DNA from: Cyanidioschyzon merolae
Taxonomy: Eukaryota
Direction: 5' to 3' (one strand)
Length of the DNA stretch: 64,000 nucleotides
Assembly (NCBI GenBank): GCA_000091205.1
Contig: AP006488.2
Numbering within the stretch: the first letter of the stretch is position 1; the number at the start of each line of letters is the position of its first letter. A program made the translations under genes and the position numbers. Below are positions 1 to 64,000 of the stretch, piece after piece. The notes under the pieces were generated by a model. That model ran no database searches, had not been told where the DNA came from, and was given only the letters and a program-made list of their open reading frames with translations.

Positions 1-579
1 CAGCGCGCACCATTCATGCATGATGACCATCTGCCACGTACGAAAGCCGCAGAACTAACTTCGGCAGCACACTTCATCTTCAAAGCGCGCATTCTTGAAA
101 CGCAGTGCAGTCGCTGCCCGAAAATCAGCGCGCTCGTCTGGCAACGCCTCGAACTCGACTGAGGTTACAGCCATAGCTGACGCCAGTCAGCATACTGCAC
201 CACCGTACCACAAGCACTGAACTACGACCGATCACCAGACTGGAGGGACGCGATCAGCGGTTCGCACCCGACACCCGTGTCGCTGCAAGTCTGCAGGGCG
301 ACAGCGCCGGTGTCCTCACGACCTGGGTCCACGCGCAACAACCGTCGCCAGACGCTCGCCGTCATCATCCTCGCCACTATTCATTCCAAGTGCCCAGTCG
401 TAGCTTCCGAAAGAGTAACAGCGTCTTGGAAACAAATACCAAGTAACCTGATGGAAGAATGCTCCAGCATCAAACGATAGCACAGCAGCGCTGCCTACGC
501 TCTGCGCGGGGAATGAAACGACCACAGCGCTTCCATTTCGCGCCAACGTCGTTTTCGCTGCGACTTCCACAGCTTCGCT

Positions 580-1344
580 ATGGGCTGCTGTGGAAGTTGC
601 CTCTATAGAGCCTCTACCTTGGTCTCTTACCGAAGAAAACCAAAACGTCGACCATGGAGAAGGGTGTTTCTCACAGAAGATGCCGACATACTGGAGTATA
701 GCGGGGGTTTTCACTGGGTCGAGGCGCCCAAGGCATCTGGGCGCCCGCTCAGCGCTTCCCACGGGGCACAGTGGCCCCAGGCTGGGGTCTTCGCACAGTG
801 CTCACAGGGCACACCCAATATCACTGGGTCGCTACAATTGAATGATCGAAATGAATGTAGCAACGACGATGATAATGAGACCCCGGCGGCTGACCGTCCC
901 GTTGAGTGGCCGCTGTCCAGGCAGCTGGACCGGGTCTCGAGGGCCGCAGCCAGGCGCCGCGACCGCACTCTGGAACCTTCGCACTGTACACGAAGACGTT
1001 TACAGAATGTTGCAAGTAGCTCGTCGAGCTCGACTTTTATGGCTCATCCCGAGGAGGCAGGAAGCGTGACGGAGTCGAGTTTGGCTGAGGCCGCTCATCG
1101 ACGGGGTCTGTTTCAGGAGTGCCCAGTCACCGAGCGCGTGCTCCCATGCAGTCGAGACCGAGAAGCGCCCCATGTGCCTGCCCGCGCAGACCCGCTAGTG
1201 CCGACGGAGAGCGGGTTTCCGGCACGAACGCCTGAATGGCGTCGGTGGTTGCGCGAGCATCCATCAGACGCTGAGGATGACGGCGAGGAATCCTTACCAC
1301 CGGTGGTGCGACGGCTGGAGTTTGCGGATCAGTCACCTCGGTGA
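580..1344 (+). CDS. Hypothetical low-complexity protein whose N-terminus MGCCGSC fits a dual-acylation (N-myristoyl Gly2 + palmitoyl Cys) consensus; ATG verified at 580
   Basis: ORF of 254 aa starting with a true ATG. N-terminal MGCCGSC motif. The rest is Ser/Arg/Asp-rich with no recognisable domain. Confidence 0.3.
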   Translation: MGCCGSCLYRASTLVSYRRKPKRRPWRRVFLTEDADILEYSGGFHWVEAPKASGRPLSASHGAQWPQAGVFAQCSQGTPNITGSLQLNDRNECSNDDDNETPAADRPVEWPLSRQLDRVSRAAARRRDRTLEPSHCTRRRLQNVASSSSSSTFMAHPEEAGSVTESSLAEAAHRRGLFQECPVTERVLPCSRDREAPHVPARADPLVPTESGFPARTPEWRRWLREHPSDAEDDGEESLPPVVRRLEFADQSPR

Positions 1345-2168
1345 AACAGGTTGACCATGCTGTGCGCACATCGCACCAAGATAACGAAGCATATGCGTAT
1401 TTATGCGCAATGGGGATACGAGTTCGCAGCGCTCACGTCATATTTGCCAAAGTGTTTGCAGAGACAAGGTCATCGATAGCGAACTGGGTGCCAAATGATC
1501 ACAACAGTTGACCAGCGACACTGTTTACCCAGACACGCTCACGGATAGGGAACTGGGTTCCAAATGATCGCAAAAGTTTGCCACCTGCCGGGCTGCAACA
1601 ACGGTACCAATCGTCCATCTCGACTTGGGCGCTGCCTCGCGGACGCGTACTGGCCGCTGCAGGCCGGTACGTCATCGGCTGAACCCCGAACACCACGCCA
1701 TCGGGCCCTGGATAACCTTTAAGCTCCGCCAAGGATACAATGGTGCAGCTTTTCTGGCTATCCTCGCGCGAAGCAGTTCCCGATCTAGCAGCGAACAAGA
1801 ACGAAGCAGTTCGGGAAGGTAGCGGGCCCAACGCAGCTGCACTGCCCATGTTCAGCGACGTCCAACGCCGAGTCGCGCTAGAGTGCCCGCGCTTGCCGGA
1901 ACGCTGCCTCAGTATCGAGTGCACTCGCCTGAAGGGGTACGGTCCAGCTGGTGCCATTCGCCGGGCCTTGCACTGGACGCTGGTAGAGGATTTCCGGTGT
2001 CTGCATACGCGCCAGTACGCTTGTATGAATCGATCTGGGGCGCTGGAATCATGACGCCCGCCTATACCACACTGCGGGGAGTTTCCGCTGTCGCCTACAG
2101 CAAACCCTTCAAACCGTAATCCAGACAAAAAAAGCTCGTCCGTACTGCGTCATCGCATCCAATGAACT

Positions 2169-4082
2169 TTAGCGCTTCTCTGGGGGTTGTATAACCTCCA
2201 CTTGAACTGGCGTCACGTTCTCCTCCGTGGTATGGTTGCTCGCCTGAACACCTTGCTCGTTCGCCTCATCAACGTGAACATCCCTGTCCACAGTGTGCGC
2301 TGATGCTGCGGACGTCGAGGACGATCGCGGTACGCCAAGTGGAAACATCCGCGTCAGAGAAGTCATCGAGACGATAGAATCGATATTGGGCGCTTTGGAA
2401 CGCAGCGCCTGTGACGACGACGAAGACGACAACAACAACAGATCATCGTTGTCCGCGTCGACATAGGCCTGGTATTGTACGCCGATGTGGAGGCGGCTCT
2501 CGGCAGCAACGGAGCCGCGCAACGGAACCCACATATCCCGTCTCTGACCGTCTCTGAGCGCCGACACAGCCATGCTGAAAGCGCCGATGATGCGGTGTTT
2601 CAGTCCGTATCGATCTGCGACTTCGATATGCAGACGTGCTGTATTCGGATTTCGCACGGGCAGCTCAAACAGCTGATTCCAAATTGGCTGGCCTCGCACG
2701 CTCCGCGCACTTGTGCTCTTGTCCGGCTTACTCCGCACAGTTATCCCGTCCACAGAGATATAACAGAATGGATTGCTCAGCCCGAGCGATGTTGTGCCGC
2801 TCAGATTCCGCGCGCCGTAGAGCATGACGATGAGAAGGCCGTCGTCGAGACTCGGGTCGTCAAGAATATCGGGTTCTGATTCGCCAGCGTCGGACAGGTC
2901 ATCGGTGCTGAGGTCGTCACGACCAGGCGCTGCGGACTCCGAACGTCGTCGAAAGCGCGCTTTGGTCAGAGCGCCCATGCAGGGATCATTTCGCGAGCCG
3001 TCCCAGGCACCCATGCGGGCATAGCGCTGCAGTTGCTCGAGGCTGCTGAGGCGCAGGATCGGCATTCGCCGCGGCAAAACAAACAGGTCTGGAATATCGC
3101 ACGTGAGCAGTTTGCGTAGAAACGGGCGTAAACCAGGGATTTCCATCACATCAACAACTTTGAAAGGTCGCAGCTGTAAATCGATGAGCGGTCGTCGCAG
3201 CAATGCCACATTGACATCGCCCAAGTAGGGTGCCTCTGGGATCATCCGGGCTCGAATCCATAGCTGCGAATCGATATCGAGGCCACTGACAACAACTGGT
3301 ACTGCAAAGGAGGCCCGCTGGGTGACCCCGAAGTTCACGCGCAGATGCAGCTGGGCGTCGCCATCATAGCGAACGCCTACCAGCAGCACAAGGTCGCCAT
3401 CCGAACGAGTCGGTAGCTTCTCCACCGACGGTAGCCGCAGCGCTCTCTCGTGCAGCTCGAGTCGCTCCACCGTCACCGACTGCACAAACGGCGGTCGATT
3501 GTTCTTCAGATTCGCGTCGATCAAGTCCTGCAGAATCATCTTTCCGGTGACAGATAGCTCCGTGTTGTACAGACGCCACATTTTCCGTATTGCCGCATTA
3601 ATCCACTCTGCCGACTCCGCTTCCGTGGTTTCCCGCGCTGCGATCGCTTGCAGACGCTGACGCTCTCGGGCAGCACTGCTGGAGCCCAGCGTATTCATGG
3701 AAGCCGAGTCCTCAGGTATCGCTCCTCGGCCGCCGTCTGCAGAGGTCGCTGCATCGACTTGAAGCTCTGCCGTCTTCTTTGCGCGCCGTTGTCTAGCCTG
3801 ACCCGGCACGTAGAACACCGATACCACAATGGCTACGATGAACGCAAGCAAGTCGCATACGAATTGTCCGAGGCGAACGACCAAATACGTCAGTATCCAC
3901 ATGCCCAGGAGGACATAGAGTCCGTCGGGGTAGAGCGGCGGACGGTTTGCGGCAGCCGGGTCCACAGGTTGACGACGTCGCGCATCGGCAAAGCGCTTCG
4001 AGACTTCGTCTGTGAAGCTCCGGATCTGTATCAGCGTCTGCGTCCACCAGGTTTTGATCCGCGACTCCGTCTGCGAAAACAT
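2169..4082 (-). CDS. Extended-synaptotagmin/tricalbin-like lipid-transfer protein (TM hairpin + SMP domain + one C2 domain). The track ORF extends to 4655 via non-ATG codons; the likely start is the ATG at 4082.
   Basis: Hydrophobic hairpin (LGMWILTYLVVRLGQFVCDLLAFIVAIVVSVFYV) is followed by an SMP-type start (AEWINAAIRKMWRLY). The C-terminal C2-like domain (LLIVMLYGARNLSG...NPFCYISVDG...RLHIEVADRYGLKHRIIGAFSMAVS) matches. ATG at 4082..4080 checked in sequence. Confidence 0.7.
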   Translation of the reverse strand: MFSQTESRIKTWWTQTLIQIRSFTDEVSKRFADARRRQPVDPAAANRPPLYPDGLYVLLGMWILTYLVVRLGQFVCDLLAFIVAIVVSVFYVPGQARQRRAKKTAELQVDAATSADGGRGAIPEDSASMNTLGSSSAARERQRLQAIAARETTEAESAEWINAAIRKMWRLYNTELSVTGKMILQDLIDANLKNNRPPFVQSVTVERLELHERALRLPSVEKLPTRSDGDLVLLVGVRYDGDAQLHLRVNFGVTQRASFAVPVVVSGLDIDSQLWIRARMIPEAPYLGDVNVALLRRPLIDLQLRPFKVVDVMEIPGLRPFLRKLLTCDIPDLFVLPRRMPILRLSSLEQLQRYARMGAWDGSRNDPCMGALTKARFRRRSESAAPGRDDLSTDDLSDAGESEPDILDDPSLDDGLLIVMLYGARNLSGTTSLGLSNPFCYISVDGITVRSKPDKSTSARSVRGQPIWNQLFELPVRNPNTARLHIEVADRYGLKHRIIGAFSMAVSALRDGQRRDMWVPLRGSVAAESRLHIGVQYQAYVDADNDDLLLLSSSSSSQALRSKAPNIDSIVSMTSLTRMFPLGVPRSSSTSAASAHTVDRDVHVDEANEQGVQASNHTTEENVTPVQVEVIQPPEKR

Positions 4083-4831
4083 TAAGCTTGGATTGAAAAA
4101 GCCGGTGCGGGACGCTTTTCGAAACGTTCGTTTCCCGTCCAAGAAACAGACAACGATGCTCTTGTGCGAACTGCGCTGCGGACGGGTCCATGTTGCCCGA
4201 GTTCGCTGCCCTGTCGCGTCCGCTACCACGCTCGGGAGACGCGTGCACTGTTCAGATTGACGCGGCACAGAAACCGTCCGTTTCATGCCTTGACAGGTCG
4301 AGAAACTGTGACGGCGAAAGTGTTGTTGTCTGTGCTGCAGCTCTTGATGAGGTAACAGAGCGTCTAGCGGAAGCGCACCGCGCAGCCACGTGAACGGCCC
4401 TCGCCTGCGAGACTGGGGTCGACGTTTCCCGTGCACAGAAAACTGAGGTTTTCGCGTTCCCCTACCACGCGAAACCGCTTCATACATTGGCCCCAAACCT
4501 GTGCAAAAGCAAACCGACACCTGAGAATGGGAATGGCGCTCCATTGGCGCGTTTGTACCCACCTGCACACTGCCGACTGCGCACGGAACTTGACGTTCCA
4601 TTTCCTGTACCAGTACCACCAGCACCAGCGCCACTACCACCGCCAATGTAGCCACCGGGTTTCACGTCACCAGCTCTATACTTAGCACGAACGCTCCAGT
4701 TATAATCTAGCGTCCAACTAGAGATGCAAGTTGTTCATTCGCGTTCCGCTTGGAGCGTGAAGCCAGTCCCCGCCAACAGAATATTGTAGGTGCGACGACA
4801 GCGCGCGTTGAACGCCTTCCAGTCTTTCCTG

Positions 4832-5065
4832 TGGCGATGATTGAAGGCGATGATGGCGATGATGGCGATGATTGAAGGCGATGAAGGCGATGATGGCGAT
4901 GATTGAAGGCGATGATGGCGATGATGGCGATGATGGCGATGATGGCGATGATTGAAGGCGATGATGGCGATGATGGCGATGATGGCGAAGGCGATGAAGG
5001 CGATGAAGGCGATGATGGCGATGATGGCGATGATGGCGATGATGGCGATGATGGATGGCGATGAG
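4832..5065. repeat. Minisatellite of a 9-bp unit (GGCGATGAT with GAAGGCGAT variants), about 26 copies
   Basis: Direct reading of tandem units. Overlapping ORFs (HRHHRHH, IAIIAII, MAMMAMM) are repeat translation artefacts. It lies in the divergent intergenic region between the E-Syt-like gene (-) and the HSL-family lipase gene (+). Confidence 0.9.
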
Positions 5066-5228
5066 CGCCAACGCCGCCCGCCGTGCCGTCTAAACGGAAG
5101 CAATTACCCTAAAAGCGCTTACCGGATAGCATCAAAGCCATTCGTTCTGTGAAGCATACGGTGCTTAGACGTACGTGAGCAGCGTCGCTCTAGCTGTTTA
5201 TGGGCGTGTGGGTGCTCACTAGTGACCC

Positions 5229-7187
5229 ATGGCGAACAGGGAGAGCAGTGATGGACCTTTTGTAGCATATACGTTGGCGTTGACGCAGAGTGTGCGTTCT
5301 AGTTTGGTGCTCGTGCGTGACGCCGCAGCGGAGCTCGCCGTACGCATCGGTTGCCTCTTGTGTGAACCCAGTGACGGTGCCAGTGGAAACGCTAACTCGG
5401 GCCTCAGTCCGCTGAAGAAGCATTCGCGCAACTATGCGACGGCTCAGCGGGTACAGCGTGAGGCGGAGTCGCTGAAGCTGACCTGCGACGCTATTTTCCC
5501 CGAGGTGGAGCAGCTGTTGGCTGTTGTGGCGGGGGAACCATCTTTGTCGCTTTCTGACGCAGCTTTGAGCGTGGATGCGAAGGACTTTGCGAACTGCTCG
5601 GTGCTGCACGCCACAGGGAACGTCGAAGCTGCTGGATGCGGATGTTGCGGGGCACGGCGCCGTTCCCCGCTTGTGGGACGTGGCTGGGGCGGTGCCTATG
5701 GTTGCCCCGGCAACGGCTACGAGTCACTGCTGTGCATCCTCTGGCGTTTGCTGCAGCGTCTTGAGGTCGAGACAGCACTCACCAACCAGGAAGCGGCAGA
5801 GCGTCGTGCGCGTCAGCGTTCGTTGCGACGTTCGCCGCGGCTGGTGGCGAACAGCGGCTACGGGCTCTCGGGCGGTGCTGATGAGCGTCCGAGCCAAGCG
5901 ACAGCGCCCAGCGTGAACTGGCGAGAGCTAGAAAGGCGCTGGCTTGCACCGCATTCGAGTGCTAACCAGCTGACGCCGTTGGGTCGCCTAACTGGTCATC
6001 ATTTGCAACTGAAGCAGTTCTATGCGATGATCCACCTAGCCTGTCGTTGTGTGCGACAGAGCGATGTTGGGCGAACGCTATTCGTCCCGATGAGTGCCGA
6101 GTTCGATCATCGGGTTTGGGCGCCCGTTGTGAAGCTGGACAGTTTTCAGGGAGTTCATTTCGGTTTTCAGTACAGTCGTGAAATGCGGACGGTGCTGCGT
6201 ATTGTGCAAGTTATTCGCAGTGCAGTGCGACGTGCAGTAGCCAGCGAATACTTTCGAAGAAGCGCTTTCGCTCGCAAACTAGCATTCTTTTCGTGGGGAT
6301 GGTTCTATATTCATATGGCGCTGCTGGAGAACTATGGGTACAGCACGAGCATGGCCCAACAGATTGTAGAGAAGCTGGCAAGCGCGTTCGGAGCGAGCCT
6401 GTCGACAGTGGAGCGACCAGCAGGTCGTCGCGAGGCTGCAGATACCCCTGAAGTGGCAGCGCGCTCACCTGTCGTGAGCCTTGACGAGGCACGCATGTTC
6501 TTCAATCTTTCAGAGGATCCTTTGTTCTTGGGATTCGCACTTATTCGGGACAAAGACGTTGCGCTCGACCAGTTCTTCGAAATCGACGATGCAGCGGATG
6601 CATTGAAGCGCGCGCCACACAAGAACGCGCAGCACCGAGTGCAGCGGAGCGTCGACCACTCGACCTCATTGTCGCGCGGAGATGCGGAAATGTCGCCAGA
6701 AGCAGCTGCAAGTGGTACGCGATTAAAACTGCCCGCTGCGCTGCATGGACCGTTGAAAGCACGCCTTCTATCGTCGGTTGTCCGTTGCGTGCAGATCAAG
6801 TCGCAACGAACGACGGCGCCGAATACCGCGGAGCATAGCGCCTCTGGTACCGCGACATGTGCAAGCGCTGCCGAAAGCTTTTCCCCAGCACCGATGACGG
6901 ATTGCTGGCAACGTCCACACGAAATGGACGAAACGATTGACGCTTCCGCGGATGCGACTGCAGCCGCGATGAGCCCAGATCGCTTCTGCCAGCACGCCGA
7001 TGATCCATGGAGAGCATCGAACCTAACTGTAAGCGCAACCGAACCGGTTGCTGCAACTGATGCGTCACCACGTCGCGCTGGTGCGGCGGCAACTGGACCA
7101 GATAGCGAGTCAGGTTCGTCGGTTTGGGCAGCAGATAGCGCAGCTTTGCAGCGGGATACCGCTGACGCCGATGGAGCTCTCGGAAAT

Positions 7188-7233
<46 letters not shown>

Positions 7234-8498
7234 CCAATGGAATCGACCGCAGCCCGCGGGCGCTTTCCACCACGCCTGCCGAGGCGGACGCTGGGGATCC
7301 TCCACAGTCTAGCTCGCGAGCGGCACGCAGCCTCCGACGTGAGCGCTCGGGTTCACTCTTGGCATCCGCGATAAGCTCATCCATGCGAAGCATAGGCGCT
7401 CGGATCGATTCGCTATTGCGGCATCAAGCCGACGAGGGGCTAGCGCGCTCCCTCATTGTCTTCTTCCATGGTGGCGGCTTTATTGGCCAGAGTTCGCTGA
7501 CCCACACCAGCCTCCTGAAACAGATCGCTCATGACATTCCAGATGCAATGGTCGTATCCATGGACTATAGATTAGCGCCAGAATATCCCTACCCCACAGC
7601 GGTGAACGAGTGCTTCCATTTCTATATCTGGGCTCTCGAGAACGCACATCTTTTGGGTACGCACGCTGAACGGATCGTTGTTGCAGGCGACAGCGCTGGC
7701 GGGAATCTGGCGGTGGTGCTCACCATTCTGCTTATCCAGCACGGTCTGCGACTACCTGATGGACTGGTGCTGGCATACCCGGCGTTGAATTTGACATTGC
7801 AGTGGTCACCGTCGCGACTTTTGTCGGCTTTCGATCCACTGCTCTCGATCGATCTGTTGGAGTTAATTCTCCAGTCGTATGTGCCGGCCGATGTGGATGC
7901 GAGTAGGGATCCGTATCTGAGCCCATGCATCGCAGCTTCAGATACGCTGCTGGAGGCGTTCCCACCCGTCTACATGGTCTGCGGTGCATACGATCCACTG
8001 CTGGATGATACGGTCGAGTTTGCGCATCGGCTGCGGCTCGTGAAGCGCGACACCCATTGCGATCGAGATGCCGTTCGGTTGCGAGTCTACGAGGGCATGC
8101 CGCACGGTTTTCTCAGTATGAGCAGCGCAATCCATGAGGCATCTGCTGCCGTTAGCCAAGTGACCCTGTGGATGAGCGAACTACTGCAGGTGTCGTGGGC
8201 CGGTGACCACGAGCGAAGCTGCCGCTCGGCACCGTCGTCACCGCGACTGCCGCTGCCAGCGCCGTCTGGCGCAGACGCGAGCCTATCCACATCGACGGAT
8301 TCGCTGCAGCACACCGAACGCTCCGGAGTCGATCTGCAGGCCTCGATGGACACCACGAAAGCCGCTGCTGCTCCTGCTACTACTGCCGCCGCACTCCGTC
8401 AAGCTATGCGTGAACTCAGCGTGGCATTTTCCGTATCTGAATCAAGTGACAGCGACTCGGATGAGGATCGTGCGGAACAAACACCGCGTTTCGCCTGA
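5229..8498 (+). CDS. Hormone-sensitive-lipase family (alpha/beta-hydrolase fold-3) lipase/esterase with an approximately 700-aa N-terminal extension and an internal poly-Ala tract
   Basis: Oxyanion-hole motif FFHGGGF. Nucleophile elbow GDSAGGNL. C-terminal His in YEGMPHGF. ATG at 5229 verified. (GCA)15 at 7188-7232 encodes A16 in frame. Confidence 0.8.
7188..7232. repeat. (GCA/CAG)n microsatellite encoding poly-Ala inside the lipase CDS
   Basis: Direct reading of about 15 tandem GCA units. Confidence 0.9.
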
Positions 8499-9440
8499 GC
8501 TCGCATCGACGCCAACGCACCGGGAGCAGCGTGCATGTAAGGATGAATGCTTTTATCCCTAATTGTCTTTGTGTATTTGTGCGCGCGCGTGTGTGTCTAT
8601 TTGTGTGGAGAGATGTCCGTATGGCTCGTTGCGTACGACAGTACGGATTCGTTTGCATGGAAGCAGCCAGGCACTCGCGAGACTGCGAGCAACGACGAAC
8701 ATGCATCGACGCGTCGCGTTGCGGTATCTGCAGACGACGGCTTGTTCTGAAACCGGGACGCTTCGCTTTCGCTGGGTTAGCCTCCATAATTCTTAACGTA
8801 TACGTCCGTAAATCGACATGCTCGACTCGTCGCTGACGCAGAGCGATGAATCGGCAGCGGCAGGCTCGGTGCGGCGTTGTACGCAGCGTACACGCGGTGA
8901 TCAACGAGGCACCGTGTGGCGACCTGACAACCTGGAGAGGATTCGGTGAACCTACAATAAATCTTACCTGTTTCCCGCGATACCCGCGTCCTGGGGACTA
9001 CTACGGAAGCGGCGCATGTGCGTCACGCCTCGATCCGAACCTCGTTAAGCGAATGCAAAATGGCGCCAGGTCCGTATGGTATCCAGTGCGTCAATGGATT
9101 GATCAAGCGTCTGGGGCATGCTCGACTAGGGTGGATCGAGCGCGGGTATGTTTGACGTAGAGCCTGCTTCCCGGGCCCAGGTCCCGGGAGTGCCTGCGAA
9201 CATCTGAGAGACTGCTGGTTCGATGCAGCGCACCTACACGGTGACAAGCAACCGGAGCGCGTCGCAAAACCTCCGACGCTGCTGGCAACGTCCTTGCGAG
9301 ACAGACTCGTCGATTGCGTCGTCCGCGGCTCGAGCGGTCACCGTTGATGGGATTTCCATACGTGCCGGCGAGCTTTAGGCGCTGCCTTTCTCCACAGTTC
9401 TATATGCTATTCGATTTTACTGCAACGGGCCCCAAAAATC

Positions 9441-9501
9441 GTATCGAACCCGCGTCCTCCCGCTTGCAAAGCGGGCGCTATAACCCCTAAGCCACGCCCC
9501 C
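9441..9501 (-). tRNA. tRNA-Ala(UGC)-like element, 3'-truncated after the T-loop; probable tRNA pseudogene or tRNA-derived fragment
   Basis: The minus strand reads GGGGGCG-TG-GCTT-AGGGGTTAT-AGCG-CCCGC-TTTGCAA-GCGGG-AGGAC-GCGGG-TTCGATA-CG. This gives an acceptor 5' half, D-arm, anticodon stem CCCGC/GCGGG with loop UUUGCAA (anticodon UGC), T-stem 5' half and a TTCGA T-loop. The 3' T-stem and acceptor halves are missing (followed by ATTTTTGGGG). It is close to the eukaryotic tRNA-Ala consensus. Confidence 0.45.
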
Positions 9502-10957
9502 GTGAAATGTGGAGGCGGCGGGAAATTCTCGAATGATCGGAAGTAAGAGTGGAAAATTTATATATAAAGGGTTGCGCAGGTTGTCCACGGACGAGCGTCC
9601 CGTGTCCGTCCAACATTCGATTTTTTTCCGGTGAGTCTTCGATCCTTTTTCCCAGGATCCATTCACTTGCGTCCAGCCTGCAAACGTCCGCGCAATGTTT
9701 CAAAGTCTCAGCACCTTATATGTGCCCGATAGCCGCTGGTGATCGGCTTGCAGCTTGCCGATAAAGGCGCTCGCCGAGGCTGGAGCCGCTCGCTGACGCA
9801 GCGTTCGCGCGGTGCTTTCGACGACTCAGCTCTGGGCGAGGGCGCTCCCGTGTCTTTGTAGGCTGTGCATAGCATCGCTGCCGAGTGGTCGCGTGATATT
9901 GCGGCTTGGTGTTCCTTGCCGAGTGTACGGCTTCACCGTGCGCACCGCTGCATACCCGCAGTCCTTGGGGCGTGACGATTACTTGACTCTGGGCAGGGCG
10001 CGCTGCTGATCAGTCCAGAACGCTTCTTCGGCGCATCAACTGATTCTCACGTGCGCCAAAAGTTCCGGAAAGCGAGGTCACGTGCGAAGCTGTACCGCTC
10101 CGCTGCACCGACTGCGTCACAACAGGTACCTTCTCTAGCCAAATGGACTTGAATCCTCTGCCTACAGTCAGGAGCGGATGTCGTCTACGATAGGATTCGC
10201 TCTGGATCGACTTTACGCAACTTAGGTGCGCGATATGGTGTTCACTCTGCGGTTTCGCTGCGAAGCATGAGCGATGATGAATGTGCAGTTCTCCGCGCTG
10301 CTCCATCGCGTGGCGTACACGCGCCCTCCGAGCAGCGCTCAATCACGGTCAAAGACAAGAGTTGCATCAACACGCTGCGAACGTGCGTCGCTCGCCTCCC
10401 GAACACCCGGAGGCTCGCACTGCAGTACATCGTGGTGCAACGGGCTAAGATCAACGTCAAAAGGTCCGTTGCGACCTTCATTGCCGTCGCGAAACGACGG
10501 GATTATCTGACAGGGCATTTGCGGCAGACGAAAACAAACGTCACGCATATATTCTGTGAACAATGAGCACCATAACAACCTCCGCGCTCATTCGGACTGG
10601 TATGCGTGCTGCGAGCATTCAGCCGGTGACAGCCTCAGCGGAGGCTGGTCGTCCCTCGAAAGACGCTGTCTTCGTGGTATCGCGGGATGAACATATTCGA
10701 CCGATTCGTCCGCCGCATACATCCTTCAGAGATGTCGTCCAGCTACTCTGTCGTAGCAGGGCGCCCCATGCACCTGGGGCACACCAGTAGTGAAATCGAT
10801 GCCCCAGAGGCCGCTCTGCATGCAACCAGTCCTTGCCCAGGACGCAGCACGCGGGTTGCAGGGAGCAGTGATAGGCCCCAGGTGCAGGTCGATACCCTGC
10901 CTTGCCTGGTATCTACAGCGCTGGCGCATCAGAAAGTTAGCAGGTACGCGCGATCTA

Positions 10958-11812
10958 TTACCGTTTCACGAGGTCGAGAAACTGTTCCTGAAGGCTGCGG
11001 TCGGTGGCAAAGACGCCCCGTGTTGTGATCGTGGTCGTTCTTGCATCCGTTTTTCGAATGCCACGCATCGACATACATAAATGAGTCGCCTCGATGTAGA
11101 CTGCAACACCGCGTGGCTGTAGGTATTCCTCAATGCAATCCGCTATCTGTCGAGTGAGACGCTCCTGCACCTGCAAACGACGCGCATACATTTCCGCGAC
11201 TCTGGCGAGCTTGCTCAGACCCAGAATTCGTCCCTGTGGAATGTATGCTATGTGACATTTTCCAAAAAAAGGCACCATGTGATGCTCACACAGCGACCAA
11301 ATATCAATATCACGCTCTAGAATCATATCAGAGTAGGTTTCCGAGAAAACAGCATCGCTCAGCGTCTCCTCTGGCGAGAGCGCATACCCGCTGGTGAACT
11401 CTAACAGCGCACGCGCGTACCGCTCGGGTGTGTCGCGCAAGTTCGAGCGCACAGGGTCTACGCCCAGCTCTTGCATAATTACAGTCACTGCTTCGGCAAT
11501 GCGTTGGCATCGCGCCTCGTCGCTCCCGTGATTCGCACTGGTGACATACGATCCGGAACCTCCTAGTTTCCGAGCTCGAACGTTCTCTGTGGCATTCTCT
11601 GGGGCTACGTCTGGTCCGTTTTCTACGGCACTGCCTGAATCGCGCGACCGCGGAAAAACACCTGCTGGCTTCATGGAGGCGTGCTCGTCACCATTCACTG
11701 CGTCTGCCGGGGCCGACGCCTGCGGAACCCGCCGCCAATCCACGGAAGCGCTCGCTACACGTTGCACCACCGACAAGTCGCAGTTTTCCTTGGGTGACTG
11801 GCAGCTAGGCAT
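10958..11812 (-). CDS. GCH1: GTP cyclohydrolase I. The track ORF starts at a TTG at 11845; the first ATG is at 11812.
   Basis: C-terminal catalytic core [53 protein letters not shown]...[14 protein letters not shown] is diagnostic of FolE/GCH1. Confidence 0.9.
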
Positions 11813-13618
11813 TCCCGTCAGGTCACCCAAAATTGGGTATTTCAAACCACCAAGTCTGAGTTGCGCGAAAAGAAACGACGATTCTCAATGATGGCGTTAT
11901 CCGGGCGTCGCAGGCGATTCATCAGGAAACTGCACTGGTTGCGGGCGACGAGGCGGCGGCGCCACAGACCGAGGTGCGATGAAAATGGAACACTGACCTG
12001 TTCGCTTTGTTCTTGTGTTGCGCTTTTTCCCCGAACCTTTTTTATGAAGGTATACAAAGGCCACGTTGTAAGTAGAGCGATACGGGCTTACGGATTCATA
12101 CATTGTTTTGGGATTCTCGGTCGCCAGTTTGTACCGGCTGCTTTGACGATTTACTGTTGGAGTTCGTTACGTCATTGTTATCAGGATGATTCGTGATGCC
12201 CTTGAACACGGGTTCGTACCATACCCGATACCATTATCGAAGACCCGGATCGCAGACACTACGCTTCTCGTTTTCTTTCAGGATGCTTGCTCGTATCTGG
12301 CATTTATGAAGCGTTCTATTTTTCCCATTTCATTGCATCGAATGGGCACAGCATTTTTCTTCGCTGGATTGACCAGGTAGATGAACCCGACGTCGTCCGT
12401 TGACAAGTTGCTCACGAGCTCATGCCGAATGTTCACTGAACTTGTGATAACGAACAATCGATTCGCTGCGAAATACAATTCTTCTTGGCATTGTTTCTAT
12501 CAACGAAACGGGATTCGATACCAGCATGATACTTGTCACGGAATGTGCTTCCAGAGGCTTCCTCTCCGCTCTATCTGCATAAAAACGTGCTTTGGACTCG
12601 GAATTCTGTTATTGCAGCGATCGCTGCGAGAAGCGGTAGTGTCAACGCTCTGCACGAACGGGAGCATCGACGGATCGAAATCTCTCGACTTGTTCTCCAG
12701 TCGGGATTCTAATTCCGATACATGTTTCATCACTGGACGACATTATGCTCCTCATATCCTCCGTTGAATGGGATGGCGTGCACCTGCGAGCACCGCGGAT
12801 GACCTGCTTGTCGAAGGGATCAATAAGATGCAGCTGGTGATCAGAGGATGCTGCATCGGGCAGCGGACACGGTATAGGGCATCGAGATTGGCCTTCTGGA
12901 TCGATCACGAGCGTAGACCTGGCGATAAAGTGGGCCATCACGCGCCACAGGGAGGCGCTCCAAGGAAAAAGTAAGGTTTTTAGAGGAGATCACCTAATAA
13001 AAATCCAGTGTCACCGCTGCAATGGGCGCACCGAATCTGTATGCAAACCATGAAATAAGAATTGCGATTGAAGCGTAGATCGCAATTTCTGTCTGCACAT
13101 GAGACATGTCGACAGCTGCCAGAAGCGGCGATATCGGGACCTGCACGCTGCCGGGAACATTGCCCGCCAGCTGGGAACGGAACAGATGGGGAACGAGGGA
13201 CAGGCACACTTAAAAGCCGGAGATATGATGGATAACGAGGATGCTGTCGCAGGTAGACGCCTTAAAAGCTGATAGTGATGACAGCGGGAACGAAGTCAAA
13301 CTTTAGCATGGACGTTCGTGCACGAAGACCCGTTCCTTTCTATTCTGACATGGGCTTCGTACAGGCATTCTACGCACATCCATTCGCAAAAACGCCTTGC
13401 ATTTCTGGAATAGCTCACCGATATGTCTCAACAGCTGTGAAGCTTGGGAGCAGCCCAACACTAGGATACGCTGTGCATTCGCTCTGACCTCTTACCGAAA
13501 AGATACCACTTTCAAGTACCCCCATTCATACACGCTTTAAGAACTGCGCAAAGGAACCGACCAGTGCATGCCGCACTCAACCGGAGCACTCGGGCGCCGC
13601 TCGTAAAGTTGCAGCGTT

Positions 13619-15874
13619 TCAAAACTGACTGATATCTCGCCCGAAAATAGCCGCTTTGATCCAGTCAAACGTAATCAAGATCCGATTGCGCATACTGACC
13701 TGCTTCACTGCATAGACAGAGCGCCATATCAGATAGGTCAGCGTTCCGCTCAGTTTCACCGAGGTGTCGCCCATTTCTATCTGGGCCATTGCACGCTCGC
13801 GACCGATGTAGGCAAGAAGACCGAACGAAAGGAACTGGAACGGCTTCGCAAAGCGAGCCCGATCGATCCAGGTGCGCGTGTACTCGGTGCGTTCCGGGAT
13901 GTCGCAATCAAGACAATACTCGCGGTTCAAGAGACGGGCGAGATACGCGCCCTGCTGGCCGGCGACCTGGGCAGTTGCAGGCAAGGGTTCGTGCAGGTTC
14001 GTTGCACAGTCGCCGGCGGCGAACACGCCTTCGGCACCAATCACGCGGAGCCAATCATCGACAACAAGTTGGCGCTTCTTAAAGGTCGTCTGGGCGGGAA
14101 TCGACTCGATGAGATCCGTCACGAGTTTCTGAGGACCGACCCCCGCGGCCCACACACACATGCCATAGGGTATCACTGCACCATCCTGCAGATAAATCTC
14201 GGTCTCGGTGATGCGAACGACTCGACTGCCAGTCCGAACGTTGATCTCCGCGTCGCGCAGGTTCTGCAAAGCCCGATCTTGCAGGGACTTGTCGAACTGT
14301 GTCAAGATACTTTGCCCGGATTGCAACAAAGTGACCTGTACATATTTCAGCAGCTTCTTGTAATACTTCACAGCATCCTCTACGAGAAAATCATGCAGTT
14401 CACCAGCGAATTCGACGCCGGTTGGACCACCGCCAACCACTACGAAGTGCAGTAAGCGACTGCGCTCCTCGTCGGAGGTCTCGGGTAGATTCGCCTCTTC
14501 GAAGATGCGCACGACCTCAGACCGGATTTTCCGCGCGTCTGGGATTTCTTTCAAAAAGAAACAGTTCTCCTTGGCACCCGGGGTGTTAAACGTGTTCACC
14601 GCGGAACCTACGCCGACCACGCAGTAGGTGTACGGCACTTCGAACTCGCGTATGCCGATGATTTCATCAGTATTGCTTTTCGTCGAAAATCGCGGTTGCA
14701 ATGCGTGGACATCTTGGCTTGTTTCCGCCAGAGACGGTGCACCGACGTCGCTTTCAGAGCCCACGGAGAGCGCGCCCCGACGCCGGACTTTGGCCCGACA
14801 TTTCACCACCCGCCTTTGGATATCGACCCCGACCGCCTCTGCTTCATAGTAGATGATGAAAGGATTCGCCCGGAGTATCGGTTCGCAGCACGAACGAAAC
14901 TCCACAATGCCCAGTGCTGACGACGGCAGCATAGGTTGGAAGAGGAAGTAGTTCCGGGGCGAGATGACGATTACCTCGTACTTATCGATGTCGATGATTT
15001 TCACCATCGCGTGACCAACCCAGCCGGTTCCCAAGATCACCAAGCGCGGCTTGGGCCGACCGCTCGAACTCAGAAACTCACCCTGCCAGAAAAACTGACG
15101 CCTAAGATGCAGCAGAGCGTCCTCAAAGGTATCGAGGGTGCGGTCCCAGACCAGACCAAGGTAGGTGCGCCGGCGCCCTCGCGTCTCGACCGGAGGCGGG
15201 GGAGATGGCGGCGCGGGACTCTCTTTTCCATCACCAGGTTTAAGAGGTTGTGTATCCGGCTGCACTGCTGGCTTCTCGTCGGTTTTCACCAAACGTTCGC
15301 CTTCACACAGACGTAGCCCGCGGAGCTTGTGCGTGCGCTGCACCACGCGAGCGCTCCTCTGGGGCCGGAAGTTAGGCGTGTTTGGTTTTCTCGAAACAAG
15401 CGGTACCTGTCTCTGTCGACCAAGTGCATGAACGGAACTGACAAAACCCGTAATCAGGTATCCCTCATCCATATCTGAACACGATGCGCCATACAACAAC
15501 GGCATGCAAACTGCAAGCTGCAACAACAACAGACGCGCGCTTGTGCATGCACGATGCCCGCATCGCGATCGCGTCATCCATCGATCGATCGATCGATGGA
15601 TGCACGGATCGCACTGGGCGCGGCGGCGCTTTGGTGTCGATGCGAGGCCTTCGGCGGCGCTACGCTCTATATGCCGAATCGACGCTCTGGATCTGGAGAG
15701 CATCCACGGTCTGCGAATGCGACGCCCCGCGGATGCATGAACGATATCCTGGTCGCTGGGGGAGCGATCTTTGCTGCTTTTGTTTTTCTGGAGAAACCGT
15801 GCGATATCGTTGCGGAATGTGTTGATCTCAGTCATTGGATTGACTTCAAAAGAACAGCGACGAGGTTTACACAT
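13619..15874 (-). CDS. Type II (alternative, rotenone-insensitive) NADH dehydrogenase NDH-2 with a long, basic approximately 280-aa N-terminal extension. ATG at 15874 verified; the real start may be an internal Met, e.g. 15471.
   Basis: First dinucleotide-binding motif RLVILGTGWVGHAMV. Second motif FVVVGGGPTGVEFAGEL. Typical NDH-2 C-terminus (GLLAYIGRERAMAQIE...YLIWRSVY). Confidence 0.9.
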   Translation of the reverse strand: MCKPRRCSFEVNPMTEINTFRNDIARFLQKNKSSKDRSPSDQDIVHASAGRRIRRPWMLSRSRASIRHIERSAAEGLASTPKRRRAQCDPCIHRSIDRWMTRSRCGHRACTSARLLLLQLAVCMPLLYGASCSDMDEGYLITGFVSSVHALGRQRQVPLVSRKPNTPNFRPQRSARVVQRTHKLRGLRLCEGERLVKTDEKPAVQPDTQPLKPGDGKESPAPPSPPPPVETRGRRRTYLGLVWDRTLDTFEDALLHLRRQFFWQGEFLSSSGRPKPRLVILGTGWVGHAMVKIIDIDKYEVIVISPRNYFLFQPMLPSSALGIVEFRSCCEPILRANPFIIYYEAEAVGVDIQRRVVKCRAKVRRRGALSVGSESDVGAPSLAETSQDVHALQPRFSTKSNTDEIIGIREFEVPYTYCVVGVGSAVNTFNTPGAKENCFFLKEIPDARKIRSEVVRIFEEANLPETSDEERSRLLHFVVVGGGPTGVEFAGELHDFLVEDAVKYYKKLLKYVQVTLLQSGQSILTQFDKSLQDRALQNLRDAEINVRTGSRVVRITETEIYLQDGAVIPYGMCVWAAGVGPQKLVTDLIESIPAQTTFKKRQLVVDDWLRVIGAEGVFAAGDCATNLHEPLPATAQVAGQQGAYLARLLNREYCLDCDIPERTEYTRTWIDRARFAKPFQFLSFGLLAYIGRERAMAQIEMGDTSVKLSGTLTYLIWRSVYAVKQVSMRNRILITFDWIKAAIFGRDISQF

Positions 15875-17106
15875 TGGTTACTGGTTACGTATGCGGACGG
15901 CGGTGAGACCAGCTTGATTCGTTGGTTGACACAGTTTCAGGAAGAGAGAGTGCTCTGGGTATCCCGTCTGGACAGGTGCCAGAGGCATCGCATGCCGAAT
16001 CACAAGCATATATGAGGCCATCTGTCGTCGTCAACCGTGACCTCTGTGTAAAGACAATGTCATGGTGTGTGTAAGATGCTTCCGGATGGCGCACATCCGA
16101 CAACTGGGACCTCAGTTCTGGTACGAGGTACGCTGACGGGCTCGGATGCACATCCCAGCGAGGCGCTATTGCGAACGCGCAGGTTTCCTGGGAAACAAAA
16201 CAGCGCGTCGGCGGGATCGGCTGTGCAGTCTCTGGCAGGCTGTCCGCCGAGCGCTGTTCGCGATCGTGCCTTGCTGCATGCATTCCGAGCGTGCGAGACG
16301 AAGCGCTTCTTGAACGTTTCCTCTTCGTCAAGCGGGGTGGCGTTTTACGATACGCACTTCGAGCGCGGCAAATGAAACGCTTCTGGAACGTTTCCCATTT
16401 GCTCGATGAATATCCGCTGGTCTTTCTTGTGGCACTCTCGATATCGCAGCGGCTACGACAGCTCGTGATACCAGAGCGTGCACGCTCTGGAGCTCTTTCG
16501 TCTTGTACTTGACTTCATATCACCGCGAATCCTCTGCACACGCATCCAGCGATAACGCGCACACACACAAACAGACATGAAAATTTTTGAATGTAACAGC
16601 GATCGACGATCTCCGGGACAACTAGGAACCGCCAGTGATCAAGAAAAAGGCAACGTTGTAGCATCGTATTCCGAAATCCAAGCGTCAAGAACGAAAAAAA
16701 GAATCAACGATGTCTTGGCTCTGTGAAGCTACGCGAGCGCGAAATGCATCAACGACACTCTGGCGCTTTCGATGTGTAAACACAAGCGCATCGAAGCCGC
16801 AACCAACGCGGTATCGCGCAGCCAGATGCCGCCTCAACAATGCATATACGCTCTATCATGAACGTATTTCTTTTCGCACTTTGTACGCAGCGCGCTGTTT
16901 TCGACGGTCTTGTCAGCGTCAGGGCCCCGAAAACTTTCCAGTAAGCGCAATGGTGCTCGAGTCAGATCCGCTGAGGAACGATAGTTCGCACGCATATGTA
17001 TGGTGTTGGCGAATACCCCTTACGCACGTCGTGCATGCACTGCCAAGACCCCGTTGCTTCGACTACAATACCGGTACTGGTGCGCTCCCCGAGCGTTCGC
17101 GACGTG

Positions 17107-18489
17107 TTACCAGCGGCGCTCGTATTCGAACTGCGGTGCGGGTTCCTCCTGATCCGCGAAAAGTCGCCTGACGTTCATCACCCGCAGATCGTCAAAGTCT
17201 TCAACGGTCAAGTCGGCCAATCGTAGGTCAAATGCGGGAAAGAGGCCAACCAAGCCGATAGCTTTGCTGAACACCTCGTGTGCAGCTAGGATACCCTTCG
17301 GCGTATCTTCGTACACAACACATTTCTGAGGCGCTCGCTGCATCTTCACACACGCGACAAGAAGGAATTGGATTGCGGTCTCCACTTCGGATTCGGCGGT
17401 GATTCGCTCCTTGAAAAAGTCGGCGACACCCATGTCGGTCAGCGCCTTTTCGACGCTTACGCGATCCAACCGACTGTAAACCGCACACGGCATGTCGTAC
17501 CTTTGGAGCAACTCGAGCCATCGCAAAAGTCCTCGCGTCGGTCGATGCTGCTCAGCTAGAAAGCGCTCCCTGTAGATTTCCTGCTGTCGATAAACGATGC
17601 TAAGTACCTCGCGCCAGCTGTCGGTCCATCGCAGAACTCCTTGCACAATCCGCTCCGGGCGAAGATGGTAGGTTTGCTGCACAATATCCTCATCAGGTGG
17701 CTCTTTGTCGAGCTCCTCCGCCAGCTGTTTCCATGACGCATACTCAATTGCATGCGCATTCGCACTGAGAACGCCCTCTAATTTGAAAATGTTCGCAAAT
17801 GCTTCCTCGGGTTGAAGTATAACTCGCAGCCGTTGCCAGTAGTCAGGTCGGAATCGTTCATTAAGGTCATAGGCATCGAAAAAAACTTCCTCACTACCAC
17901 GCATAGCGCTCAGCGACTTGCGCTGTGCTTGTGACTTCCAGGTCTCGTAGCGCTCGGTGATATCGGCGAGTAGCTCCTGCTCGGCATCGAGCTCCTCGTC
18001 GTCGTCGTCGTCAACCTCGTCGACTTCCAGGTCGGCATCGTCACCGTCCGCCTCGTCTGCGCTGTCTCTGTTGCGGAACCGACGCTCTCTCGCTCTCGGC
18101 GACGACGACGACGACGACGACGAACCTGAGTCGGAAGCGCGCCGTCGAGGCATCGTCTTCGCCTCAGAGGCGTCCGGATCGTTCTCGGGGGCTGGCGTCG
18201 CTGCTCGGAGCTGCAGCGGCGCCAGTGGCGAGGCACTGACCCGTAAGCGTCTTGCGCTTCGCGTTGAGAGCTTATGGAAACCCAAGTGGCACCGGTGGCT
18301 GCCCCAGCGAGCCTCTGGTGCCAGTTGTTGACGCGGTGCGCTCGCAACCCCGAGCCGCCTCGACTGCAACTGCAAAGTCCTGCACCGGCGAGCGCTCGCT
18401 GTGACCTGCTCCCGCGTCGCTACCGAACACGCCCAGGTGTGGAAGACGAATGCCTGTCCGCTTCGTTCTCTTTGTTTCGTGTCAAGCAT
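17107..18489 (-). CDS. HAD-superfamily-like hydrolase domain protein with an acidic/Ser-rich N-terminal region. Motif I appears degenerate (FKLEGVL instead of FDxDGVL).
   Basis: The C-terminal half resembles the HAD core (VVYEDTPKGILAAHEVFSKAIGLVG as motif IV). (GAC)n/(GTC)n repeats encode poly-Asp/Ser. ATG at 18489 verified; an alternative ATG is at 18153. Confidence 0.5.
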   Translation of the reverse strand: MLDTKQRERSGQAFVFHTWACSVATREQVTASARRCRTLQLQSRRLGVASAPRQQLAPEARWGSHRCHLGFHKLSTRSARRLRVSASPLAPLQLRAATPAPENDPDASEAKTMPRRRASDSGSSSSSSSSPRARERRFRNRDSADEADGDDADLEVDEVDDDDDEELDAEQELLADITERYETWKSQAQRKSLSAMRGSEEVFFDAYDLNERFRPDYWQRLRVILQPEEAFANIFKLEGVLSANAHAIEYASWKQLAEELDKEPPDEDIVQQTYHLRPERIVQGVLRWTDSWREVLSIVYRQQEIYRERFLAEQHRPTRGLLRWLELLQRYDMPCAVYSRLDRVSVEKALTDMGVADFFKERITAESEVETAIQFLLVACVKMQRAPQKCVVYEDTPKGILAAHEVFSKAIGLVGLFPAFDLRLADLTVEDFDDLRVMNVRRLFADQEEPAPQFEYERRW

Positions 18490-19822
18490 TTTCCGCTAAG
18501 CTGCAACTTGAACGCTCAGTAAGCACCGAAGCAACGTGATTGGTATCAGGAGGCGATCGGTTGAGATTCGAATCGAAGCCGTCCGTTGACGAGAGCGTCG
18601 CAGCGCTGTAGCACAGCAATTTTTTTCGATGTCATATCGTTTACATAGACCATGGATCCCAGATTGCGAGGTGGATAATGGTAATTGCAAAAGCGTCCAT
18701 CACGCTGCTACAGCCTACCTCCAAGTTCCATTAAATATACTTCCGTTGGGATAAACTGGTCGCTTTGTACGTTGTATCGCACACCTAATGCCTGCCCTCA
18801 GCGTCCGCAGTAGCGCCTGTACCTTTGGTACAGGTGCATCACGAAGACAGGACGGCTTTTCTATACCGCAAAGAACATTGGCTCGAGGCGTGGTGCACCC
18901 GATGTAGAGTCGGGTCTCGTCGTCAGTTTGTGCTTGGACAGTCTGCGGATGCAGGCTTGCCTTCGCTGCACGACACGCTGGAGAAACTTGGCTGTTTGGA
19001 TGAATCCTGGGAGCGGCCTCCCTCCTTCGTGATCATGCATGGAATGCGTTGTTGTCGGTTGGCAATGCGGGTTTGTGCTTGACACCCACCACAGTGGGTA
19101 ACTGCAGAGAGCGCGCTGAACCCGTGTGCGTATCCGATTCTCTGGAGCTTCCGCCCAGAAAGTAGAAAGGCAGCAGATGCTACAGTTAGCGTACGCGAGT
19201 GTGCGGATTCGTTCGGCGGTGGGTCAGTTACTCAGTTCCCGATAAGTCAGGATAGTGCAGCATGCACTCGGGTTGCTGCCTCGAAAGCTCCACATCATTG
19301 ACGCCCCACGCATCGACTTGTGGAGGACAACGGTCCACAAGAGCATCCGTTTTCCACAAGGCGGCCAAGGGATTCTACGAGGCCCCACTCCGATGCTGCT
19401 GCTGGCTTGTACATGCCCATGCGATGCTGCTGGTTGCAGATGCGCTATGCGCCGTACCTGGCGCTCTCTGATCAGCGCCCGAGTCTCACAAGTCGTGCAC
19501 AGCAACGTCGGCTCGCTACGCTCTGCTTGTCTCTACTGCAGCGGTTCCTGGCGACACCTCGCATTGGGCGCTCTCGGAGACCAACTTGCGATCCACGCTA
19601 CCAGAAGCGTACGAAGAGTAAGCGTCTCCGCACGCGATGCGCGAAGGATCTCACTGGCCCTCGTCGCGCTTGTGACAGCTCCAGTGCGGCGCTATCGGTG
19701 GAACTGCTCCTCGTACAGCCCATCTCACAACCCTGAACCGATGAACGATAGAGGTGCTGCGGAGCAACCATTCCCAATGCCTCCGCACGGATTCGCGCGC
19801 TCTGCGGAGGATTCGAGTGCCT

Positions 19823-21127
19823 TTACATTCTGCCGGGCGAAGCACACTCAACATGCTCGACTGGCGGACAACACGACAGATTCACACAATTCACTTGAAT
19901 GGTAGCGTGCTCGATTCCAAAATTCTTCAAACAAACCTGTTCAGCTGCCATGGTAATCTGATGCGCGTCTTTGACACTGGCATCGCACCGCAACTTTGCA
20001 CTGAGCGCAGTACGGCCCACGGACAGGCTCCAGATGTGCAGATCCTGGACCTCTGAAACGCCATCGATCGAGATGAGCGCCTCGTACACGTCACGCACAC
20101 GGATATTGGCAGGGGTCCCTTCCATTAAAACCTGCACGATGTCACCAATCATCCGGAGAGTTGTATAGAGCACGATAACGCTAAACAGCAGCGTGCACAG
20201 CGGATCGGCCAGAGACCAGCTGGGGCGCCACCAAATCACAAGCGCTGCAATAGCGACGCCTATGCTCTGGATAAGGTCACCCAGGACATGCAGATATGCC
20301 GCGTGAACATTCACACTCTCCGAGACCGGATGCCGGTGCGACATGTCCGCCACTGAGAGCGGTGCTTCAATGTCATCCGTTGCCGTTGCTCGCATGTCGT
20401 CATGTCCCGGCTGCTGATCACGCGGGCGGTTGAGGCCGCTCTCCGATGGACCTGCTTGATCGGGTTCGATACTTTCGACATTGCCACTGCGCTGACGATG
20501 ACGATGACGACCGTGGCTGCGGTGCTCCTCGCTGGTCGACGACTCGGCTTCTGCGTTGACCTGGGCAAAATGGTCGTGATGATGGTCGTGAGCGTGTCCA
20601 TGGCCATGACCATGTCCCAAAACCGTCATCATCACTAAATTGATACAGATACCCATCACCGCAATGATGAACATGAGGCGGCCTTTAACGGGCTCTGGGG
20701 TGATGATTCGTCGGATAGATTCAAGCACCAGCACTGCTGTGAGCGTCCAGATCAACAGAATGCTCGTGAATGCCCCGAGTACCTCCGCTCGCCCATAGCC
20801 ATAGGTCAGCAACTGATTCGCTCTTCGCTGACTTTTCTGCAGCGCAACGAGCGAGATAATAAAGCTTGCAAAATCAGATAACAGGTGGCTGGCGTCCGTC
20901 ATCACCGCGAGTGAACCGGTGATGTAGCCACCAAGAAGCTCCGCAACCATGAAAGCAAAGCAGAGAACAGCGGAAAAGAGCAGCTTTCGGCGGGCGCGCT
21001 GATCCCGAGCCGCCCGTTCCTTTCGCTGCTCCCGCTGTTGTTGCCACAGCTTTTGCGCTTGTTCAGGCGCGGTGGCGTCTGACATGGGGCCTCGGGCTCG
21101 CAGCAGCGGCTGCTCCTCGCCTAGCAT
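19823..21127 (-). CDS. Cation diffusion facilitator (ZnT/SLC30-like) zinc transporter. The track ORF starts at a GTG at 21142; the first ATG is at 21127.
   Basis: CDF signature region SHLLSDFASFIISLVAL...YGYGRAEVLGAF. His-rich cytosolic loop HGHGHGHAHDHHHDH. C-terminal domain (HIWSLSVGRTALSAKL). Confidence 0.85.
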   Translation of the reverse strand: MLGEEQPLLRARGPMSDATAPEQAQKLWQQQREQRKERAARDQRARRKLLFSAVLCFAFMVAELLGGYITGSLAVMTDASHLLSDFASFIISLVALQKSQRRANQLLTYGYGRAEVLGAFTSILLIWTLTAVLVLESIRRIITPEPVKGRLMFIIAVMGICINLVMMTVLGHGHGHGHAHDHHHDHFAQVNAEAESSTSEEHRSHGRHRHRQRSGNVESIEPDQAGPSESGLNRPRDQQPGHDDMRATATDDIEAPLSVADMSHRHPVSESVNVHAAYLHVLGDLIQSIGVAIAALVIWWRPSWSLADPLCTLLFSVIVLYTTLRMIGDIVQVLMEGTPANIRVRDVYEALISIDGVSEVQDLHIWSLSVGRTALSAKLRCDASVKDAHQITMAAEQVCLKNFGIEHATIQVNCVNLSCCPPVEHVECASPGRM

Positions 21128-23858
21128 GCGTCGTGGGATCACCCAGAGCCTGGGAGAGAGCGCTCACCAAACCTCGCACAGTACCGTAGAAGACGTCAAA
21201 GCGATAGAGCCTCTCCACCGCTGTGTACGGTAACGCTTTCAAACGTGTTGCAAACGCGTGTACGTTGGGTAAGGAGCAACCCGCGCACGGCACCCAAGGT
21301 ACAGGTTCCAGGTGCAGTAGCAGCAGCTGCTGCTGGTGTTGCGAGACTGTCGTCTCGCGTACTGCGTAGCCGGCACACTGCGCGTCGTGCTGGCGTCGCG
21401 AACGTTCCCAAACGAAGCACGGCATATTGGTAGACGTTTTGCGCATCATTTGTCGTTTATGGTATTGCTATGGTGTCGTGACGTCGATGGGCAAGCCAAG
21501 ACGTTCACGATGAACGAGATAGCTGGCTAGATTGGATCCTGCACAGGTCATTGAATGCGAAGCCCAGGGGTATGCCCTGCGTACCGTCACCGGGATCTTG
21601 AAGGCGACTCGGGGATCGCCTGCAACGACTGTGTCAAAGACGCAAACGCTATCCGTAAATATGGTGAGCATGCGCAGCATACGCTATGCCTCATGGTCTA
21701 GAATCGATTCGATACTGAGCGAATGCAGCAGGATGGTCGAGTACCAACGTTCGTCTGGCAGCCTGCGATCGCTCCAACGTTGTGCGAGCACCTGCTGTGA
21801 GCGTCTCGTAGCGACATTCCGTCCGTAGATGCGCACAGCAGCGACAGCAACAGCAATCGTGCTGCAGTATTTGCGAGTCGCTTGCTATTGATATCGGAAA
21901 CTCACCGTCAGGCGTGCGAAAGATAGCGCGGCATCCGCTCATATTCCGCAGCAAGGCGCTGCAGCAGATATCGCTGTGCTTCCCGGCCTGCGGATGATCG
22001 CTTACCAGGTGCCGATACCGCTGCAGATGCGCGCTCTCGACTCGATGGATGGCAGGTTCGGGTACCAACATCTTGGGTAATGTTTTGCATGGTGTCTGCG
22101 TGCGGAGGTGGATGCTAATGGTTAGCGCTGGTTGCATCCATTCGAGGCAGATGGCGAACAGCTCATGCGACGCAGTATCACCGAGCGAGAAAGCGTCGCT
22201 TGATCACGAACTGGAGCACTGCTTCGCGCGTGTTGCCTACTGCTTTCTCGTACGGTTGCGATACGCGGAGTCTATCTACCGTCAGTGAGACGCATTCCAA
22301 GTCCTGATGTGTGCTGAGCCTCAGGGGCAATGGCTACATGGTCTCCGACAGTAGCTGCCCACGTGTAGAGAAAGCTCAGTTTCCATGCCGCATTGAACTG
22401 GCATGCAGAGATATGCTTGTGGCGCTGCACAATGTTCATGACCCGTCAAAATACTCCTTTGTCCCACGTTCATGCATGGTGAACGCTTGCTTTCTCATTA
22501 CATGGCTTCAGATTCGTTTCAGCAGCGATACGCCGGAAACGCGCTCTATCCACATACGATACGGGATTTGTCCGCAGCACGTACCGCGTGATCACCTCTT
22601 ATCGAGGCATCGCTGCGATGCGCATTGGCTGAACACAAACGAGAACGATGAAGGGATTGCCTGGAAGGAAGCTCTCAACAAAAATAGTCGCTGGCGGCAA
22701 GTTTGCATCAGAAGGCAAGCTCGTATAAGCTTCTGGTTACGCCTGACTCAGAAGGAAGTATGTGCAGAAGCACCGCCTGCAGGCATGCAGCGATTTCGTC
22801 AACAACGACCTCGACCATGCGATTCGCATACGTCCGGTGTCGAGCACGTGCTACAGGCGGCGCTTGTCTCGAGTGCTCATCTGTATCCTTCGTCTCGCAT
22901 CGACTTGAGTGCCATTGAAAACCGCAAGGGCAGTTTGCATGCTATACTCGCGATTCACGTGCTGACAAATAGACTGGTAACCAGGGCCGCTGTCGTTTCG
23001 ACGCATAACGTGCAGCACTCGCCACCAACTTGCAGGAACACAGACTCCTAAATCGGCTTACACCGTTTAGAATTATTATATGTGGTGCAAGCGACCCATA
23101 TGCAGCCGCAGGGACGTGTACGCTGCGCCACTTGCCCTGCGACGCGTGAAATGCGGCGCTAGCGACCGATGTGCAAACAAGTAAACTCGTAACCTAGGCC
23201 GATGCCACCCCGAAGTGTTCGGTACTCGACGGTGGTGTGGCAGGTCACCAATGCCGCTGCCGCTGCCGCTGCCTGCACAGCTCCCCTGACCATGAAGGCG
23301 CTTTGCAAGCGTTAGAAGCAGGAAGCGTCTATCCAGAAATCAGATATGTACGCGCTGTAGCAAACAGGTTCATGCACGATTCGGGGATTGTGCAGTGCAC
23401 CAGGCGCTCCGCTTACGAGCGCGGATGCAGCCACCACAGCGTTCAACACTGTATTCGAAGCAGCTGCTGATCAGACAGCATGTGCGACACCGCGAGATTC
23501 TTGTCAAAGACGCGTACATGAGAGGAAATCCCCGCTCAACCTATAGATTATCTTTCAGCTACGCAGATACAATGAGAGCACTTCCACAATGCTCCAGATG
23601 GATCAGCTCATGCAAGTCTTCGATTCTGTCGCTGACCAGAGCGAGAGCTGTGCTCTGGAGGCTGGCTCCGTACCTAGGAATGACACGAGTACGGCGATGC
23701 GAGAGCTCCAGGTAAGCGTCAAACATCAGGAACAAATTCACCAGTGGTGACGTGCAGCGTTTAAATACACTTCGCGCGTGAAAAGTTGCGCCTTAGCGCG
23801 ACGCAGAGCGGCGTCACCGCAGCCCAGGGCGTCACCAGTGCCTCCGCAGCGCCAGTCG

Positions 23859-24473
23859 TCAGAATCGCTCCCGGAGCCGAGCGCTTACTCGCCGCAGCTT
23901 CTCATAGGTCTTTCCTGGTGGCGTACCCAGAATTAGTGAGCAGATGGCGTCTCGTGCGAGACGAACCTGCATATGGCCTCCGAGAATGTGCACCTTCGAG
24001 CCCGCTAAGACGATCCGCACACGACACGCGTTCTCTATGGCGAACTTGGTTCGCCCGCCAGTCCCTGCTATTCGCCCTATCGCTCGGGAGAGGTGATCAC
24101 CCTGCAGCCGACGCACATCCTGTACCTCAAAAGAGTCGATCCGGAGATCATCGAAGCGGATCAAGGCGATAGCGTCCTCGACAGCAAACCCGAGAAGAAA
24201 CGCTTGCATGAACTCGTACCCCCGCTGAAGTGCGGTCCGGTCTGGCGTCTGAGGACTACAGCGCAACTCAACGGCGCGTTGCTTCAGGTTCATTCGAACT
24301 TGAAGCGCTAGTTCCTTCGTAAGCGGCTCATAAAGCGCTAGCCAGTTGCTTTTCAAAGCAGCGAAACGGTGCTGAGGAACGGGTATCCTTCGCAACTCCC
24401 CAGGACTGTACGACGGCCCGTTCCCAGTTGCGTCGCTTGGCGGCACCTTATGTACACTCAGTGCAGGTTCCAT
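23859..24473 (-). CDS. PNO1: PNO1/Dim2 KH-domain pre-40S ribosome biogenesis factor
   Basis: Near-collinear match to the conserved PNO1 core: RRIPVPQHRF...LKSNW...LQVRMNLKQRAVELR...LQRGYEFMQAFLLGFAVEDAIALIRFDDLRIDSFEVQDVRRLQGDHLSRAIGRIAGTGGRTKFAIENACRVRIVLAGSKVHILGG...ARDAICSLILGTPPGKTY. ATG at 24473 verified. Confidence 0.9.
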   Translation of the reverse strand: MEPALSVHKVPPSDATGNGPSYSPGELRRIPVPQHRFAALKSNWLALYEPLTKELALQVRMNLKQRAVELRCSPQTPDRTALQRGYEFMQAFLLGFAVEDAIALIRFDDLRIDSFEVQDVRRLQGDHLSRAIGRIAGTGGRTKFAIENACRVRIVLAGSKVHILGGHMQVRLARDAICSLILGTPPGKTYEKLRRVSARLRERF

Positions 24474-25508
24474 ATCGTGGTCAAGTGAACCTGTGCGACG
24501 TGTTCGAAGCGTCTCCTCACAAAGTCGCCGGCAGCGCTCGACACTCCCTAGACGTGAGCATCGTGCGCGCAGGCCGCGCGCCGAGGCACGATCATCCAGC
24601 GCGCGGCGACGTCGAATGCTGAATGATTTTTCCGATGACGAAACGTTGACATTGAGCAGGGACCCAGATTGCGGTATGGGTATTGGAACTCGGGAAAGCG
24701 TTCATTCTGATGCAGCACCAATGCCGTGACTGATGCTCTCTGCGTGCTGCATTTTCGATGCGAAAATTAGTAGCGAGTGGCGGGTGGGGGGGCCCACGCT
24801 AGCATGCCCCTGCAAGGGCATGCGATCCGTGCGAGCGCATTGCGCTGCTGCGCATTGAACTGCACTCAGCGCCGGGCAAGCTGCTGTATTTGCGCTAAAG
24901 CATCAACTGTGCGCCAGTCCGCATGTCGACAAGCGCATAGTCCCGCTACAGGTGCCATTCCTGACCAGAGCAATGACCGTGCGAGAGCCAGCCAGGGCGT
25001 CCGGTGCTCCACCAAGTCGCTGCGAAAAACGTGTTTTGACAATCGATGCAGCCACAGCGGTGCCTACTTCGACCACGAAGAAATACGGGTCCTGCCAATA
25101 GGCCAAGCACCAGTTGGCCAGTGTTGAGGCATCCGCCCGCCCGTTGCCCCCGGATATGCGTACCCTAGCGCTGCGAAAACGCCCCCTTGGGCAACGACAC
25201 CGCTTCCAAGGCAATGCACAAGTCTGCCATGTCGTCGATCGCTGGGCGCTGTTGCCTGCACCCAGCCACCGCACCAGGGTGAAGACACAACAGGGACAAT
25301 ATTGTACAGTTCATATCACCACCGACGTACATCGCGTCCATAGCGGACCGTGGCGCTACGCTCGAAAACGGACAACGTTATCCAACCCAGATCATCATTA
25401 CCCCTTATAGCCCAGACGACCGTCCCTGGCGATCGTCGCAACACAACGTCTTGTTAGAAATAATGGCACATAAGAGACATCGATCCACATATCCGCCGTT
25501 TCGATTTC

Positions 25509-28500
25509 ATGAACGCCAGCAGCGCGATACCGGCTGCAGGCCGCGCACCGATCGGATGCATCGGGCGAGCGGGTCGAGCGCGCGCCTCGCCGGACGCGAT
25601 GACGGCAGGCGCTGGTGTGCGCAGCCCAGCGCGGAACGCCGACGCGAACAGCACCTATGCGTTATGCCTTCGACTGGAGCAAACACCGCAAATTGCCGCC
25701 TTCATGAAGAAGCTTCTGTGGAGTGGGCGATCGAATGCTTCCAGTTTTCCACAGAGTTTAGCAGAGTCCTTTCTATCGACGATAGGTATTCATCGCTCAA
25801 AGGCTGGTGCTTCACGAGTGCACACGGGAACGGGCAGTACGAGTGCGTACCTCGTGGACGCTAGCCGAGCCCGGGTGTACTGCGGCTGCTACGATGCGCT
25901 CTCGCCAGAGTCATTTTTTCATCTCGCGGGAAAACTCAACGGGAAACTTGAGCGCGACGAAGCGCAGAATGGTCAAGTGAACTGGTTATACCTGGATGCG
26001 ACGCCGACGGGCTTCCTCACACAGCACGCTGGAACTGCCTTCTTCCCCAGTGCTGGCGATGCCGGTAGTTTGGGCTCCGCAACGACAACTGTGATCCCGC
26101 TTGCACCATTTCGTAACTTGATTGTCCCCGGAATCGACCAAATGGTGGAACTGTGCGAGTTGGTGTACAAGTGGATTCTCGGCGGACACGCTGCTGGCGA
26201 GTGCTCGTGCGTCTGTGTTCTCACCACGTCGGGCAGAGCGCACCGGGGCGTGCTGGCTAGGCCACACACCGTGGCGACACTGTTTGTTGCGTGTTATTTG
26301 CTTTTTATTGGACTGTTCGATAGTGGGCTCGATGCTATCGAATACACGGTGCGCCGACAGCTCAAGGGTCTCCGTCGCCACCGGCGAAAGACCCGTGCAC
26401 GTGCCCTGCCGCGCCGCGAGGACCTCGTCACTGCTGCTGTTTGTGAATACGCTGCGCTCTTCGGTTACCTCATTCAAATGTCAACGATCCTTCCGCAACA
26501 CCTGCAGCAACTGAACCCTTCTGAACTACCGAACCGCGCACCGGTGCTGCTCCGGAGGGCCATCGTCAATGGCGAGGTGCTCCTCGGAGACAAACCCGCT
26601 CACTTGACGTTACGAATCCGCAACCAGGTGGGAGATGGCGACGAAGTGCTACTCGATGAGCGCTTCGAAAACGAGTGTGCCCCCGGTGATGGTATCATGA
26701 GTTATCGCCTGCGGGCTGTAGTCGTAGGCGACGTGGCGATTCTGCTGGAGCTCAACGGCTGCCTAGCGCTGCTGGCAGTCGTGCGCCATACGAGCACGCT
26801 GCGCGCCCCGGTTTGTCGCATTCGACGAGAAGATATGGATATATGCAATGGGTACGAGCAGCTTCCACTCCATGTTGCGTCGGACTTTGCGATGGACCTG
26901 TATATCGAAGAAATGACGAGCGAAAGCTGTGCAGATGAGCCGATTGCCGTCACGGAGTTGGAGCAAGCGCAGCATGTCGCCGAAAGCGAAATCGCTGCCC
27001 TGGAAACAGCGTTTTCTCGAGCGCCCCTACTGGATCCCAAGTACATTGCTCGGAATCGAACGATGCAGGGGTCGCTCTCCCATCGCCGAGGACGTGGTGC
27101 GGGTGCCTGGCGAGCACGTCCGCATGTCCCATCTCCGTTTCTCTCCGAGTTACGCGATGAACAGAGCCGACGCAAGCTCGCGACCGGTGGCGAGGGTACG
27201 ATCTCGCTCCACGCATTGCTCCAGGAGAGCGTTGCGGAGCGTGAGCCTGTGGGTGCTCCGGCAACGCATTCGACTCTGGACGCTGGACTCGATGGAATCG
27301 TTGCGAGAAGGCACGTGAGTACGAGCGATGACTTGGACCAGGCTGCAGATCAAGACTGGAAACAGAGGTGTTTGGAGGCGGATTCGGCATCGATGGTTGA
27401 ATCAACCAACGAGGAAGCGAGCGATGCATCGTCTGGCACAGGGGTGTTGACGTCCTCGTCTCGTTCTTCGTCGTCTACAGACTCGTCTTCCACCTACTGG
27501 GCGAAGCGAGCGGCGCAACGGAGTGCTCGTCGACGACGACTTGATAGACGTCGACAGCAGCTGCTGGAATCCGAGACGCAGTGGGAAACGTCTCCAAGGA
27601 GGATGGCGCACGATATGCAGATCGACGAAGACGCTGTTGCCGCGTTCTTGTTGGGAGAAGAAAGCCAACGACTTTCGCCCGCTCAGCGCAGTCTACTGGT
27701 CCAGACGGCACGTGAAACGTTGCAGAAACGTCGCGAGTTGCTGTTACAGAGTACAGAGCGTTCTATGGGTGCATCTCGGGATCAGAATCACCGCGAACTC
27801 CTCGGCGATACGCAGAGTGAGCACTGCTCTAGCTTCGTGACGAGCGTCAGCTTCATTGATGAACATGCGGTGAGCAACACGGACTTGGAGACTGCGCACA
27901 CACCGCCACGAGCATGGCATCAGACAGCGCAGGAGGCTGGTGCTGCTGCTGCTGCTGCTGCACACGGACCCGCGAGTTATCAGGCGTCAGCAACTGTTCA
28001 CGTGTCAGATGCTGCGCTTGAAGGAGCACAGGAGAGCAGCTTGTCGATAGCCGGCGCCACGGAGGAGAGCTTCGCTTTTTCGAAGACTCGCTGGATCGCA
28101 GGCGGGGATGGTGCTCTGCTTCGAAGCAGCGAAACAACTGCGGACGCATATTCACTGAGCAGAGGCCCATGTGCCACTGAGGAACCGAGTGCCATGCGAG
28201 CTTTTCAAGTCGCAGGTGCAGGCGCTGAGGCATTCGGAAAGTGCGCGACCGACGCAGATGCACAGACCGCACCCGGAGTCGTTGCTTCGATGTCATCGGA
28301 CCGCAAGGATTGGAAAGATCGTGGCAGTCCAAGGGCTCCGGTTTCGACGCGGTCGAGTCCACGAGTGATCTTGCCGGTGCACATAGGGGCGTCCGAGAGT
28401 TCACCGCCATTCGAACTCCAGGACGAGCGAGATCGACTGCAGGTACAAGCACCAACCGCGCCGCCGCCGCCACCACCACCACCGCCGCCACCACCACCAC

Positions 28501-30293
28501 CACTTCTTGACACAGCCGCGTTTGATGTATGCCCGCGAGATACAGAGTCATACAGTCGTGATCATGGTGACCGTCAAGGTCTTGCAAACGAAGCGAACGG
28601 AATGGGTGTACCACCGCCACCACCGCCACCATTGCCGGCAACTGTACCTATGGCCAACGGTGCTCACATGGGAGGTATTCTGGGAGCGGCGCGTTTTGCA
28701 CGCAAGCCGCGACGAAACGTCAAGCAGCTTCACTGGAACACAATACCACCACATCAGGTTCCCCAAACGATATTCTCTCGGGGGTTGCATCGAATGCTTG
28801 ATACAGACTTGGAAAACTCATCCTCTGAAATTGATCAAATGTTCATGAATCGACCAACAATCGAACAACGCCGCATGGACAGCCAACGAACCGCATTCGA
28901 CCTTGATGAGACTGCGGACCAGAAGGCGAATGCACATCGCACGCAACTCCACTTTCTTGAGAGCAAACGAGCCACCAATTTTGAAATCATGTTGAGCAAA
29001 TTTAGTGTAGATGTCGGAGCGATCGCGAACGCAGTCATCGCACTGGACGCAGCGGAGAAGCCGGTACTCACGACAGAGAACCTGCTCGCTCTGAGAATGA
29101 ATATGCCTAAGCAGGAAGAACTAGAAGTAGCCCTTCATTGGGCGAAGCAAGCGCAGCCCAAAGCATTGGCGCCGCAGAATCACCCAGAAACGGCGAGCAT
29201 GGACCCCGGAAGTCACGCAGACCCGCGTCTGGACGCAAAGTCAGACGTTGAGGAGCTCCTGAAAAGCCGTGCCGAGCGACTGGTCTACAGAATGGCCACC
29301 AGTCTCGAGGTGCTCGCACCTGATTCTGCAGAACAGGCAACACTCCATCAACGCTTGCGCGCAAAGCTCGACGCTGCGATCGCGATACGTCAACTGGGTC
29401 ACCAGGTGGAGGAGGTTCAGCACCTCATCGAGGTTGTGCTCACTGCTTGTCGCCAGGTTTTTGAAAGCGACCGCCTGGCATCGGTGTTGAGCGCGATTCT
29501 GGCCATTGGAAACTATCTGAATCAGGGCACAAATCGTGGCAATGCCCTGGGTTTCCGCCTCTCCAGCGTATTGAAACTAAGTGAGACTCGAGCTACTTTA
29601 GATCGCCGCACAACCCTGCTTCACTATTTGGTCAAGTTCGTGTCGCGTCGAATGCCAGACGCGGCGCTCTTTACCAGTGACCTCTCGGCGGTAGCTGCGG
29701 CAGCTCGCGTCGACCTCGGGGAACTCGACGCTGAGATACGTGCCCTGCGCCTCGCGCTTGCCCTGGTGCGGAAGGAATCGCAAGACCATCCATCGGATGC
29801 TGTGAACGGCTTTCTACAACGAGAGACGCCCAAGGTCGAACAAGTTGAGCAGGCGTACGCCCGAATGCGTCGACAGCTGGAGCGAACGACGACGTATCTG
29901 GGGGGCCACCCCACGAGCGTACCGGCACCGGCGCTGCATACCGGCTCTGTGGCGTCGCTCGCCGAAGAACACGACATTCCCGAAACGCTGTTCTTCACGC
30001 TCCATCGCTTTATGGACATGTTCGATCGATGCCGAGCAGAGCTGCAGCGACTCGAAGCGACCATGCAGCAACACGCGAAACGCTTTGCGCGATCGTATGT
30101 AACGCAGGTGATTCAACAGGCGATCGGGCGAGCTACACAAGGAAGCAGTCTTCTGGCGACACAGTCGAGTCCGAGGCGTATCGCGCCGCATGAGCGAAAG
30201 GAGCGCGTCTATGCGCACCAGCCGGAAGAAGCAGGCAAGTCGGGGGTTGCATCCCTGGTAGCAGGGGTAGGGGTATCCCGAGCGTCTGGATGA
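25509..30293 (+). CDS. Formin with an N-terminal PTEN-like (phosphatase-like + C2) region, a poly-proline FH1 and a C-terminal FH2 domain
   Basis: FH1 is PPPPPPPPPPPPPPPP plus PPPPPPLP encoded by (CCGCCA)n at about 28440-28640. FH2 hallmarks are KQLHWNTIP and GNYLNQGTNRGNALGFRLSSVLKLSETRA...TLLHYLVKF. The N-terminal segment ...CVCVLTTSGRAHRGV...VACYLLF... resembles the PTEN P-loop region but is degenerate (CX6R). ATG at 25509 verified; the true start is uncertain. Confidence 0.85.
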   Translation: MNASSAIPAAGRAPIGCIGRAGRARASPDAMTAGAGVRSPARNADANSTYALCLRLEQTPQIAAFMKKLLWSGRSNASSFPQSLAESFLSTIGIHRSKAGASRVHTGTGSTSAYLVDASRARVYCGCYDALSPESFFHLAGKLNGKLERDEAQNGQVNWLYLDATPTGFLTQHAGTAFFPSAGDAGSLGSATTTVIPLAPFRNLIVPGIDQMVELCELVYKWILGGHAAGECSCVCVLTTSGRAHRGVLARPHTVATLFVACYLLFIGLFDSGLDAIEYTVRRQLKGLRRHRRKTRARALPRREDLVTAAVCEYAALFGYLIQMSTILPQHLQQLNPSELPNRAPVLLRRAIVNGEVLLGDKPAHLTLRIRNQVGDGDEVLLDERFENECAPGDGIMSYRLRAVVVGDVAILLELNGCLALLAVVRHTSTLRAPVCRIRREDMDICNGYEQLPLHVASDFAMDLYIEEMTSESCADEPIAVTELEQAQHVAESEIAALETAFSRAPLLDPKYIARNRTMQGSLSHRRGRGAGAWRARPHVPSPFLSELRDEQSRRKLATGGEGTISLHALLQESVAEREPVGAPATHSTLDAGLDGIVARRHVSTSDDLDQAADQDWKQRCLEADSASMVESTNEEASDASSGTGVLTSSSRSSSSTDSSSTYWAKRAAQRSARRRRLDRRRQQLLESETQWETSPRRMAHDMQIDEDAVAAFLLGEESQRLSPAQRSLLVQTARETLQKRRELLLQSTERSMGASRDQNHRELLGDTQSEHCSSFVTSVSFIDEHAVSNTDLETAHTPPRAWHQTAQEAGAAAAAAAHGPASYQASATVHVSDAALEGAQESSLSIAGATEESFAFSKTRWIAGGDGALLRSSETTADAYSLSRGPCATEEPSAMRAFQVAGAGAEAFGKCATDADAQTAPGVVASMSSDRKDWKDRGSPRAPVSTRSSPRVILPVHIGASESSPPFELQDERDRLQVQAPTAPPPPPPPPPPPPPPLLDTAAFDVCPRDTESYSRDHGDRQGLANEANGMGVPPPPPPPLPATVPMANGAHMGGILGAARFARKPRRNVKQLHWNTIPPHQVPQTIFSRGLHRMLDTDLENSSSEIDQMFMNRPTIEQRRMDSQRTAFDLDETADQKANAHRTQLHFLESKRATNFEIMLSKFSVDVGAIANAVIALDAAEKPVLTTENLLALRMNMPKQEELEVALHWAKQAQPKALAPQNHPETASMDPGSHADPRLDAKSDVEELLKSRAERLVYRMATSLEVLAPDSAEQATLHQRLRAKLDAAIAIRQLGHQVEEVQHLIEVVLTACRQVFESDRLASVLSAILAIGNYLNQGTNRGNALGFRLSSVLKLSETRATLDRRTTLLHYLVKFVSRRMPDAALFTSDLSAVAAAARVDLGELDAEIRALRLALALVRKESQDHPSDAVNGFLQRETPKVEQVEQAYARMRRQLERTTTYLGGHPTSVPAPALHTGSVASLAEEHDIPETLFFTLHRFMDMFDRCRAELQRLEATMQQHAKRFARSYVTQVIQQAIGRATQGSSLLATQSSPRRIAPHERKERVYAHQPEEAGKSGVASLVAGVGVSRASG

Positions 30294-30839
30294 AATGGTG
30301 TGCGTGGGAGCCAAGCGAGCTCGATCACGGGACGATTCGAGGGGTACCTTACCGAGTTGTCCAATGTACCCGGAATGGGGCGCCTTCTTGACAGTGTTCC
30401 TCTGGTACCGTTGTCGATGTTGATCGACATTGCAGCGCTGCGATGCCCATGGAATTCGTTTCGTTGAAAGCCGGCTGGCGTGTGTCGGTAGAGCGCCGTC
30501 GATGCGGGTCAGGCACCGGGTACAGGTGCCAGGGGTCTGCGTGAAGACCACCGCTGCTGCTTGCACTCGATAAAACTGTGTTGCCGGTGATGCTGTCTGT
30601 TGTGATTTCCAGGCGCTTATCATGCATGCGGTGGTCTGGGCATTGTACGCCAGCAACAACAATACCAGCAAAATCAGCAAGAGTGCTTGACGCTGGCGCA
30701 ACGGACCCGGGCCTAGGCTTCGTACAGAAACGACCGCATTGGCGTGACTGGTTCAGAGGAATCGATAATGCAGTGTATATGGAATGCGCTCTCAAGGCTG
30801 CGGAGAAAGCAGATCTACATGCAGGGCAACTCTTCGCGT

Positions 30840-30840
<1 letters not shown>

Positions 30841-30872
<32 letters not shown>

Positions 30873-30880
30873 CAACAAGA
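30841..30880. repeat. (GCA)n(ACA)n compound microsatellite
   Basis: Direct reading. Confidence 0.9.
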
Positions 30881-31883
30881 GCAACTTTGACGGAGATCTG
30901 GCGTATACCAGTATTTTTTCATGTAAAGCGGGTAAGAGATTCTAGCAGAGACGGCGGAAGCCGCTGTTTGAACCTGTATATAGTATGCGAATGCTTTCCG
31001 CTGGGGAAGCGTTGGCTCCAACCATTTGCGCATGCCGCACCGGACACCTCCTCAAGGTGGTGTATGATCTGTGCATCATGCGAAACCCGGTCCATCCAGC
31101 AGATGAGCCGGACGCACAGTCCAGAGTTCTCGTCTTGTACAGAATAATCCTCGACAGCCTGCTCCGAAATGCTGCGCCTGTGCTCATTCGGGTCATCTGT
31201 GAGCTTCTGAATGGACATCCAGCTCCGCACTTTGTTCACGATGTCAAGAAAGATGCCTGTAAGCGATGAGAGTTTGCGTAGAACGCGTGCCGGCTCCGTA
31301 GCGTGCATACCGAGCAAACACACGCGCACTGATTGCCATCGATTTCCGGTGCCCTGTTCAAAGACACCAGCATCCATTGAGAAGCCTTTGATACAGACGC
31401 TTTGTAGCAAGTACGGTTTGCGAGATGTCTCCAGGAGAATGGTGCATCGCTCGCGCGCTACACCCGTGACAGCATACAAGCAAACATGTCCGCCAACACG
31501 GGTATTCACGCGAACGTGTGGACCGCGTGCGACTATCCTTAAATGAAGCGTTTCTGTGCTTTTTCTGTGACTGCTTCCTTCGCCTCTTTCATATCTCGAG
31601 CTTGAAGTGAGCAGGTCGCTCCTGTCCCTCCAGATCGCTTATCAGAAACAGAACGATGCTGATGGCAGCGGGCAGGTCCCGATTTCGCAGCTCTCGGCTG
31701 TTGGCAACGCGTTGGATACACAGACGATGATTGCGGTCTACGATTCGCTTGCCCTGTTGCTCTTCTTTTGTAGAGCCGCGGTGCGCTCGTCGCAACAGTG
31801 ACACTTGACTGTGGTCAGGTGTCTTCGTACGGGCACCTCAATGCCTCGCACCAGCGCCGTCACGTGGTATGCACTGGCTTGCT

Positions 31884-32324
31884 TCACCGTGCGACCCATG
31901 TCTTGGACGGGTACCGAACGCTTTCCTTCGATGCCATGCTCCGTTTCCCACGCCCGGTGCCGTTCACAGCGATCACGGGCTGCTTGTTCTGGGCGATATG
32001 CTTGGAAAGTACGCTGTCTGCCGCTTGCACGAGCGCAACCTGTTCCATTCGATAAAATTCGTGGAACGCGATGGACTCCAGTGTGAAACAAATGCCAGAA
32101 CGTAAAGTCAGATTGGAGAACAAGTCGAGAAATTTTGATCCGTCCTCGTTTGCTTCGTGGAAAGCGATGACGCGCGCTCCACCGGCATCGATCGCTGAAA
32201 TGATTGCATGAACAGTCCAGGACTCTTTACCCGGCAAACAGAAGACACGAGAGCGTCTCATCGTATATCCCGTGAGAGGTATCATGCGGCTGTCGAATAC
32301 CGTCACGTCGACAGCCACAAACAA
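31884..32324 (-). CDS. Hypothetical protein (146 aa), no confident family assignment
   Basis: ORF with globular-looking composition (AIISAIDAGGARVIAFHEANEDGSKFLDLF...). I could not assign it from memory. Confidence 0.2.
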   Translation of the reverse strand: MFVAVDVTVFDSRMIPLTGYTMRRSRVFCLPGKESWTVHAIISAIDAGGARVIAFHEANEDGSKFLDLFSNLTLRSGICFTLESIAFHEFYRMEQVALVQAADSVLSKHIAQNKQPVIAVNGTGRGKRSMASKESVRYPSKTWVAR

Positions 32325-32940
32325 ATGAGGAGTTGTTTTCGTACAGTATCGATTATCTTGAGAGACGATGCCAGAGTGATTTCAACAAGAGCTTGCGACG
32401 CAGTCACCCAGAAACAACGTCGAATGTGGCTCCTCGTCTATCCAGAAGCGCGAATCGCCGCACCCACGAGTTGCCGTGAAACACATAGATCGAAAACTTG
32501 AAGTATGCTTGTTTCGAGCATGCCATTCGAAACGGCATGGAGGATCGTCGAGCCTTGATCAAGTGAACTTCACAATCATATCGGGTATGTTACGATCCAG
32601 CGTTCACGATCGTCGCAAATGGTCTCGAATCCGGAGACGTAACGAATCCCAGCGACAAAGCGTCGAAGAAGCCAATACGAAAAAGCGACCTAACCTCCAT
32701 ACACTACGTATGACGACTGTTGCTCTCACCAATGCACTGAAAAGGTCGAGCCTTTATATACGAAACAAAGTTCGAAAGAAAATCGCAACCCAGGAATCGT
32801 CCATCGGTCAGTGCTCCCTTTCCATCGGACACGGGGAATGACTGACCGAAATCCCGGTATCTCGAGCGCAACCGCTAGGATACCCCGGGGGTTTTCGTGG
32901 CGGGACCAGTGGCGGCTCTGGATCGAAGCCGGTGGTATCC

Positions 32941-33651
32941 ATGCTGGGAAACTCGGATACGCTGGAACCCGCACTTATCCTAACTTTCGAGCGGTTTGTC
33001 GCAGAAGTTGATCTGCTGGTGAAGAGCGAGGCTACGGTGCGTGTGGTAGCACGTCTGGGCCAAGTGTTGGCTGAACTCGGTCTCTTGGTACTAGAGTACC
33101 GACGGAAGCGGGTGTTGGCATATTTTAAGGGGCAACTTCCAAGCGACGTCTATATCGGGAGCTTGGTAGAGATTACTGGGCGCGTATACACCGTGTCTCG
33201 GAGGCGGCCTGGTGCCGAACACCAGCCGAATGGTGCAACTTTTCGGGGCGCTCGTGTGCCGGTATGGGTTTTCGACGAGCGCTTCGTCGGCCTTGGTGCA
33301 GGTCCTACGGGTACCTGGCTCTCAGACGGTGACGCGACCGACAGAAAGGGAGACGCTCCCACGAGCAAGGTCATTGTGGACGTGCTGACGTTGCGGACAA
33401 TGGCGGAGGGCTTCGATATCATGGCTTGGGAAGAGGTGCTTCGCGAACGCGAGTTCTATTTACGGGAGTATTTTGCGTGTCTGGCTGCTGCCGAAACACT
33501 CACGGATCAGACGGGAAAAGCGCCTCCGGTTCAGCAGCTCTATGAGGGAGCGGTCGCCGTTGAAGCCGCGCTGAGGACGGGTCCAGCAAAAGCCGCAGAC
33601 GGCACAGAGGAGGTCGCATGCAAGAGTCTCTCTCCAACAGCGAAGAACTAG
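32941..33651 (+). CDS. Hypothetical protein with a possible OB-fold-like segment (RPA32/Stn1-like?). The track ORF starts at a GTG at 32932; the first ATG is at 32941.
   Basis: Beta-rich segment YIGSLVEITGRVYTV...ATFRGARVPVWVFDE is reminiscent of an OB fold. This is a weak match. Confidence 0.3.
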   Translation: MLGNSDTLEPALILTFERFVAEVDLLVKSEATVRVVARLGQVLAELGLLVLEYRRKRVLAYFKGQLPSDVYIGSLVEITGRVYTVSRRRPGAEHQPNGATFRGARVPVWVFDERFVGLGAGPTGTWLSDGDATDRKGDAPTSKVIVDVLTLRTMAEGFDIMAWEEVLREREFYLREYFACLAAAETLTDQTGKAPPVQQLYEGAVAVEAALRTGPAKAADGTEEVACKSLSPTAKN

Positions 33652-34212
33652 AATGCACTTGGCAGCGTTGTATGCGGACGTCCATGTGGTGCATGAGGCC
33701 GACTGCGGTTCGCGTTGCTCCACGCGCACCTCGATGTGGAGCGAATGAAGCCTGTCGTTTGCTGCGCCCAATGCTGATCAACACACAGTGCGGGAAGCCA
33801 GCTGCAGTTCGTAGTACTCCACAAATCGCACGGGCATTGCCGTGATCAACTTGAGCATTCACCAGAGAGATGATGGAAACGCATCCATGTGGCATGGATG
33901 ACATGCAGCAGGGCTTGGAAAATTCCCCGCCAAACCGTACGCAGATCGTGGGTACTCGGCTATGTCGCTTGCGCAACCATACACGAAGCCACACATGTGC
34001 ACTCGGCGACATCCAAGATCACTGGTTCGTAAAAATACGAGCTGTGCTGTGCCATACCAGGGCAAGGACATTCCGCATCCTGCGAACGTCAGTCTAGCTT
34101 CCCGAAAAGCGCTGAGGCAGTCCCTGTAGTGCTCGTCAGGCACGAAGCAACCGTTGCGCAGCGCTTTGCGGGCACTAAACTCGCATCCAATCGTCGAAAC
34201 GCCTCCACGCTG

Positions 34213-35286
34213 CTAGGCAGTGCCGCCAACCTGTAAACCGAAACCAAACTTGTACTGCTGTTGCCAGTGGTCAATCTCCCCTGACAAAAGGAAACTCACC
34301 CCCGGACTCAGTTTCTCTTCCAGTAACGCGGCAACTTTTCCTAGCGAGGTCACCTGCCCTATCACAGTTGCAGATCGCAAATCAAACTTGTAGCCGGCCG
34401 TGACGTACGACTCCCGACTGCGAGTGTCCCAGAAGAGCTCCGCGGCTAGAGAGACTCGCGGATTCACTCGATGAACATATGAAGCTACCACGGGCCCGAA
34501 GCTGGCAACGGTTGCCGAGAATATCCCATCCGTTGTGAGGAACCTTGCAGCTGCCGTCAATGCACTGAACTTGTTCCGTAATTGGAAAAAGCCCTCACCA
34601 CCCATGGAAAACGAGGGAACAATACTCTGCATATAAGCTAGTGAGATCACACCACCTGTCCCTAGTTTGAGGTTTGCCGAGTAATCACTTCCCCGATAGT
34701 CCAAGTCGTACATGACAGTGGTGGTGGCACTCGTCGGCGGTGGCGGTTGTATCGCAGCTCCGCCAGTAGCCGCAGCCAACATAGCCGCAGCGGCTGCCGG
34801 ATCCTCCGCTGGTTGCCGACTCACTAAAAGCTTGGATATCAGACGTGGTGTATGGGTGTAGAAGAGACGTCCGTTGAACCGGCCGGTCATGTCCATCCGC
34901 GAAACCGCGATCAACGTATTCGTGATATAGTTCACAGAAAGCGCATAACCCGGCGTTGTTTGCGTGGAGCCCATCTCTATCGAGTGCCCGGTAGAAAGCG
35001 TGGGCGTCAGCGGAAGATTCATGTCAAAGCGGGTACCATCAAACAGGTTCGGCCGCAGCACGGTGTTCGCCTCTTGGTTGATCTCCTCGTAGGCGCCCGG
35101 GTTCGGTAACTCTGTTCGTTCGATTGCCCGCCACCACCAACTCGAAGATGTGTACGGGAGCGCATCCCGTAAACCGCTTGGCAACTCTTCACGCCGGATC
35201 GTCGTATCGCGACCCGGATACGAGTCCCGTGCGTGCGTCTCTTCACCAGCACCGGTGCCGGCGGTTGTTTTAAACGTGGACGCCAT
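34213..35286 (-). CDS. TOM40: TOM40 (mitochondrial outer-membrane translocase channel, eukaryotic porin superfamily)
   Basis: N-terminal NPGAYEEINQEA and C-terminal ...GEIDHWQQQYKFGFGLQVG match Tom40 hallmark segments. Beta-rich composition throughout. ATG at 35286 verified. Confidence 0.85.
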   Translation of the reverse strand: MASTFKTTAGTGAGEETHARDSYPGRDTTIRREELPSGLRDALPYTSSSWWWRAIERTELPNPGAYEEINQEANTVLRPNLFDGTRFDMNLPLTPTLSTGHSIEMGSTQTTPGYALSVNYITNTLIAVSRMDMTGRFNGRLFYTHTPRLISKLLVSRQPAEDPAAAAAMLAAATGGAAIQPPPPTSATTTVMYDLDYRGSDYSANLKLGTGGVISLAYMQSIVPSFSMGGEGFFQLRNKFSALTAAARFLTTDGIFSATVASFGPVVASYVHRVNPRVSLAAELFWDTRSRESYVTAGYKFDLRSATVIGQVTSLGKVAALLEEKLSPGVSFLLSGEIDHWQQQYKFGFGLQVGGTA

Positions 35287-35460
35287 AGAGGAGGCCAGGC
35301 ACTGTGCGAGTTACGTCGGAGACCCCGAGCTTAGGCGGGTTACTACGTGTATAACAATCCCAGCTACGCTGTATCCTTTGCGTCCAGACACGAGTCAGCG
35401 GGTTGAAGGTCTCGAGTGCAGTGCACTGGCGAGAAAAGAGCCCGCTGCTGCTGTCGTCGT

Positions 35461-35492
<32 letters not shown>

Positions 35493-36721
35493 AACAAGTA
35501 GAGGCACATTGGAACAGCAGCAGCAGCAGCGGCGGCGGCGGCGGCGCCCTGACGAATGGCGCGCCTACGCGACTTCTCAGCCTGCACCGGGCGAGGTTGC
35601 GCAGTTGCCTGGTGAATATATGCCTGTATCAAGAGTTGGGACTAGAAGGTGAAAGGTGGCGACACTGCTTCAGAGAAAACCGAGTATCGTATACGGTGTG
35701 CTAACGGGCAGTTTTTCGATGCTGCTGCGGTGTTTGATTGCTCCTGCAGCACCAAAGCATCGTTCAAATGCATCTCGAGTCTGGTGAGGATGCCGGGGGC
35801 ATTTTCATGACAATATGCGTTGGTATGGGATCATGAGCTGCCAGCTAGAAAGCAGATCCGCAGCGTGATACGACCTCCCGCTCGAATCAGAGCGTCCTGC
35901 ATTGGCATGCGAAACTTTGTCCGTCAGGGCGAGGTGTAGAGCGTGCGGCAGCTTTGTTTGCGAACAACGTCTGGCATCGTTACAAGTGAACAGCTTGTGA
36001 CAGGCACACACCGACGGGTATCGCAAGTCGCCTCCAGGGAGCCTACTTGCCGCACAAATATACATGCAGGCATGAACAGAGTCACCGCGAATCCCGATAC
36101 GCACACCAATGTGGGTGACGTGTCAACGCTTCGCGCTGGAGCGATGCACCAGACTTGCGGGAACACCAGAGAAACCGGTTATTTATGGACAAGGACATTA
36201 CACGCTGCACCAAAGACGAGCTCGGGGGCCTGCTCTAACCACCACACGCCAGCGATACTCCCGTGTTCATCGTATGCATGGGTGGAGGAAACGACGACGA
36301 CGACGACGACGCTCTCTCTGCTTGCGATCGAGTCGAGTACCCGTCGATATGATAGCCGTTCCCATTGGGCTTGAGCAAAAGTCGCTGCAGAACATCCTTA
36401 GCGCAGTTCGCTGCCCAAAAAGAACCAGTAAGGACTAGGCTCAATCTCGTGTACCTGAAATGAGGGAGTTTTGAGCATTCCCACGGCATCGTTCGAATCC
36501 AGCACATCCACGGCTGACGTATCCCGCTGTTGAGAGGCCAGGTTCATGGGGCAACGCTTGGCGCTCCATTGGGTACACTTTATAGACACTGGGGTCGCGT
36601 AACGCTTCATCGTGGCAAGAGAGTCGCGAGAGAGGGAGCGCTTCTCAAAAGCGCCGTGAACTGGAACCAGCCCCCGCAAGATAGTCCAGTGTTACCGAAC
36701 TAGTGGACAGTGTCTCCAGCG

Positions 36722-37501
36722 ATGCCCGGTTCCGAGGCGCGGAACCTCGCCGGACCCCCACACTCGTCGGGGCCCGAAACCCAGGTGCCCGTTGGTGCAC
36801 CAGCAAACGAGGACTCCCCCGAGCGCCACCAGGAGCCTGTCTTGAACGCCACCCAAGCAGCAGGCATTTCGTTCGGTGTGTTTGCGACGACTACGCTGAC
36901 GAGCGGGTATCTCGTTTACAGACTACGACGGCGGGAGCTGGCGTCGAGCCCAGAGTCGTCTTCGGGGCTCCAGCCGCTACCGAAAACCGTAGACGCTTGG
37001 ACCGAGCGCGGTACGTTGGTTGGCGATACCGCAGCAGTCCAAGCGGCAGCTGTACGGACAGCGTCACTTGCGCTCCTAAGCGGCACTTTGTTATGTGCGT
37101 CTTTCGGCTACATCGGTTGGCGGTTGCTGCTCTGGTACACAGGCACCAACGACCTGGAAAACTTCGCTACAGCGCTGAAGCAACCAAACAGCATGCCAAA
37201 GCGCTTGCGACGCAGCCTTGAAGAGGGGTCTCTCGGGCGTTCGCTGCGGAACTGGTATGCATCGATGACGACGGAGACTTTCGAGGATGCTGGGCGTTCA
37301 GGGATCCGGAGCATCGAACCAGCGGCGACTGGTGCTGTGGATACCGGGACGATGACCTGGCTTCAGAGGGTTGCGAACAGGGCACGTCGCTCAGGCCTCA
37401 TTCTATGGTTCCAGAAGCGAATGCACGGACCGTCGACCGAGGCGAACGGACATTCGCGTCCACCCAGAGAGACGTCTCCTTCGAACCCGACGTCTCCATG
37501 A
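36722..37501 (+). CDS. Hypothetical membrane protein with two predicted TM helices; first ATG at 36722
   Basis: Hydrophobic segments AAGISFGVFATTTLTSGYLVY and ASLALLSGTLLCASFGYIGWRLLLWY. No recognised domain. Confidence 0.35.
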   Translation: MPGSEARNLAGPPHSSGPETQVPVGAPANEDSPERHQEPVLNATQAAGISFGVFATTTLTSGYLVYRLRRRELASSPESSSGLQPLPKTVDAWTERGTLVGDTAAVQAAAVRTASLALLSGTLLCASFGYIGWRLLLWYTGTNDLENFATALKQPNSMPKRLRRSLEEGSLGRSLRNWYASMTTETFEDAGRSGIRSIEPAATGAVDTGTMTWLQRVANRARRSGLILWFQKRMHGPSTEANGHSRPPRETSPSNPTSP

Positions 37502-38389
37502 CGCCACTTTGATGTGCAAGCATGCGGAAACGGACGCCCCGCGGCCTTTGAGGTACGCTCCGGACGGTGGTATGCACCTCTCGGACGAGTGCAGATCGCC
37601 AATTCGAGCTGTTCATGCAGCGGGTCTCTCGATCCGGGGCTCTCTCATGGATATGCTCCATCTACAGCGTCATGGGCGATGGATATGTAATGGAATGTTC
37701 GTTTCATGCGAATATTCAACCGGCCTGCAATGACGATACCCGGGGGAATCATGTTGGTGTACAGAGCGCGCTGCTTGTGCCAAAGACAAACTGTCGTTAC
37801 GAATAGGCTATGATGTCGTGGCAAGGCAGCGCCTATGAGCGTTATGGACGCTCACCTATCTGCTAGCTCGCGTGCAGCTTGGCCAGCTTCCCCGGGGGGT
37901 ACCTTCGCTCATTTGCATTCGAGAGCGAGGATTTTTGCTTTAGGGCTCGCGTGACTGACATACGATGCCCACCAATCAACGGATATCGGCGTCTGGTAGA
38001 CACCGGCAGATGCAGTCGGCACCAGGTTGCAGATGCTGCAGCGCCGAGGCGCCACGGAGCATCGACCTGCAGCTGCCCTTGGTGTACGCAGTGAGGAGCA
38101 GCGACACCTATGCTGGACGCACCGAAGATGTGTCCGCGACGATACGGCACATGGGTATGCACTCAGAGACGCCTCACAGCCTTTTTTTGACAGGGCGCTT
38201 GCTATCGGTTTCGACTTCTCCTTGTATTCGTCGACCGTGGGAGATTGCTCCACAATGCTAGATCTCGTCAACTCCGGAGGTCTCGTCTTCAGCACCGCAC
38301 ATCGTCTCATATTGATGGCGGCGTGAAAGTCTCGGTTCGCGGAGTCCGTGTGTTTCCTGCCGCCGCTGGTTGAACTCACAAGAGCGAGT

Positions 38390-40700
38390 CGTCCTCGAAC
38401 TTTCGCCCTCGTTTACATTTCCTATTATATCAGAGCTCCGTACTTTTCTGTATCCTCAGGGCTCGGCTGGCACTTTTCCAACTCGACCCTCTGAATTGCA
38501 CATCCCAGCTCATGTTGCATGTGTGACGTTCGAAACGCATCTATCGCTATTGTGACGAAACAGTGTGCGCACTCTTTGTGCGCACTTGTCGACGGAGCAG
38601 GTATGCTTTCTTTTCCGGGTACCCAGCGCCCTGCTCCATACGCTACTACGAGTCTTTGACTCTTGACTTCCTCGAGGGCACTCAACGGAATGATAAAGTT
38701 GGCAAAGGCACGCTGCTTCCCACAGAGCAGATTCACACGCAGACGAGCCCACCGTGGCTTTGTATATTCTTTCCACAGCGCCTCGTCATGACCAACACGA
38801 ACTTGCATGAATTCCAGAAAAGCTTCCAAGTCCGCTCCGCGGCTCGATGCCTGGCTGATCGCTTCCAAATGCTCCTTCACTCCTGTACTCCACTTCTCAA
38901 TTTTCTTCCTTGCATTCATTATCCCTGACTCTCGCTAATATCTCGCTCGTGAGAATCTCAGAATACGTATGTCTTTTTGGCGCAAGTTGCCGTCGATACC
39001 ATCTTCTACATGCTTGGGTGCTGCGATGGTCATGATAATCATGTTCCCGGGGACCGCGCCGACGATAAAGTTGTTCTGCTGCACATCCGGGGTCGCAGGG
39101 CCCGCCTCCTTGTCTTCTTCGTGTTACGTCAAGGGCGAAGCCGAGGACAGAACAGGACGATCCGCCTTCGAGCGCCGATAGTCGACAAATATGGCTTCTC
39201 CATCAGTTTCGATCATCCCAGTGAATATCTTTTGCTTGCTCGCTTTGAGACGCTCGAAATCGAAGGTATTCTTCCAGTGCGTCTCCCGGATTTCACGGGT
39301 GAACTCCTTCTTGCTTACATCGAACTCCGGACAGATCTCCTTCATGACGCCGTAAAGGACTCTGGGATCGATTGTCACGAAGGGTGACTTGATGTTGCAT
39401 AATGGAACAACATTGGAGCACTGTTCCGGTAGGGAACCCTTCCGTTTCAACTACTCTTCATTTGCTTCCGCCAAGCAGCTCCTGTTCGGCCATGCGTTCG
39501 AGTTCTCGGTCCAAAAACACGAAATAGTGCAGGATGAGGGGATACCATCTTTTCCATCTTTTTTTTCGAATCTGATATGTTTTATGCTGGGTTGACAAGC
39601 CCCAGCACCGCAGGGTGCTTTCGAATCGCCGCATGGATCACAGAAGCTTCATTCTTTCTCGCGTGTGATGTCTTCTTGTCGACGAATTCGATCTCCTGTT
39701 CATGCTGGCGATTGTTCGTGATGCCGTCGATGACGGCCCATGTCCTCTTTGCGAGAGAGGCCCGGGTACAGCGCAGAGATAGAGCATATCATGAAGCTTT
39801 TGAGGCTCACGATCCTATGATTCTTCATGTTCGTGAGGCATTTGATTGCCCCGTAAGTATCAATATCAGTGCCACCCTGTATCTAGAACCGTTGAAGCAG
39901 CATTGGGGGTGATTTTCGTGGATGGCGTGCACTCGCTCATTTCTCCTCGGCGTTTCCCCTGTGCCAAGCATCAGGCAAGGAATAAGTGTCTAGTTGAAAA
40001 ATTCCTCCCGAATCTCGACTGTTTCCATGTGCATTATGTCGTTATACATCTCCCTCGCCATATGCATTAGTCCTAGAGAAGCGTGACAAGCACTCTTGGA
40101 GTGGGACGCGACACGGTTTCTGACTGCCTCTCGCAACTTTAGCTCATACGCATCCTTGATATGTCCAAGAAGACGGGCTTTCACCAATATCTCGCGGTAC
40201 TATCGTCTTAATTGCAGCGCTTCATTCAGGGCCTGCCTCTTTTGCTCCTTCGTCTTCTCATGCTCCTCTTTGCTTGGCACTGTTTTCCGTTTTTTTTTCC
40301 GACAGCCGGCGACATCTGCCCACTAGGACCCTCCACTACGTTTTCCGTAACACTCCTTTTTTCGTTTGAAAACGAATCCGCTTTGAACACGTCTGCTATA
40401 AACTGTGAAAAAGCACTTGAAGACCCTAATCTGAGTATGGAACGCCATTGAATTAAAAGACGATGCTACGACTTTAGCAGCGTTACATCTTGTCCGTCAG
40501 AGCAAAACGCTAACGGTCAGGATTGCGTTTCCGGTCAACTTCGAGATACGCGCCGTATCTCATGCTTGCCAGATACGGAGGTGCGCGTATCGAACGCGCT
40601 TTATCGAAAAAATAACAGATAGCAACCACTTACTAGCCAATTGGTAACATTTTCTTTCCCGCTTTACGGTAAACTCTGAACGCGGAAAACGTTTGCAGAA
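38390..40700. mobile_element. AT-rich compositional island (about 35-45% GC against about 60% background) carrying decayed ORFs; candidate transposon or virus-derived insertion remnant
   Basis: Abrupt base-composition shift visible by eye (e.g. 39541-39600 is about 35% GC). It contains the interrupted reading frame described in the next feature. No clear terminal inverted repeats were found. Confidence 0.4.
38425..39990 (-). pseudogene. Decayed Cys-rich reading frame (single frame of about 520 codons with about 7 in-frame stops) bearing a weak TnpB/Fanzor OrfB-type Zn-ribbon-like motif
   Basis: Track ORFs 39124..39450(-) and 38425..38919(-) are in the same frame, separated only by TAA (39126-39124) and TAG (38937-38935). 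The same frame continues upstream with few stops (...SFCDPCGDSKAPCGAGAC...). The C-terminal segment ...LVVAYGAGRWVPGKESIPAPSTSAHKECAHCFV... loosely resembles the TSxxCxxC lead-in of the TnpB/Fanzor Zn ribbon. A possible RuvC-I-like FVTIDPRV...IETDGEAI is also present. Confidence 0.35.
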
Positions 40701-41512
40701 CTTCGGGTGTTTACCTCCCAGGAGGAAGGTCCCGCAAACCGGACGAGTCTCCCAGGCTGGTTCTTCATGATCCGTAGGGGCGGGTGCAGTCGCGCGACCC
40801 GAGCAACTCGTCCGCGCTGCAGTTTATCCTGGATTAGGAGCGGGTATGCTGCGTTTGGACGTCACCCTGGACGCGGTGGACGCCCAGTGCATCACGTTGC
40901 GCTGCGGCAATCTGTAGGTCTGTCTGCGCAGCCTGCATGCTCCCAGCATGATAATGAATCTCGACCCCGTATCGCGCAAACTACACCTCAAGCTGATGCC
41001 GTCATCGATATGGCAAAGCGATTCTGTCTCCGTGATGCGTCTGCTCAAATGGTTTAGGTGCGCTTGCTGGAGCTCAAAGCAGGTACTCAGAGCTCGATGA
41101 AACGTACAAAATAACCAGTGCATTCGAGAACAAGTCATGGAACTTGAAGGTAAGGTGCAGCAGCATGATGGACGCTTTCCCGGATACCAATATCCATCCA
41201 ACCATTCCATGATCCCGCGATCTGAGATCCAAGGTCTCAGCAAACGGTTTGTCATCGACGCTGGCCGCCAGCGCACCCTTTACGCGGTATGCGTCATCTA
41301 GGCTCATATTGGACTATATTTGTATAAAAAGGAAAATAACGAACTCTATTTCCCGAACTGCAGCGATCGTCGTACAATGCAATGCAGGCAGCGCCTTCGT
41401 CACAGCGTCTGCTCCAACTTCTCCCTCGCTGCCAGAAGTTGTGCACTTGTCCCATCTGCCCAGTCCTGTGCGCCACGTTGCATAGCTCGGGGCTTGAGTT
41501 GCCCTGAACAGC

Positions 41513-42499
41513 ATGAGCACCGGTTTACGACACTGTATCCGGGCTGTCGGGCGACTCGTGCGGACGCTCTGTACGCAGGCGGAAACTGCTGCTCGCAGTT
41601 CGGGGCCACACGTGCCGCCTCTGCGGCTGCGGCTGCCGCCGCCGAACACTGAGCCAGTGGCCGAACTGTATGGACGCTTCGTTCGACGCATCGGTGTCGT
41701 TGCGCGAAAGATCGGCATGCTACCACACTGGGACGCAAACGGTGTCTACCGTTGTGTGACGGTCCTGCACATCGATAACAACCACGTGATCCAGGTTAAA
41801 CAGCTACCGAGCAACGCGTCGAATCTGAAAGGACTCTCCGAATGGAGCGTTCAAATCGGAGCGGGATCTATGCGACCCTACCAGGCCAAAAAGCCGCATC
41901 GTTATCACTGCGCCTACGCCGGGACCGACGTCAAGGAGAAGCTGGTGGAGTTTCGGGTCGCTCCCGCTGCTGCCGCCTGCATCGAGCCGGGGACGCCCAT
42001 CACTGCGCGTCACTTTATCCCTGGCCAGTACCTGGATGTGATCGGTACGAGCATTGGCAAAGGATTTCAAGGTGCGATGAAACGCCACGGATTCGGAGGA
42101 TTACCTGCATCCCATGGCGTTTCGCTTACGCACCGCTCGCTCGGTGCGACAGGGCAACGTCAGGACCCTGGTCGAGTCTTTAAAGGCAAGCGCATGCCTG
42201 GTCGCATGGGCGGGGAGCGAACCACCGTCCAGAGTCTACGACTGGAACGCGTCGACTGCAAACGAAACTTGCTCTTCGTTTCGGGGCCGGTTCCTGGTCA
42301 TACAGGCAACTGGGTGCTGGTTCGTGATGCAGTCAAAAAAAGTGGTCTCAAGTGGTGGGCAGAGCTCCCGCACTTGCCTCCTTTTCCGACTTTTGTTGCC
42401 GATCCACAGCAGCAGGTCGAGCATGAAGCACCCGCTGATTGGTTTGCAGCACCCCGCCGCAATGTCTGGTTACAGGAGGTGCTCTCGGCCCGAGCTTAG
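41513..42499 (+). CDS. MRPL3: Organellar (mitochondrial-type, bacterial-like) ribosomal protein uL3 with an N-terminal presequence
   Basis: uL3 core GKGFQGAMKRHGFGGLPASHGVSLTHRSLGATGQRQDPGRVFKGKRMPGRMGGERTTVQSLRLERVD...LLFVSGPVPGHTGNWVLVRDAVKK. ATG at 41513 verified. Confidence 0.9.
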   Translation: MSTGLRHCIRAVGRLVRTLCTQAETAARSSGPHVPPLRLRLPPPNTEPVAELYGRFVRRIGVVARKIGMLPHWDANGVYRCVTVLHIDNNHVIQVKQLPSNASNLKGLSEWSVQIGAGSMRPYQAKKPHRYHCAYAGTDVKEKLVEFRVAPAAAACIEPGTPITARHFIPGQYLDVIGTSIGKGFQGAMKRHGFGGLPASHGVSLTHRSLGATGQRQDPGRVFKGKRMPGRMGGERTTVQSLRLERVDCKRNLLFVSGPVPGHTGNWVLVRDAVKKSGLKWWAELPHLPPFPTFVADPQQQVEHEAPADWFAAPRRNVWLQEVLSARA

Positions 42500-42550
42500 T
42501 GAATCTTCTAGATCCATGTGGGAAAAAATGGAACCGGTGGCCTTACTCGG

Positions 42551-42566
42551 GCACACACACACACAC
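42551..42566. repeat. (CA)8 dinucleotide microsatellite
   Basis: Direct reading. Confidence 0.9.
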
Positions 42567-43507
42567 ACTAAAGTTTGCGCCTGCACTCATTGTCTTCATG
42601 AATACCAGCCTTGGCGGGCATTGTCTGCCACTGCATTCTGTTGCGCTCTCGCTCTACATCAGGAACGGAGGGCAATGGAGACATCTGCTTATCAGTTGGA
42701 TGGTGGTAGCGGTTGTTTTTCGAACCGCGTGTTCGAGGGCACCTCGGAATCTCTCACTTCCCGTGACGTAACGAAATCTAGCGACAACGAGCCCAAATAG
42801 CCGCTCCAAAAAGTTGACCCAGAAGCCTCTAACGATAGATGGATGCGTAAGTCTTTATTTCAGCATTTCGAACATGGAGGCTGTACATCGGAGAAACTCA
42901 AAAAAAAAGACGAAAAGCAGAAACAGAGCCACTAGTTCAGCGTTCCATTTTAATCTGAAACAGTTCCAGAACCGGTTCATGACGGGAAATTTCGTGGATA
43001 ACGCCAGCTTCTATGCGAGAGCATAGGCGCGCGAGATGTCTGGCTTGCAAAAGCGGCGCTGTGATTACGGAACACCGCGCCTTGGGTATCGTCCGGCAAC
43101 GAGGCAATGTCAGTGTACGGATGTACCGCAGAGGCTCCCAGCTCAGGACGTTCTCGGGCGAAAAAATAATGTGCTGTGCTGTGCTGTGCAGTGCTGGGGA
43201 CGCATCTTGGGACGTGCATCCAGCTGTCGCCCTCGGTAGGTCGAGACAAGTTGCGCTCTGCTCGGGTGTATCCGCAGCGAAGCCGAACGTTCCAGGCAAT
43301 CTGTTTGATACATCGCCGCTGGCGATGTGCAGCCGCTCGCACGCGACCGCAGCCAGGCATGGTGCGCTATCCCCGCGCACCAGGCGCGTTGTCGTCAGCG
43401 GTCCAGATGCGGTGCCGTTTGGGCCGATGCCTCTACCCGAAGCCAGTGGCCAGCACCGGAAGCGTCACTGGTCTCCAGGCCGCGACCCTAACGCAACAAC
43501 GATCCGC

Positions 43508-45853
43508 TCAGGGAGGTGAGGCGCCCACCTGCATTGACTGAATGGTGCTGATCCGTTCTCCGCCGTCCGTCGCCGCGGCATCTCGTGTAGCGGAAGCGGC
43601 ATCTGGTTCCGTGATGCCTCTCTTGCCAACAGATGCTGTCTCTGCTGCTCGGCGTCGTTCGCGCTCCAGCCATACCAGAAGGATGAGGATATCGGCGGGC
43701 TTGACGCCACCTACCTGCGTCGCCTGACCCAGCGTTGCCGGGCGAATCTTGCTCAATCGATCCATGCTTTCGCGGCTGAGCTGCGTGATCGAGTAGTAAT
43801 CAATATCATCAGGGATCTTTCGTCCATATTCCGCCTTGATTCGGCGAACAGTCTCTTGCTGCTGGTCAATATATCCTTGGTATTTGATGCGAGTCTCCAG
43901 TGTCTCCCAGTCGAAGACCGTCATGTTGGGTTCGGAATCCGCAAGCACACCAACTTGCTTCAGCACACTGAGACTCAACCGTGGCCGACGAAGCAGATCT
44001 GCCAGCGAAACATTCGCTGCGATCTTTCCGACATCACATTGTTGCTGAATGAGAAGTGCCTCTTCGCTGTCGCCGCGAAGCATTGTCGTTTCCAGCCGCA
44101 TCCGTTGGCGCTCAATGCGTTTCAGCTTCTCTTGGAAGATATTCCAGCGACGATCGTCAATGAGGCCGATACTTCGACCCAGCGGCGTCATTCGTTCGTC
44201 GGCATTATCTGCGCGCAGGAGCAGCCGATATTCAGATCGAGAGGTAAGCACGCGATACGGTTCATCGAGCTCTTTTGTGCAGAGATCATCGATCATCACC
44301 CCAAGAAACGAGTCTTCGCGATCCAGCATGACGAGGTCAGCGTCACTGCCCCGCTTGGCAAACTGCGCGGCGTTCACGCCAGCAATGATCCCCTGCGCCG
44401 CAGCCTCCTCGTAGCCGGTCGTCCCGAGCACCTGCCCAGCGAGGAAGAGCCCCTCGATCTTCTTGCTGTGCAGTGTGTGATACACCTGCCATCCCGGAAG
44501 GTAGTCGTAATCAACGGAGTACGCGGGTCGGACCATTCGGCATCGCTCAAGGCCAGGTATGGACTGAAGCATCGCAAGCTGAATCGATTCCGGCATGCCG
44601 GTGGAGAAGCCCTGCACGTAGACTTCGGGAATGGTGCGACCCTCTGGCTCGATGAAAATCTGATGGCTTTCTTTCTCTGCGAAGCGAACGATCTTATCCT
44701 CGATGCTTGGACAGTACCTCGGCCCTGTTGAGCACATGAAGCCACCATACTTGGGAGTTAAATGGAGGTTCTCACGAATAATACGGTGGGTCTCCGCCGT
44801 CGTTCGCGTCAAATAGCACGGCATCGTGTCGCTCCGGGGGTTCCATTCGGCGGGGTCGAAGCTGAACCAATGATCCTCAGGATCGGATGGTTGCGGTTCC
44901 ATAACCGTATAGTCGATGGTTCGGCCGTCGACACGCGGCGGCGTTCCCGTCTTCAAGCGACCTGTCTCAAATCCCATTCGCTGCAAAGTCTCTGTGAGCC
45001 CGAACGATGCCGGCTCGCCTGCGCGACCCGCAGGCATGGACTTGTTGCCTACCCAGATCGTGCCGCCAAGAAACGTCCCCGTTGTTAAGACCACCGCACG
45101 TGCCCGGAATGCGCCCCCAAAATACGTCTCCACGCCCACGACTTCACCATTTGGACCCAGAGCCAAATCGTAGACCATTCCTTCACGAATCTCGAGGTTT
45201 TCAGCTTCCTCCAGAACTCGACGCATCTCCGCTGAATACTCTCGCTTGTCCGTTTGTGCACGCAGCGCCCATACCGCTGGACCCTTGCCACGGTTCAGGA
45301 CACGCCGCTGCAGATACGTTCGATCGGCGATCTTGCCGATCCATCCACCAAGAGCGTCGACTTCATGAACGAGCGTCGATTTTGCTGGTCCGCCAACCGC
45401 TGGATTACAAGGTTGCCAGGCGATACGGTCCAGATTCAGGGTCAAGAGGAGCGTGCGCGCTCCTAAACGAGCAGAGGCAAGTGCCGCTTCGCAGCCGGAG
45501 TGCCCAGCACCGATGACTATGACATCGTACTCGCCTTCGGGGTAGAGCGGTCCACCCCGCGAAGAACGCATACTTTGTGCCTGATTCGAAAAGTGCTCCG
45601 CAGGTAAGCTCGGTGCCGGTAACGGTGACGGCGCCTGCGAGGGCCGCGACGACGAGCCTTCCTCGACACCTTGCTGCGATGCACGTAGGCCAGTGCGATG
45701 TTGCCGGAACAAATGACGCCCTGAACTGGGACACAACCACCCGTTGGTGCTCCTCGTCGTCTGCAGCTCAAGTTGGCGTGAACTGCGCGACTCGCACCAC
45801 TTGGTTGCCCCGGAATGAAACACTCTTGAGAAACTAAGTTCGGCTAGGAACAT
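43508..45853 (-). CDS. MTO1: tRNA uridine 5-carboxymethylaminomethyl modification enzyme MnmG/GidA homolog (mitochondrial MTO1-type). The track ORF starts at a GTG at 45913; the first ATG is at 45853.
   Basis: FAD-binding start YDVIVIGAGHSGCEAALASARLGARTLLLT. The conserved MnmG core is present throughout (GPRYCPSIEDKIVRF, FLAGQVLGTTGYEEAAAQG, and the C-terminal GVKPADILILLVWLE). Confidence 0.95.
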   Translation of the reverse strand: MFLAELSFSRVFHSGATKWCESRSSRQLELQTTRSTNGWLCPSSGRHLFRQHRTGLRASQQGVEEGSSSRPSQAPSPLPAPSLPAEHFSNQAQSMRSSRGGPLYPEGEYDVIVIGAGHSGCEAALASARLGARTLLLTLNLDRIAWQPCNPAVGGPAKSTLVHEVDALGGWIGKIADRTYLQRRVLNRGKGPAVWALRAQTDKREYSAEMRRVLEEAENLEIREGMVYDLALGPNGEVVGVETYFGGAFRARAVVLTTGTFLGGTIWVGNKSMPAGRAGEPASFGLTETLQRMGFETGRLKTGTPPRVDGRTIDYTVMEPQPSDPEDHWFSFDPAEWNPRSDTMPCYLTRTTAETHRIIRENLHLTPKYGGFMCSTGPRYCPSIEDKIVRFAEKESHQIFIEPEGRTIPEVYVQGFSTGMPESIQLAMLQSIPGLERCRMVRPAYSVDYDYLPGWQVYHTLHSKKIEGLFLAGQVLGTTGYEEAAAQGIIAGVNAAQFAKRGSDADLVMLDREDSFLGVMIDDLCTKELDEPYRVLTSRSEYRLLLRADNADERMTPLGRSIGLIDDRRWNIFQEKLKRIERQRMRLETTMLRGDSEEALLIQQQCDVGKIAANVSLADLLRRPRLSLSVLKQVGVLADSEPNMTVFDWETLETRIKYQGYIDQQQETVRRIKAEYGRKIPDDIDYYSITQLSRESMDRLSKIRPATLGQATQVGGVKPADILILLVWLERERRRAAETASVGKRGITEPDAASATRDAAATDGGERISTIQSMQVGASPP

Positions 45854-46130
45854 GATGGAAAAGATCGCACCGTACAGCGCCTTGCGTTCCGCGGGACGCT
45901 CCGGTGGCGTCACGTTGCACGTAAACGTCCCAACCTGTCACGCACAACTAGAGCACGTTACCCAAAAAAGTAGGCCAAGTAGATACGTCAAACAAACAAC
46001 TCCAAAAGCCTTCGAACCGGGAACTTTTCCTGTTCCCTGTGTCCAGAAGCGCTCAGAAGGCACTTACACCACGAAAAGCAACACGTTGTCTAGTGCACGG
46101 TGACACGCATTCCTCGAAGCACGCATGCCT

Positions 46131-46251
46131 GCCGTCGCTGCTGCTGCTGCGATCTAATGGACAGGTCCATTCGGGGCGTCGCTGCTGCTGCCGTCGCTGC
46201 TGCTGCCGTCGCTGCTGCTGCTGCGATCTGATGGACAGGTCGATTCGGGGC

Positions 46252-46297
<46 letters not shown>
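46131..46297. repeat. Complex repeat: approximately 50-60-bp unit (GCTGCTGCTGCGATCTRATGGACAGGTCSATTCGGGGCGTC) duplicated in tandem, followed by (GCT)~16
   Basis: Direct reading. Located in the divergent intergenic region between MTO1 (-) and OGDH (+). Confidence 0.85.
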
Positions 46298-46298
<1 letters not shown>

Positions 46299-47379
46299 AT
46301 ATCTTGCGATGCGGGAGGCAGGGCGCTGGACCGCTCCTGTTCGGGGTCGGATCGCTGGATGGAGCATCCAACGCCACTTTTAGTGTTCGATGAATAGCGG
46401 GTGGCTATCCGGAAAGAGGCCACCGTTCGTCTGCGGACGCGTTCGCACGCAGCCAACTTCAGACTAGTTTTTCCGTCGGGAATAGAGGCTCGGTGGATAC
46501 AGGTACCGTGTGGGTACCGATTCTGTCGCAGACGTTTGCTGCGACGCAGGATGGATACTGCAGGGAAACAGGATATCGCTGCAAGCGTCGGCCCGAAGAG
46601 GCGCTGCATAGACGCGCAGAGGATTTTCAGCGGTGCGTCGGTTTCTCGTGATGCGTGGCGAGCGCAGCGTGATACGGAAGGCGGATGTACCTCAGCGGAA
46701 GATGACGCACTGGGATCTGTTTGCTCGCTGAGCATCGCCGATAGAAAACGCTCGCTCAGCGAAACACGCGGCTGTTGGAGGCGCAGTCCACGGGATTCGG
46801 CATCGACCTGCTTCTGTATGCGACTTGCGCCGCCGCGCATCCATAGCGACGACAAATGTTCCCAGGCAGCTTGGTACCCGCAAGCCCGCTGGATCTAGCT
46901 TCTATTCCGGACGAAAGGACCAGTCTGGAGTTTTAGAAAATGCGAAAGCGTCTGTGAAGGATCACTCGTCGTCGCCTCTTCCCTGGCTGGTGGCGCCGAT
47001 CGCACATCCAGAGATGCATTCGGTTCGATGCACCGACTCGGCATCATCAAACTGGGTATGATCATCACGGATCCCGATATCCATCACGCAATCGGGCATC
47101 TCTGATTCTTGCAAACCATCCCACAACTCAGAAAACGTAAAACAAGTAAGACGCGTGTTATCATCTTTCACTTTATGATGTAGCTCTTTCTAGCGCTGCC
47201 TGCGGCGCTTTTCGAGACAGCGGCCGCGAATCCAGCCGCTGAACGCGATCGAGCACCATCATCGGGAGGCGTCACGCTGGTGCCTGGCGCTGTGACGGAG
47301 CGCATGACTCTATCGCTTCGCGTTGCCCACTAGTACCCGTTTCGTGAACTCGCTGGAGGAACACCTGGGAGAAGGCGCC

Positions 47380-50300
47380 ATGCTTCGTGTCGTTCGGGCC
47401 CTGAACCCGATTCTGTTCCGTTCATTGTCTCCAACAGGTGTTAGCAAGCGACTGCTGGGGCTAACTGGCTGTAACGTGTTGGGTGCTCGTTTGTTGAGCA
47501 CTGCTAGCGCCAGCAGTAGCAGTGATGCAGCGACAGGCGCAGCAGCAGCAGCAGCAGCGGCAACAGCTGCGCAGACGACGCACCGTCAACCTACGTTAGC
47601 TGAATCTGGCCTTTCTAGTGCTGAGGACTTTCTTAATGGAACCAATGCAAACGTGCTGGAAGAGATGTACGAGTTGTGGCTCCGAGAGCCCTCCAAAGTC
47701 CACGGCAGCTGGCAGGCGTTCTTCCGTAATATCGAGACGGGTGCCCCGTTAGGCCAAGCGACAAGCTTGCTCAGCCGGCCTCAGCGGGAGCGCATCTCCC
47801 GTGCGGCACCTTCGGTAACCGCAGGTCGGGACGTTCTGGAGGTTGCGCGGGACACAGTGCGAGTTATGTCGATGATTCGCGCCTTTCGCCACCGCGGTCA
47901 CCTGGTCGCCAACCTGGATCCACTGAACCTGTCTCAGGCAAGCGGTCACGTTGTAGCCGGTGCGCACGAGGAGTCTGCATTGAGTCCAGCGAGAGTGCGC
48001 TACGATTTGGATCCCGTCTCCTACGGTTTCACTGAAGCGGACATGGATCGAATTTTCTACGTAGGCGGTGACTTGCCGGGGCGTCCGCTGCGAACCTTGC
48101 GTGAGATTCACAGCATGCTGAAGAATGCATATTGTGGAACCATCGGCTTCGAATACCGCCACATGCTCAGCAAAGAGGAAAAAGACTGGATCGCATCACG
48201 GGTGGAGGTGTTCGGCCCGATGTTTCGTTTCACACCGGAAGAGAAGCGACAAATTTGGAACTTCACAGCGGAAGCGGAGCTATTTGAAAAATTCCTTTCC
48301 TACAAGTATGCAACTGCAAAACGTTTTGGTCTCGAGGGTGGAGAAAGCATCATTCCCGGCATTCAAGCGATGCTCTTGCGCGGCAGCGAGCTCGGTATCG
48401 AAAACGTCATCATTGGCATGCCTCATCGTGGACGCCTGAACGTGCTGGCCCAGGTAGTGAAGAAACCGCTGGAGCAGATCTTCCATGAATTTAATCCAGA
48501 CGAGAGCCGTACTCGGGTCTATCTCGCTGGTGGATCCGGTGACGTGAAATACCACCTGGGCACCAGCTCAGATCGAACCTTAGCCAACGGAAAACAGATG
48601 CATCTTTCTTTGGTCGCCAACCCGAGTCATTTGGAGGCGGTAGATCCCGTTGTAGTCGGGAAAACCCGGGCCAAGCAGTTCTTCACATACGATGTAGATC
48701 GCCGCCGCACGATGGCGCTCCTGCTGCACGGCGACGCGGCGTTCGCTGGCCAAGGCGTGGTGGCGGAAACCCTAGAACTAAGTGATCTGCATGACTATAC
48801 CATCGGTGGTACGGTACACGTGATTATTAACAATCAGATTGGCTTCACCACGGACCCAAAGCATGCACGCTCATCACCCTACCCGACGGATGTGGCGAAA
48901 TGTGTCGGCATTCCGATATTCCACGTGAACGGCGATGATGTGGAGGCAGTCGTTCACGTTTTCCGCTTAGCCATCGAGTACCGTCAACGCTTCCGCAAGG
49001 ATGTAGTGGTGGATGTCTTCTGTTACCGCCGCCATGGCCATAATGAATTGGATGAACCGTCTTTCACCCAGCCGCTGATGTACAAGAAAATAGCGGCACA
49101 TCCCACGATCTTGCAACTGTACACGCATCGTTTGGTGAATGAGCAGATTGTTCAGCCGAGCGAGGTCCAGCAGATGCGCGACCAGCACATGCGTCGGTAC
49201 GAAATCAGCTTCCGCAATGCCCCGAACTGGAAACCCCGCGATAGCGACTGGCTCGCCTCGCACTGGAAGGGATTCAAATCGGAGTTTCAGTTGAGTCCGA
49301 TTCGTCAGACTGGCGTCGATCGCGATGTGCTGATGCGCGTTGGCCGGGCGCTTTGTCGTATTCCGGAAAGTCTGCATATCCATCCGCATTTGAAGCGCCT
49401 CCTGGAGCATCGCAAGCAGATGCTCGAAGGCGAGATCGGTATCGACTGGGCACTCGCTGAACAGCTCGCGTTTGGAGCACTCATGTGTGAGGGCACGCAC
49501 GTGCGTCTCAGCGGCCAAGACAGCGAACGCGGGACGTTCTCCCAACGTCATGCCGCCCTGATCGACCAGGATACCGAGGAGCGTTACGTGCCGCTGGATC
49601 ATATTGAGGGCGATCCTCCGGGACAGTTCCGCGTGTGCAACTCCTCACTCAGCGAATACGCTGTGCTCGGCTTCGAAGTGGGGTACTCTTTGGAATCCCC
49701 GCGGGCACTGGTGATGCACGAAGCTCAGTTTGGCGACTTTATGAATGGCGCCCAAGTGATCATTGATGAATTTATCGCGTCTGGTGAGAAGAAATGGCGT
49801 CGTCAGTGCGGTATCACCATGCTCTTACCGCACAGCTTCGGGGGCCAGGGTCCCGACCATTCCTCCGCACGACTGGAACGCTTCCTCCAACTCGCCGACG
49901 ATGACCCGGACGAGATCCCGGCTGAACTCGGCATGGACAACCGTATGCAGATTCAGCGCGCGAACCTTCAAGTTGTGAACGCGACCACCCCGGCAAACTA
50001 CTTCCACGTGCTTCGACGCCAGATTCACCGCGACTTTCGAAAGCCCCTCATCCTGCTGACGCCGAAAGAGCTATTGCGCTTGCCGGAATGCCGCTCGCCG
50101 CTCGCCGACTTTCTCACCGGCACTCGTTTCCATCGGCTGATCCCGGAAACGGACCCCGAGATCGCTACCGGTGAGAAAACGCGTCGCTTGATTTTCTGCC
50201 AGGGAAAGGTTTACTACGAGCTCGTTGCCGAGCGAAAGAAACGCCAGATCCGGGATGTCTCCATTGTGCGCCTGGAGCAGATCTCACCGTTCCCGTACGA

Positions 50301-50580
50301 TCGAGTTGCGGAAACGCTCAGCGCTTATCCGAAAGCGGAACTGGTCTGGTGTCAGGAGGAACCCAAGAACGCCGGTGCTTGGTTCTATGTGCAGCCGCGC
50401 ATCCGCACGACCCTGCGAGGTCTCATCGACGAGGCACACGGCAAGCACCGGGTAGTGGCGTACGCTGGGCGCAAACCAGCAGCGGCACCGGCTACCGGTA
50501 TCTACACGATCCACGTTGCCGAGCAGAAGGAGCTGATCGATCAGGCGCTAAGCGATGAACCGTTGCCCGTCACCGTCTGA
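47380..50580 (+). CDS. OGDH: 2-oxoglutarate dehydrogenase E1 component (mitochondrial). The track ORF starts at a TTG at 47323; the first ATG is at 47380 (MLRVVRALNPILFRSLSP..., presequence-like).
   Basis: Collinear E1o hallmarks: SWQAFFRN, MIRAFRHRGHLVANLDPL, GMPHRGRLNVLAQVV, the ThDP-binding region HGDAAFAGQGVVAETL, and C-terminal WCQEEPKNAGAWFYVQPR. Confidence 0.95.
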   Translation: MLRVVRALNPILFRSLSPTGVSKRLLGLTGCNVLGARLLSTASASSSSDAATGAAAAAAAATAAQTTHRQPTLAESGLSSAEDFLNGTNANVLEEMYELWLREPSKVHGSWQAFFRNIETGAPLGQATSLLSRPQRERISRAAPSVTAGRDVLEVARDTVRVMSMIRAFRHRGHLVANLDPLNLSQASGHVVAGAHEESALSPARVRYDLDPVSYGFTEADMDRIFYVGGDLPGRPLRTLREIHSMLKNAYCGTIGFEYRHMLSKEEKDWIASRVEVFGPMFRFTPEEKRQIWNFTAEAELFEKFLSYKYATAKRFGLEGGESIIPGIQAMLLRGSELGIENVIIGMPHRGRLNVLAQVVKKPLEQIFHEFNPDESRTRVYLAGGSGDVKYHLGTSSDRTLANGKQMHLSLVANPSHLEAVDPVVVGKTRAKQFFTYDVDRRRTMALLLHGDAAFAGQGVVAETLELSDLHDYTIGGTVHVIINNQIGFTTDPKHARSSPYPTDVAKCVGIPIFHVNGDDVEAVVHVFRLAIEYRQRFRKDVVVDVFCYRRHGHNELDEPSFTQPLMYKKIAAHPTILQLYTHRLVNEQIVQPSEVQQMRDQHMRRYEISFRNAPNWKPRDSDWLASHWKGFKSEFQLSPIRQTGVDRDVLMRVGRALCRIPESLHIHPHLKRLLEHRKQMLEGEIGIDWALAEQLAFGALMCEGTHVRLSGQDSERGTFSQRHAALIDQDTEERYVPLDHIEGDPPGQFRVCNSSLSEYAVLGFEVGYSLESPRALVMHEAQFGDFMNGAQVIIDEFIASGEKKWRRQCGITMLLPHSFGGQGPDHSSARLERFLQLADDDPDEIPAELGMDNRMQIQRANLQVVNATTPANYFHVLRRQIHRDFRKPLILLTPKELLRLPECRSPLADFLTGTRFHRLIPETDPEIATGEKTRRLIFCQGKVYYELVAERKKRQIRDVSIVRLEQISPFPYDRVAETLSAYPKAELVWCQEEPKNAGAWFYVQPRIRTTLRGLIDEAHGKHRVVAYAGRKPAAAPATGIYTIHVAEQKELIDQALSDEPLPVTV

Positions 50581-51812
50581 AACGACGATGCACTGGACGA
50601 TGTACCGCTGGCGATGCGCATATCGTCGAGCAGCGGGCGACACGACTCGAGGATCAGTGCCCGCTCGTTTGCCAGATGGAGTAACGCAATGAAGATGTAG
50701 GAGAGCGACACCTCGGAGCGGAGATCCTGACCCAGACGCGGCCAGATTTCGGGTAGTAGAGCGCGCAGCCTGGTTTCGTTGCCAGGTCGGATACCCGGAT
50801 TCTCGCAGGACGCTTCGGTTTCCGCACAGTGCGTAGCAAGGTGGCGCTGAATCACTTCCCAGAGCACATTCTTCAAGAGATGCATATCAACGCGTTTGGC
50901 ACGAGTTGCATGGGCCAAATCGATTCGTTCGACGGCGGCAGGTGCGTCTACGAGCGGTACCAAGTGCCGCGCATCGATGCACCCGAGCGCATCCACATCA
51001 GAGACCAGATCGAGGGCGTGGAAGGCAGTTTCCAGTTCTGTGTCGCTGGATTCGGCGTCGGCAGTGCTCAGCTGTGACGATGAGCGCTCCAGCGGTGCGC
51101 AAAAGTTCTCATCTTCAAAGGCTCGCCAGTCGAGCTCAGTCTGGAGCGCCTGCAGGTTGGTGTCGGTGTAGGGTGCAGAAGCAGAAGCACCAGCACCAGC
51201 GCCTGCACCAGAACGAGCATTGTCTCGAGAAGCATGCGGACGGGCTGCGGCTACCATGATCGAACACGAAGGCTGCGTAAACAGACGCATCAACGCGTCG
51301 ATCGTATACTGGTGGTCCGGAGGCAACGTTGTGCGCTGTTCGCTGTGCCGTTCGAGAACAGCTGCCGAGAGCTGCGTGACGCCTCTCCGTCGGCATACCT
51401 GAAACTTGTTGTCAAAAGCGGGATCTGAGACGGGTTTTCTCCAGTCCAGCTGCTGCTGCTGCTGCTGCCCGGCTTTGGGACGCGGTCGCTTCGCACTCGA
51501 TGGATGCGGCTGACCTGCCAGGAGTCCAGCAGCGTGTGGTGGTCTCCAGTGCTCGGGGCCGGCCCAGCTACTGAACAACTCCCTGGGAATGGCACGAAGG
51601 AGACTGCCAGCAGCCTGTCCATTTCGGAACAAGTTCAGATAAAGTTGAAAAGCATCGGCGCAACCTGGCGCCATCGCTGCACTCCCGAACAAGGACGTGT
51701 GCAGCGCGTCGTCGGAGCCGCCTCCACCGCTGCTGCTCGCATGGCTTTCGGCGAGACGCAGTGCGGCGTGATCGTCATGATCATCCTCGTGATCGTCGTC
51801 ATCATCATGTGT

Positions 51813-51861
<49 letters not shown>

Positions 51862-53252
51862 GCACTGGCGCTTTCCGTATCGGATACAGCATCGGAAGCG
51901 TCTGCGCTTCCGCTCAGCGCGGGTACGGCCTCGTATGCGGTTGCCACGGAGCTGGGAAAGAGCTCCATGTGCTCAAAGCCATCTCCATAATCTCGCGGTG
52001 GACCGAACATGTCATCCTCGGGGAAGAGATGCCCTTCTTTCGCTGAGGTTCCGGGTACGAGTCCATGCAGGCCGACTTCGCCGGAGGCTATGTTTGTGCC
52101 GGCAGTTCGCCAGGCCTCGGCTGCGTCGTTCTCGAGTTGATGGAAGAGTCGCTGAAAATTTGGACACAAAGCTTTCTGACCGCGTTGTGTCCAAGCCAGC
52201 ATCGCGTTGGGAAACAGCTCGGCTGCTATCTCTATGTATGGATCCGCCGCCGTCTCATCCTGGTCATCAGGGTGTGATGCGTCCCCGACAGCTTCGGCAT
52301 GCTCTTCTGCATCCAGCGCCATCGTTCCGTCTGCGAGCAAATCCAGAACGCGCACAAGTAGCTCCTGTGATCCGCTCTGGTCAAACAGTTCGCTGAGTTT
52401 CATAAATAGTGGATCGATGGAGCATCCCTCCTCCAGACTCTGCAACGTGAGATGCTCGGGGTTGGACTCCAGCGTGGCTTCGCCCCAGCCGCACTTGACA
52501 AGTTTCGAACGCTGTCGCGAACGACTCGAGGGTGTGGCTTCGGCAGGCTCCTCATCACCAGCGACGGTTGCGCTGTCGGTGGCGGTCTCTTCGGGTGACT
52601 CGTCCTCGTCGGCAGCATGCTGTGCTAGCCCGTTGAGCACGCGATACGCGTTATTGTGCACAGAATCCACTCGGTACGCATATATTTTCACGCCTGCGTC
52701 GATGGTGGAGCCCGCAAGCGCAAAGTTCGTATCGAGCGCTTCACGTGTGAGGTCGTCCTGAACCGAATGACGGGGCGCCCGCCCTCGCTGAGCGTCATGC
52801 GAACCCTCTGAGCGAAACGCGACCGCAGCAATATGGTCGATGAGATTCAGTTGCCAGGAGTTCACCGCGTTGACGCGGTTCTCAGCACACAGACGGATCG
52901 TAGTCGCGTACAACTGCAAAAGCTCCGGATCCGAAAGCTTCTTGACGCTAGCGTCCGGCTCGGCAGCCGCCAAGAAACTCTCGTCTAGACCGCGGCGCGC
53001 CTGCGGTGAGCGTAAGCTCAACCCTGTTCTGAGCGTATTCTTCGATTGACGCGCGACTCGTGCTTGCTGCCTTTCTCGCGCGTCATCGTTCCAGCACAGG
53101 GAGTCCTCAAGTGCCAGAAACGAGCTCGAAGCCCGCTCAGTCGGTTGTGCTTCTCCGCTTGAAAGCGACGTTGGTGCACGGTGCTGGTGCTCCGGTTCCG
53201 ATGCTTCGGAACGTTGACTTTTATCTTGATGTTCTGCACGCCTGCCTCTCAT
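50541..53252 (-). CDS. NCAPH: Condensin complex subunit 2 (CAP-H/Barren/Brn1 kleisin). The track ORF starts at a TTG at 53300; the first ATG is at 53252. Its 3' end overlaps the OGDH 3' end by about 40 nt.
   Basis: N-terminal kleisin motif ...NAVNSWQLNLIDHI...NFALAGSTIDAGVKIYAYRVDSVHNNAYRVLNGL matches the Barren/CAP-H signature (NFQKAS.TLDA.VKIY..RVDSVH....KVLGGL). Long acidic/low-complexity middle with a poly-Ala tract. The conserved C-terminal region is present. Confidence 0.8.
51813..51855. repeat. (AGC)n microsatellite encoding poly-Ala on the minus strand inside CAP-H
   Basis: Direct reading. Confidence 0.9.
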
Positions 53253-55467
53253 GTTGAATGAAGAAGCTACCCCACCACCGGATGGATTCCCTGAAAACAA
53301 ACGCGTGTCCTTGAGGTTGCTGGTGCACCAAGCAGGCTCCCAGTCTGTGTCACCCGCCGTTACAGCGCAGCGCGCACGATGAGCGTAGCCTGCGCAGTTG
53401 CCGGGTATCGGCCTTGCAGCAGCAGCAGCAGCAGCAGCAGCAGCGGGCGATCTCGTTGTGCAGCATCCGCAGCATCCGCAGCGGCGGCAGCGGCGGCGCT
53501 CACGCTGCCGGGAATTTGAATGTGATGCGCATACCGTCGCCTGCAGCGGTGCGCGCGCGCGCGCGTGCTTTTCGCAACGCTTGCTGGCGGGCGCTGGTGC
53601 GCAACGCGCCTTGCGCGGTCGATGCTCAGCGGGCGTACGGGTTGCAGGTGCTGGTGCCTCTCCCAGGGTGCACGGTATGGAGTCATGGATGGGAACGGTG
53701 GATCAGTGATTGTTTCGGGGGCAAGTCTCTCGGTTTGTAAGTGTGGTATGCTTGTTTTGATGGACTGCTGAACGGTACAAGAGCAGTAGATTGTTCCGAG
53801 TGGGGATAGCATACACGCTCTCTACAGGTTGCCGTATGACACGCATGGGAACTCTTCAGCGTTCCAGCACGATGTTTGTTAAGTGGCGTGCGGAGCGCTG
53901 ATCTAGAAATCTTGTTTGACGTAAATCCGATAGATGCTGTAGAAGATCAAACGATTGCCGGGGATGAATTGAGGCGTTCAAGTGTGGGTGCATAGAGAGT
54001 GCTTGCGTACGGGTTTGCTGGTGCAGTCACAACGTGGCGAGCTGCGGATCTTCGATTGTCTCGGCATTCGATGATGATCGCTCAGCTTAACGTACACCAT
54101 CGATTACCTTCGCTTCTGATTTTACGCTTTTCTCTCTGTGAGTTTCTGCGTGCACACGCGTGCTCGTGATGCGTGGGTGTCGCCGCTCGCGCGCATCGAC
54201 GAGCATCGACCAAAGTCGATGCCTGTGCTCCTTGGAAGCGCTCGTTTAGAGAGCGCCGCAGTGCAGCTTTTGCACGCTACTGCACGTCCAGCATCATAGA
54301 TGACCATCATCGTACCACGCGGACTGTGGGAGATTGCCAGTTCCAACCCATTGGACATGTTGCTGCATGCACAATGCCTGGCTTTTTATAAACGAAATCG
54401 CTGGCGAAACCAGCGCGATCTCCTGTACTGATGCCCAAAGCTCGTTCAACTGAGCTATTCGGGCGCTCAGGTCCTCGCCGAATAAAGCGTGCAGAGCATT
54501 CTCCCATGTGCTGGATGAGGCGCTCAGAGCGTCTCAGTGGATCCTGAACGCGCCCTAGCTCTTGTTCGTTTGCATCCTGACGAGCGTCATGCCTGCCTAT
54601 CGATACTGGCGAGCTCTGGAAAATTTGAACTGCTTCAACTGCTTTCCATTCAGGTCTTTCCGTTTGATCTCTTGAGTTCGAGGAACGGCTGGTGCCTGGA
54701 CGCCCCTCAACACCGGAACCAAGAGCACAACATATTCTTTCCCTGCATCTATCTTGACGTGTTGGAATTGAGCCGCATTCAACGACTCTGGCCCAGATTT
54801 CACGACGCGCATGCGGACCGATGTTCCATGGGTCTCTTTCGTACTTGAAAAATTCTTTCCTCTGTTGAAACGACAATTTTTGAGCGAGCTCGGCGAGTGG
54901 TCTTTCCGATTCAAGGCGGTTGCTTCAAAGCTGCTCGCAGCCGCAAGACGCAGGACTCTGAGAAAGCCATACAGGACACAACTGTTTACGGTGACGTCAT
55001 GGGCATTGGGGTGACCTATGCAGACCAGAAAAAATCGACTCATGAAGGGGCGAAGGCGCTTAGATTCAGGAAAAGGTCTGCTTTTCTCTGGAGCGCTCTG
55101 TTCAGCAAAACATGGCAGCGCACGCTTGCAGCACGTCAGGTATCAGGCGGGACACCATGCGTCCAGACTGCATCCGAATCTCCGCGGATACGGCCTGCGT
55201 TCTCAACGAAGTATGCGGTAATGTCAGGTTTTTAGTATTTCTCGGAAATTTCAAATTTTCAGACACGCGAACACGCTTCCAACGCCGCGCTGACCCATGA
55301 GAAGCGCGAAAATCGAACAATCCGTGGCACCTCTCATTCGCGTCATGCCCAGTGCACGATCTTTGCCTTCATATACAGCGTTTGGGTGCATCGCCCAGTG
55401 TCCAGCGGAATGCACCTTGCAACTTGTCCGTACAATCGAGGCGACCAGAGTCCAGACTCGGCACGCA

Positions 55468-58350
55468 TTAACTCTTAAGCACCGTACCAGTCTCGTCAAT
55501 AACGATGACTCCACGAAAATCCTCTTCCATGAGCAGGACCAGTAGCGAAGTCCAGCCCGTAAACGCATGCCCGCCGCCACCCTTGCCCGTCTCTGGGTCG
55601 TAATGCTCCCAGAAAAAGCCTGTGCGCTGGTGTTCCCGCAAAATCGTTTGTATCATCGCATTGCGCGTACGTTCGTAGAGCTGTTGCGCAAGCTTCTGGT
55701 ACGGACCTGGCATGCGCGCATACTTCTCCCTAAGCGCTGCGAGTATCAGATAGTTCATCGGGACCCAGATAGGACCTGTCCAGTACCGATCACCTCGCAT
55801 ATAGAAAGGGTCCGCGGCACTCAGCGAGCGCAACCCAAAGTCGCTGTACATTTGTCGCGGATCCGCGACAGCCTTCAAGAGTGCCCCTGTCGATGTTGCA
55901 TTGACCGGCAACAGGCCCAAGGAAAGTGGCAGAAGCGTTGGATATCCTAGATGGCAGTGGTGACGCCAAGTGTCCACGATACTCGTGGAGGAGTTGCCGC
56001 GAGGTCCAGCGTCACAAAACATGCCAGCGTCAGCATTCCAGTGCACCTCGTAGAGGCGCTGTTGCAGGACGGCCTCAAGGGCACCGAGTTCAGGAGGCGA
56101 CACGGCAGAGGCCTCAGCAAGATCGCCTGCGGTACGTCGCCAAACCAGGAGTCTGCGAACACCGTCCAGTATCCACGACAAGAGATCCACATGGGCGTCG
56201 TATGGGCTTGGATCTGTCGATCGCGGAAAGTCGTCAAAGCCGGACGCAAGCGTCAACGGATAACCTCCGTCTTGAGCAAGCAAGGTCGTCAAGTGGCGTC
56301 CAAACCAGCCGTGATTCTTTTGCGTCGCATTCAGCCAACGTATGTATTGTTTCATCTTGCGGAATCCCAAATGCGAGACGAGTCGCGCGGTGTTCGTCGT
56401 CTGTGCTACCGCCTTGCAGTCGCCCACAGACTGATTCAGCACCATCGCCGCATAGTCCGACAAGGAGCCATCACCACCCTGGGAACACAAGCTAGAAAAG
56501 GTTTCCAGTTCCAAGACGGGGAAAGTGTCCTGCAGCAACTGCCAGTGCCGATACAACGGCAGCATTAGCGTCGGTGGATTCGCAACCTTCTCCGATTGAA
56601 CAAGCAGCGATGCCAGTTCGCGCGGGAAACGATTGCGGGCCTCAATACCTAGGGCCAGCTCGCGCGGTATCCATCCAGAAGGCTGCATGAAGCCCAGCCA
56701 GGAATCGAGACAGATGAGCGAGAGTTCCGGGTCCCAGCGCTGGATCAGTAGCTGATGAAAGCCCTCGTCCCAGAGAAAGCCGCGCGGGAACTTGTTCTCC
56801 GACGGCACCGCACTGACTAGTGCCCTAGGCGGCGAGACTCGGAGTTGATCTGATCCTCGGTCCTGCGTATTCTCTCCAGCAATGAAACTCCCATAGAAAT
56901 AGGAGACACCGCCGAGTAGACCGGCAAGCGCCGCCCTCGCTTGAGCAATCTGAGCGCTGCCAAAGTCACCACGGTGCATCCGGGGAAACAACTGCTGAAA
57001 TCTTTCGCGAAAGCGACTGTCCGCCTGTTCAAGCAACACGGACAGCGCCGATGCATCCATTCGTGCACTCGACGTGATCATGATATCAAAAGGCGTCTGC
57101 ACTGTAATCTGAACGACAAGAAGGTTGCTGGGGAGTCCGTCATCTATCCCGCTGTGGTGCTGGGCATCGGGTTCCAGCTCTGCGTCAGCGTTCACTTCTC
57201 GACGCGCCCGTGCATCAACATCCTCGATACGCGTAATGATCGGGAAGGGCGCTGCAGTGGGCGTCTCCCTTGCATGGGCAGCGTCCTTGAAAACATCGGC
57301 GCCCCTGAAAGCCGTATCTGGAAGCTGCTCGTGCTTTTCGTAGAACTCGCGCAGCCGTGTCCGCTGGTGGTCGTAGCTCTCGCGTAACCACGACTCTACC
57401 ATGGACTTCACCTCAGTTGTCGCGCCAACATTCACTCGGCCTTTTCGGTAGTAGATCCTGCCAGGGTCCGGTAATTCTCGGAGGATCTCGGCGCTCACGG
57501 GGCGACTAGCGCTTGCCCGTTGACGTCGGCGGCGGTGTCGTCGCTGCCTCCACTGGGAACGCTCTGGAAGGCCCTGTACGGCCACAATGCGCCATCGATG
57601 GTCGTGGTCGGGTCCACACTCCAGGTGGACTTCATTACTGGACGCTACGGTGATCGATGGCGATGAACAGTGCTGCAGGGTCGGCGGCTCCATGCCCCTA
57701 GCCGCGGACTCCTGCAAGCGCTCTGGGTCGATCTCATCATGTTGCGCTGTCCAGTAGACGATGAAGGAAACGGTACGACGCTCTTGACCAGTTCCTTGGA
57801 TACGAACAGAGAATTCTGGAGAACGCAGTGGCTGTTGTTCAGAGCTGAGCTGCGCGTCTGGCTGGAGCAAGTTCAGGTTCTCCGTGTGCGCCACGTGGGT
57901 GATGTTCAAGTGCCAGCCTCGCTCTTCGATGTGGCGTACGCCATAGTTGCGGCCGTTATGCTGCAGCCAACCGTAGCGAAGTGGCCCAGCTGCGTCGAGC
58001 TCTGTCCCGCACTCTAGTCGGAGTCGAACGGACTCGAACGGCTCATCAGCGGGGTACCACATAATCCCCAGGACGGGGCTATGCGGCACTGGCCGACGGT
58101 AGCCCGCAAACACGCCCGGCACCAAAGAGCTCATTGTGTGCGGATCGAGAGTAGGTTTCGTTTGCACGGGTTCGCGCTCACTAGACGTGCGCAAACTGGT
58201 CCCATTGCGGTGTGCAGTCGCACGTGCAACAGCAGTCTCGATCTGTTGGAAAGCTCCGAACACCAGGACAAGGGCCAGCGCTACCAGGTAAGCAGCATAG
58301 CGTCGGGCGCAACACCGACTCTGCCTCCTTGACAGTAACCGCTTACGCAT
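55468..58350 (-). CDS. MOGS: Mannosyl-oligosaccharide glucosidase (ER alpha-glucosidase I, GH63), a type II membrane protein. The track ORF starts at a TTG at 58416; the first ATG is at 58350 (MRKRLLSRRQSR...YAAYLVALALVLVFG signal anchor).
   Basis: GH63 C-terminal catalytic region ...GDRYWTGPIWVPMNYLILAAL...FWEHYDPETGKGGGGHAFTGWTSLLVLLM. The conserved middle is DSWLGFMQPSGWIPRE... Confidence 0.85.
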   Translation of the reverse strand: MRKRLLSRRQSRCCARRYAAYLVALALVLVFGAFQQIETAVARATAHRNGTSLRTSSEREPVQTKPTLDPHTMSSLVPGVFAGYRRPVPHSPVLGIMWYPADEPFESVRLRLECGTELDAAGPLRYGWLQHNGRNYGVRHIEERGWHLNITHVAHTENLNLLQPDAQLSSEQQPLRSPEFSVRIQGTGQERRTVSFIVYWTAQHDEIDPERLQESAARGMEPPTLQHCSSPSITVASSNEVHLECGPDHDHRWRIVAVQGLPERSQWRQRRHRRRRQRASASRPVSAEILRELPDPGRIYYRKGRVNVGATTEVKSMVESWLRESYDHQRTRLREFYEKHEQLPDTAFRGADVFKDAAHARETPTAAPFPIITRIEDVDARARREVNADAELEPDAQHHSGIDDGLPSNLLVVQITVQTPFDIMITSSARMDASALSVLLEQADSRFRERFQQLFPRMHRGDFGSAQIAQARAALAGLLGGVSYFYGSFIAGENTQDRGSDQLRVSPPRALVSAVPSENKFPRGFLWDEGFHQLLIQRWDPELSLICLDSWLGFMQPSGWIPRELALGIEARNRFPRELASLLVQSEKVANPPTLMLPLYRHWQLLQDTFPVLELETFSSLCSQGGDGSLSDYAAMVLNQSVGDCKAVAQTTNTARLVSHLGFRKMKQYIRWLNATQKNHGWFGRHLTTLLAQDGGYPLTLASGFDDFPRSTDPSPYDAHVDLLSWILDGVRRLLVWRRTAGDLAEASAVSPPELGALEAVLQQRLYEVHWNADAGMFCDAGPRGNSSTSIVDTWRHHCHLGYPTLLPLSLGLLPVNATSTGALLKAVADPRQMYSDFGLRSLSAADPFYMRGDRYWTGPIWVPMNYLILAALREKYARMPGPYQKLAQQLYERTRNAMIQTILREHQRTGFFWEHYDPETGKGGGGHAFTGWTSLLVLLMEEDFRGVIVIDETGTVLKS

Positions 58351-58670
58351 GGGAGCAGCTTCTCGGCCCAGACGCTTGCGATCGGGACGAGTTGCTCTGA
58401 CTGGCCAGTACAGCAACGCAGCGGCAGCTCAGTGCAAAGTTGGCGGAACACGGCCGGAGCATACGGTTCGTACAAGCAGAATAAATATAGATCTTTTGGA
58501 ACCAAGTATCCCTCATGGATTTGGCATCGCTTTGCACTGCATCCAAATCCGAACGCAGCTGTCAGATTTTCCGATTCGATGGTAGAGGTTCTGGCGACTT
58601 GTGCTCGCAGCAAGGCGCTCGACGAGCAACGGTCAGAATCCAGTGTTTCCTGCGAGGCCTGCACACTTCC

Positions 58671-58703
58671 TGGTTGGTTGGTTGGTTGGTTGGTTGGTTG
58701 GTG
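58671..58703. repeat. (GGTT)8 tetranucleotide microsatellite
   Basis: Direct reading. Confidence 0.9.
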
Positions 58704-59544
58704 TTGTTTGGAACAGCCTCTTGCTCGACGGTGTGGGTGCTTAGGCCCTGGCAAGCCGCTTACCTTGACCGCGCGCATCGCTGAGAGGCGTCGCCCGGTC
58801 GCACGGGCACTTGAGCAAAATCTTTGAAGATATGAATCGATGATTCGACGAGATAATGACATGTCGACTGGTCTGATGGAGAGAGTTCCCCTACAGGCGG
58901 CTACTTACTGTGCCTGGAGGATTCGTCACGATGTTCATAGGCACTGGAGTGACGCTGCCACACACTGGTGCATAGCGAGGGGCGTGAAACGCCTCAGCGT
59001 GCGTGATAGGCACGGCGCATGGCCAGCATGCTTTCAGAAATGCTGCGCGAGCACTGTCGCTGCGAGCGAGAACTCTACTTGCCTTCACGCCTAGACTCGC
59101 CGTAGGCTGCGTCTTGGCGTGCTGTGTGTTTCACCTGGTCCAGGATATCGACGAACGCATGCGTGTTTATGCTGCCTATGCGCAATGATACCGGGACGCT
59201 TCCACAGAAGCACAACAGACTGCAGTTCGATGGTGGCTTTTCTATCTGCATGCACCAGCGCTGCGCAAAGCGGCGAACCTTTGTAGCTTCTAGAAAACAC
59301 GGCATGAGCGGGTGTGCGTTTACTGTGCTGCTCCATCAGCGGTTTCGAGCGTCTGCGCCAGCGACGGTCCGTTCGCTTTCCCAAGTTCTGGCGATCCAAC
59401 TGCCTCGCATGGGCCTTTCTGTCAAGTTTGGGCTCTTCCGCATTGCCTTTTCGCAATGGAAGCCGAACCTTGACGTGCCCGATATCTGTGCAACCGCAGT
59501 GCCGCTTTAGCACTGCGGTTGCACAGGCTCCCCCACGATGCCGT

Positions 59545-61315
59545 TCAGCATACAGCACCGCTGCGTTTCTTGTGCCGTTGGTGGCGGTCCACAGGCGAGC
59601 GACGCGGTTCCGCATCCTTGGTGCCCTCTTTCGCATGAATGGTTCCCCAATTTTGCATATGAATGAGGTGGCGGGCTCCCGGTAAATCGTGCGTTCGCCG
59701 CAGCTCTTCCGCGTGTTCCTGTAGCGACTTGTTGCCGTGCAGCATCTTACCGAGGGCGGTGGCGGTATGCTCGCTTTCCGGTTTCTTTGTCGACGCCGTA
59801 TCGTCCACAGCCAGGCCCTGTCCAAATAGGTTCAACAGTCCAGCCATGGCGACTAAATGATCATATGCGGCCCGAATATCCTGGACCAGCATATCTGCCC
59901 GATCGCGGGTAAAACCGACCCGCACCACCACCCGCAGCAGTTTCTGGTGCTGCAGGTTCGGTGCCAGCGTATACGCGGGAACGATCCATCCACGTTTGCG
60001 TAACTCTCCCGCTATGGCAAACTCATCAAAACCCAGTTTCGTGCGCTGGTCATCTGGGATCGCAAACGCAACCAAGGGCAGGCTTTCGTTGTCACTAAGC
60101 AGGCGGAAACGCCCATCCTCCGTGATACGTGTTGCAAAGTACGAAGCCAATTCTTTCAGGGTGTGCATTAGATTCTGGTATCCCCGACGGCCTAAGCGCA
60201 ACAGCAAATAGTATGACGCCACAATCTGAGCGGAACCGCGTGAAAAGTTCAAGGTGAATGAGGCTTGGTCCGCGCCCAGGTAATTGACGTGAAAGACGAG
60301 CTCCTCCGGCAGATACGCAGCGCTGCGAAAAATGAGCCATCCGATGCCACAGGGCGCGAGACCGTACTTGTGCCCCGAAACATTGATAGAACGCACGTTC
60401 TTCAAACGAAAGTCCCACCTGAGATTGGGGTAACAAAACGGGGCTATGAAGCCTCCTGATGCTGCGTCTACATGGATACCGATATCAAAACCCTTCTGCT
60501 CGTTCATCTGCGTCACGAGAGCGTCCAAAGTGGCAATGTCCTAGACTCGAATCGATTGTTTCGCAATGGTTAGTTTCATGTTCGGTTATTTCTGAGGAAA
60601 AGCCCCAGAAGTTTCGTCAACTTGCTTCAAATTGTCCGGTGTAGGTGGTACCTAGAATGCCGCAAATTCCGATGGTGTTCTCATCACAAAGCTCTATAGC
60701 TTTTTCCGGATTCATGACGTATACATCGTCGTGCAATGGTACGTAGCGTGGTTCCACATCAAAGTAAGCAGTCGCTTTCTCCCAGCAGACCTGCACTTCT
60801 GAACCCATCACCATGTTCGGGCGTGCGTAGTCCTTGCCGGCTGCCTTGCGAGCTGCTCGCCAACGCCACTTCATCGCGAGCACCGCCAGCATGATCGCCT
60901 CAGAGGAGCCTACAGTGCTGGTGCCAACAGCCTGCTGACCCTCCTCGAGAGGAGCATGAAAAAGGTTCGCTATGATATTGACGCAGCGGTTGTGGATCTC
61001 CACGGTTTGCGGATACTCGTCAAAGTCGATCCAGTTCACCGGAAGCATGCGATCACAGAGCTTGTGCGTCGTTTCATCAAAGCGCGTCGTCACAAAGGAT
61101 GCCAGGTTTAGTGCAGGGTTACCGTCTAGCTCCAGCTCCTGCGTAATGATACCTTCGGCAACAGCCGACGGCATCGGCTCGGCTCGCAACTGGTACTTGG
61201 GGAACTCCTCGAGCGCGAAGCTTGCAAAGCCGGTCTCGAAAGCCAGCGAGCTTGTGTCGATATGCTGAAAACGCTTCGCACCGCCTTTTTCAACGTTCGT
61301 CTTGTGTAGAGGCAT
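59545..61315 (-). CDS. GAD: Glutamate decarboxylase (PLP-dependent), two exons: 61315..60626 and 60540..59545 (minus strand), separated by an 85-nt intron
   Basis: Exon 1 (NHxPxEEGQQAVGTSTVGSSEAIMLA...MVMGSEVQVCWEKATAYFDVE...ICGILGTTYTGQFE) and exon 2 (DIATLDALVTQMNEQKGFDIGIHVDAASGGFIAPF...SINVSGHKYGLAPCGIGWLIFR...HVNYLGADQASFTLNFSRG) align collinearly with plant/bacterial GAD. This includes the PLP-lysine motif SGHKYG. ATG at 61315 verified. Confidence 0.9.
60541..60625 (-). other. Spliceosomal intron of GAD (85 nt) with apparent non-canonical GC-AG boundaries (donor GCAAGT, acceptor TCTAG)
   Basis: Alignment to the GAD family requires ...GQFE|DIATL.... The only in-frame junction places the donor at GC (60625-60624) and the acceptor AG at 60542-60541. 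No GT donor gives a frame-preserving join. Confidence 0.6.
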
Positions 61316-62914
61316 CAGCTAGCGCTTGATCAGGTCGTAGGCGAGTCACGCGTTCACGAGAACGCACCGATGTGAGCGTTTGCTGCAGCGGCTGGCAACG
61401 CTGGCCGTTCACAGCCGCTCGTTCTGGCGGAGCATCGTGGCTCCAGGGACTCTGGTGAGCATCTGCAGCGGGCGGCGTCACTGCACAGCATCCAGAGGTG
61501 TCCGATTTTTGCATGACACGGATGCTGCCCTGTGTAGACGAATGCCTGCGAGGAATGGAGGCGGCAGTCTCATTCGGGCGTACACACGCAAGATGGGGTC
61601 TGTTTGCACTGTGCTTAACACTGGCTTCTGTGGGCTCTTTCTGCAACTGCCTGCTTTTCCTCTGGCTTGTTCCATTTTTTAAATACACGGGTCTCTAAAG
61701 TCGTCCCGGGTCCGTTGCCAGGATTCAAAGGATGCTCGTGGTTACGTGAAATACCTGATTTCGCTGCTCGCCATCGTTGGCGATACATTTCCCGGTCAAA
61801 AGGTAGCTGCAATATGTGATTCACTTGCCGCTTTCGTATTATTTTTTTAAAGTCTCGGTGCGGCCCTCGCAGCGTTGACATCTGGCACTGGTCAGCGCTT
61901 GCCATGTGTGAGCGACACTGCTCGCTCCGAGCGCTGCTCCGCGGCGCCTCAAGGCTTGCATCATATTTCGGTACATGCCTTTGGCAGGTATGGAAGTCTC
62001 TACTCGCTGGCATCCTCCGGGTCCGCGCCCGATGATGTACGCGATAATCAGGAGCTTGTTCTAGACGATCGTCACGTCGAGAATTCTGTTCGCTGCATGT
62101 GAAAGCGCACGCTGTCCGATTCGACACGGGATGGTGCGGAACACGATGTTGTCCAAGATGGATCGAATACCGGGAGCGAAATCGAGCCCGAAAGACAAGC
62201 TGGGAAATCTCGATTCGTCTACGCTGCCTTCGTGCCAAGCAGTGATGCACTCCTCAGCGGAAGCGATCATTGTGAGCATTCAAGCCCGAGTCCATGGCAC
62301 TGTTCAATGGGGAAAGAGGTCACAGGAGCCTCTGGGAGCCTATCGCTTCTGCGGCATCACGCTGCTGTGAAATGCCTTTTCGTCGAATGCCAAAAAGAGA
62401 GGAGAACTTGCTTTTCGAAGATAATAGATACTTTCGCGCGAGGTGTTCAGAGAACTTTGCGGATGAGCTCATGAAGCAGCCGTCCACGGACGACGTCGAT
62501 GAGCGTTCCTCATCCATCCAGCGACGCGCATTGCCGTGCCCCCGAATCGGTTTGAAACAGAACGATCGAAGACGTAAAACAAGCGTAATTTAGGCATGTT
62601 ACATGTAAGAAAACCAGCAGCATGGAGTCTTGTTCCTAGGAATTGTTTCATAATAACGCGTATATTGCGAGCCCCAACTCCATGGTTCCGCGAATCGTCT
62701 TTATTCCGGTGACGTTACGAATTCCAGCGGCACAACGCACAAGGACACAGGCAAAAAAAAACACGACCAACACCCCCTAAAACTACGAACGCATCCTTAA
62801 GCCAGCATTAATGATGTTGGGATCTCGAACCTGCACATCTACAAGAAAAAATATCGAGTTGCAGGAACAGCAATCTCTGAATCAACGTAGGCATCTGAGC
62901 ACTGCTCCATGAGC

Positions 62915-63220
62915 GCGATGACGGTGATGCTGATAGTGATGCTAATGGTGATGGTGATAGTGGTGTTGATGCTTATGCTGATAGTGATAGTGAGTGTGAT
63001 GGTGATAGTGATAGTGATGGTGATGGTGATGCTGATAGTGATGCTTATGCTGATAGTGACAGTGATGGTGATAGTGAGTGTGATGGTGATAGTGATAGTG
63101 ATAGTGATGGTGATGGTGATGGTGATGGTGATAGTGATGCTAATGGTGATGGTGATGGTGATGCTGATAGTGATAGTGATGGTGATGGTGATGGTGATGG
63201 TGATGGTGATGGTGGTGATG
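62915..63220. repeat. Hexanucleotide minisatellite (GATGGT/GATAGT/GATGCT variants; about 50 units) with a higher-order repeat of roughly 120 bp
   Basis: Direct reading. ORFs 62839..63237(-) and 62909..63244(+) are repeat artefacts (ITITIT / VMVMVM). It lies immediately upstream of the K+ transporter gene. Confidence 0.9.
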
Positions 63221-63458
63221 CGGCGCGCCCGGCGCACGCTCTAATCAACATCCGCACCTGTGGCGAATGCGCGTCGCTGCACGCAGGGGCACGCCTCGGG
63301 TCACGCATAAGACACGTGTCGACGATCGGTACTGGGCTTGTCCGCTGAACAATGCACGCTCCTTGCGTCCGGTCCAGGTTTGGCAGAGGAGTGCCTTGAA
63401 CCTATTGGCTGGCGACTGGAAAAGTTTCTCATCGTCGTCTACGCACGAACGGCACCAT

Positions 63459-64000
63459 ATGAGCTCAGAAGAGAGTGGTGAGAGCGTCACGCATAAGGAT
63501 GGCGCCGAAGAGGATCCCCAAGAGCTGGACGACCCTGGTACCGTTGAGGCCTGTCATTCAAGGACCACCAAGATCCAGTACCGAAAGACTTTGCTCGATT
63601 CTCGACGTCGCAGCACGAGTCGATCCGGAGCACTCTCAAGGGAGATTTCGCGAGAAAATGTTCTAGAGGAAGCGCTTCCGTCACCGTCCGTCGACGCTTA
63701 CCGCTATGAACCCGAGCGCTTACAGGGCTGGCACCTATTCCTTCGCACTCTGCAGGCCGTAGGGCTCATCTACGGTGACCTAGGAACGTCACCACTGTAC
63801 ACCATCTCCAGCCTCTATGACGGCAACGTCGCGCCAAGCGAGTTCACCATCCTAGCCGGCGCTAGCATGATCTTTTGGCTCCTGCTCCTCATTCCTTCTA
63901 TCAAATACGCCTTCCTCGTGGCGATGGCGGATCACAACGGCGAAGGCGGTGCGCTCGCCATGATTGGACTGATGCGCCAGCGACGACTCTCTGGCCGCTG
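63459..64000 (+). CDS. KUP/HAK/KT-family potassium transporter, 5' portion (runs off the window end). Candidate ATG at 63459, alternative at 63267.
   Basis: Frame with codon starts at 63459... gives ...WHLFLRTLQAVGLIYGDLGTSPLYTISSLY...ADHNGEGGALAMIGLM. The GxxYGDxGTSPLY and NGEGG motifs are diagnostic of KUP/HAK. The frame is open from 63186 to 64000. Confidence 0.75.
   Translation, partial: MSSEESGESVTHKDGAEEDPQELDDPGTVEACHSRTTKIQYRKTLLDSRRRSTSRSGALSREISRENVLEEALPSPSVDAYRYEPERLQGWHLFLRTLQAVGLIYGDLGTSPLYTISSLYDGNVAPSEFTILAGASMIFWLLLLIPSIKYAFLVAMADHNGEGGALAMIGLMRQRRLSGR

Follow-up and report, generated by a model that had tools for sequence, protein, structure and literature searches.

A low-GC stretch beside uL3m in Cyanidioschyzon merolae is almost certainly a decayed copy of the Fanzor1 repeat CMe-1A

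Between the genes for a small membrane protein and for uL3m, the 64,000-nucleotide stretch of Cyanidioschyzon merolae DNA analysed here (the window) drops in GC content and carries a long, interrupted reading frame on the minus strand, which raises the question of what this DNA is. An earlier note, made from the letters alone, had proposed a decayed TnpB/Fanzor-like gene or a viral insertion in an AT-rich island at 38390-40700. The dip in composition is real: the GC fraction is 0.494, whereas the window overall has 0.563 and stretches of 2311 nt have a median of 0.566, and no other stretch of this length in the 64 kb is as low. However, the 35-45% GC given for it was too low, as the lowest 200-nt window has a value of 0.43, and a strong AT skew is not seen, the published CMe-1A consensus itself having 52% GC. 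The minus-strand frame from 39990 to 38425, said to have some 520 codons and about 7 stops, contains 8 stops in 522 codons where its base composition would predict about 25.7 (binomial P=3.4e-5), so the deficit stands with a corrected count. The other two sense frames over the same interval contain 24 and 12 stops, and a cruder test, taking the six-frame minimum in mononucleotide shuffles of 38300-39990, gives a p of ~0.009. The ORFs at 39124..39450 and 38425..38919 do share one frame, as had been suggested, and the coding frame extends below 38425, at least to 38254. Three ORFs of the window are exact matches to proteins of C. merolae 10D (BAM79446, BAM79438 and BAM79444).

The low-GC stretch, which runs from 41257 to 38167 on the minus strand, is almost certainly an old, decayed copy of CMe-1A, one of about 150 in this genome. 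Using the consensus sequence from the supplement of PMC3627910, blastn aligns consensus positions 1-3082 (of 3169) to 41257..38167 with 79.8% identity over 3111 aligned columns, including 49 gaps. The element is thus larger than the 38390-40700 originally delimited, and paralogous copies (loci L001-L083) have the same extent. Bao & Jurka (2013; Mobile DNA 4:12, PMC3627910) reported about 150 CMe-1A copies, each about 80% identical to a consensus of about 3 kb, and the identity found here matches that divergence. In their supplementary table the consensus is 3169 bp long, the protein has 734 aa and TIRs are absent; CMe-1 is classed as Fanzor1, and some copies are still intact (PMC3627910). What had been called a foreign-looking, unannotatable island is therefore an ordinary repeat that was already catalogued in 2013, and the copy in the window is inactive. 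CMe-1A is a 3.2-kb non-autonomous transposable element, with the 734-aa Fanzor1, a eukaryotic homologue of TnpB, as its sole gene.

The near full-length copy (38167..41257) can be divided into three parts, all on the minus strand. The 5′ segment at 40611..41257 corresponds to consensus 1-635 (78.6% identity by pairwise alignment) and begins at 41257 with the terminus CGATGACAAACCG; in the consensus, this part is 95% identical to a separate 635-bp repeat, TE-N2_CMe (Bao & Jurka, PMC3627910). It is followed by a leader at 40349..40610 (consensus 636-905; 79% identity), which separates the TE-N2-like part from the Fanzor1 ORF, and then by the Fanzor1 (CMe-1) pseudogene at 38167..40348, which a codon-level alignment matches to consensus codons 1 to ~726 of 734 at 81% nucleotide identity and which is found by tblastn with the homologue P0002 at E=8e-175. 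The last 87 nt of the consensus (3083-3169) are not recognisable in window positions 37950-38166, where the Smith-Waterman score is 25 compared to 22.3 +/- 4.1 for shuffles.

The Fanzor1 assignment can be followed at the protein level. The stop-corrected translation has 162 homologues, the best with E=2.7e-164, and a profile of these reaches 1448 clusters at 50% identity. When a deeper profile of 64 full-length relatives (A2) is compared to the PDB, it matches the pre-RuvC region and split RuvC of the solved Fanzor1 proteins of Parasitella parasitica (9cf0, E=7.5e-20), Spizellomyces punctatus (8gkh, 3.6e-12) and Guillardia theta (9cer, 1.3e-5), the DPG, EFRT and NRD..A..N motifs of profile and structures being in register. 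The A2 family HMM in turn matches the window translation with E=4.4e-92 and 1.4e-20. These matches, together with the alignment to CMe-1A, bear out the proposal of a decayed TnpB/Fanzor-like transposon gene. The check that had been suggested, a Pfam/HMM search of the stop-corrected translation, would have misled: Pfam-A and NCBIfam find no family at E<=10 in the 650-aa translation, so that taking their silence as grounds for rejection would wrongly discard a Fanzor identity that holds. Pfam-A likewise finds nothing relevant in five intact close homologues, and the family's only label in Pfam is PF26935/DUF8286; standard domain libraries thus miss the Fanzor1 lineage of CMe-1. Neither the shallow profile A1 nor the CMe-1 consensus protein by itself reaches a solved Fanzor in the PDB, both giving only chance matches such as angiogenin, and the Fanzor link therefore comes from the deeper profile A2 and the 2013 paper. 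An AlphaFold2 model of P0002 built on the 16-sequence alignment A1 had a mean pLDDT of 40.8, too poor for a fold search.

The family differs from the solved proteins in its zinc ribbon. The four zinc-ribbon cysteines of Parasitella Fanzor1 face residues other than cysteine in both the family consensus and CMe-1 in the profile alignment, the CxxC...CxxxxC pattern being replaced by TSYTHHELGC...GLLALVSTT in the CMe-1 consensus, although a C4 zinc ribbon, located in Fanzor1 proteins from the Glu to RuvC-III, is listed as a defining Fanzor motif in PMC3627910. The zinc-ribbon family PF07282 has no match in the window copy or its close homologues, and weak ones in a few distant relatives (best E=0.0023).

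Comparison with the consensus codon by codon shows how far the gene has decayed. The former start codon (40346..40348, minus strand) is now ACG. There are nine in-frame stops, starting at 40202, 39992, 39584, 39453, 39126, 38937, 38427, 38424 and 38415, and decay was not by single stop codons only, as had been supposed, since the ancestral frame is also broken by seven frameshifting indels, at about 40298 (+2), 39878 (-1), 39746 (+1), 39556 (+1), 39470 (+1), 38188 (+1) and 38166 (+4). With roughly 20% divergence from the consensus in addition to these lesions, the gene can hardly be called recently pseudogenised. Relative to the consensus ORF there are 87 synonymous and 235 non-synonymous codon changes, and the substitutions look neutral. 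Two of the three active-site residues are changed. At the RuvC-I catalytic Asp site (39052..39054, minus strand; D431 in the consensus, within GADPGN) the window copy has Val; this column is an invariant D in A2 and aligns to the DPGR and DPNK of solved Fanzor1 proteins. The conserved Glu site (38536..38538, minus strand; consensus E603, VDEFRTS) has become Ala, in a column that is an invariant E in A2 and aligns to the IDEFRTS of Parasitella Fanzor1; we infer that E603 is the RuvC-II Glu that, according to PMC10530073, has been relocated in Fanzors. The RuvC-III Asp (38329..38331, minus strand; consensus D672, NRDFNAAINI) is retained, aligning to the NRD..A..N of the solved proteins, and the triad of the window copy thus reads V, A, D. 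The copy is a dead member of Fanzor1, with its start lost, nine stops, seven frameshifts and two of three active-site residues changed.

The ancestral frame also changes how several of the motifs read from the raw translation should be viewed. The product had been described as Cys-rich, but CDPCGDSKAPCGAGAC and SSCTISC (39642-39517) come from a stretch bounded by frameshifts in which the ancestral frame is a different one and reads NEASVIHAAIRKHPAVLGLVNPA, so this character is a consequence of out-of-frame translation across the frameshifts. The segment IPAPSTSAHKECAHC, said to resemble loosely the TSxxCxxC motif before the zinc ribbon, was misplaced: its real counterpart, IDAFRTSHMQHELGC, lies 7 residues further downstream and corresponds to VDEFRTSYTHHELGC of the consensus and IDEFRTSSFCPKC of Parasitella Fanzor1. 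Similarly, FVTIDPRV...IETDGEAI, proposed as a possible RuvC-I-like segment, is a conserved N-terminal motif pair of Fanzor1, and the RuvC-I consensus is GADPGNTNIITIA.

Though dead as a gene, the copy might have been co-opted, for instance to yield a non-coding or guide RNA or to serve within the regulatory region upstream of uL3m. For this speaks the position of the element's 5′ end, 256 bp from the uL3m start codon, and the persistence of the insertion: when we sought an empty site, it was present in all four of the four orthologous contigs, which come from near-identical strains. However, the element behaves like intergenic DNA between strains or changes slightly faster than genes, with 0.39-0.49% substitutions compared to 0.09-0.38% in the flanking genes. 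The neutral-looking codon changes argue in the same direction, the copy has lost its 3′ end, the part of Fanzor elements that encodes the guide RNA, and Rfam has no match in the whole window. We therefore regard co-option as very improbable; the insertion is fixed in those strains and drifting. The copy is almost certainly inert, neutrally drifting DNA in a 4-kb spacer from the small membrane-protein gene to uL3m, and its presence explains why this spacer is unusually long and lower in GC than the surrounding genes.

Even less probable, to the point of being close to negligible, is the viral alternative, in which the region would be what is left of an insertion by a giant virus (NCLDV) or another virus that happened to carry a TnpB-like gene. 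Fanzors do occur in large dsDNA viruses (PMC3627910), and the GC content of the region is below that of host genes, but only by 5-7 points. The homologous DNA is instead a well-delimited unit of 3.1 kb whose 5′ end recurs, dispersed as hundreds of repeats in contigs of C. merolae type, and there is no other viral-type gene in or beside it: the flanking genes (Tom40, the small membrane protein and uL3m) are all host genes. The idea that the frame arose by chance in intergenic DNA of lower GC content, or is a decayed host gene of no known family and unrelated to transposons, could draw on the silence of Pfam and NCBIfam but is ruled out by the stop deficit (P=3.4e-5), by the homologues and the A2 match, and by the 80% of nucleotides shared with the published consensus of a transposon over 3.1 kb.

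The earlier note had suggested a search for further copies, and we found 361 loci related to the element in metagenome assemblies. Copies are 81-88% identical to the CMe-1A consensus, and those contigs of these assemblies that we checked have 99.2% identity to the window. Copies of CMe-1A and TE-N2_CMe have a common 5′ end and differing 3′ ends (consensus 1-83, 1-282, 1-635 and 1-3169). Most other copies have a T-run at the 5′ junction, and TTT is found at the 3′ junction. The termini show weak inverted similarity only (14/20, by eye). No signal of a target-site duplication was found among 22 distinct insertions, where flank pairs score 5.09 when matched compared to 5.27 when unmatched (permutation p=0.77), and the flanks of the window copy likewise contain no repeat. 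We had considered an antisense SINE-like retroposon, in which the 5′ T-run would be a poly(A) tail and the shorter copies a truncation series, but this is unsupported and was dropped because the 22 insertions show no such duplication. Most of 32 tails are predicted to end in a hairpin, and compensatory variants occur (GTTCGA/TCGAAC and GTTCTA/TAGAAC), but the mean z-score is only -0.7. When the 3′ 300 nt of 22 copies are folded together by RNAalifold, the covariation term is only -0.27 kcal/mol, essentially no support. The window copy does not have the 3′ end that bears this hairpin. Elsewhere in the window, a possible second relic at 54.2-55.1 kb comes only from tblastn with P0002 (E=1e-7) and weak HMM matches; tblastn with the consensus protein has no match there.

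The window copy agrees with CMe-1A in being from the same genome, in its collinearity over 1-3082, in the 5′ terminus CGATGACAAA.CG, in the TE-N2_CMe-like segment and in having a single Fanzor1 ORF. It differs in having no recognisable last 87 nt, which include two 3′ hairpins present in other copies, in having no T-run before its 5′ end as most copies do, and in its destroyed ORF, which is intact in some copies according to the paper. With the solved Fanzor1 proteins, the CMe-1 family also shares a transposon setting and a basic, NLS-like N-terminus, though the likeness is at the level of profiles, as single sequences do not match. Bacterial TnpB proteins (IS200/IS605, IS607) are of common ancestry (PMC3627910, PMC10530073) and are similarly transposon-borne accessory nucleases rather than transposases, but CMe-1A has no TnpA-type gene, and the A2 profile finds no TnpB structure in the PDB at E<=1.

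Other Fanzors have been shown to cut DNA beside a TAM under the guidance of an RNA (PMC10530073), and we infer guide-RNA-directed cutting for CMe-1. In active elements, the Fanzor protein would bind a guide RNA transcribed at the element's 3′ end and cut matching DNA with its single RuvC site. The copy in the window cannot do this, with its start codon, frame and two active-site residues gone and the last 87 nt unrecognisable.

As the outcome of a genome scan the locus is a clean negative, an inactive and catalogued repeat, and any wider interest would lie in the CMe-1 family rather than in this dead copy. We consider it a possibility, though a rather unlikely one, that this family holds both a zinc-ribbon-less Fanzor1 lineage and a single-strand or rolling-circle form of transposition. 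For the first part, the 1448 clusters, the loss of the C4 zinc ribbon and the retained Asp/Glu/Asp triad suggest that the lineage may represent an RNA-guided nuclease of a thermo-acidophile that does without a zinc ribbon, and a Fanzor1 of this kind from a thermo-acidophilic alga would make the family of modest interest. For the second, the common 5′ ends with variable 3′ ends, the T-runs at the junctions, the 3′ hairpin and the lack of a detectable target-site duplication would fit a single-strand or rolling-circle mode (Helitron2- or IS200/605-like), in which a T-rich sequence may be the target or TAM. A similar picture is found in the Fanzor1-carrying Helitron2 elements of Chlamydomonas (CRe-1/2/3, PMC3627910), which are also non-autonomous, without TIRs or a detectable target-site duplication, and have a 3′ terminal hairpin, a T-rich 5′ junction and copies with a common 5′ end and differing 3′ ends. 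Helitron2-like elements are also marked by asymmetric terminal inverted repeats and a RepHel partner element, and such repeats could not be demonstrated for CMe-1A. Those who defined Helitron2 did not assign CMe-1A to any class (PMC3627910), and such a mode, if true, would classify it.

The published CMe-1A consensus, a C. merolae transposable element carrying a Fanzor1 gene, was taken from the supplement of PMC3627910 (Bao & Jurka 2013). Its positions 1-3082 align to 41257..38167 of the window (minus strand) with 79.8% identity, which makes the locus a nearly full-length copy of CMe-1A, already known in the sense that it belongs to a family named in 2013. An earlier note on this DNA had placed a decayed TnpB/Fanzor-like gene or a viral remnant at 38390-40700. 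Of these, the Fanzor-like gene is right, given the match to the consensus and that to a Fanzor1 profile (below); neither the viral alternative nor the proposed motif assignments were borne out, and the element extends beyond the noted coordinates, by about 560 bp on the upstream side and about 220 bp on the downstream side. According to PMC3627910, CMe-1A is the single Fanzor1 family in the C. merolae genome, with about 150 copies, each ~80% identical to a 3169 bp consensus that encodes a 734-aa protein. It has no TIRs, TSDs are not determinable, its class is unknown, and its first 635 bp are common to the repeat TE-N2_CMe. The window ORFs for uL3m, Tom40 and a conserved hypothetical protein match exactly the C. 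merolae 10D proteins BAM79446, BAM79444 and BAM79438, respectively.

No family was found in the stop-corrected translation of the window copy with Pfam-A or NCBIfam. A large protein collection gave 162 homologues (best E=2.7e-164, 55-66% identity), all metagenomic and with DUF8286 (PF26935) as their sole Pfam label. Intact homologues show GADPGNTNIITIA, VDEFRTS and NRDFNAAINI, which are the three signatures of the TnpB/Fanzor RuvC domain. The first profile, A1, was built from 16 close homologues and matched no solved structure; an exhaustive search with it returned 1448 clusters, many with full-length proteins of 600-740 aa. A second profile built from 64 of these (A2) matched Fanzor1 of Parasitella parasitica (9cf0; E=7.5e-20), Spizellomyces punctatus (8gkh; E=3.6e-12) and Guillardia theta (9cer; E=1.3e-5), with the DPG, EFRT and NRD..A..N motifs in register between A2 and the solved proteins. 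The six-frame translation of the window matched A2 at 39480-38251 (E=4.4e-92) and 40265-39879 (E=1.4e-20). Judged by profile homology and the original 2013 classification, the CMe-1A protein belongs to Fanzor1. Within that group CMe-1 is unusual, since it has no C4 zinc ribbon, all four cysteines being replaced; the zinc-ribbon model PF07282 did not match CMe-1 and gave weak, sub-threshold matches in a few distant family members. This Fanzor1 lineage (proteins P0001-P0268) is represented in Pfam only as DUF8286 (PF26935).

The region 38390-40700 is the lowest-GC 2.3-kb stretch within the 64 kb, at 0.494 compared to 0.563 for the whole window and a median of 0.566 for windows of the same size. 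The compositional island noted earlier is thus real as a dip of about 7 points, but not at the 35-45% GC proposed, the lowest 200-nt window being 0.43. The minus frame 39990..38425 has 8 stops in 522 codons where base composition predicts ~25.7 (binomial P=3.4e-5), an open-frame signal therefore beyond chance; in the remaining two sense frames the stops number 24 and 12. The two ORFs singled out previously do share one frame, which runs on below 38425 to at least 38254, while the N-terminal third of the product lies in different frames owing to frameshifts. The strings at 39642-39517 that seemed Cys-rich come from reading out of frame in the interval between two frameshifts.

Decay was scored by comparison with the ORF of the consensus (positions 906-3110, which correspond to the window from 40348 downward). 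The start codon position reads ACG, and the ORF carries seven frameshifting indels and nine in-frame stops (40202, 39992, 39584, 39453, 39126, 38937, 38427, 38424 and 38415). The 87 synonymous and 235 non-synonymous codon changes are what neutral decay yields. On the minus strand, the RuvC-I Asp D431 (39054-39052) is Val and the invariant Glu of VDEFRTS, E603 (38538-38536), is Ala; the RuvC-III Asp D672 (38331-38329) is kept. The alignment suggests that E603 is probably the relocated RuvC-II glutamate, essential in Fanzors (Jiang et al., PMC10530073); the canonical upstream position is Gly, in VVAYGAG. The same insertion is found in orthologous contigs of four metagenome assemblies (L084-L087, JGI samples 3300005573, 3300005861, 3300050357 and 3300051093), which match the window at 99.2-99.4% identity over 17 kb (33506-50500), so these environmental assemblies contain near-clonal C. 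merolae. Between-strain substitutions amount to 0.39-0.49% in the element versus 0.09-0.38% in neighbouring genes. The shared insertion and these rates indicate an element that is fixed and drifting; the idea of a recent pseudogenisation did not hold.

Fanzor proteins bind a guide RNA that is encoded at the 3′ end of their transposon and reads into the flank, and cut guide-matching DNA beside a short TAM using a single RuvC site (PMC10530073). By analogy, intact CMe-1 copies would perform the same guide-RNA-directed cutting. The window copy is unable to make the Fanzor1 protein, and the 3′ end that would encode the guide is missing from it. The final 87 nt of the consensus are not recognisable in the window. 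For the other CMe-1 copies there is no good evidence of a conserved guide-RNA fold (RNAalifold covariation term -0.27); a hairpin at the extreme 3′ terminus is predicted in most, with compensatory variants. In L029, L021, L009, L081, L061 and other related metagenomic loci (consensus 3108-3169) this hairpin is CGTTTTTC-TTTT-GAAAGGCG, and sub-families have GTTCGA-CTT-TCGAAC and GTTCTA-CTT-TAGAAC, a compensatory double change. A second stem, GCCGCCA...TGGCGGC, precedes the terminal hairpin in the consensus and some copies, and the flank after it usually opens with TTTG. The terminal hairpin part is missing from the window copy.

The related loci L001-L083 were drawn from the metagenome assemblies that also yielded the near-identical orthologous contigs, and hence most likely represent paralogues within C. 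merolae-type genomes. The copies have a sharp common 5′ end, usually just after a T-run, and TTT follows the 3′ end of full-length ones. Several short copies begin at consensus position 1 and end at differing points. Two lie within the window on the plus strand, at 18627-18914 (consensus 1-282, 77%) and 24633-24714 (consensus 1-83, 83%), both 5′-end fragments of CMe-1A/TE-N2_CMe that fit this pattern of shared 5′ end and variable 3′ truncation; each starts exactly at position 1 after a T-run (ATTTTTTT, GATTTTTC). No TSD signal was seen among copies (p=0.77), and a retroposon reading was dropped for lack of TSDs. A rolling-circle or single-strand mechanism could account for these features of the family; we offer it as a hypothesis. 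The TE-N2_CMe-like part, consensus 1 to ~650, is absent from many paralogues, which gives CMe-1A the look of a composite element with at least two 5′ architectures. Loci without this part (L002-L012, L019-L023, L040, L059, L065, L069 and others) start at consensus 638-689, and this start is often directly preceded by a piece of consensus 84-282 in inverted orientation. At L002/L003, a divergent reverse-transcriptase ORF (RVT_1; 814-2710, minus strand) just upstream of such a copy is probably an unrelated retroelement insertion. Directly upstream of the RuvC-I Asp lies an in-frame tandem repeat of 75-80 nt (window 39054-39133; consensus 2117-2196), whose product of ~25 aa has the form KHEEKKEADPATQEVQDNDFVVGA. 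The window and the consensus have one unit of it, whereas many paralogues (e.g. L023, L035, L065, L016) have 2-6.

A probable second Fanzor1-like relic, much older, lies at 54236-55142 (minus strand) between two long minus-strand ORFs. Neither the CMe-1 consensus protein nor blastn with the consensus matched there; tblastn with the homologous protein P0002 did (24% identity, E=1e-7), as did three collinear weak HMM matches to A1 and one to A2 (i-E 4.6e-8).

What the first reader, a model, noticed from the sequence alone, without database searches (positions are those of the whole stretch)
60541..60625. Rare GC-AG spliceosomal intron in an otherwise intron-poor locus (glutamate decarboxylase)
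GAD is the only gene in the window that clearly needs an intron. The family alignment fixes the exon junction at ...TYTGQFE|DIATLDAL.... The only frame-preserving boundaries are a GC donor (GCAAGT, matching the canonical GC-donor consensus) and TCTAG|G as acceptor. Intron length is 85 nt. GC-AG introns are about 1% of introns in most eukaryotes, so finding one as the sole evident intron in 64 kb is notable. It also shows the organism is intron-poor but not intron-free, and that some unassigned stretches may hide spliced genes.
Basis: partly seen in the sequence, partly recalled or inferred. Interest (0 to 1): 0.5.

Follow-up and report, generated by a model that had tools for sequence, protein, structure and literature searches.

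The report
Known GC-AG intron in algal GAD gene

Summary
Observation confirmed, interpretation supported, novelty nil.

The window is Cyanidioschyzon merolae 10D, on a 536,163-bp chromosome record. Removing 60541-60625 (minus strand; GCAAGT...ACTAACC...TAG; 85 nt) joins two ORFs. The 561-aa product is letter-for-letter GenBank BAM79453.1 / XP_005535739.1, "glutamate decarboxylase". The reference annotation therefore already uses this junction.

Ten independently assembled, transcript-sized environmental contigs lack exactly these 85 nt. Identical alleles that still carry the intron occur in the same JGI accession range.

The intron sits at the same codon boundary in Cyanidiococcus yangmingshanensis and in a third, unnamed Cyanidiophyceae lineage. 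All three keep GCAAGTT, ACTAACC and YAG, while the interior has drifted to about 50% identity (flanking exons 71-82%).

ACTAACC is the near-invariant C. merolae branch site. It occurs once in the 64 kb, inside this intron, so no other intron is likely here.

- Other GT/GC-AG pairs also keep the frame, though each deletes at least 11 aligned residues.
- The exon side of the donor (GAA|GC) is not the AG|GC typical of GC donors.

The only mildly interesting angle is a GC donor kept across lineages that lack U1 snRNP.

The parts
60626..61315 (-). GAD coding exon 1 (ATG at 61315-61313; 230 codons, ends ...TYTGQFE)
   Evidence: ORF list. Translation. Exact match of the spliced product to BAM79453.1.
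60541..60625 (-). 85-nt phase-0 GC-AG spliceosomal intron
   Evidence: Sequence. Absent from 10 transcript-like contigs, with break points at 60625/60540. Identical in 19 intron-bearing contigs.
60620..60625 (-). 5' splice site GCAAGT (species consensus GUAAGU, with C at +2); exon side is GAA
   Evidence: Sequence. GCAAGTT is conserved in L001 and L010. Consensus from PMC8831791 and bioRxiv 10.64898/2026.05.17.725761.
60617..60619 (-). In-frame TGA, third codon of the intron; truncates the product of unspliced mRNA at 232 aa, upstream of the conserved SGHKYG lysine
   Evidence: ORF 60617..61315. Frame translation.
60568..60574 (-). Branch site ACTAACC (presumed branch A at 60570, 29 nt before the last intron base)
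   Evidence: Only copy in the window. Conserved in L001 and L010. Matches the C. merolae consensus (PMC2483917; PMC10158995).
60546..60548 (-). GAG: first AG downstream of the branch site, not used (it would add 5 nt and shift the frame)
   Evidence: Transcript contigs use the next AG.
60541..60543 (-). 3' splice site TAG
59545..60540 (-). GAD coding exon 2 (331 codons plus TGA stop at 59547-59545). Contains the conserved SGHKYG motif; its lysine (K288, codon 60369-60367) is the PLP-binding residue expected for this enzyme family.

Best explanation
The segment 60541-60625 (minus strand) is a major-type (U2-dependent) spliceosomal intron with a GC-AG boundary. It interrupts, in phase 0, the single glutamate decarboxylase gene on the 536,163-bp chromosome record of Cyanidioschyzon merolae 10D.

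Inferred mechanism, from the published C. merolae splicing literature: the organism has no U1 snRNP, so the donor GCAAGU is read by U6 and U5 snRNAs. U2 pairs with the branch site ACUAACC, and the branch A attacks the G at 60625. The first downstream pyrimidine-AG (UAG at 60543-60541) is the acceptor, and the preceding GAG is skipped.

Splicing joins ...TYTGQFE to DIATLDAL... and yields the 561-aa PLP-dependent enzyme. Unspliced mRNA stops at a TGA three codons into the intron and lacks the exon that carries the conserved SGHKYG lysine, so it cannot make active enzyme.

Shown here: the sequence signals, restoration of the ORF, identity to the annotated protein, contigs that lack exactly the 85 nt, and orthologous introns. 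Inferred: that the intronless contigs derive from RNA, the snRNA interactions, and the branch nucleotide.
For: 1. Organism and annotation. Three window proteins are exact matches to C. merolae 10D entries on one 536,163-bp record. The spliced 561-aa product equals BAM79453.1 / XP_005535739.1 'glutamate decarboxylase'. That protein cannot be encoded without this join.

2. Signals. GCAAGT differs from the species consensus GUAAGU only at +2. ACTAACC is the species' near-invariant branch site, here 29 nt from the 3' end, inside the published 10-63 nt range. The acceptor is UAG (PMC10158995; PMC2483917; bioRxiv 10.64898/2026.05.17.725761).

3. Product. Ten contigs (L011-L020) from 4 JGI samples and 6 SRA runs are colinear with the window from as far as 61687 to as far as 58591, and they lack exactly 60541-60625. 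None reaches a neighbouring gene, and some carry Illumina adapter remnants at their ends.

4. Precursor. The same CDS haplotypes (identical sets of 8-10 SNPs) occur with the intron in contigs of samples in the same JGI accession range (L034-L038) and on a 16-kb contig (L033). This argues against an intronless allele.

5. Comparative. The same phase-0 position occurs in Cyanidiococcus yangmingshanensis (L001 4550-4643, 94 nt), whose NCBI gene model also uses GCAAGT...TAG, and in an unnamed Cyanidiophyceae contig (L010 3874-3967, 94 nt). GCAAGTT, ACTAACC and YAG are conserved. The interior is 49-58% identical against 71-82% for flanking exons. All three lengths are 1 mod 3.

6. The protein is a full-length PF00282 enzyme with hundreds of GAD homologues at 50-84% identity.
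Against: No read-level RNA-seq was available. The RNA origin of the intronless contigs is inferred from their extent, their adapters and the paired haplotypes, not from sample metadata.

The alignment break has a 1-nt ambiguity, because G at 60625 equals G at 60540. The junction could formally be written CA...GG instead of GC...AG. Convention and the conserved GCAAGT motif favour GC-AG.

The exon side of the donor (GAA) lacks the -1 G usually seen at GC donors.

The tract between branch site and acceptor is not pyrimidine-rich (44% pyrimidines).
Confidence: 0.95

Rival explanations
1. The intronless contigs represent a genomic intron-loss allele (or a retro-copy) in environmental strains. On this view the 10D gene is a disrupted or split gene whose annotated join is only a gene-model convenience.
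For: Sample types (DNA versus RNA) could not be verified. Spliced and unspliced contigs come from different samples in the same JGI accession range.
Against: Identical 8-10-SNP haplotypes exist both with and without the 85 nt. Every long, clearly genomic contig (16 kb to 127 kb, plus the reference) carries the intron. Every intronless contig is confined to the transcription unit. The deleted segment is bounded exactly by conserved GCAAGT and YAG with an ACTAACC inside, in three lineages. Published RNA-seq work found 26 of the 27 NCBI-annotated C. merolae introns correctly annotated (bioRxiv 10.64898/2026.05.17.725761).
Confidence: 0.02
2. A sequencing or assembly error created a spurious frameshift and there is no intron.
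For: None found.
Against: The 85-nt segment is base-for-base identical in the reference window and in 19 independent environmental contigs. A 1-2 nt error cannot account for 85 non-homologous nucleotides that sit exactly where homologues are contiguous.
Confidence: 0.005
3. A different junction is used, for example the GT at 60621 (GTTGAC) or the upstream GT at 60651 paired with a downstream AG.
For: 27 alternative GT/GC-AG pairs keep an open reading frame.
Against: All alternatives remove at least 11 residues that align without gaps to the homologues. None has a consensus donor. All ten spliced contigs show only the 60625/60541 junction.
Confidence: 0.01
4. This adds to the best explanation rather than excluding it. 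The sub-consensus GC donor is maintained by selection as a deliberately weak site, making GAD expression depend on regulated splicing (by light, nitrogen, heat or acid).
For: The C at +2 is retained in three diverged lineages while the intron interior has randomised. C. merolae splicing is inefficient and condition-dependent (PMC8831791; bioRxiv 10.64898/2026.05.17.725761). Both spliced and unspliced transcript-sized contigs were assembled. Intron retention gives an immediate stop codon.
Against: Three lineages are few, and shared ancestry alone explains a retained C if it is nearly neutral in a U1-less system. No splicing-efficiency figure for this intron was accessible. Low efficiency is general to all introns of these algae.
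Confidence: 0.15

Closest known systems
Annotated intron of the C. merolae 10D glutamate decarboxylase gene (protein BAM79453.1 / XP_005535739.1)
   Same: It is the same object. The product of splicing 60625/60541 is identical over all 561 residues.
   Different: Nothing. No paper found by the searches run here, or read here, singles out its GC donor.
The other C. merolae / Cyanidiophyceae introns (39 in Cm; consensus GUAAGU ... ACUAACC ... AG)
   Same: AAGU at +3 to +6, an exact ACUAACC, an AG acceptor, short length, branch-to-3'SS distance within 10-63 nt, and an early in-frame stop, as in 85% of these introns (bioRxiv 10.64898/2026.05.17.725761; PMC10158995).
   Different: C instead of U at +2. 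Phase 0, whereas phase 2 is the commonest. With only 51 nt between donor and branch site, it is too short to host the 82-1298-nt stable intronic RNAs reported for 23 of the 39 introns (bioRxiv 10.1101/2025.12.01.691491). No Rfam hit and no unusual fold.
GC-AG introns of U1-containing eukaryotes (about 1% of human introns; PMC3167603)
   Same: GC dinucleotide followed by the strong AAGT, an AG acceptor, and a U2-type branch site.
   Different: The exon ends in A, not the near-obligatory G at -1. The host has no U1 snRNA, so the usual rationale (extra U1 base pairs compensating for the +2 mismatch) cannot apply. That last point is an inference from the literature.
Orthologous GAD introns in Cyanidiococcus yangmingshanensis (L001 4550-4643) and an unnamed Cyanidiophyceae contig (L010 3874-3967)
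   Same: Same codon boundary (FE|DI), same phase, GCAAGTT donor, ACTAACC, YAG, length 1 mod 3, and a conserved downstream GH63 neighbour gene.
   Different: 94 nt instead of 85. The interior is about 50% identical. L010 has GAG|GC at the exon end.
CMQ163T intron with a 'GA' 5' dinucleotide (bioRxiv 10.64898/2026.05.17.725761)
   Same: Another non-GU donor in the same tiny intron set.
   Different: A different dinucleotide and a different gene. That one escaped earlier detection, whereas the GAD intron has been in the annotation.

Membership tests
U2-type spliceosomal intron, GC-AG subclass | 5' boundary GC followed by a consensus-like +3 to +6 (AAGT) | tested here: met
   GCAAGT at 60625-60620. 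Conserved as GCAAGTT in L001 and L010.
U2-type spliceosomal intron, GC-AG subclass | Branch-site motif of the host species at a suitable distance from the 3' end | tested here: met
   ACTAACC at 60574-60568, with the branch A 29 nt from the 3' end. It is the only copy in the window. Consensus and range are from PMC2483917 and PMC10158995.
U2-type spliceosomal intron, GC-AG subclass | 3' boundary YAG | tested here: met
   TAG at 60543-60541. The upstream GAG is skipped.
U2-type spliceosomal intron, GC-AG subclass | Precise removal from mature RNA | tested here: met
   Ten contigs lack exactly 60541-60625, and matching haplotypes with the intron also exist. The RNA origin of these contigs is inferred, not read from metadata.
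U2-type spliceosomal intron, GC-AG subclass | Removal restores a continuous, homologous reading frame | tested here: met
   561-aa protein, PF00282 at E 2.8e-81, gap-free alignment at the junction. Identical to BAM79453.1.
U2-type spliceosomal intron, GC-AG subclass | Lariat formation at the branch A and dependence on the spliceosome | not testable with these tools
   This needs lariat sequencing or a splicing assay.
U12-type (minor) intron | 5' /[AG]TATCCTT and branch TCCTTAAC | tested here: not met
   Neither motif is present.
Self-splicing group I / group II intron or other structured RNA | A conserved catalytic RNA structure detectable by a covariance model | tested here: not met
   No Rfam match up to E = 10 in 60400-60800. 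The 85 nt fold no better than shuffles, z = -0.06.
C. merolae introns that host stable RNAs (snoRNA / sieRNA) | [quoted passage not shown] | tested here: not met
   Only 51 nt separate donor and branch site. There is no snoRNA or other Rfam hit. The criterion is from bioRxiv 10.1101/2025.12.01.691491. Expression itself was not testable.
Ancestral intron position shared with other Archaeplastida | An intron at the homologous codon boundary in Galdieria or land-plant GAD | tested here: not met
   Galdieria sulphuraria and G. yellowstonensis GAD each have 8 introns, the nearest 18 codons upstream. The moss Ceratodon has 6, the nearest about 16 codons downstream. Only one gene per species was examined.

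The most novel reading that the evidence does not exclude
The GC donor of the GAD intron has been held fixed across the U1-less Cyanidioschyzon, Cyanidiococcus and third lineages because it matters functionally. One version is that it is a tuned weak 5' splice site that puts GABA-shunt enzyme production under splicing control in an acidophile. The other is that it is a natural reporter showing that U6/U5-only recognition of the 5' splice site is indifferent to position +2.
Probability: 0.15. Interest if true: 0.4.

Novelty: already known. Interest (0 to 1): 0.15.

Why it matters
For genome annotation it matters little. The intron and its exact junction are already in the C. merolae 10D reference, and the organism's tiny intron set has been catalogued repeatedly.

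The residual value is as a data point for splicing mechanism. C. merolae and its relatives have no U1 snRNP, yet keep a near-invariant GUAAGU donor. A naturally occurring +2 C that has been conserved across lineages, in a genetically tractable organism, is a convenient handle for asking what reads the 5' splice site when U1 is absent.

Tried and rejected
Literature and look-ups that gave nothing:
- Stark et al. 2015 (PNAS) could not be read by DOI or by a guessed PMC id.
- The supplementary intron tables of the 2026 preprint are not held. The donor dinucleotides of the other 38 introns and the measured efficiency of this intron could therefore not be tabulated.
- Literature searches for 'merolae' with 'glutamate decarboxylase' and 'intron', with 'CMF072C' (a locus tag guessed from memory), or with 'GCAAGU' found nothing.
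- Exact look-ups of P0122 and P0111 in the gene-position index found nothing. Cluster siblings P0124, P0162 and P0164 worked instead.
- The organism of L010 could not be named.

Ideas tested and rejected:
- A snoRNA or stable RNA hosted in the intron.
- A U12-type intron.
- An assembly error.
- An alternative junction.
- An ancestral intron position shared with Galdieria or moss.
- Depletion of ACTAACC outside introns: 1 observed against 2.9 expected, which is not significant.
- A scan for GYAAGT...ACTAACC...AG across the window. It found only this intron plus one nested artefact that starts at 61828, upstream of the ATG, and ends at the skipped GAG.

Full report
**What is at the coordinates**

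The gene lies on the minus strand. Read 5' to 3', the sequence is ...GGA CAA TTT GAA | GCAAGTTGACGAAACTTCTGGGGCTTTTCCTCAGAAATAACCGAACATGAAACTAACCATTGCGAAACAATCGATTCGAGTCTAG | GAC ATT GCC ACT....

- Upstream is an ORF that starts at the ATG at 61315 (exon 1, 690 nt).
- Downstream is an ORF in a different frame that runs to a TGA at 59547-59545 (exon 2, 996 nt).
- Without removal of the segment, the exon-1 frame stops at TGA 60619-60617.
- With removal, the CDS encodes 561 aa with a single full-length Pyridoxal_deC (PF00282) match, E 2.8e-81.
- The protein aligns without a gap across TYTGQFE|DIATLDAL to Cyanidiococcus, moss and Galdieria glutamate decarboxylases.
- The conserved SGHKYG motif is in exon 2 (K288, codon 60369-60367). 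Its lysine is the PLP-binding residue expected for this enzyme family.

**Which organism, and is it already annotated**

Exact-sequence look-ups identify three window proteins as Cyanidioschyzon merolae strain 10D entries on one 536,163-bp record. The spliced 561-aa product is identical to BAM79453.1 / XP_005535739.1, [quoted passage not shown]. That protein can only be derived by joining the two exons at this GC...AG pair. The intron is therefore part of the public reference annotation, and this settles the novelty question.

**Evidence that it is spliced**

A cluster sibling of the reference protein (P0124, five substitutions) is encoded as one uninterrupted 1686-nt ORF on ten independent contigs, from 4 JGI samples and 6 SRA-run assemblies.

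- The contigs align colinearly to the window at 98-100% identity.
- They start as far upstream as 61687 and end as far downstream as 58591.
- Every one breaks at 60625/60540, so exactly the 85 nt are missing.
- None reaches a neighbouring gene, and several begin with Illumina adapter remnants.
- The look-up was by protein sequence, so I checked that the same alleles also exist with the intron. Contigs L034-L038, from samples in the same JGI accession range, and the 16-kb contig L033 carry identical sets of 8-10 CDS SNPs plus an intron identical to the window's.
- All long genomic contigs (up to 127 kb) carry the intron.

The simplest reading is precursor and product RNA of one gene. This fits the published finding that splicing in this alga is only 42-50% efficient, so unspliced polyadenylated transcripts are abundant (PMC8831791; bioRxiv 10.64898/2026.05.17.725761). 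The RNA origin of these contigs is my inference, because sample metadata were not available.

The break has a 1-nt ambiguity (G at 60625 equals G at 60540). GC-AG is the conventional reading and the one that matches the motifs.

**Splicing signals**

The literature gives the C. merolae consensus as GUAAGU / ACUAACC / AG. Branch-to-acceptor distances are 10-63 nt and intron lengths 70-1309 nt (PMC10158995; PMC2483917; bioRxiv 10.64898/2026.05.17.725761).

- This intron has GCAAGU, which deviates only at +2.
- It has an exact ACUAACC at 60574-60568, with the presumed branch A at 60570, 29 nt from the 3' end.
- It ends in UAG.
- ACTAACC occurs once on both strands of the 64-kb window, and that copy is here. 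The dinucleotide-shuffle expectation is 2.9, so the count itself is unremarkable, but the location is not.
- The first AG after the branch site is a GAG at 60548-60546. It is skipped in favour of the UAG 5 nt further on, in line with the general YAG preference.
- There is no polypyrimidine tract (44% pyrimidines).
- U12-type motifs are absent.
- No Rfam family matches the intron or anything else in the window.
- The intron folds no better than shuffled sequence, z = -0.06.
- With only 51 nt between donor and branch site, it cannot hold one of the 82-1298-nt stable intronic RNAs reported for 23 of the 39 C. merolae introns (bioRxiv 10.1101/2025.12.01.691491).

**Comparative evidence**

The closest homologue is the Cyanidiococcus yangmingshanensis protein (84% identity).

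- Its locus L001 has a 94-nt intron at the same codon boundary and phase: GCAAGTTCAG...GGAACTAACC...GTTGTAG. Exact mapping shows that the NCBI gene model uses it.
It has a 94-nt intron at the same place: GAG|GCAAGTTTAT...GAAACTAACC...TCGCAG.
- The downstream glycoside-hydrolase-63 neighbour gene is conserved in all three.
- Pairwise identity is 49-58% inside the intron and 71-82% in the flanking 150 nt of exon. The conserved islands are GCAAGTT, AACTAACC and YAG.

The C at +2 is thus shared by three diverged lineages. All known members of this group lack U1 snRNA, and the preprint dates its deepest split at about 320 My (bioRxiv 10.64898/2026.05.17.725761). I could not place L010 within that group.

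The intron position is not shared outside it:
- Two Galdieria species have 8 introns in GAD, the nearest 18 codons upstream.
- A moss GAD has 6, the nearest about 16 codons downstream.

- Correct: coordinates, length, donor hexamer, acceptor, exon junction, gene identity, and that the organism is intron-poor but not intron-free.
- Overstated: "the only frame-preserving boundaries". 28 GT/GC-AG pairs within 90 nt keep an open frame, but the other 27 delete at least 11 aligned residues.
- Overstated: "matching the canonical GC-donor consensus". Only the intron side matches. The exon ends GAA rather than AG.
- Unlikely: that unassigned stretches of this window hide further spliced genes. The genome has 39 introns in about 16.5 Mb (genome size from my own knowledge), and the window holds no second ACTAACC.
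- Rarity: with about 39 introns and a roughly 1% GC-AG frequency elsewhere (PMC3167603), one GC donor in the genome is a small-number event, not a statistical anomaly.

**Mechanism**

- Shown: the signals, ORF restoration, exact excision in assembled transcripts, and conservation.
- Inferred from the C. merolae literature: the donor is recognised without U1, by U6 and U5 (PMC8831791; PMC10158995). U2 pairs with ACUAACC.
- Inferred: retention yields a 232-aa fragment without the exon that carries the conserved lysine. This fits the early-stop pattern described for 85% of these introns.

**Verdict**

The intron is real, correctly delimited and correctly interpreted. It is already annotated, in one of the best-catalogued intron sets of any eukaryote. 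The only angle with some specialist appeal is a conserved GC donor, without the usual exonic compensation, in a U1-less lineage. I found no paper that comments on it. The relevant supplementary tables almost certainly list it.

Noticed in passing
window 59486-59526: A perfect 17-bp stem with a 7-nt loop (CTGTGCAACCGCAGTGC / GCACTGCGGTTGCACAG) begins 19 nt past the GAD stop codon. It is the only perfect stem-loop of this size in the window that is not low-complexity sequence. Six SRA-derived transcript contigs end at 59527, at its edge. It is present, with one mismatch, in environmental C. merolae-like contigs, but absent downstream of the Cyanidiococcus and L010 orthologues. It could be a 3'-end or stability element, or merely a point where assemblies break.
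   Followed up: partly
window 62919-63214: A hexanucleotide microsatellite (TGATGG) of about 49 copies, 81% matches, lies in the region upstream of GAD. It generates long spurious ORFs (ITITIT..., VMVMVM..., SPSPSP...).
   Followed up: partly
window 58671-58702: A (TGGT)x8 microsatellite lies between GAD and the downstream GH63 gene. Several transcript-like contigs stop at or near it (58679-58706). These contigs extend 750-1080 nt beyond the stop codon, which implies a long 3' UTR or an overlapping transcript.
   Followed up: no
L039 1538-1592 (Galdieria sulphuraria GAD) versus L040 1586-1643 (G. yellowstonensis): The Galdieria sulphuraria GAD gene has its own GC-AG intron (GCAAGT) at a different, phase-1 position (after ...KSQEDLPQ). 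The orthologous intron in G. yellowstonensis starts GTACGT. This is an independent GT/GC difference in the same gene family.
   Followed up: no
JGI samples 3300053653-3300053662 (L011, L013, L014 spliced; L034-L037 unspliced): Within one JGI accession range of environmental samples, assemblies of the same GAD alleles came out either spliced or intron-retaining. This suggests that both RNA forms are abundant in natural populations, in line with the low splicing efficiency reported for cultures.
   Followed up: partly
window 59545-59850 (C-terminal ~100 codons of GAD): The C. merolae GAD (561 aa) is 48 aa longer than the annotated Cyanidiococcus orthologue (513 aa). It has a basic, low-conservation C-terminal tail (...RRSPVDRHQRHKKRSGAVC). 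I did not examine whether this corresponds to the calmodulin-binding tail of plant GADs.
   Followed up: no
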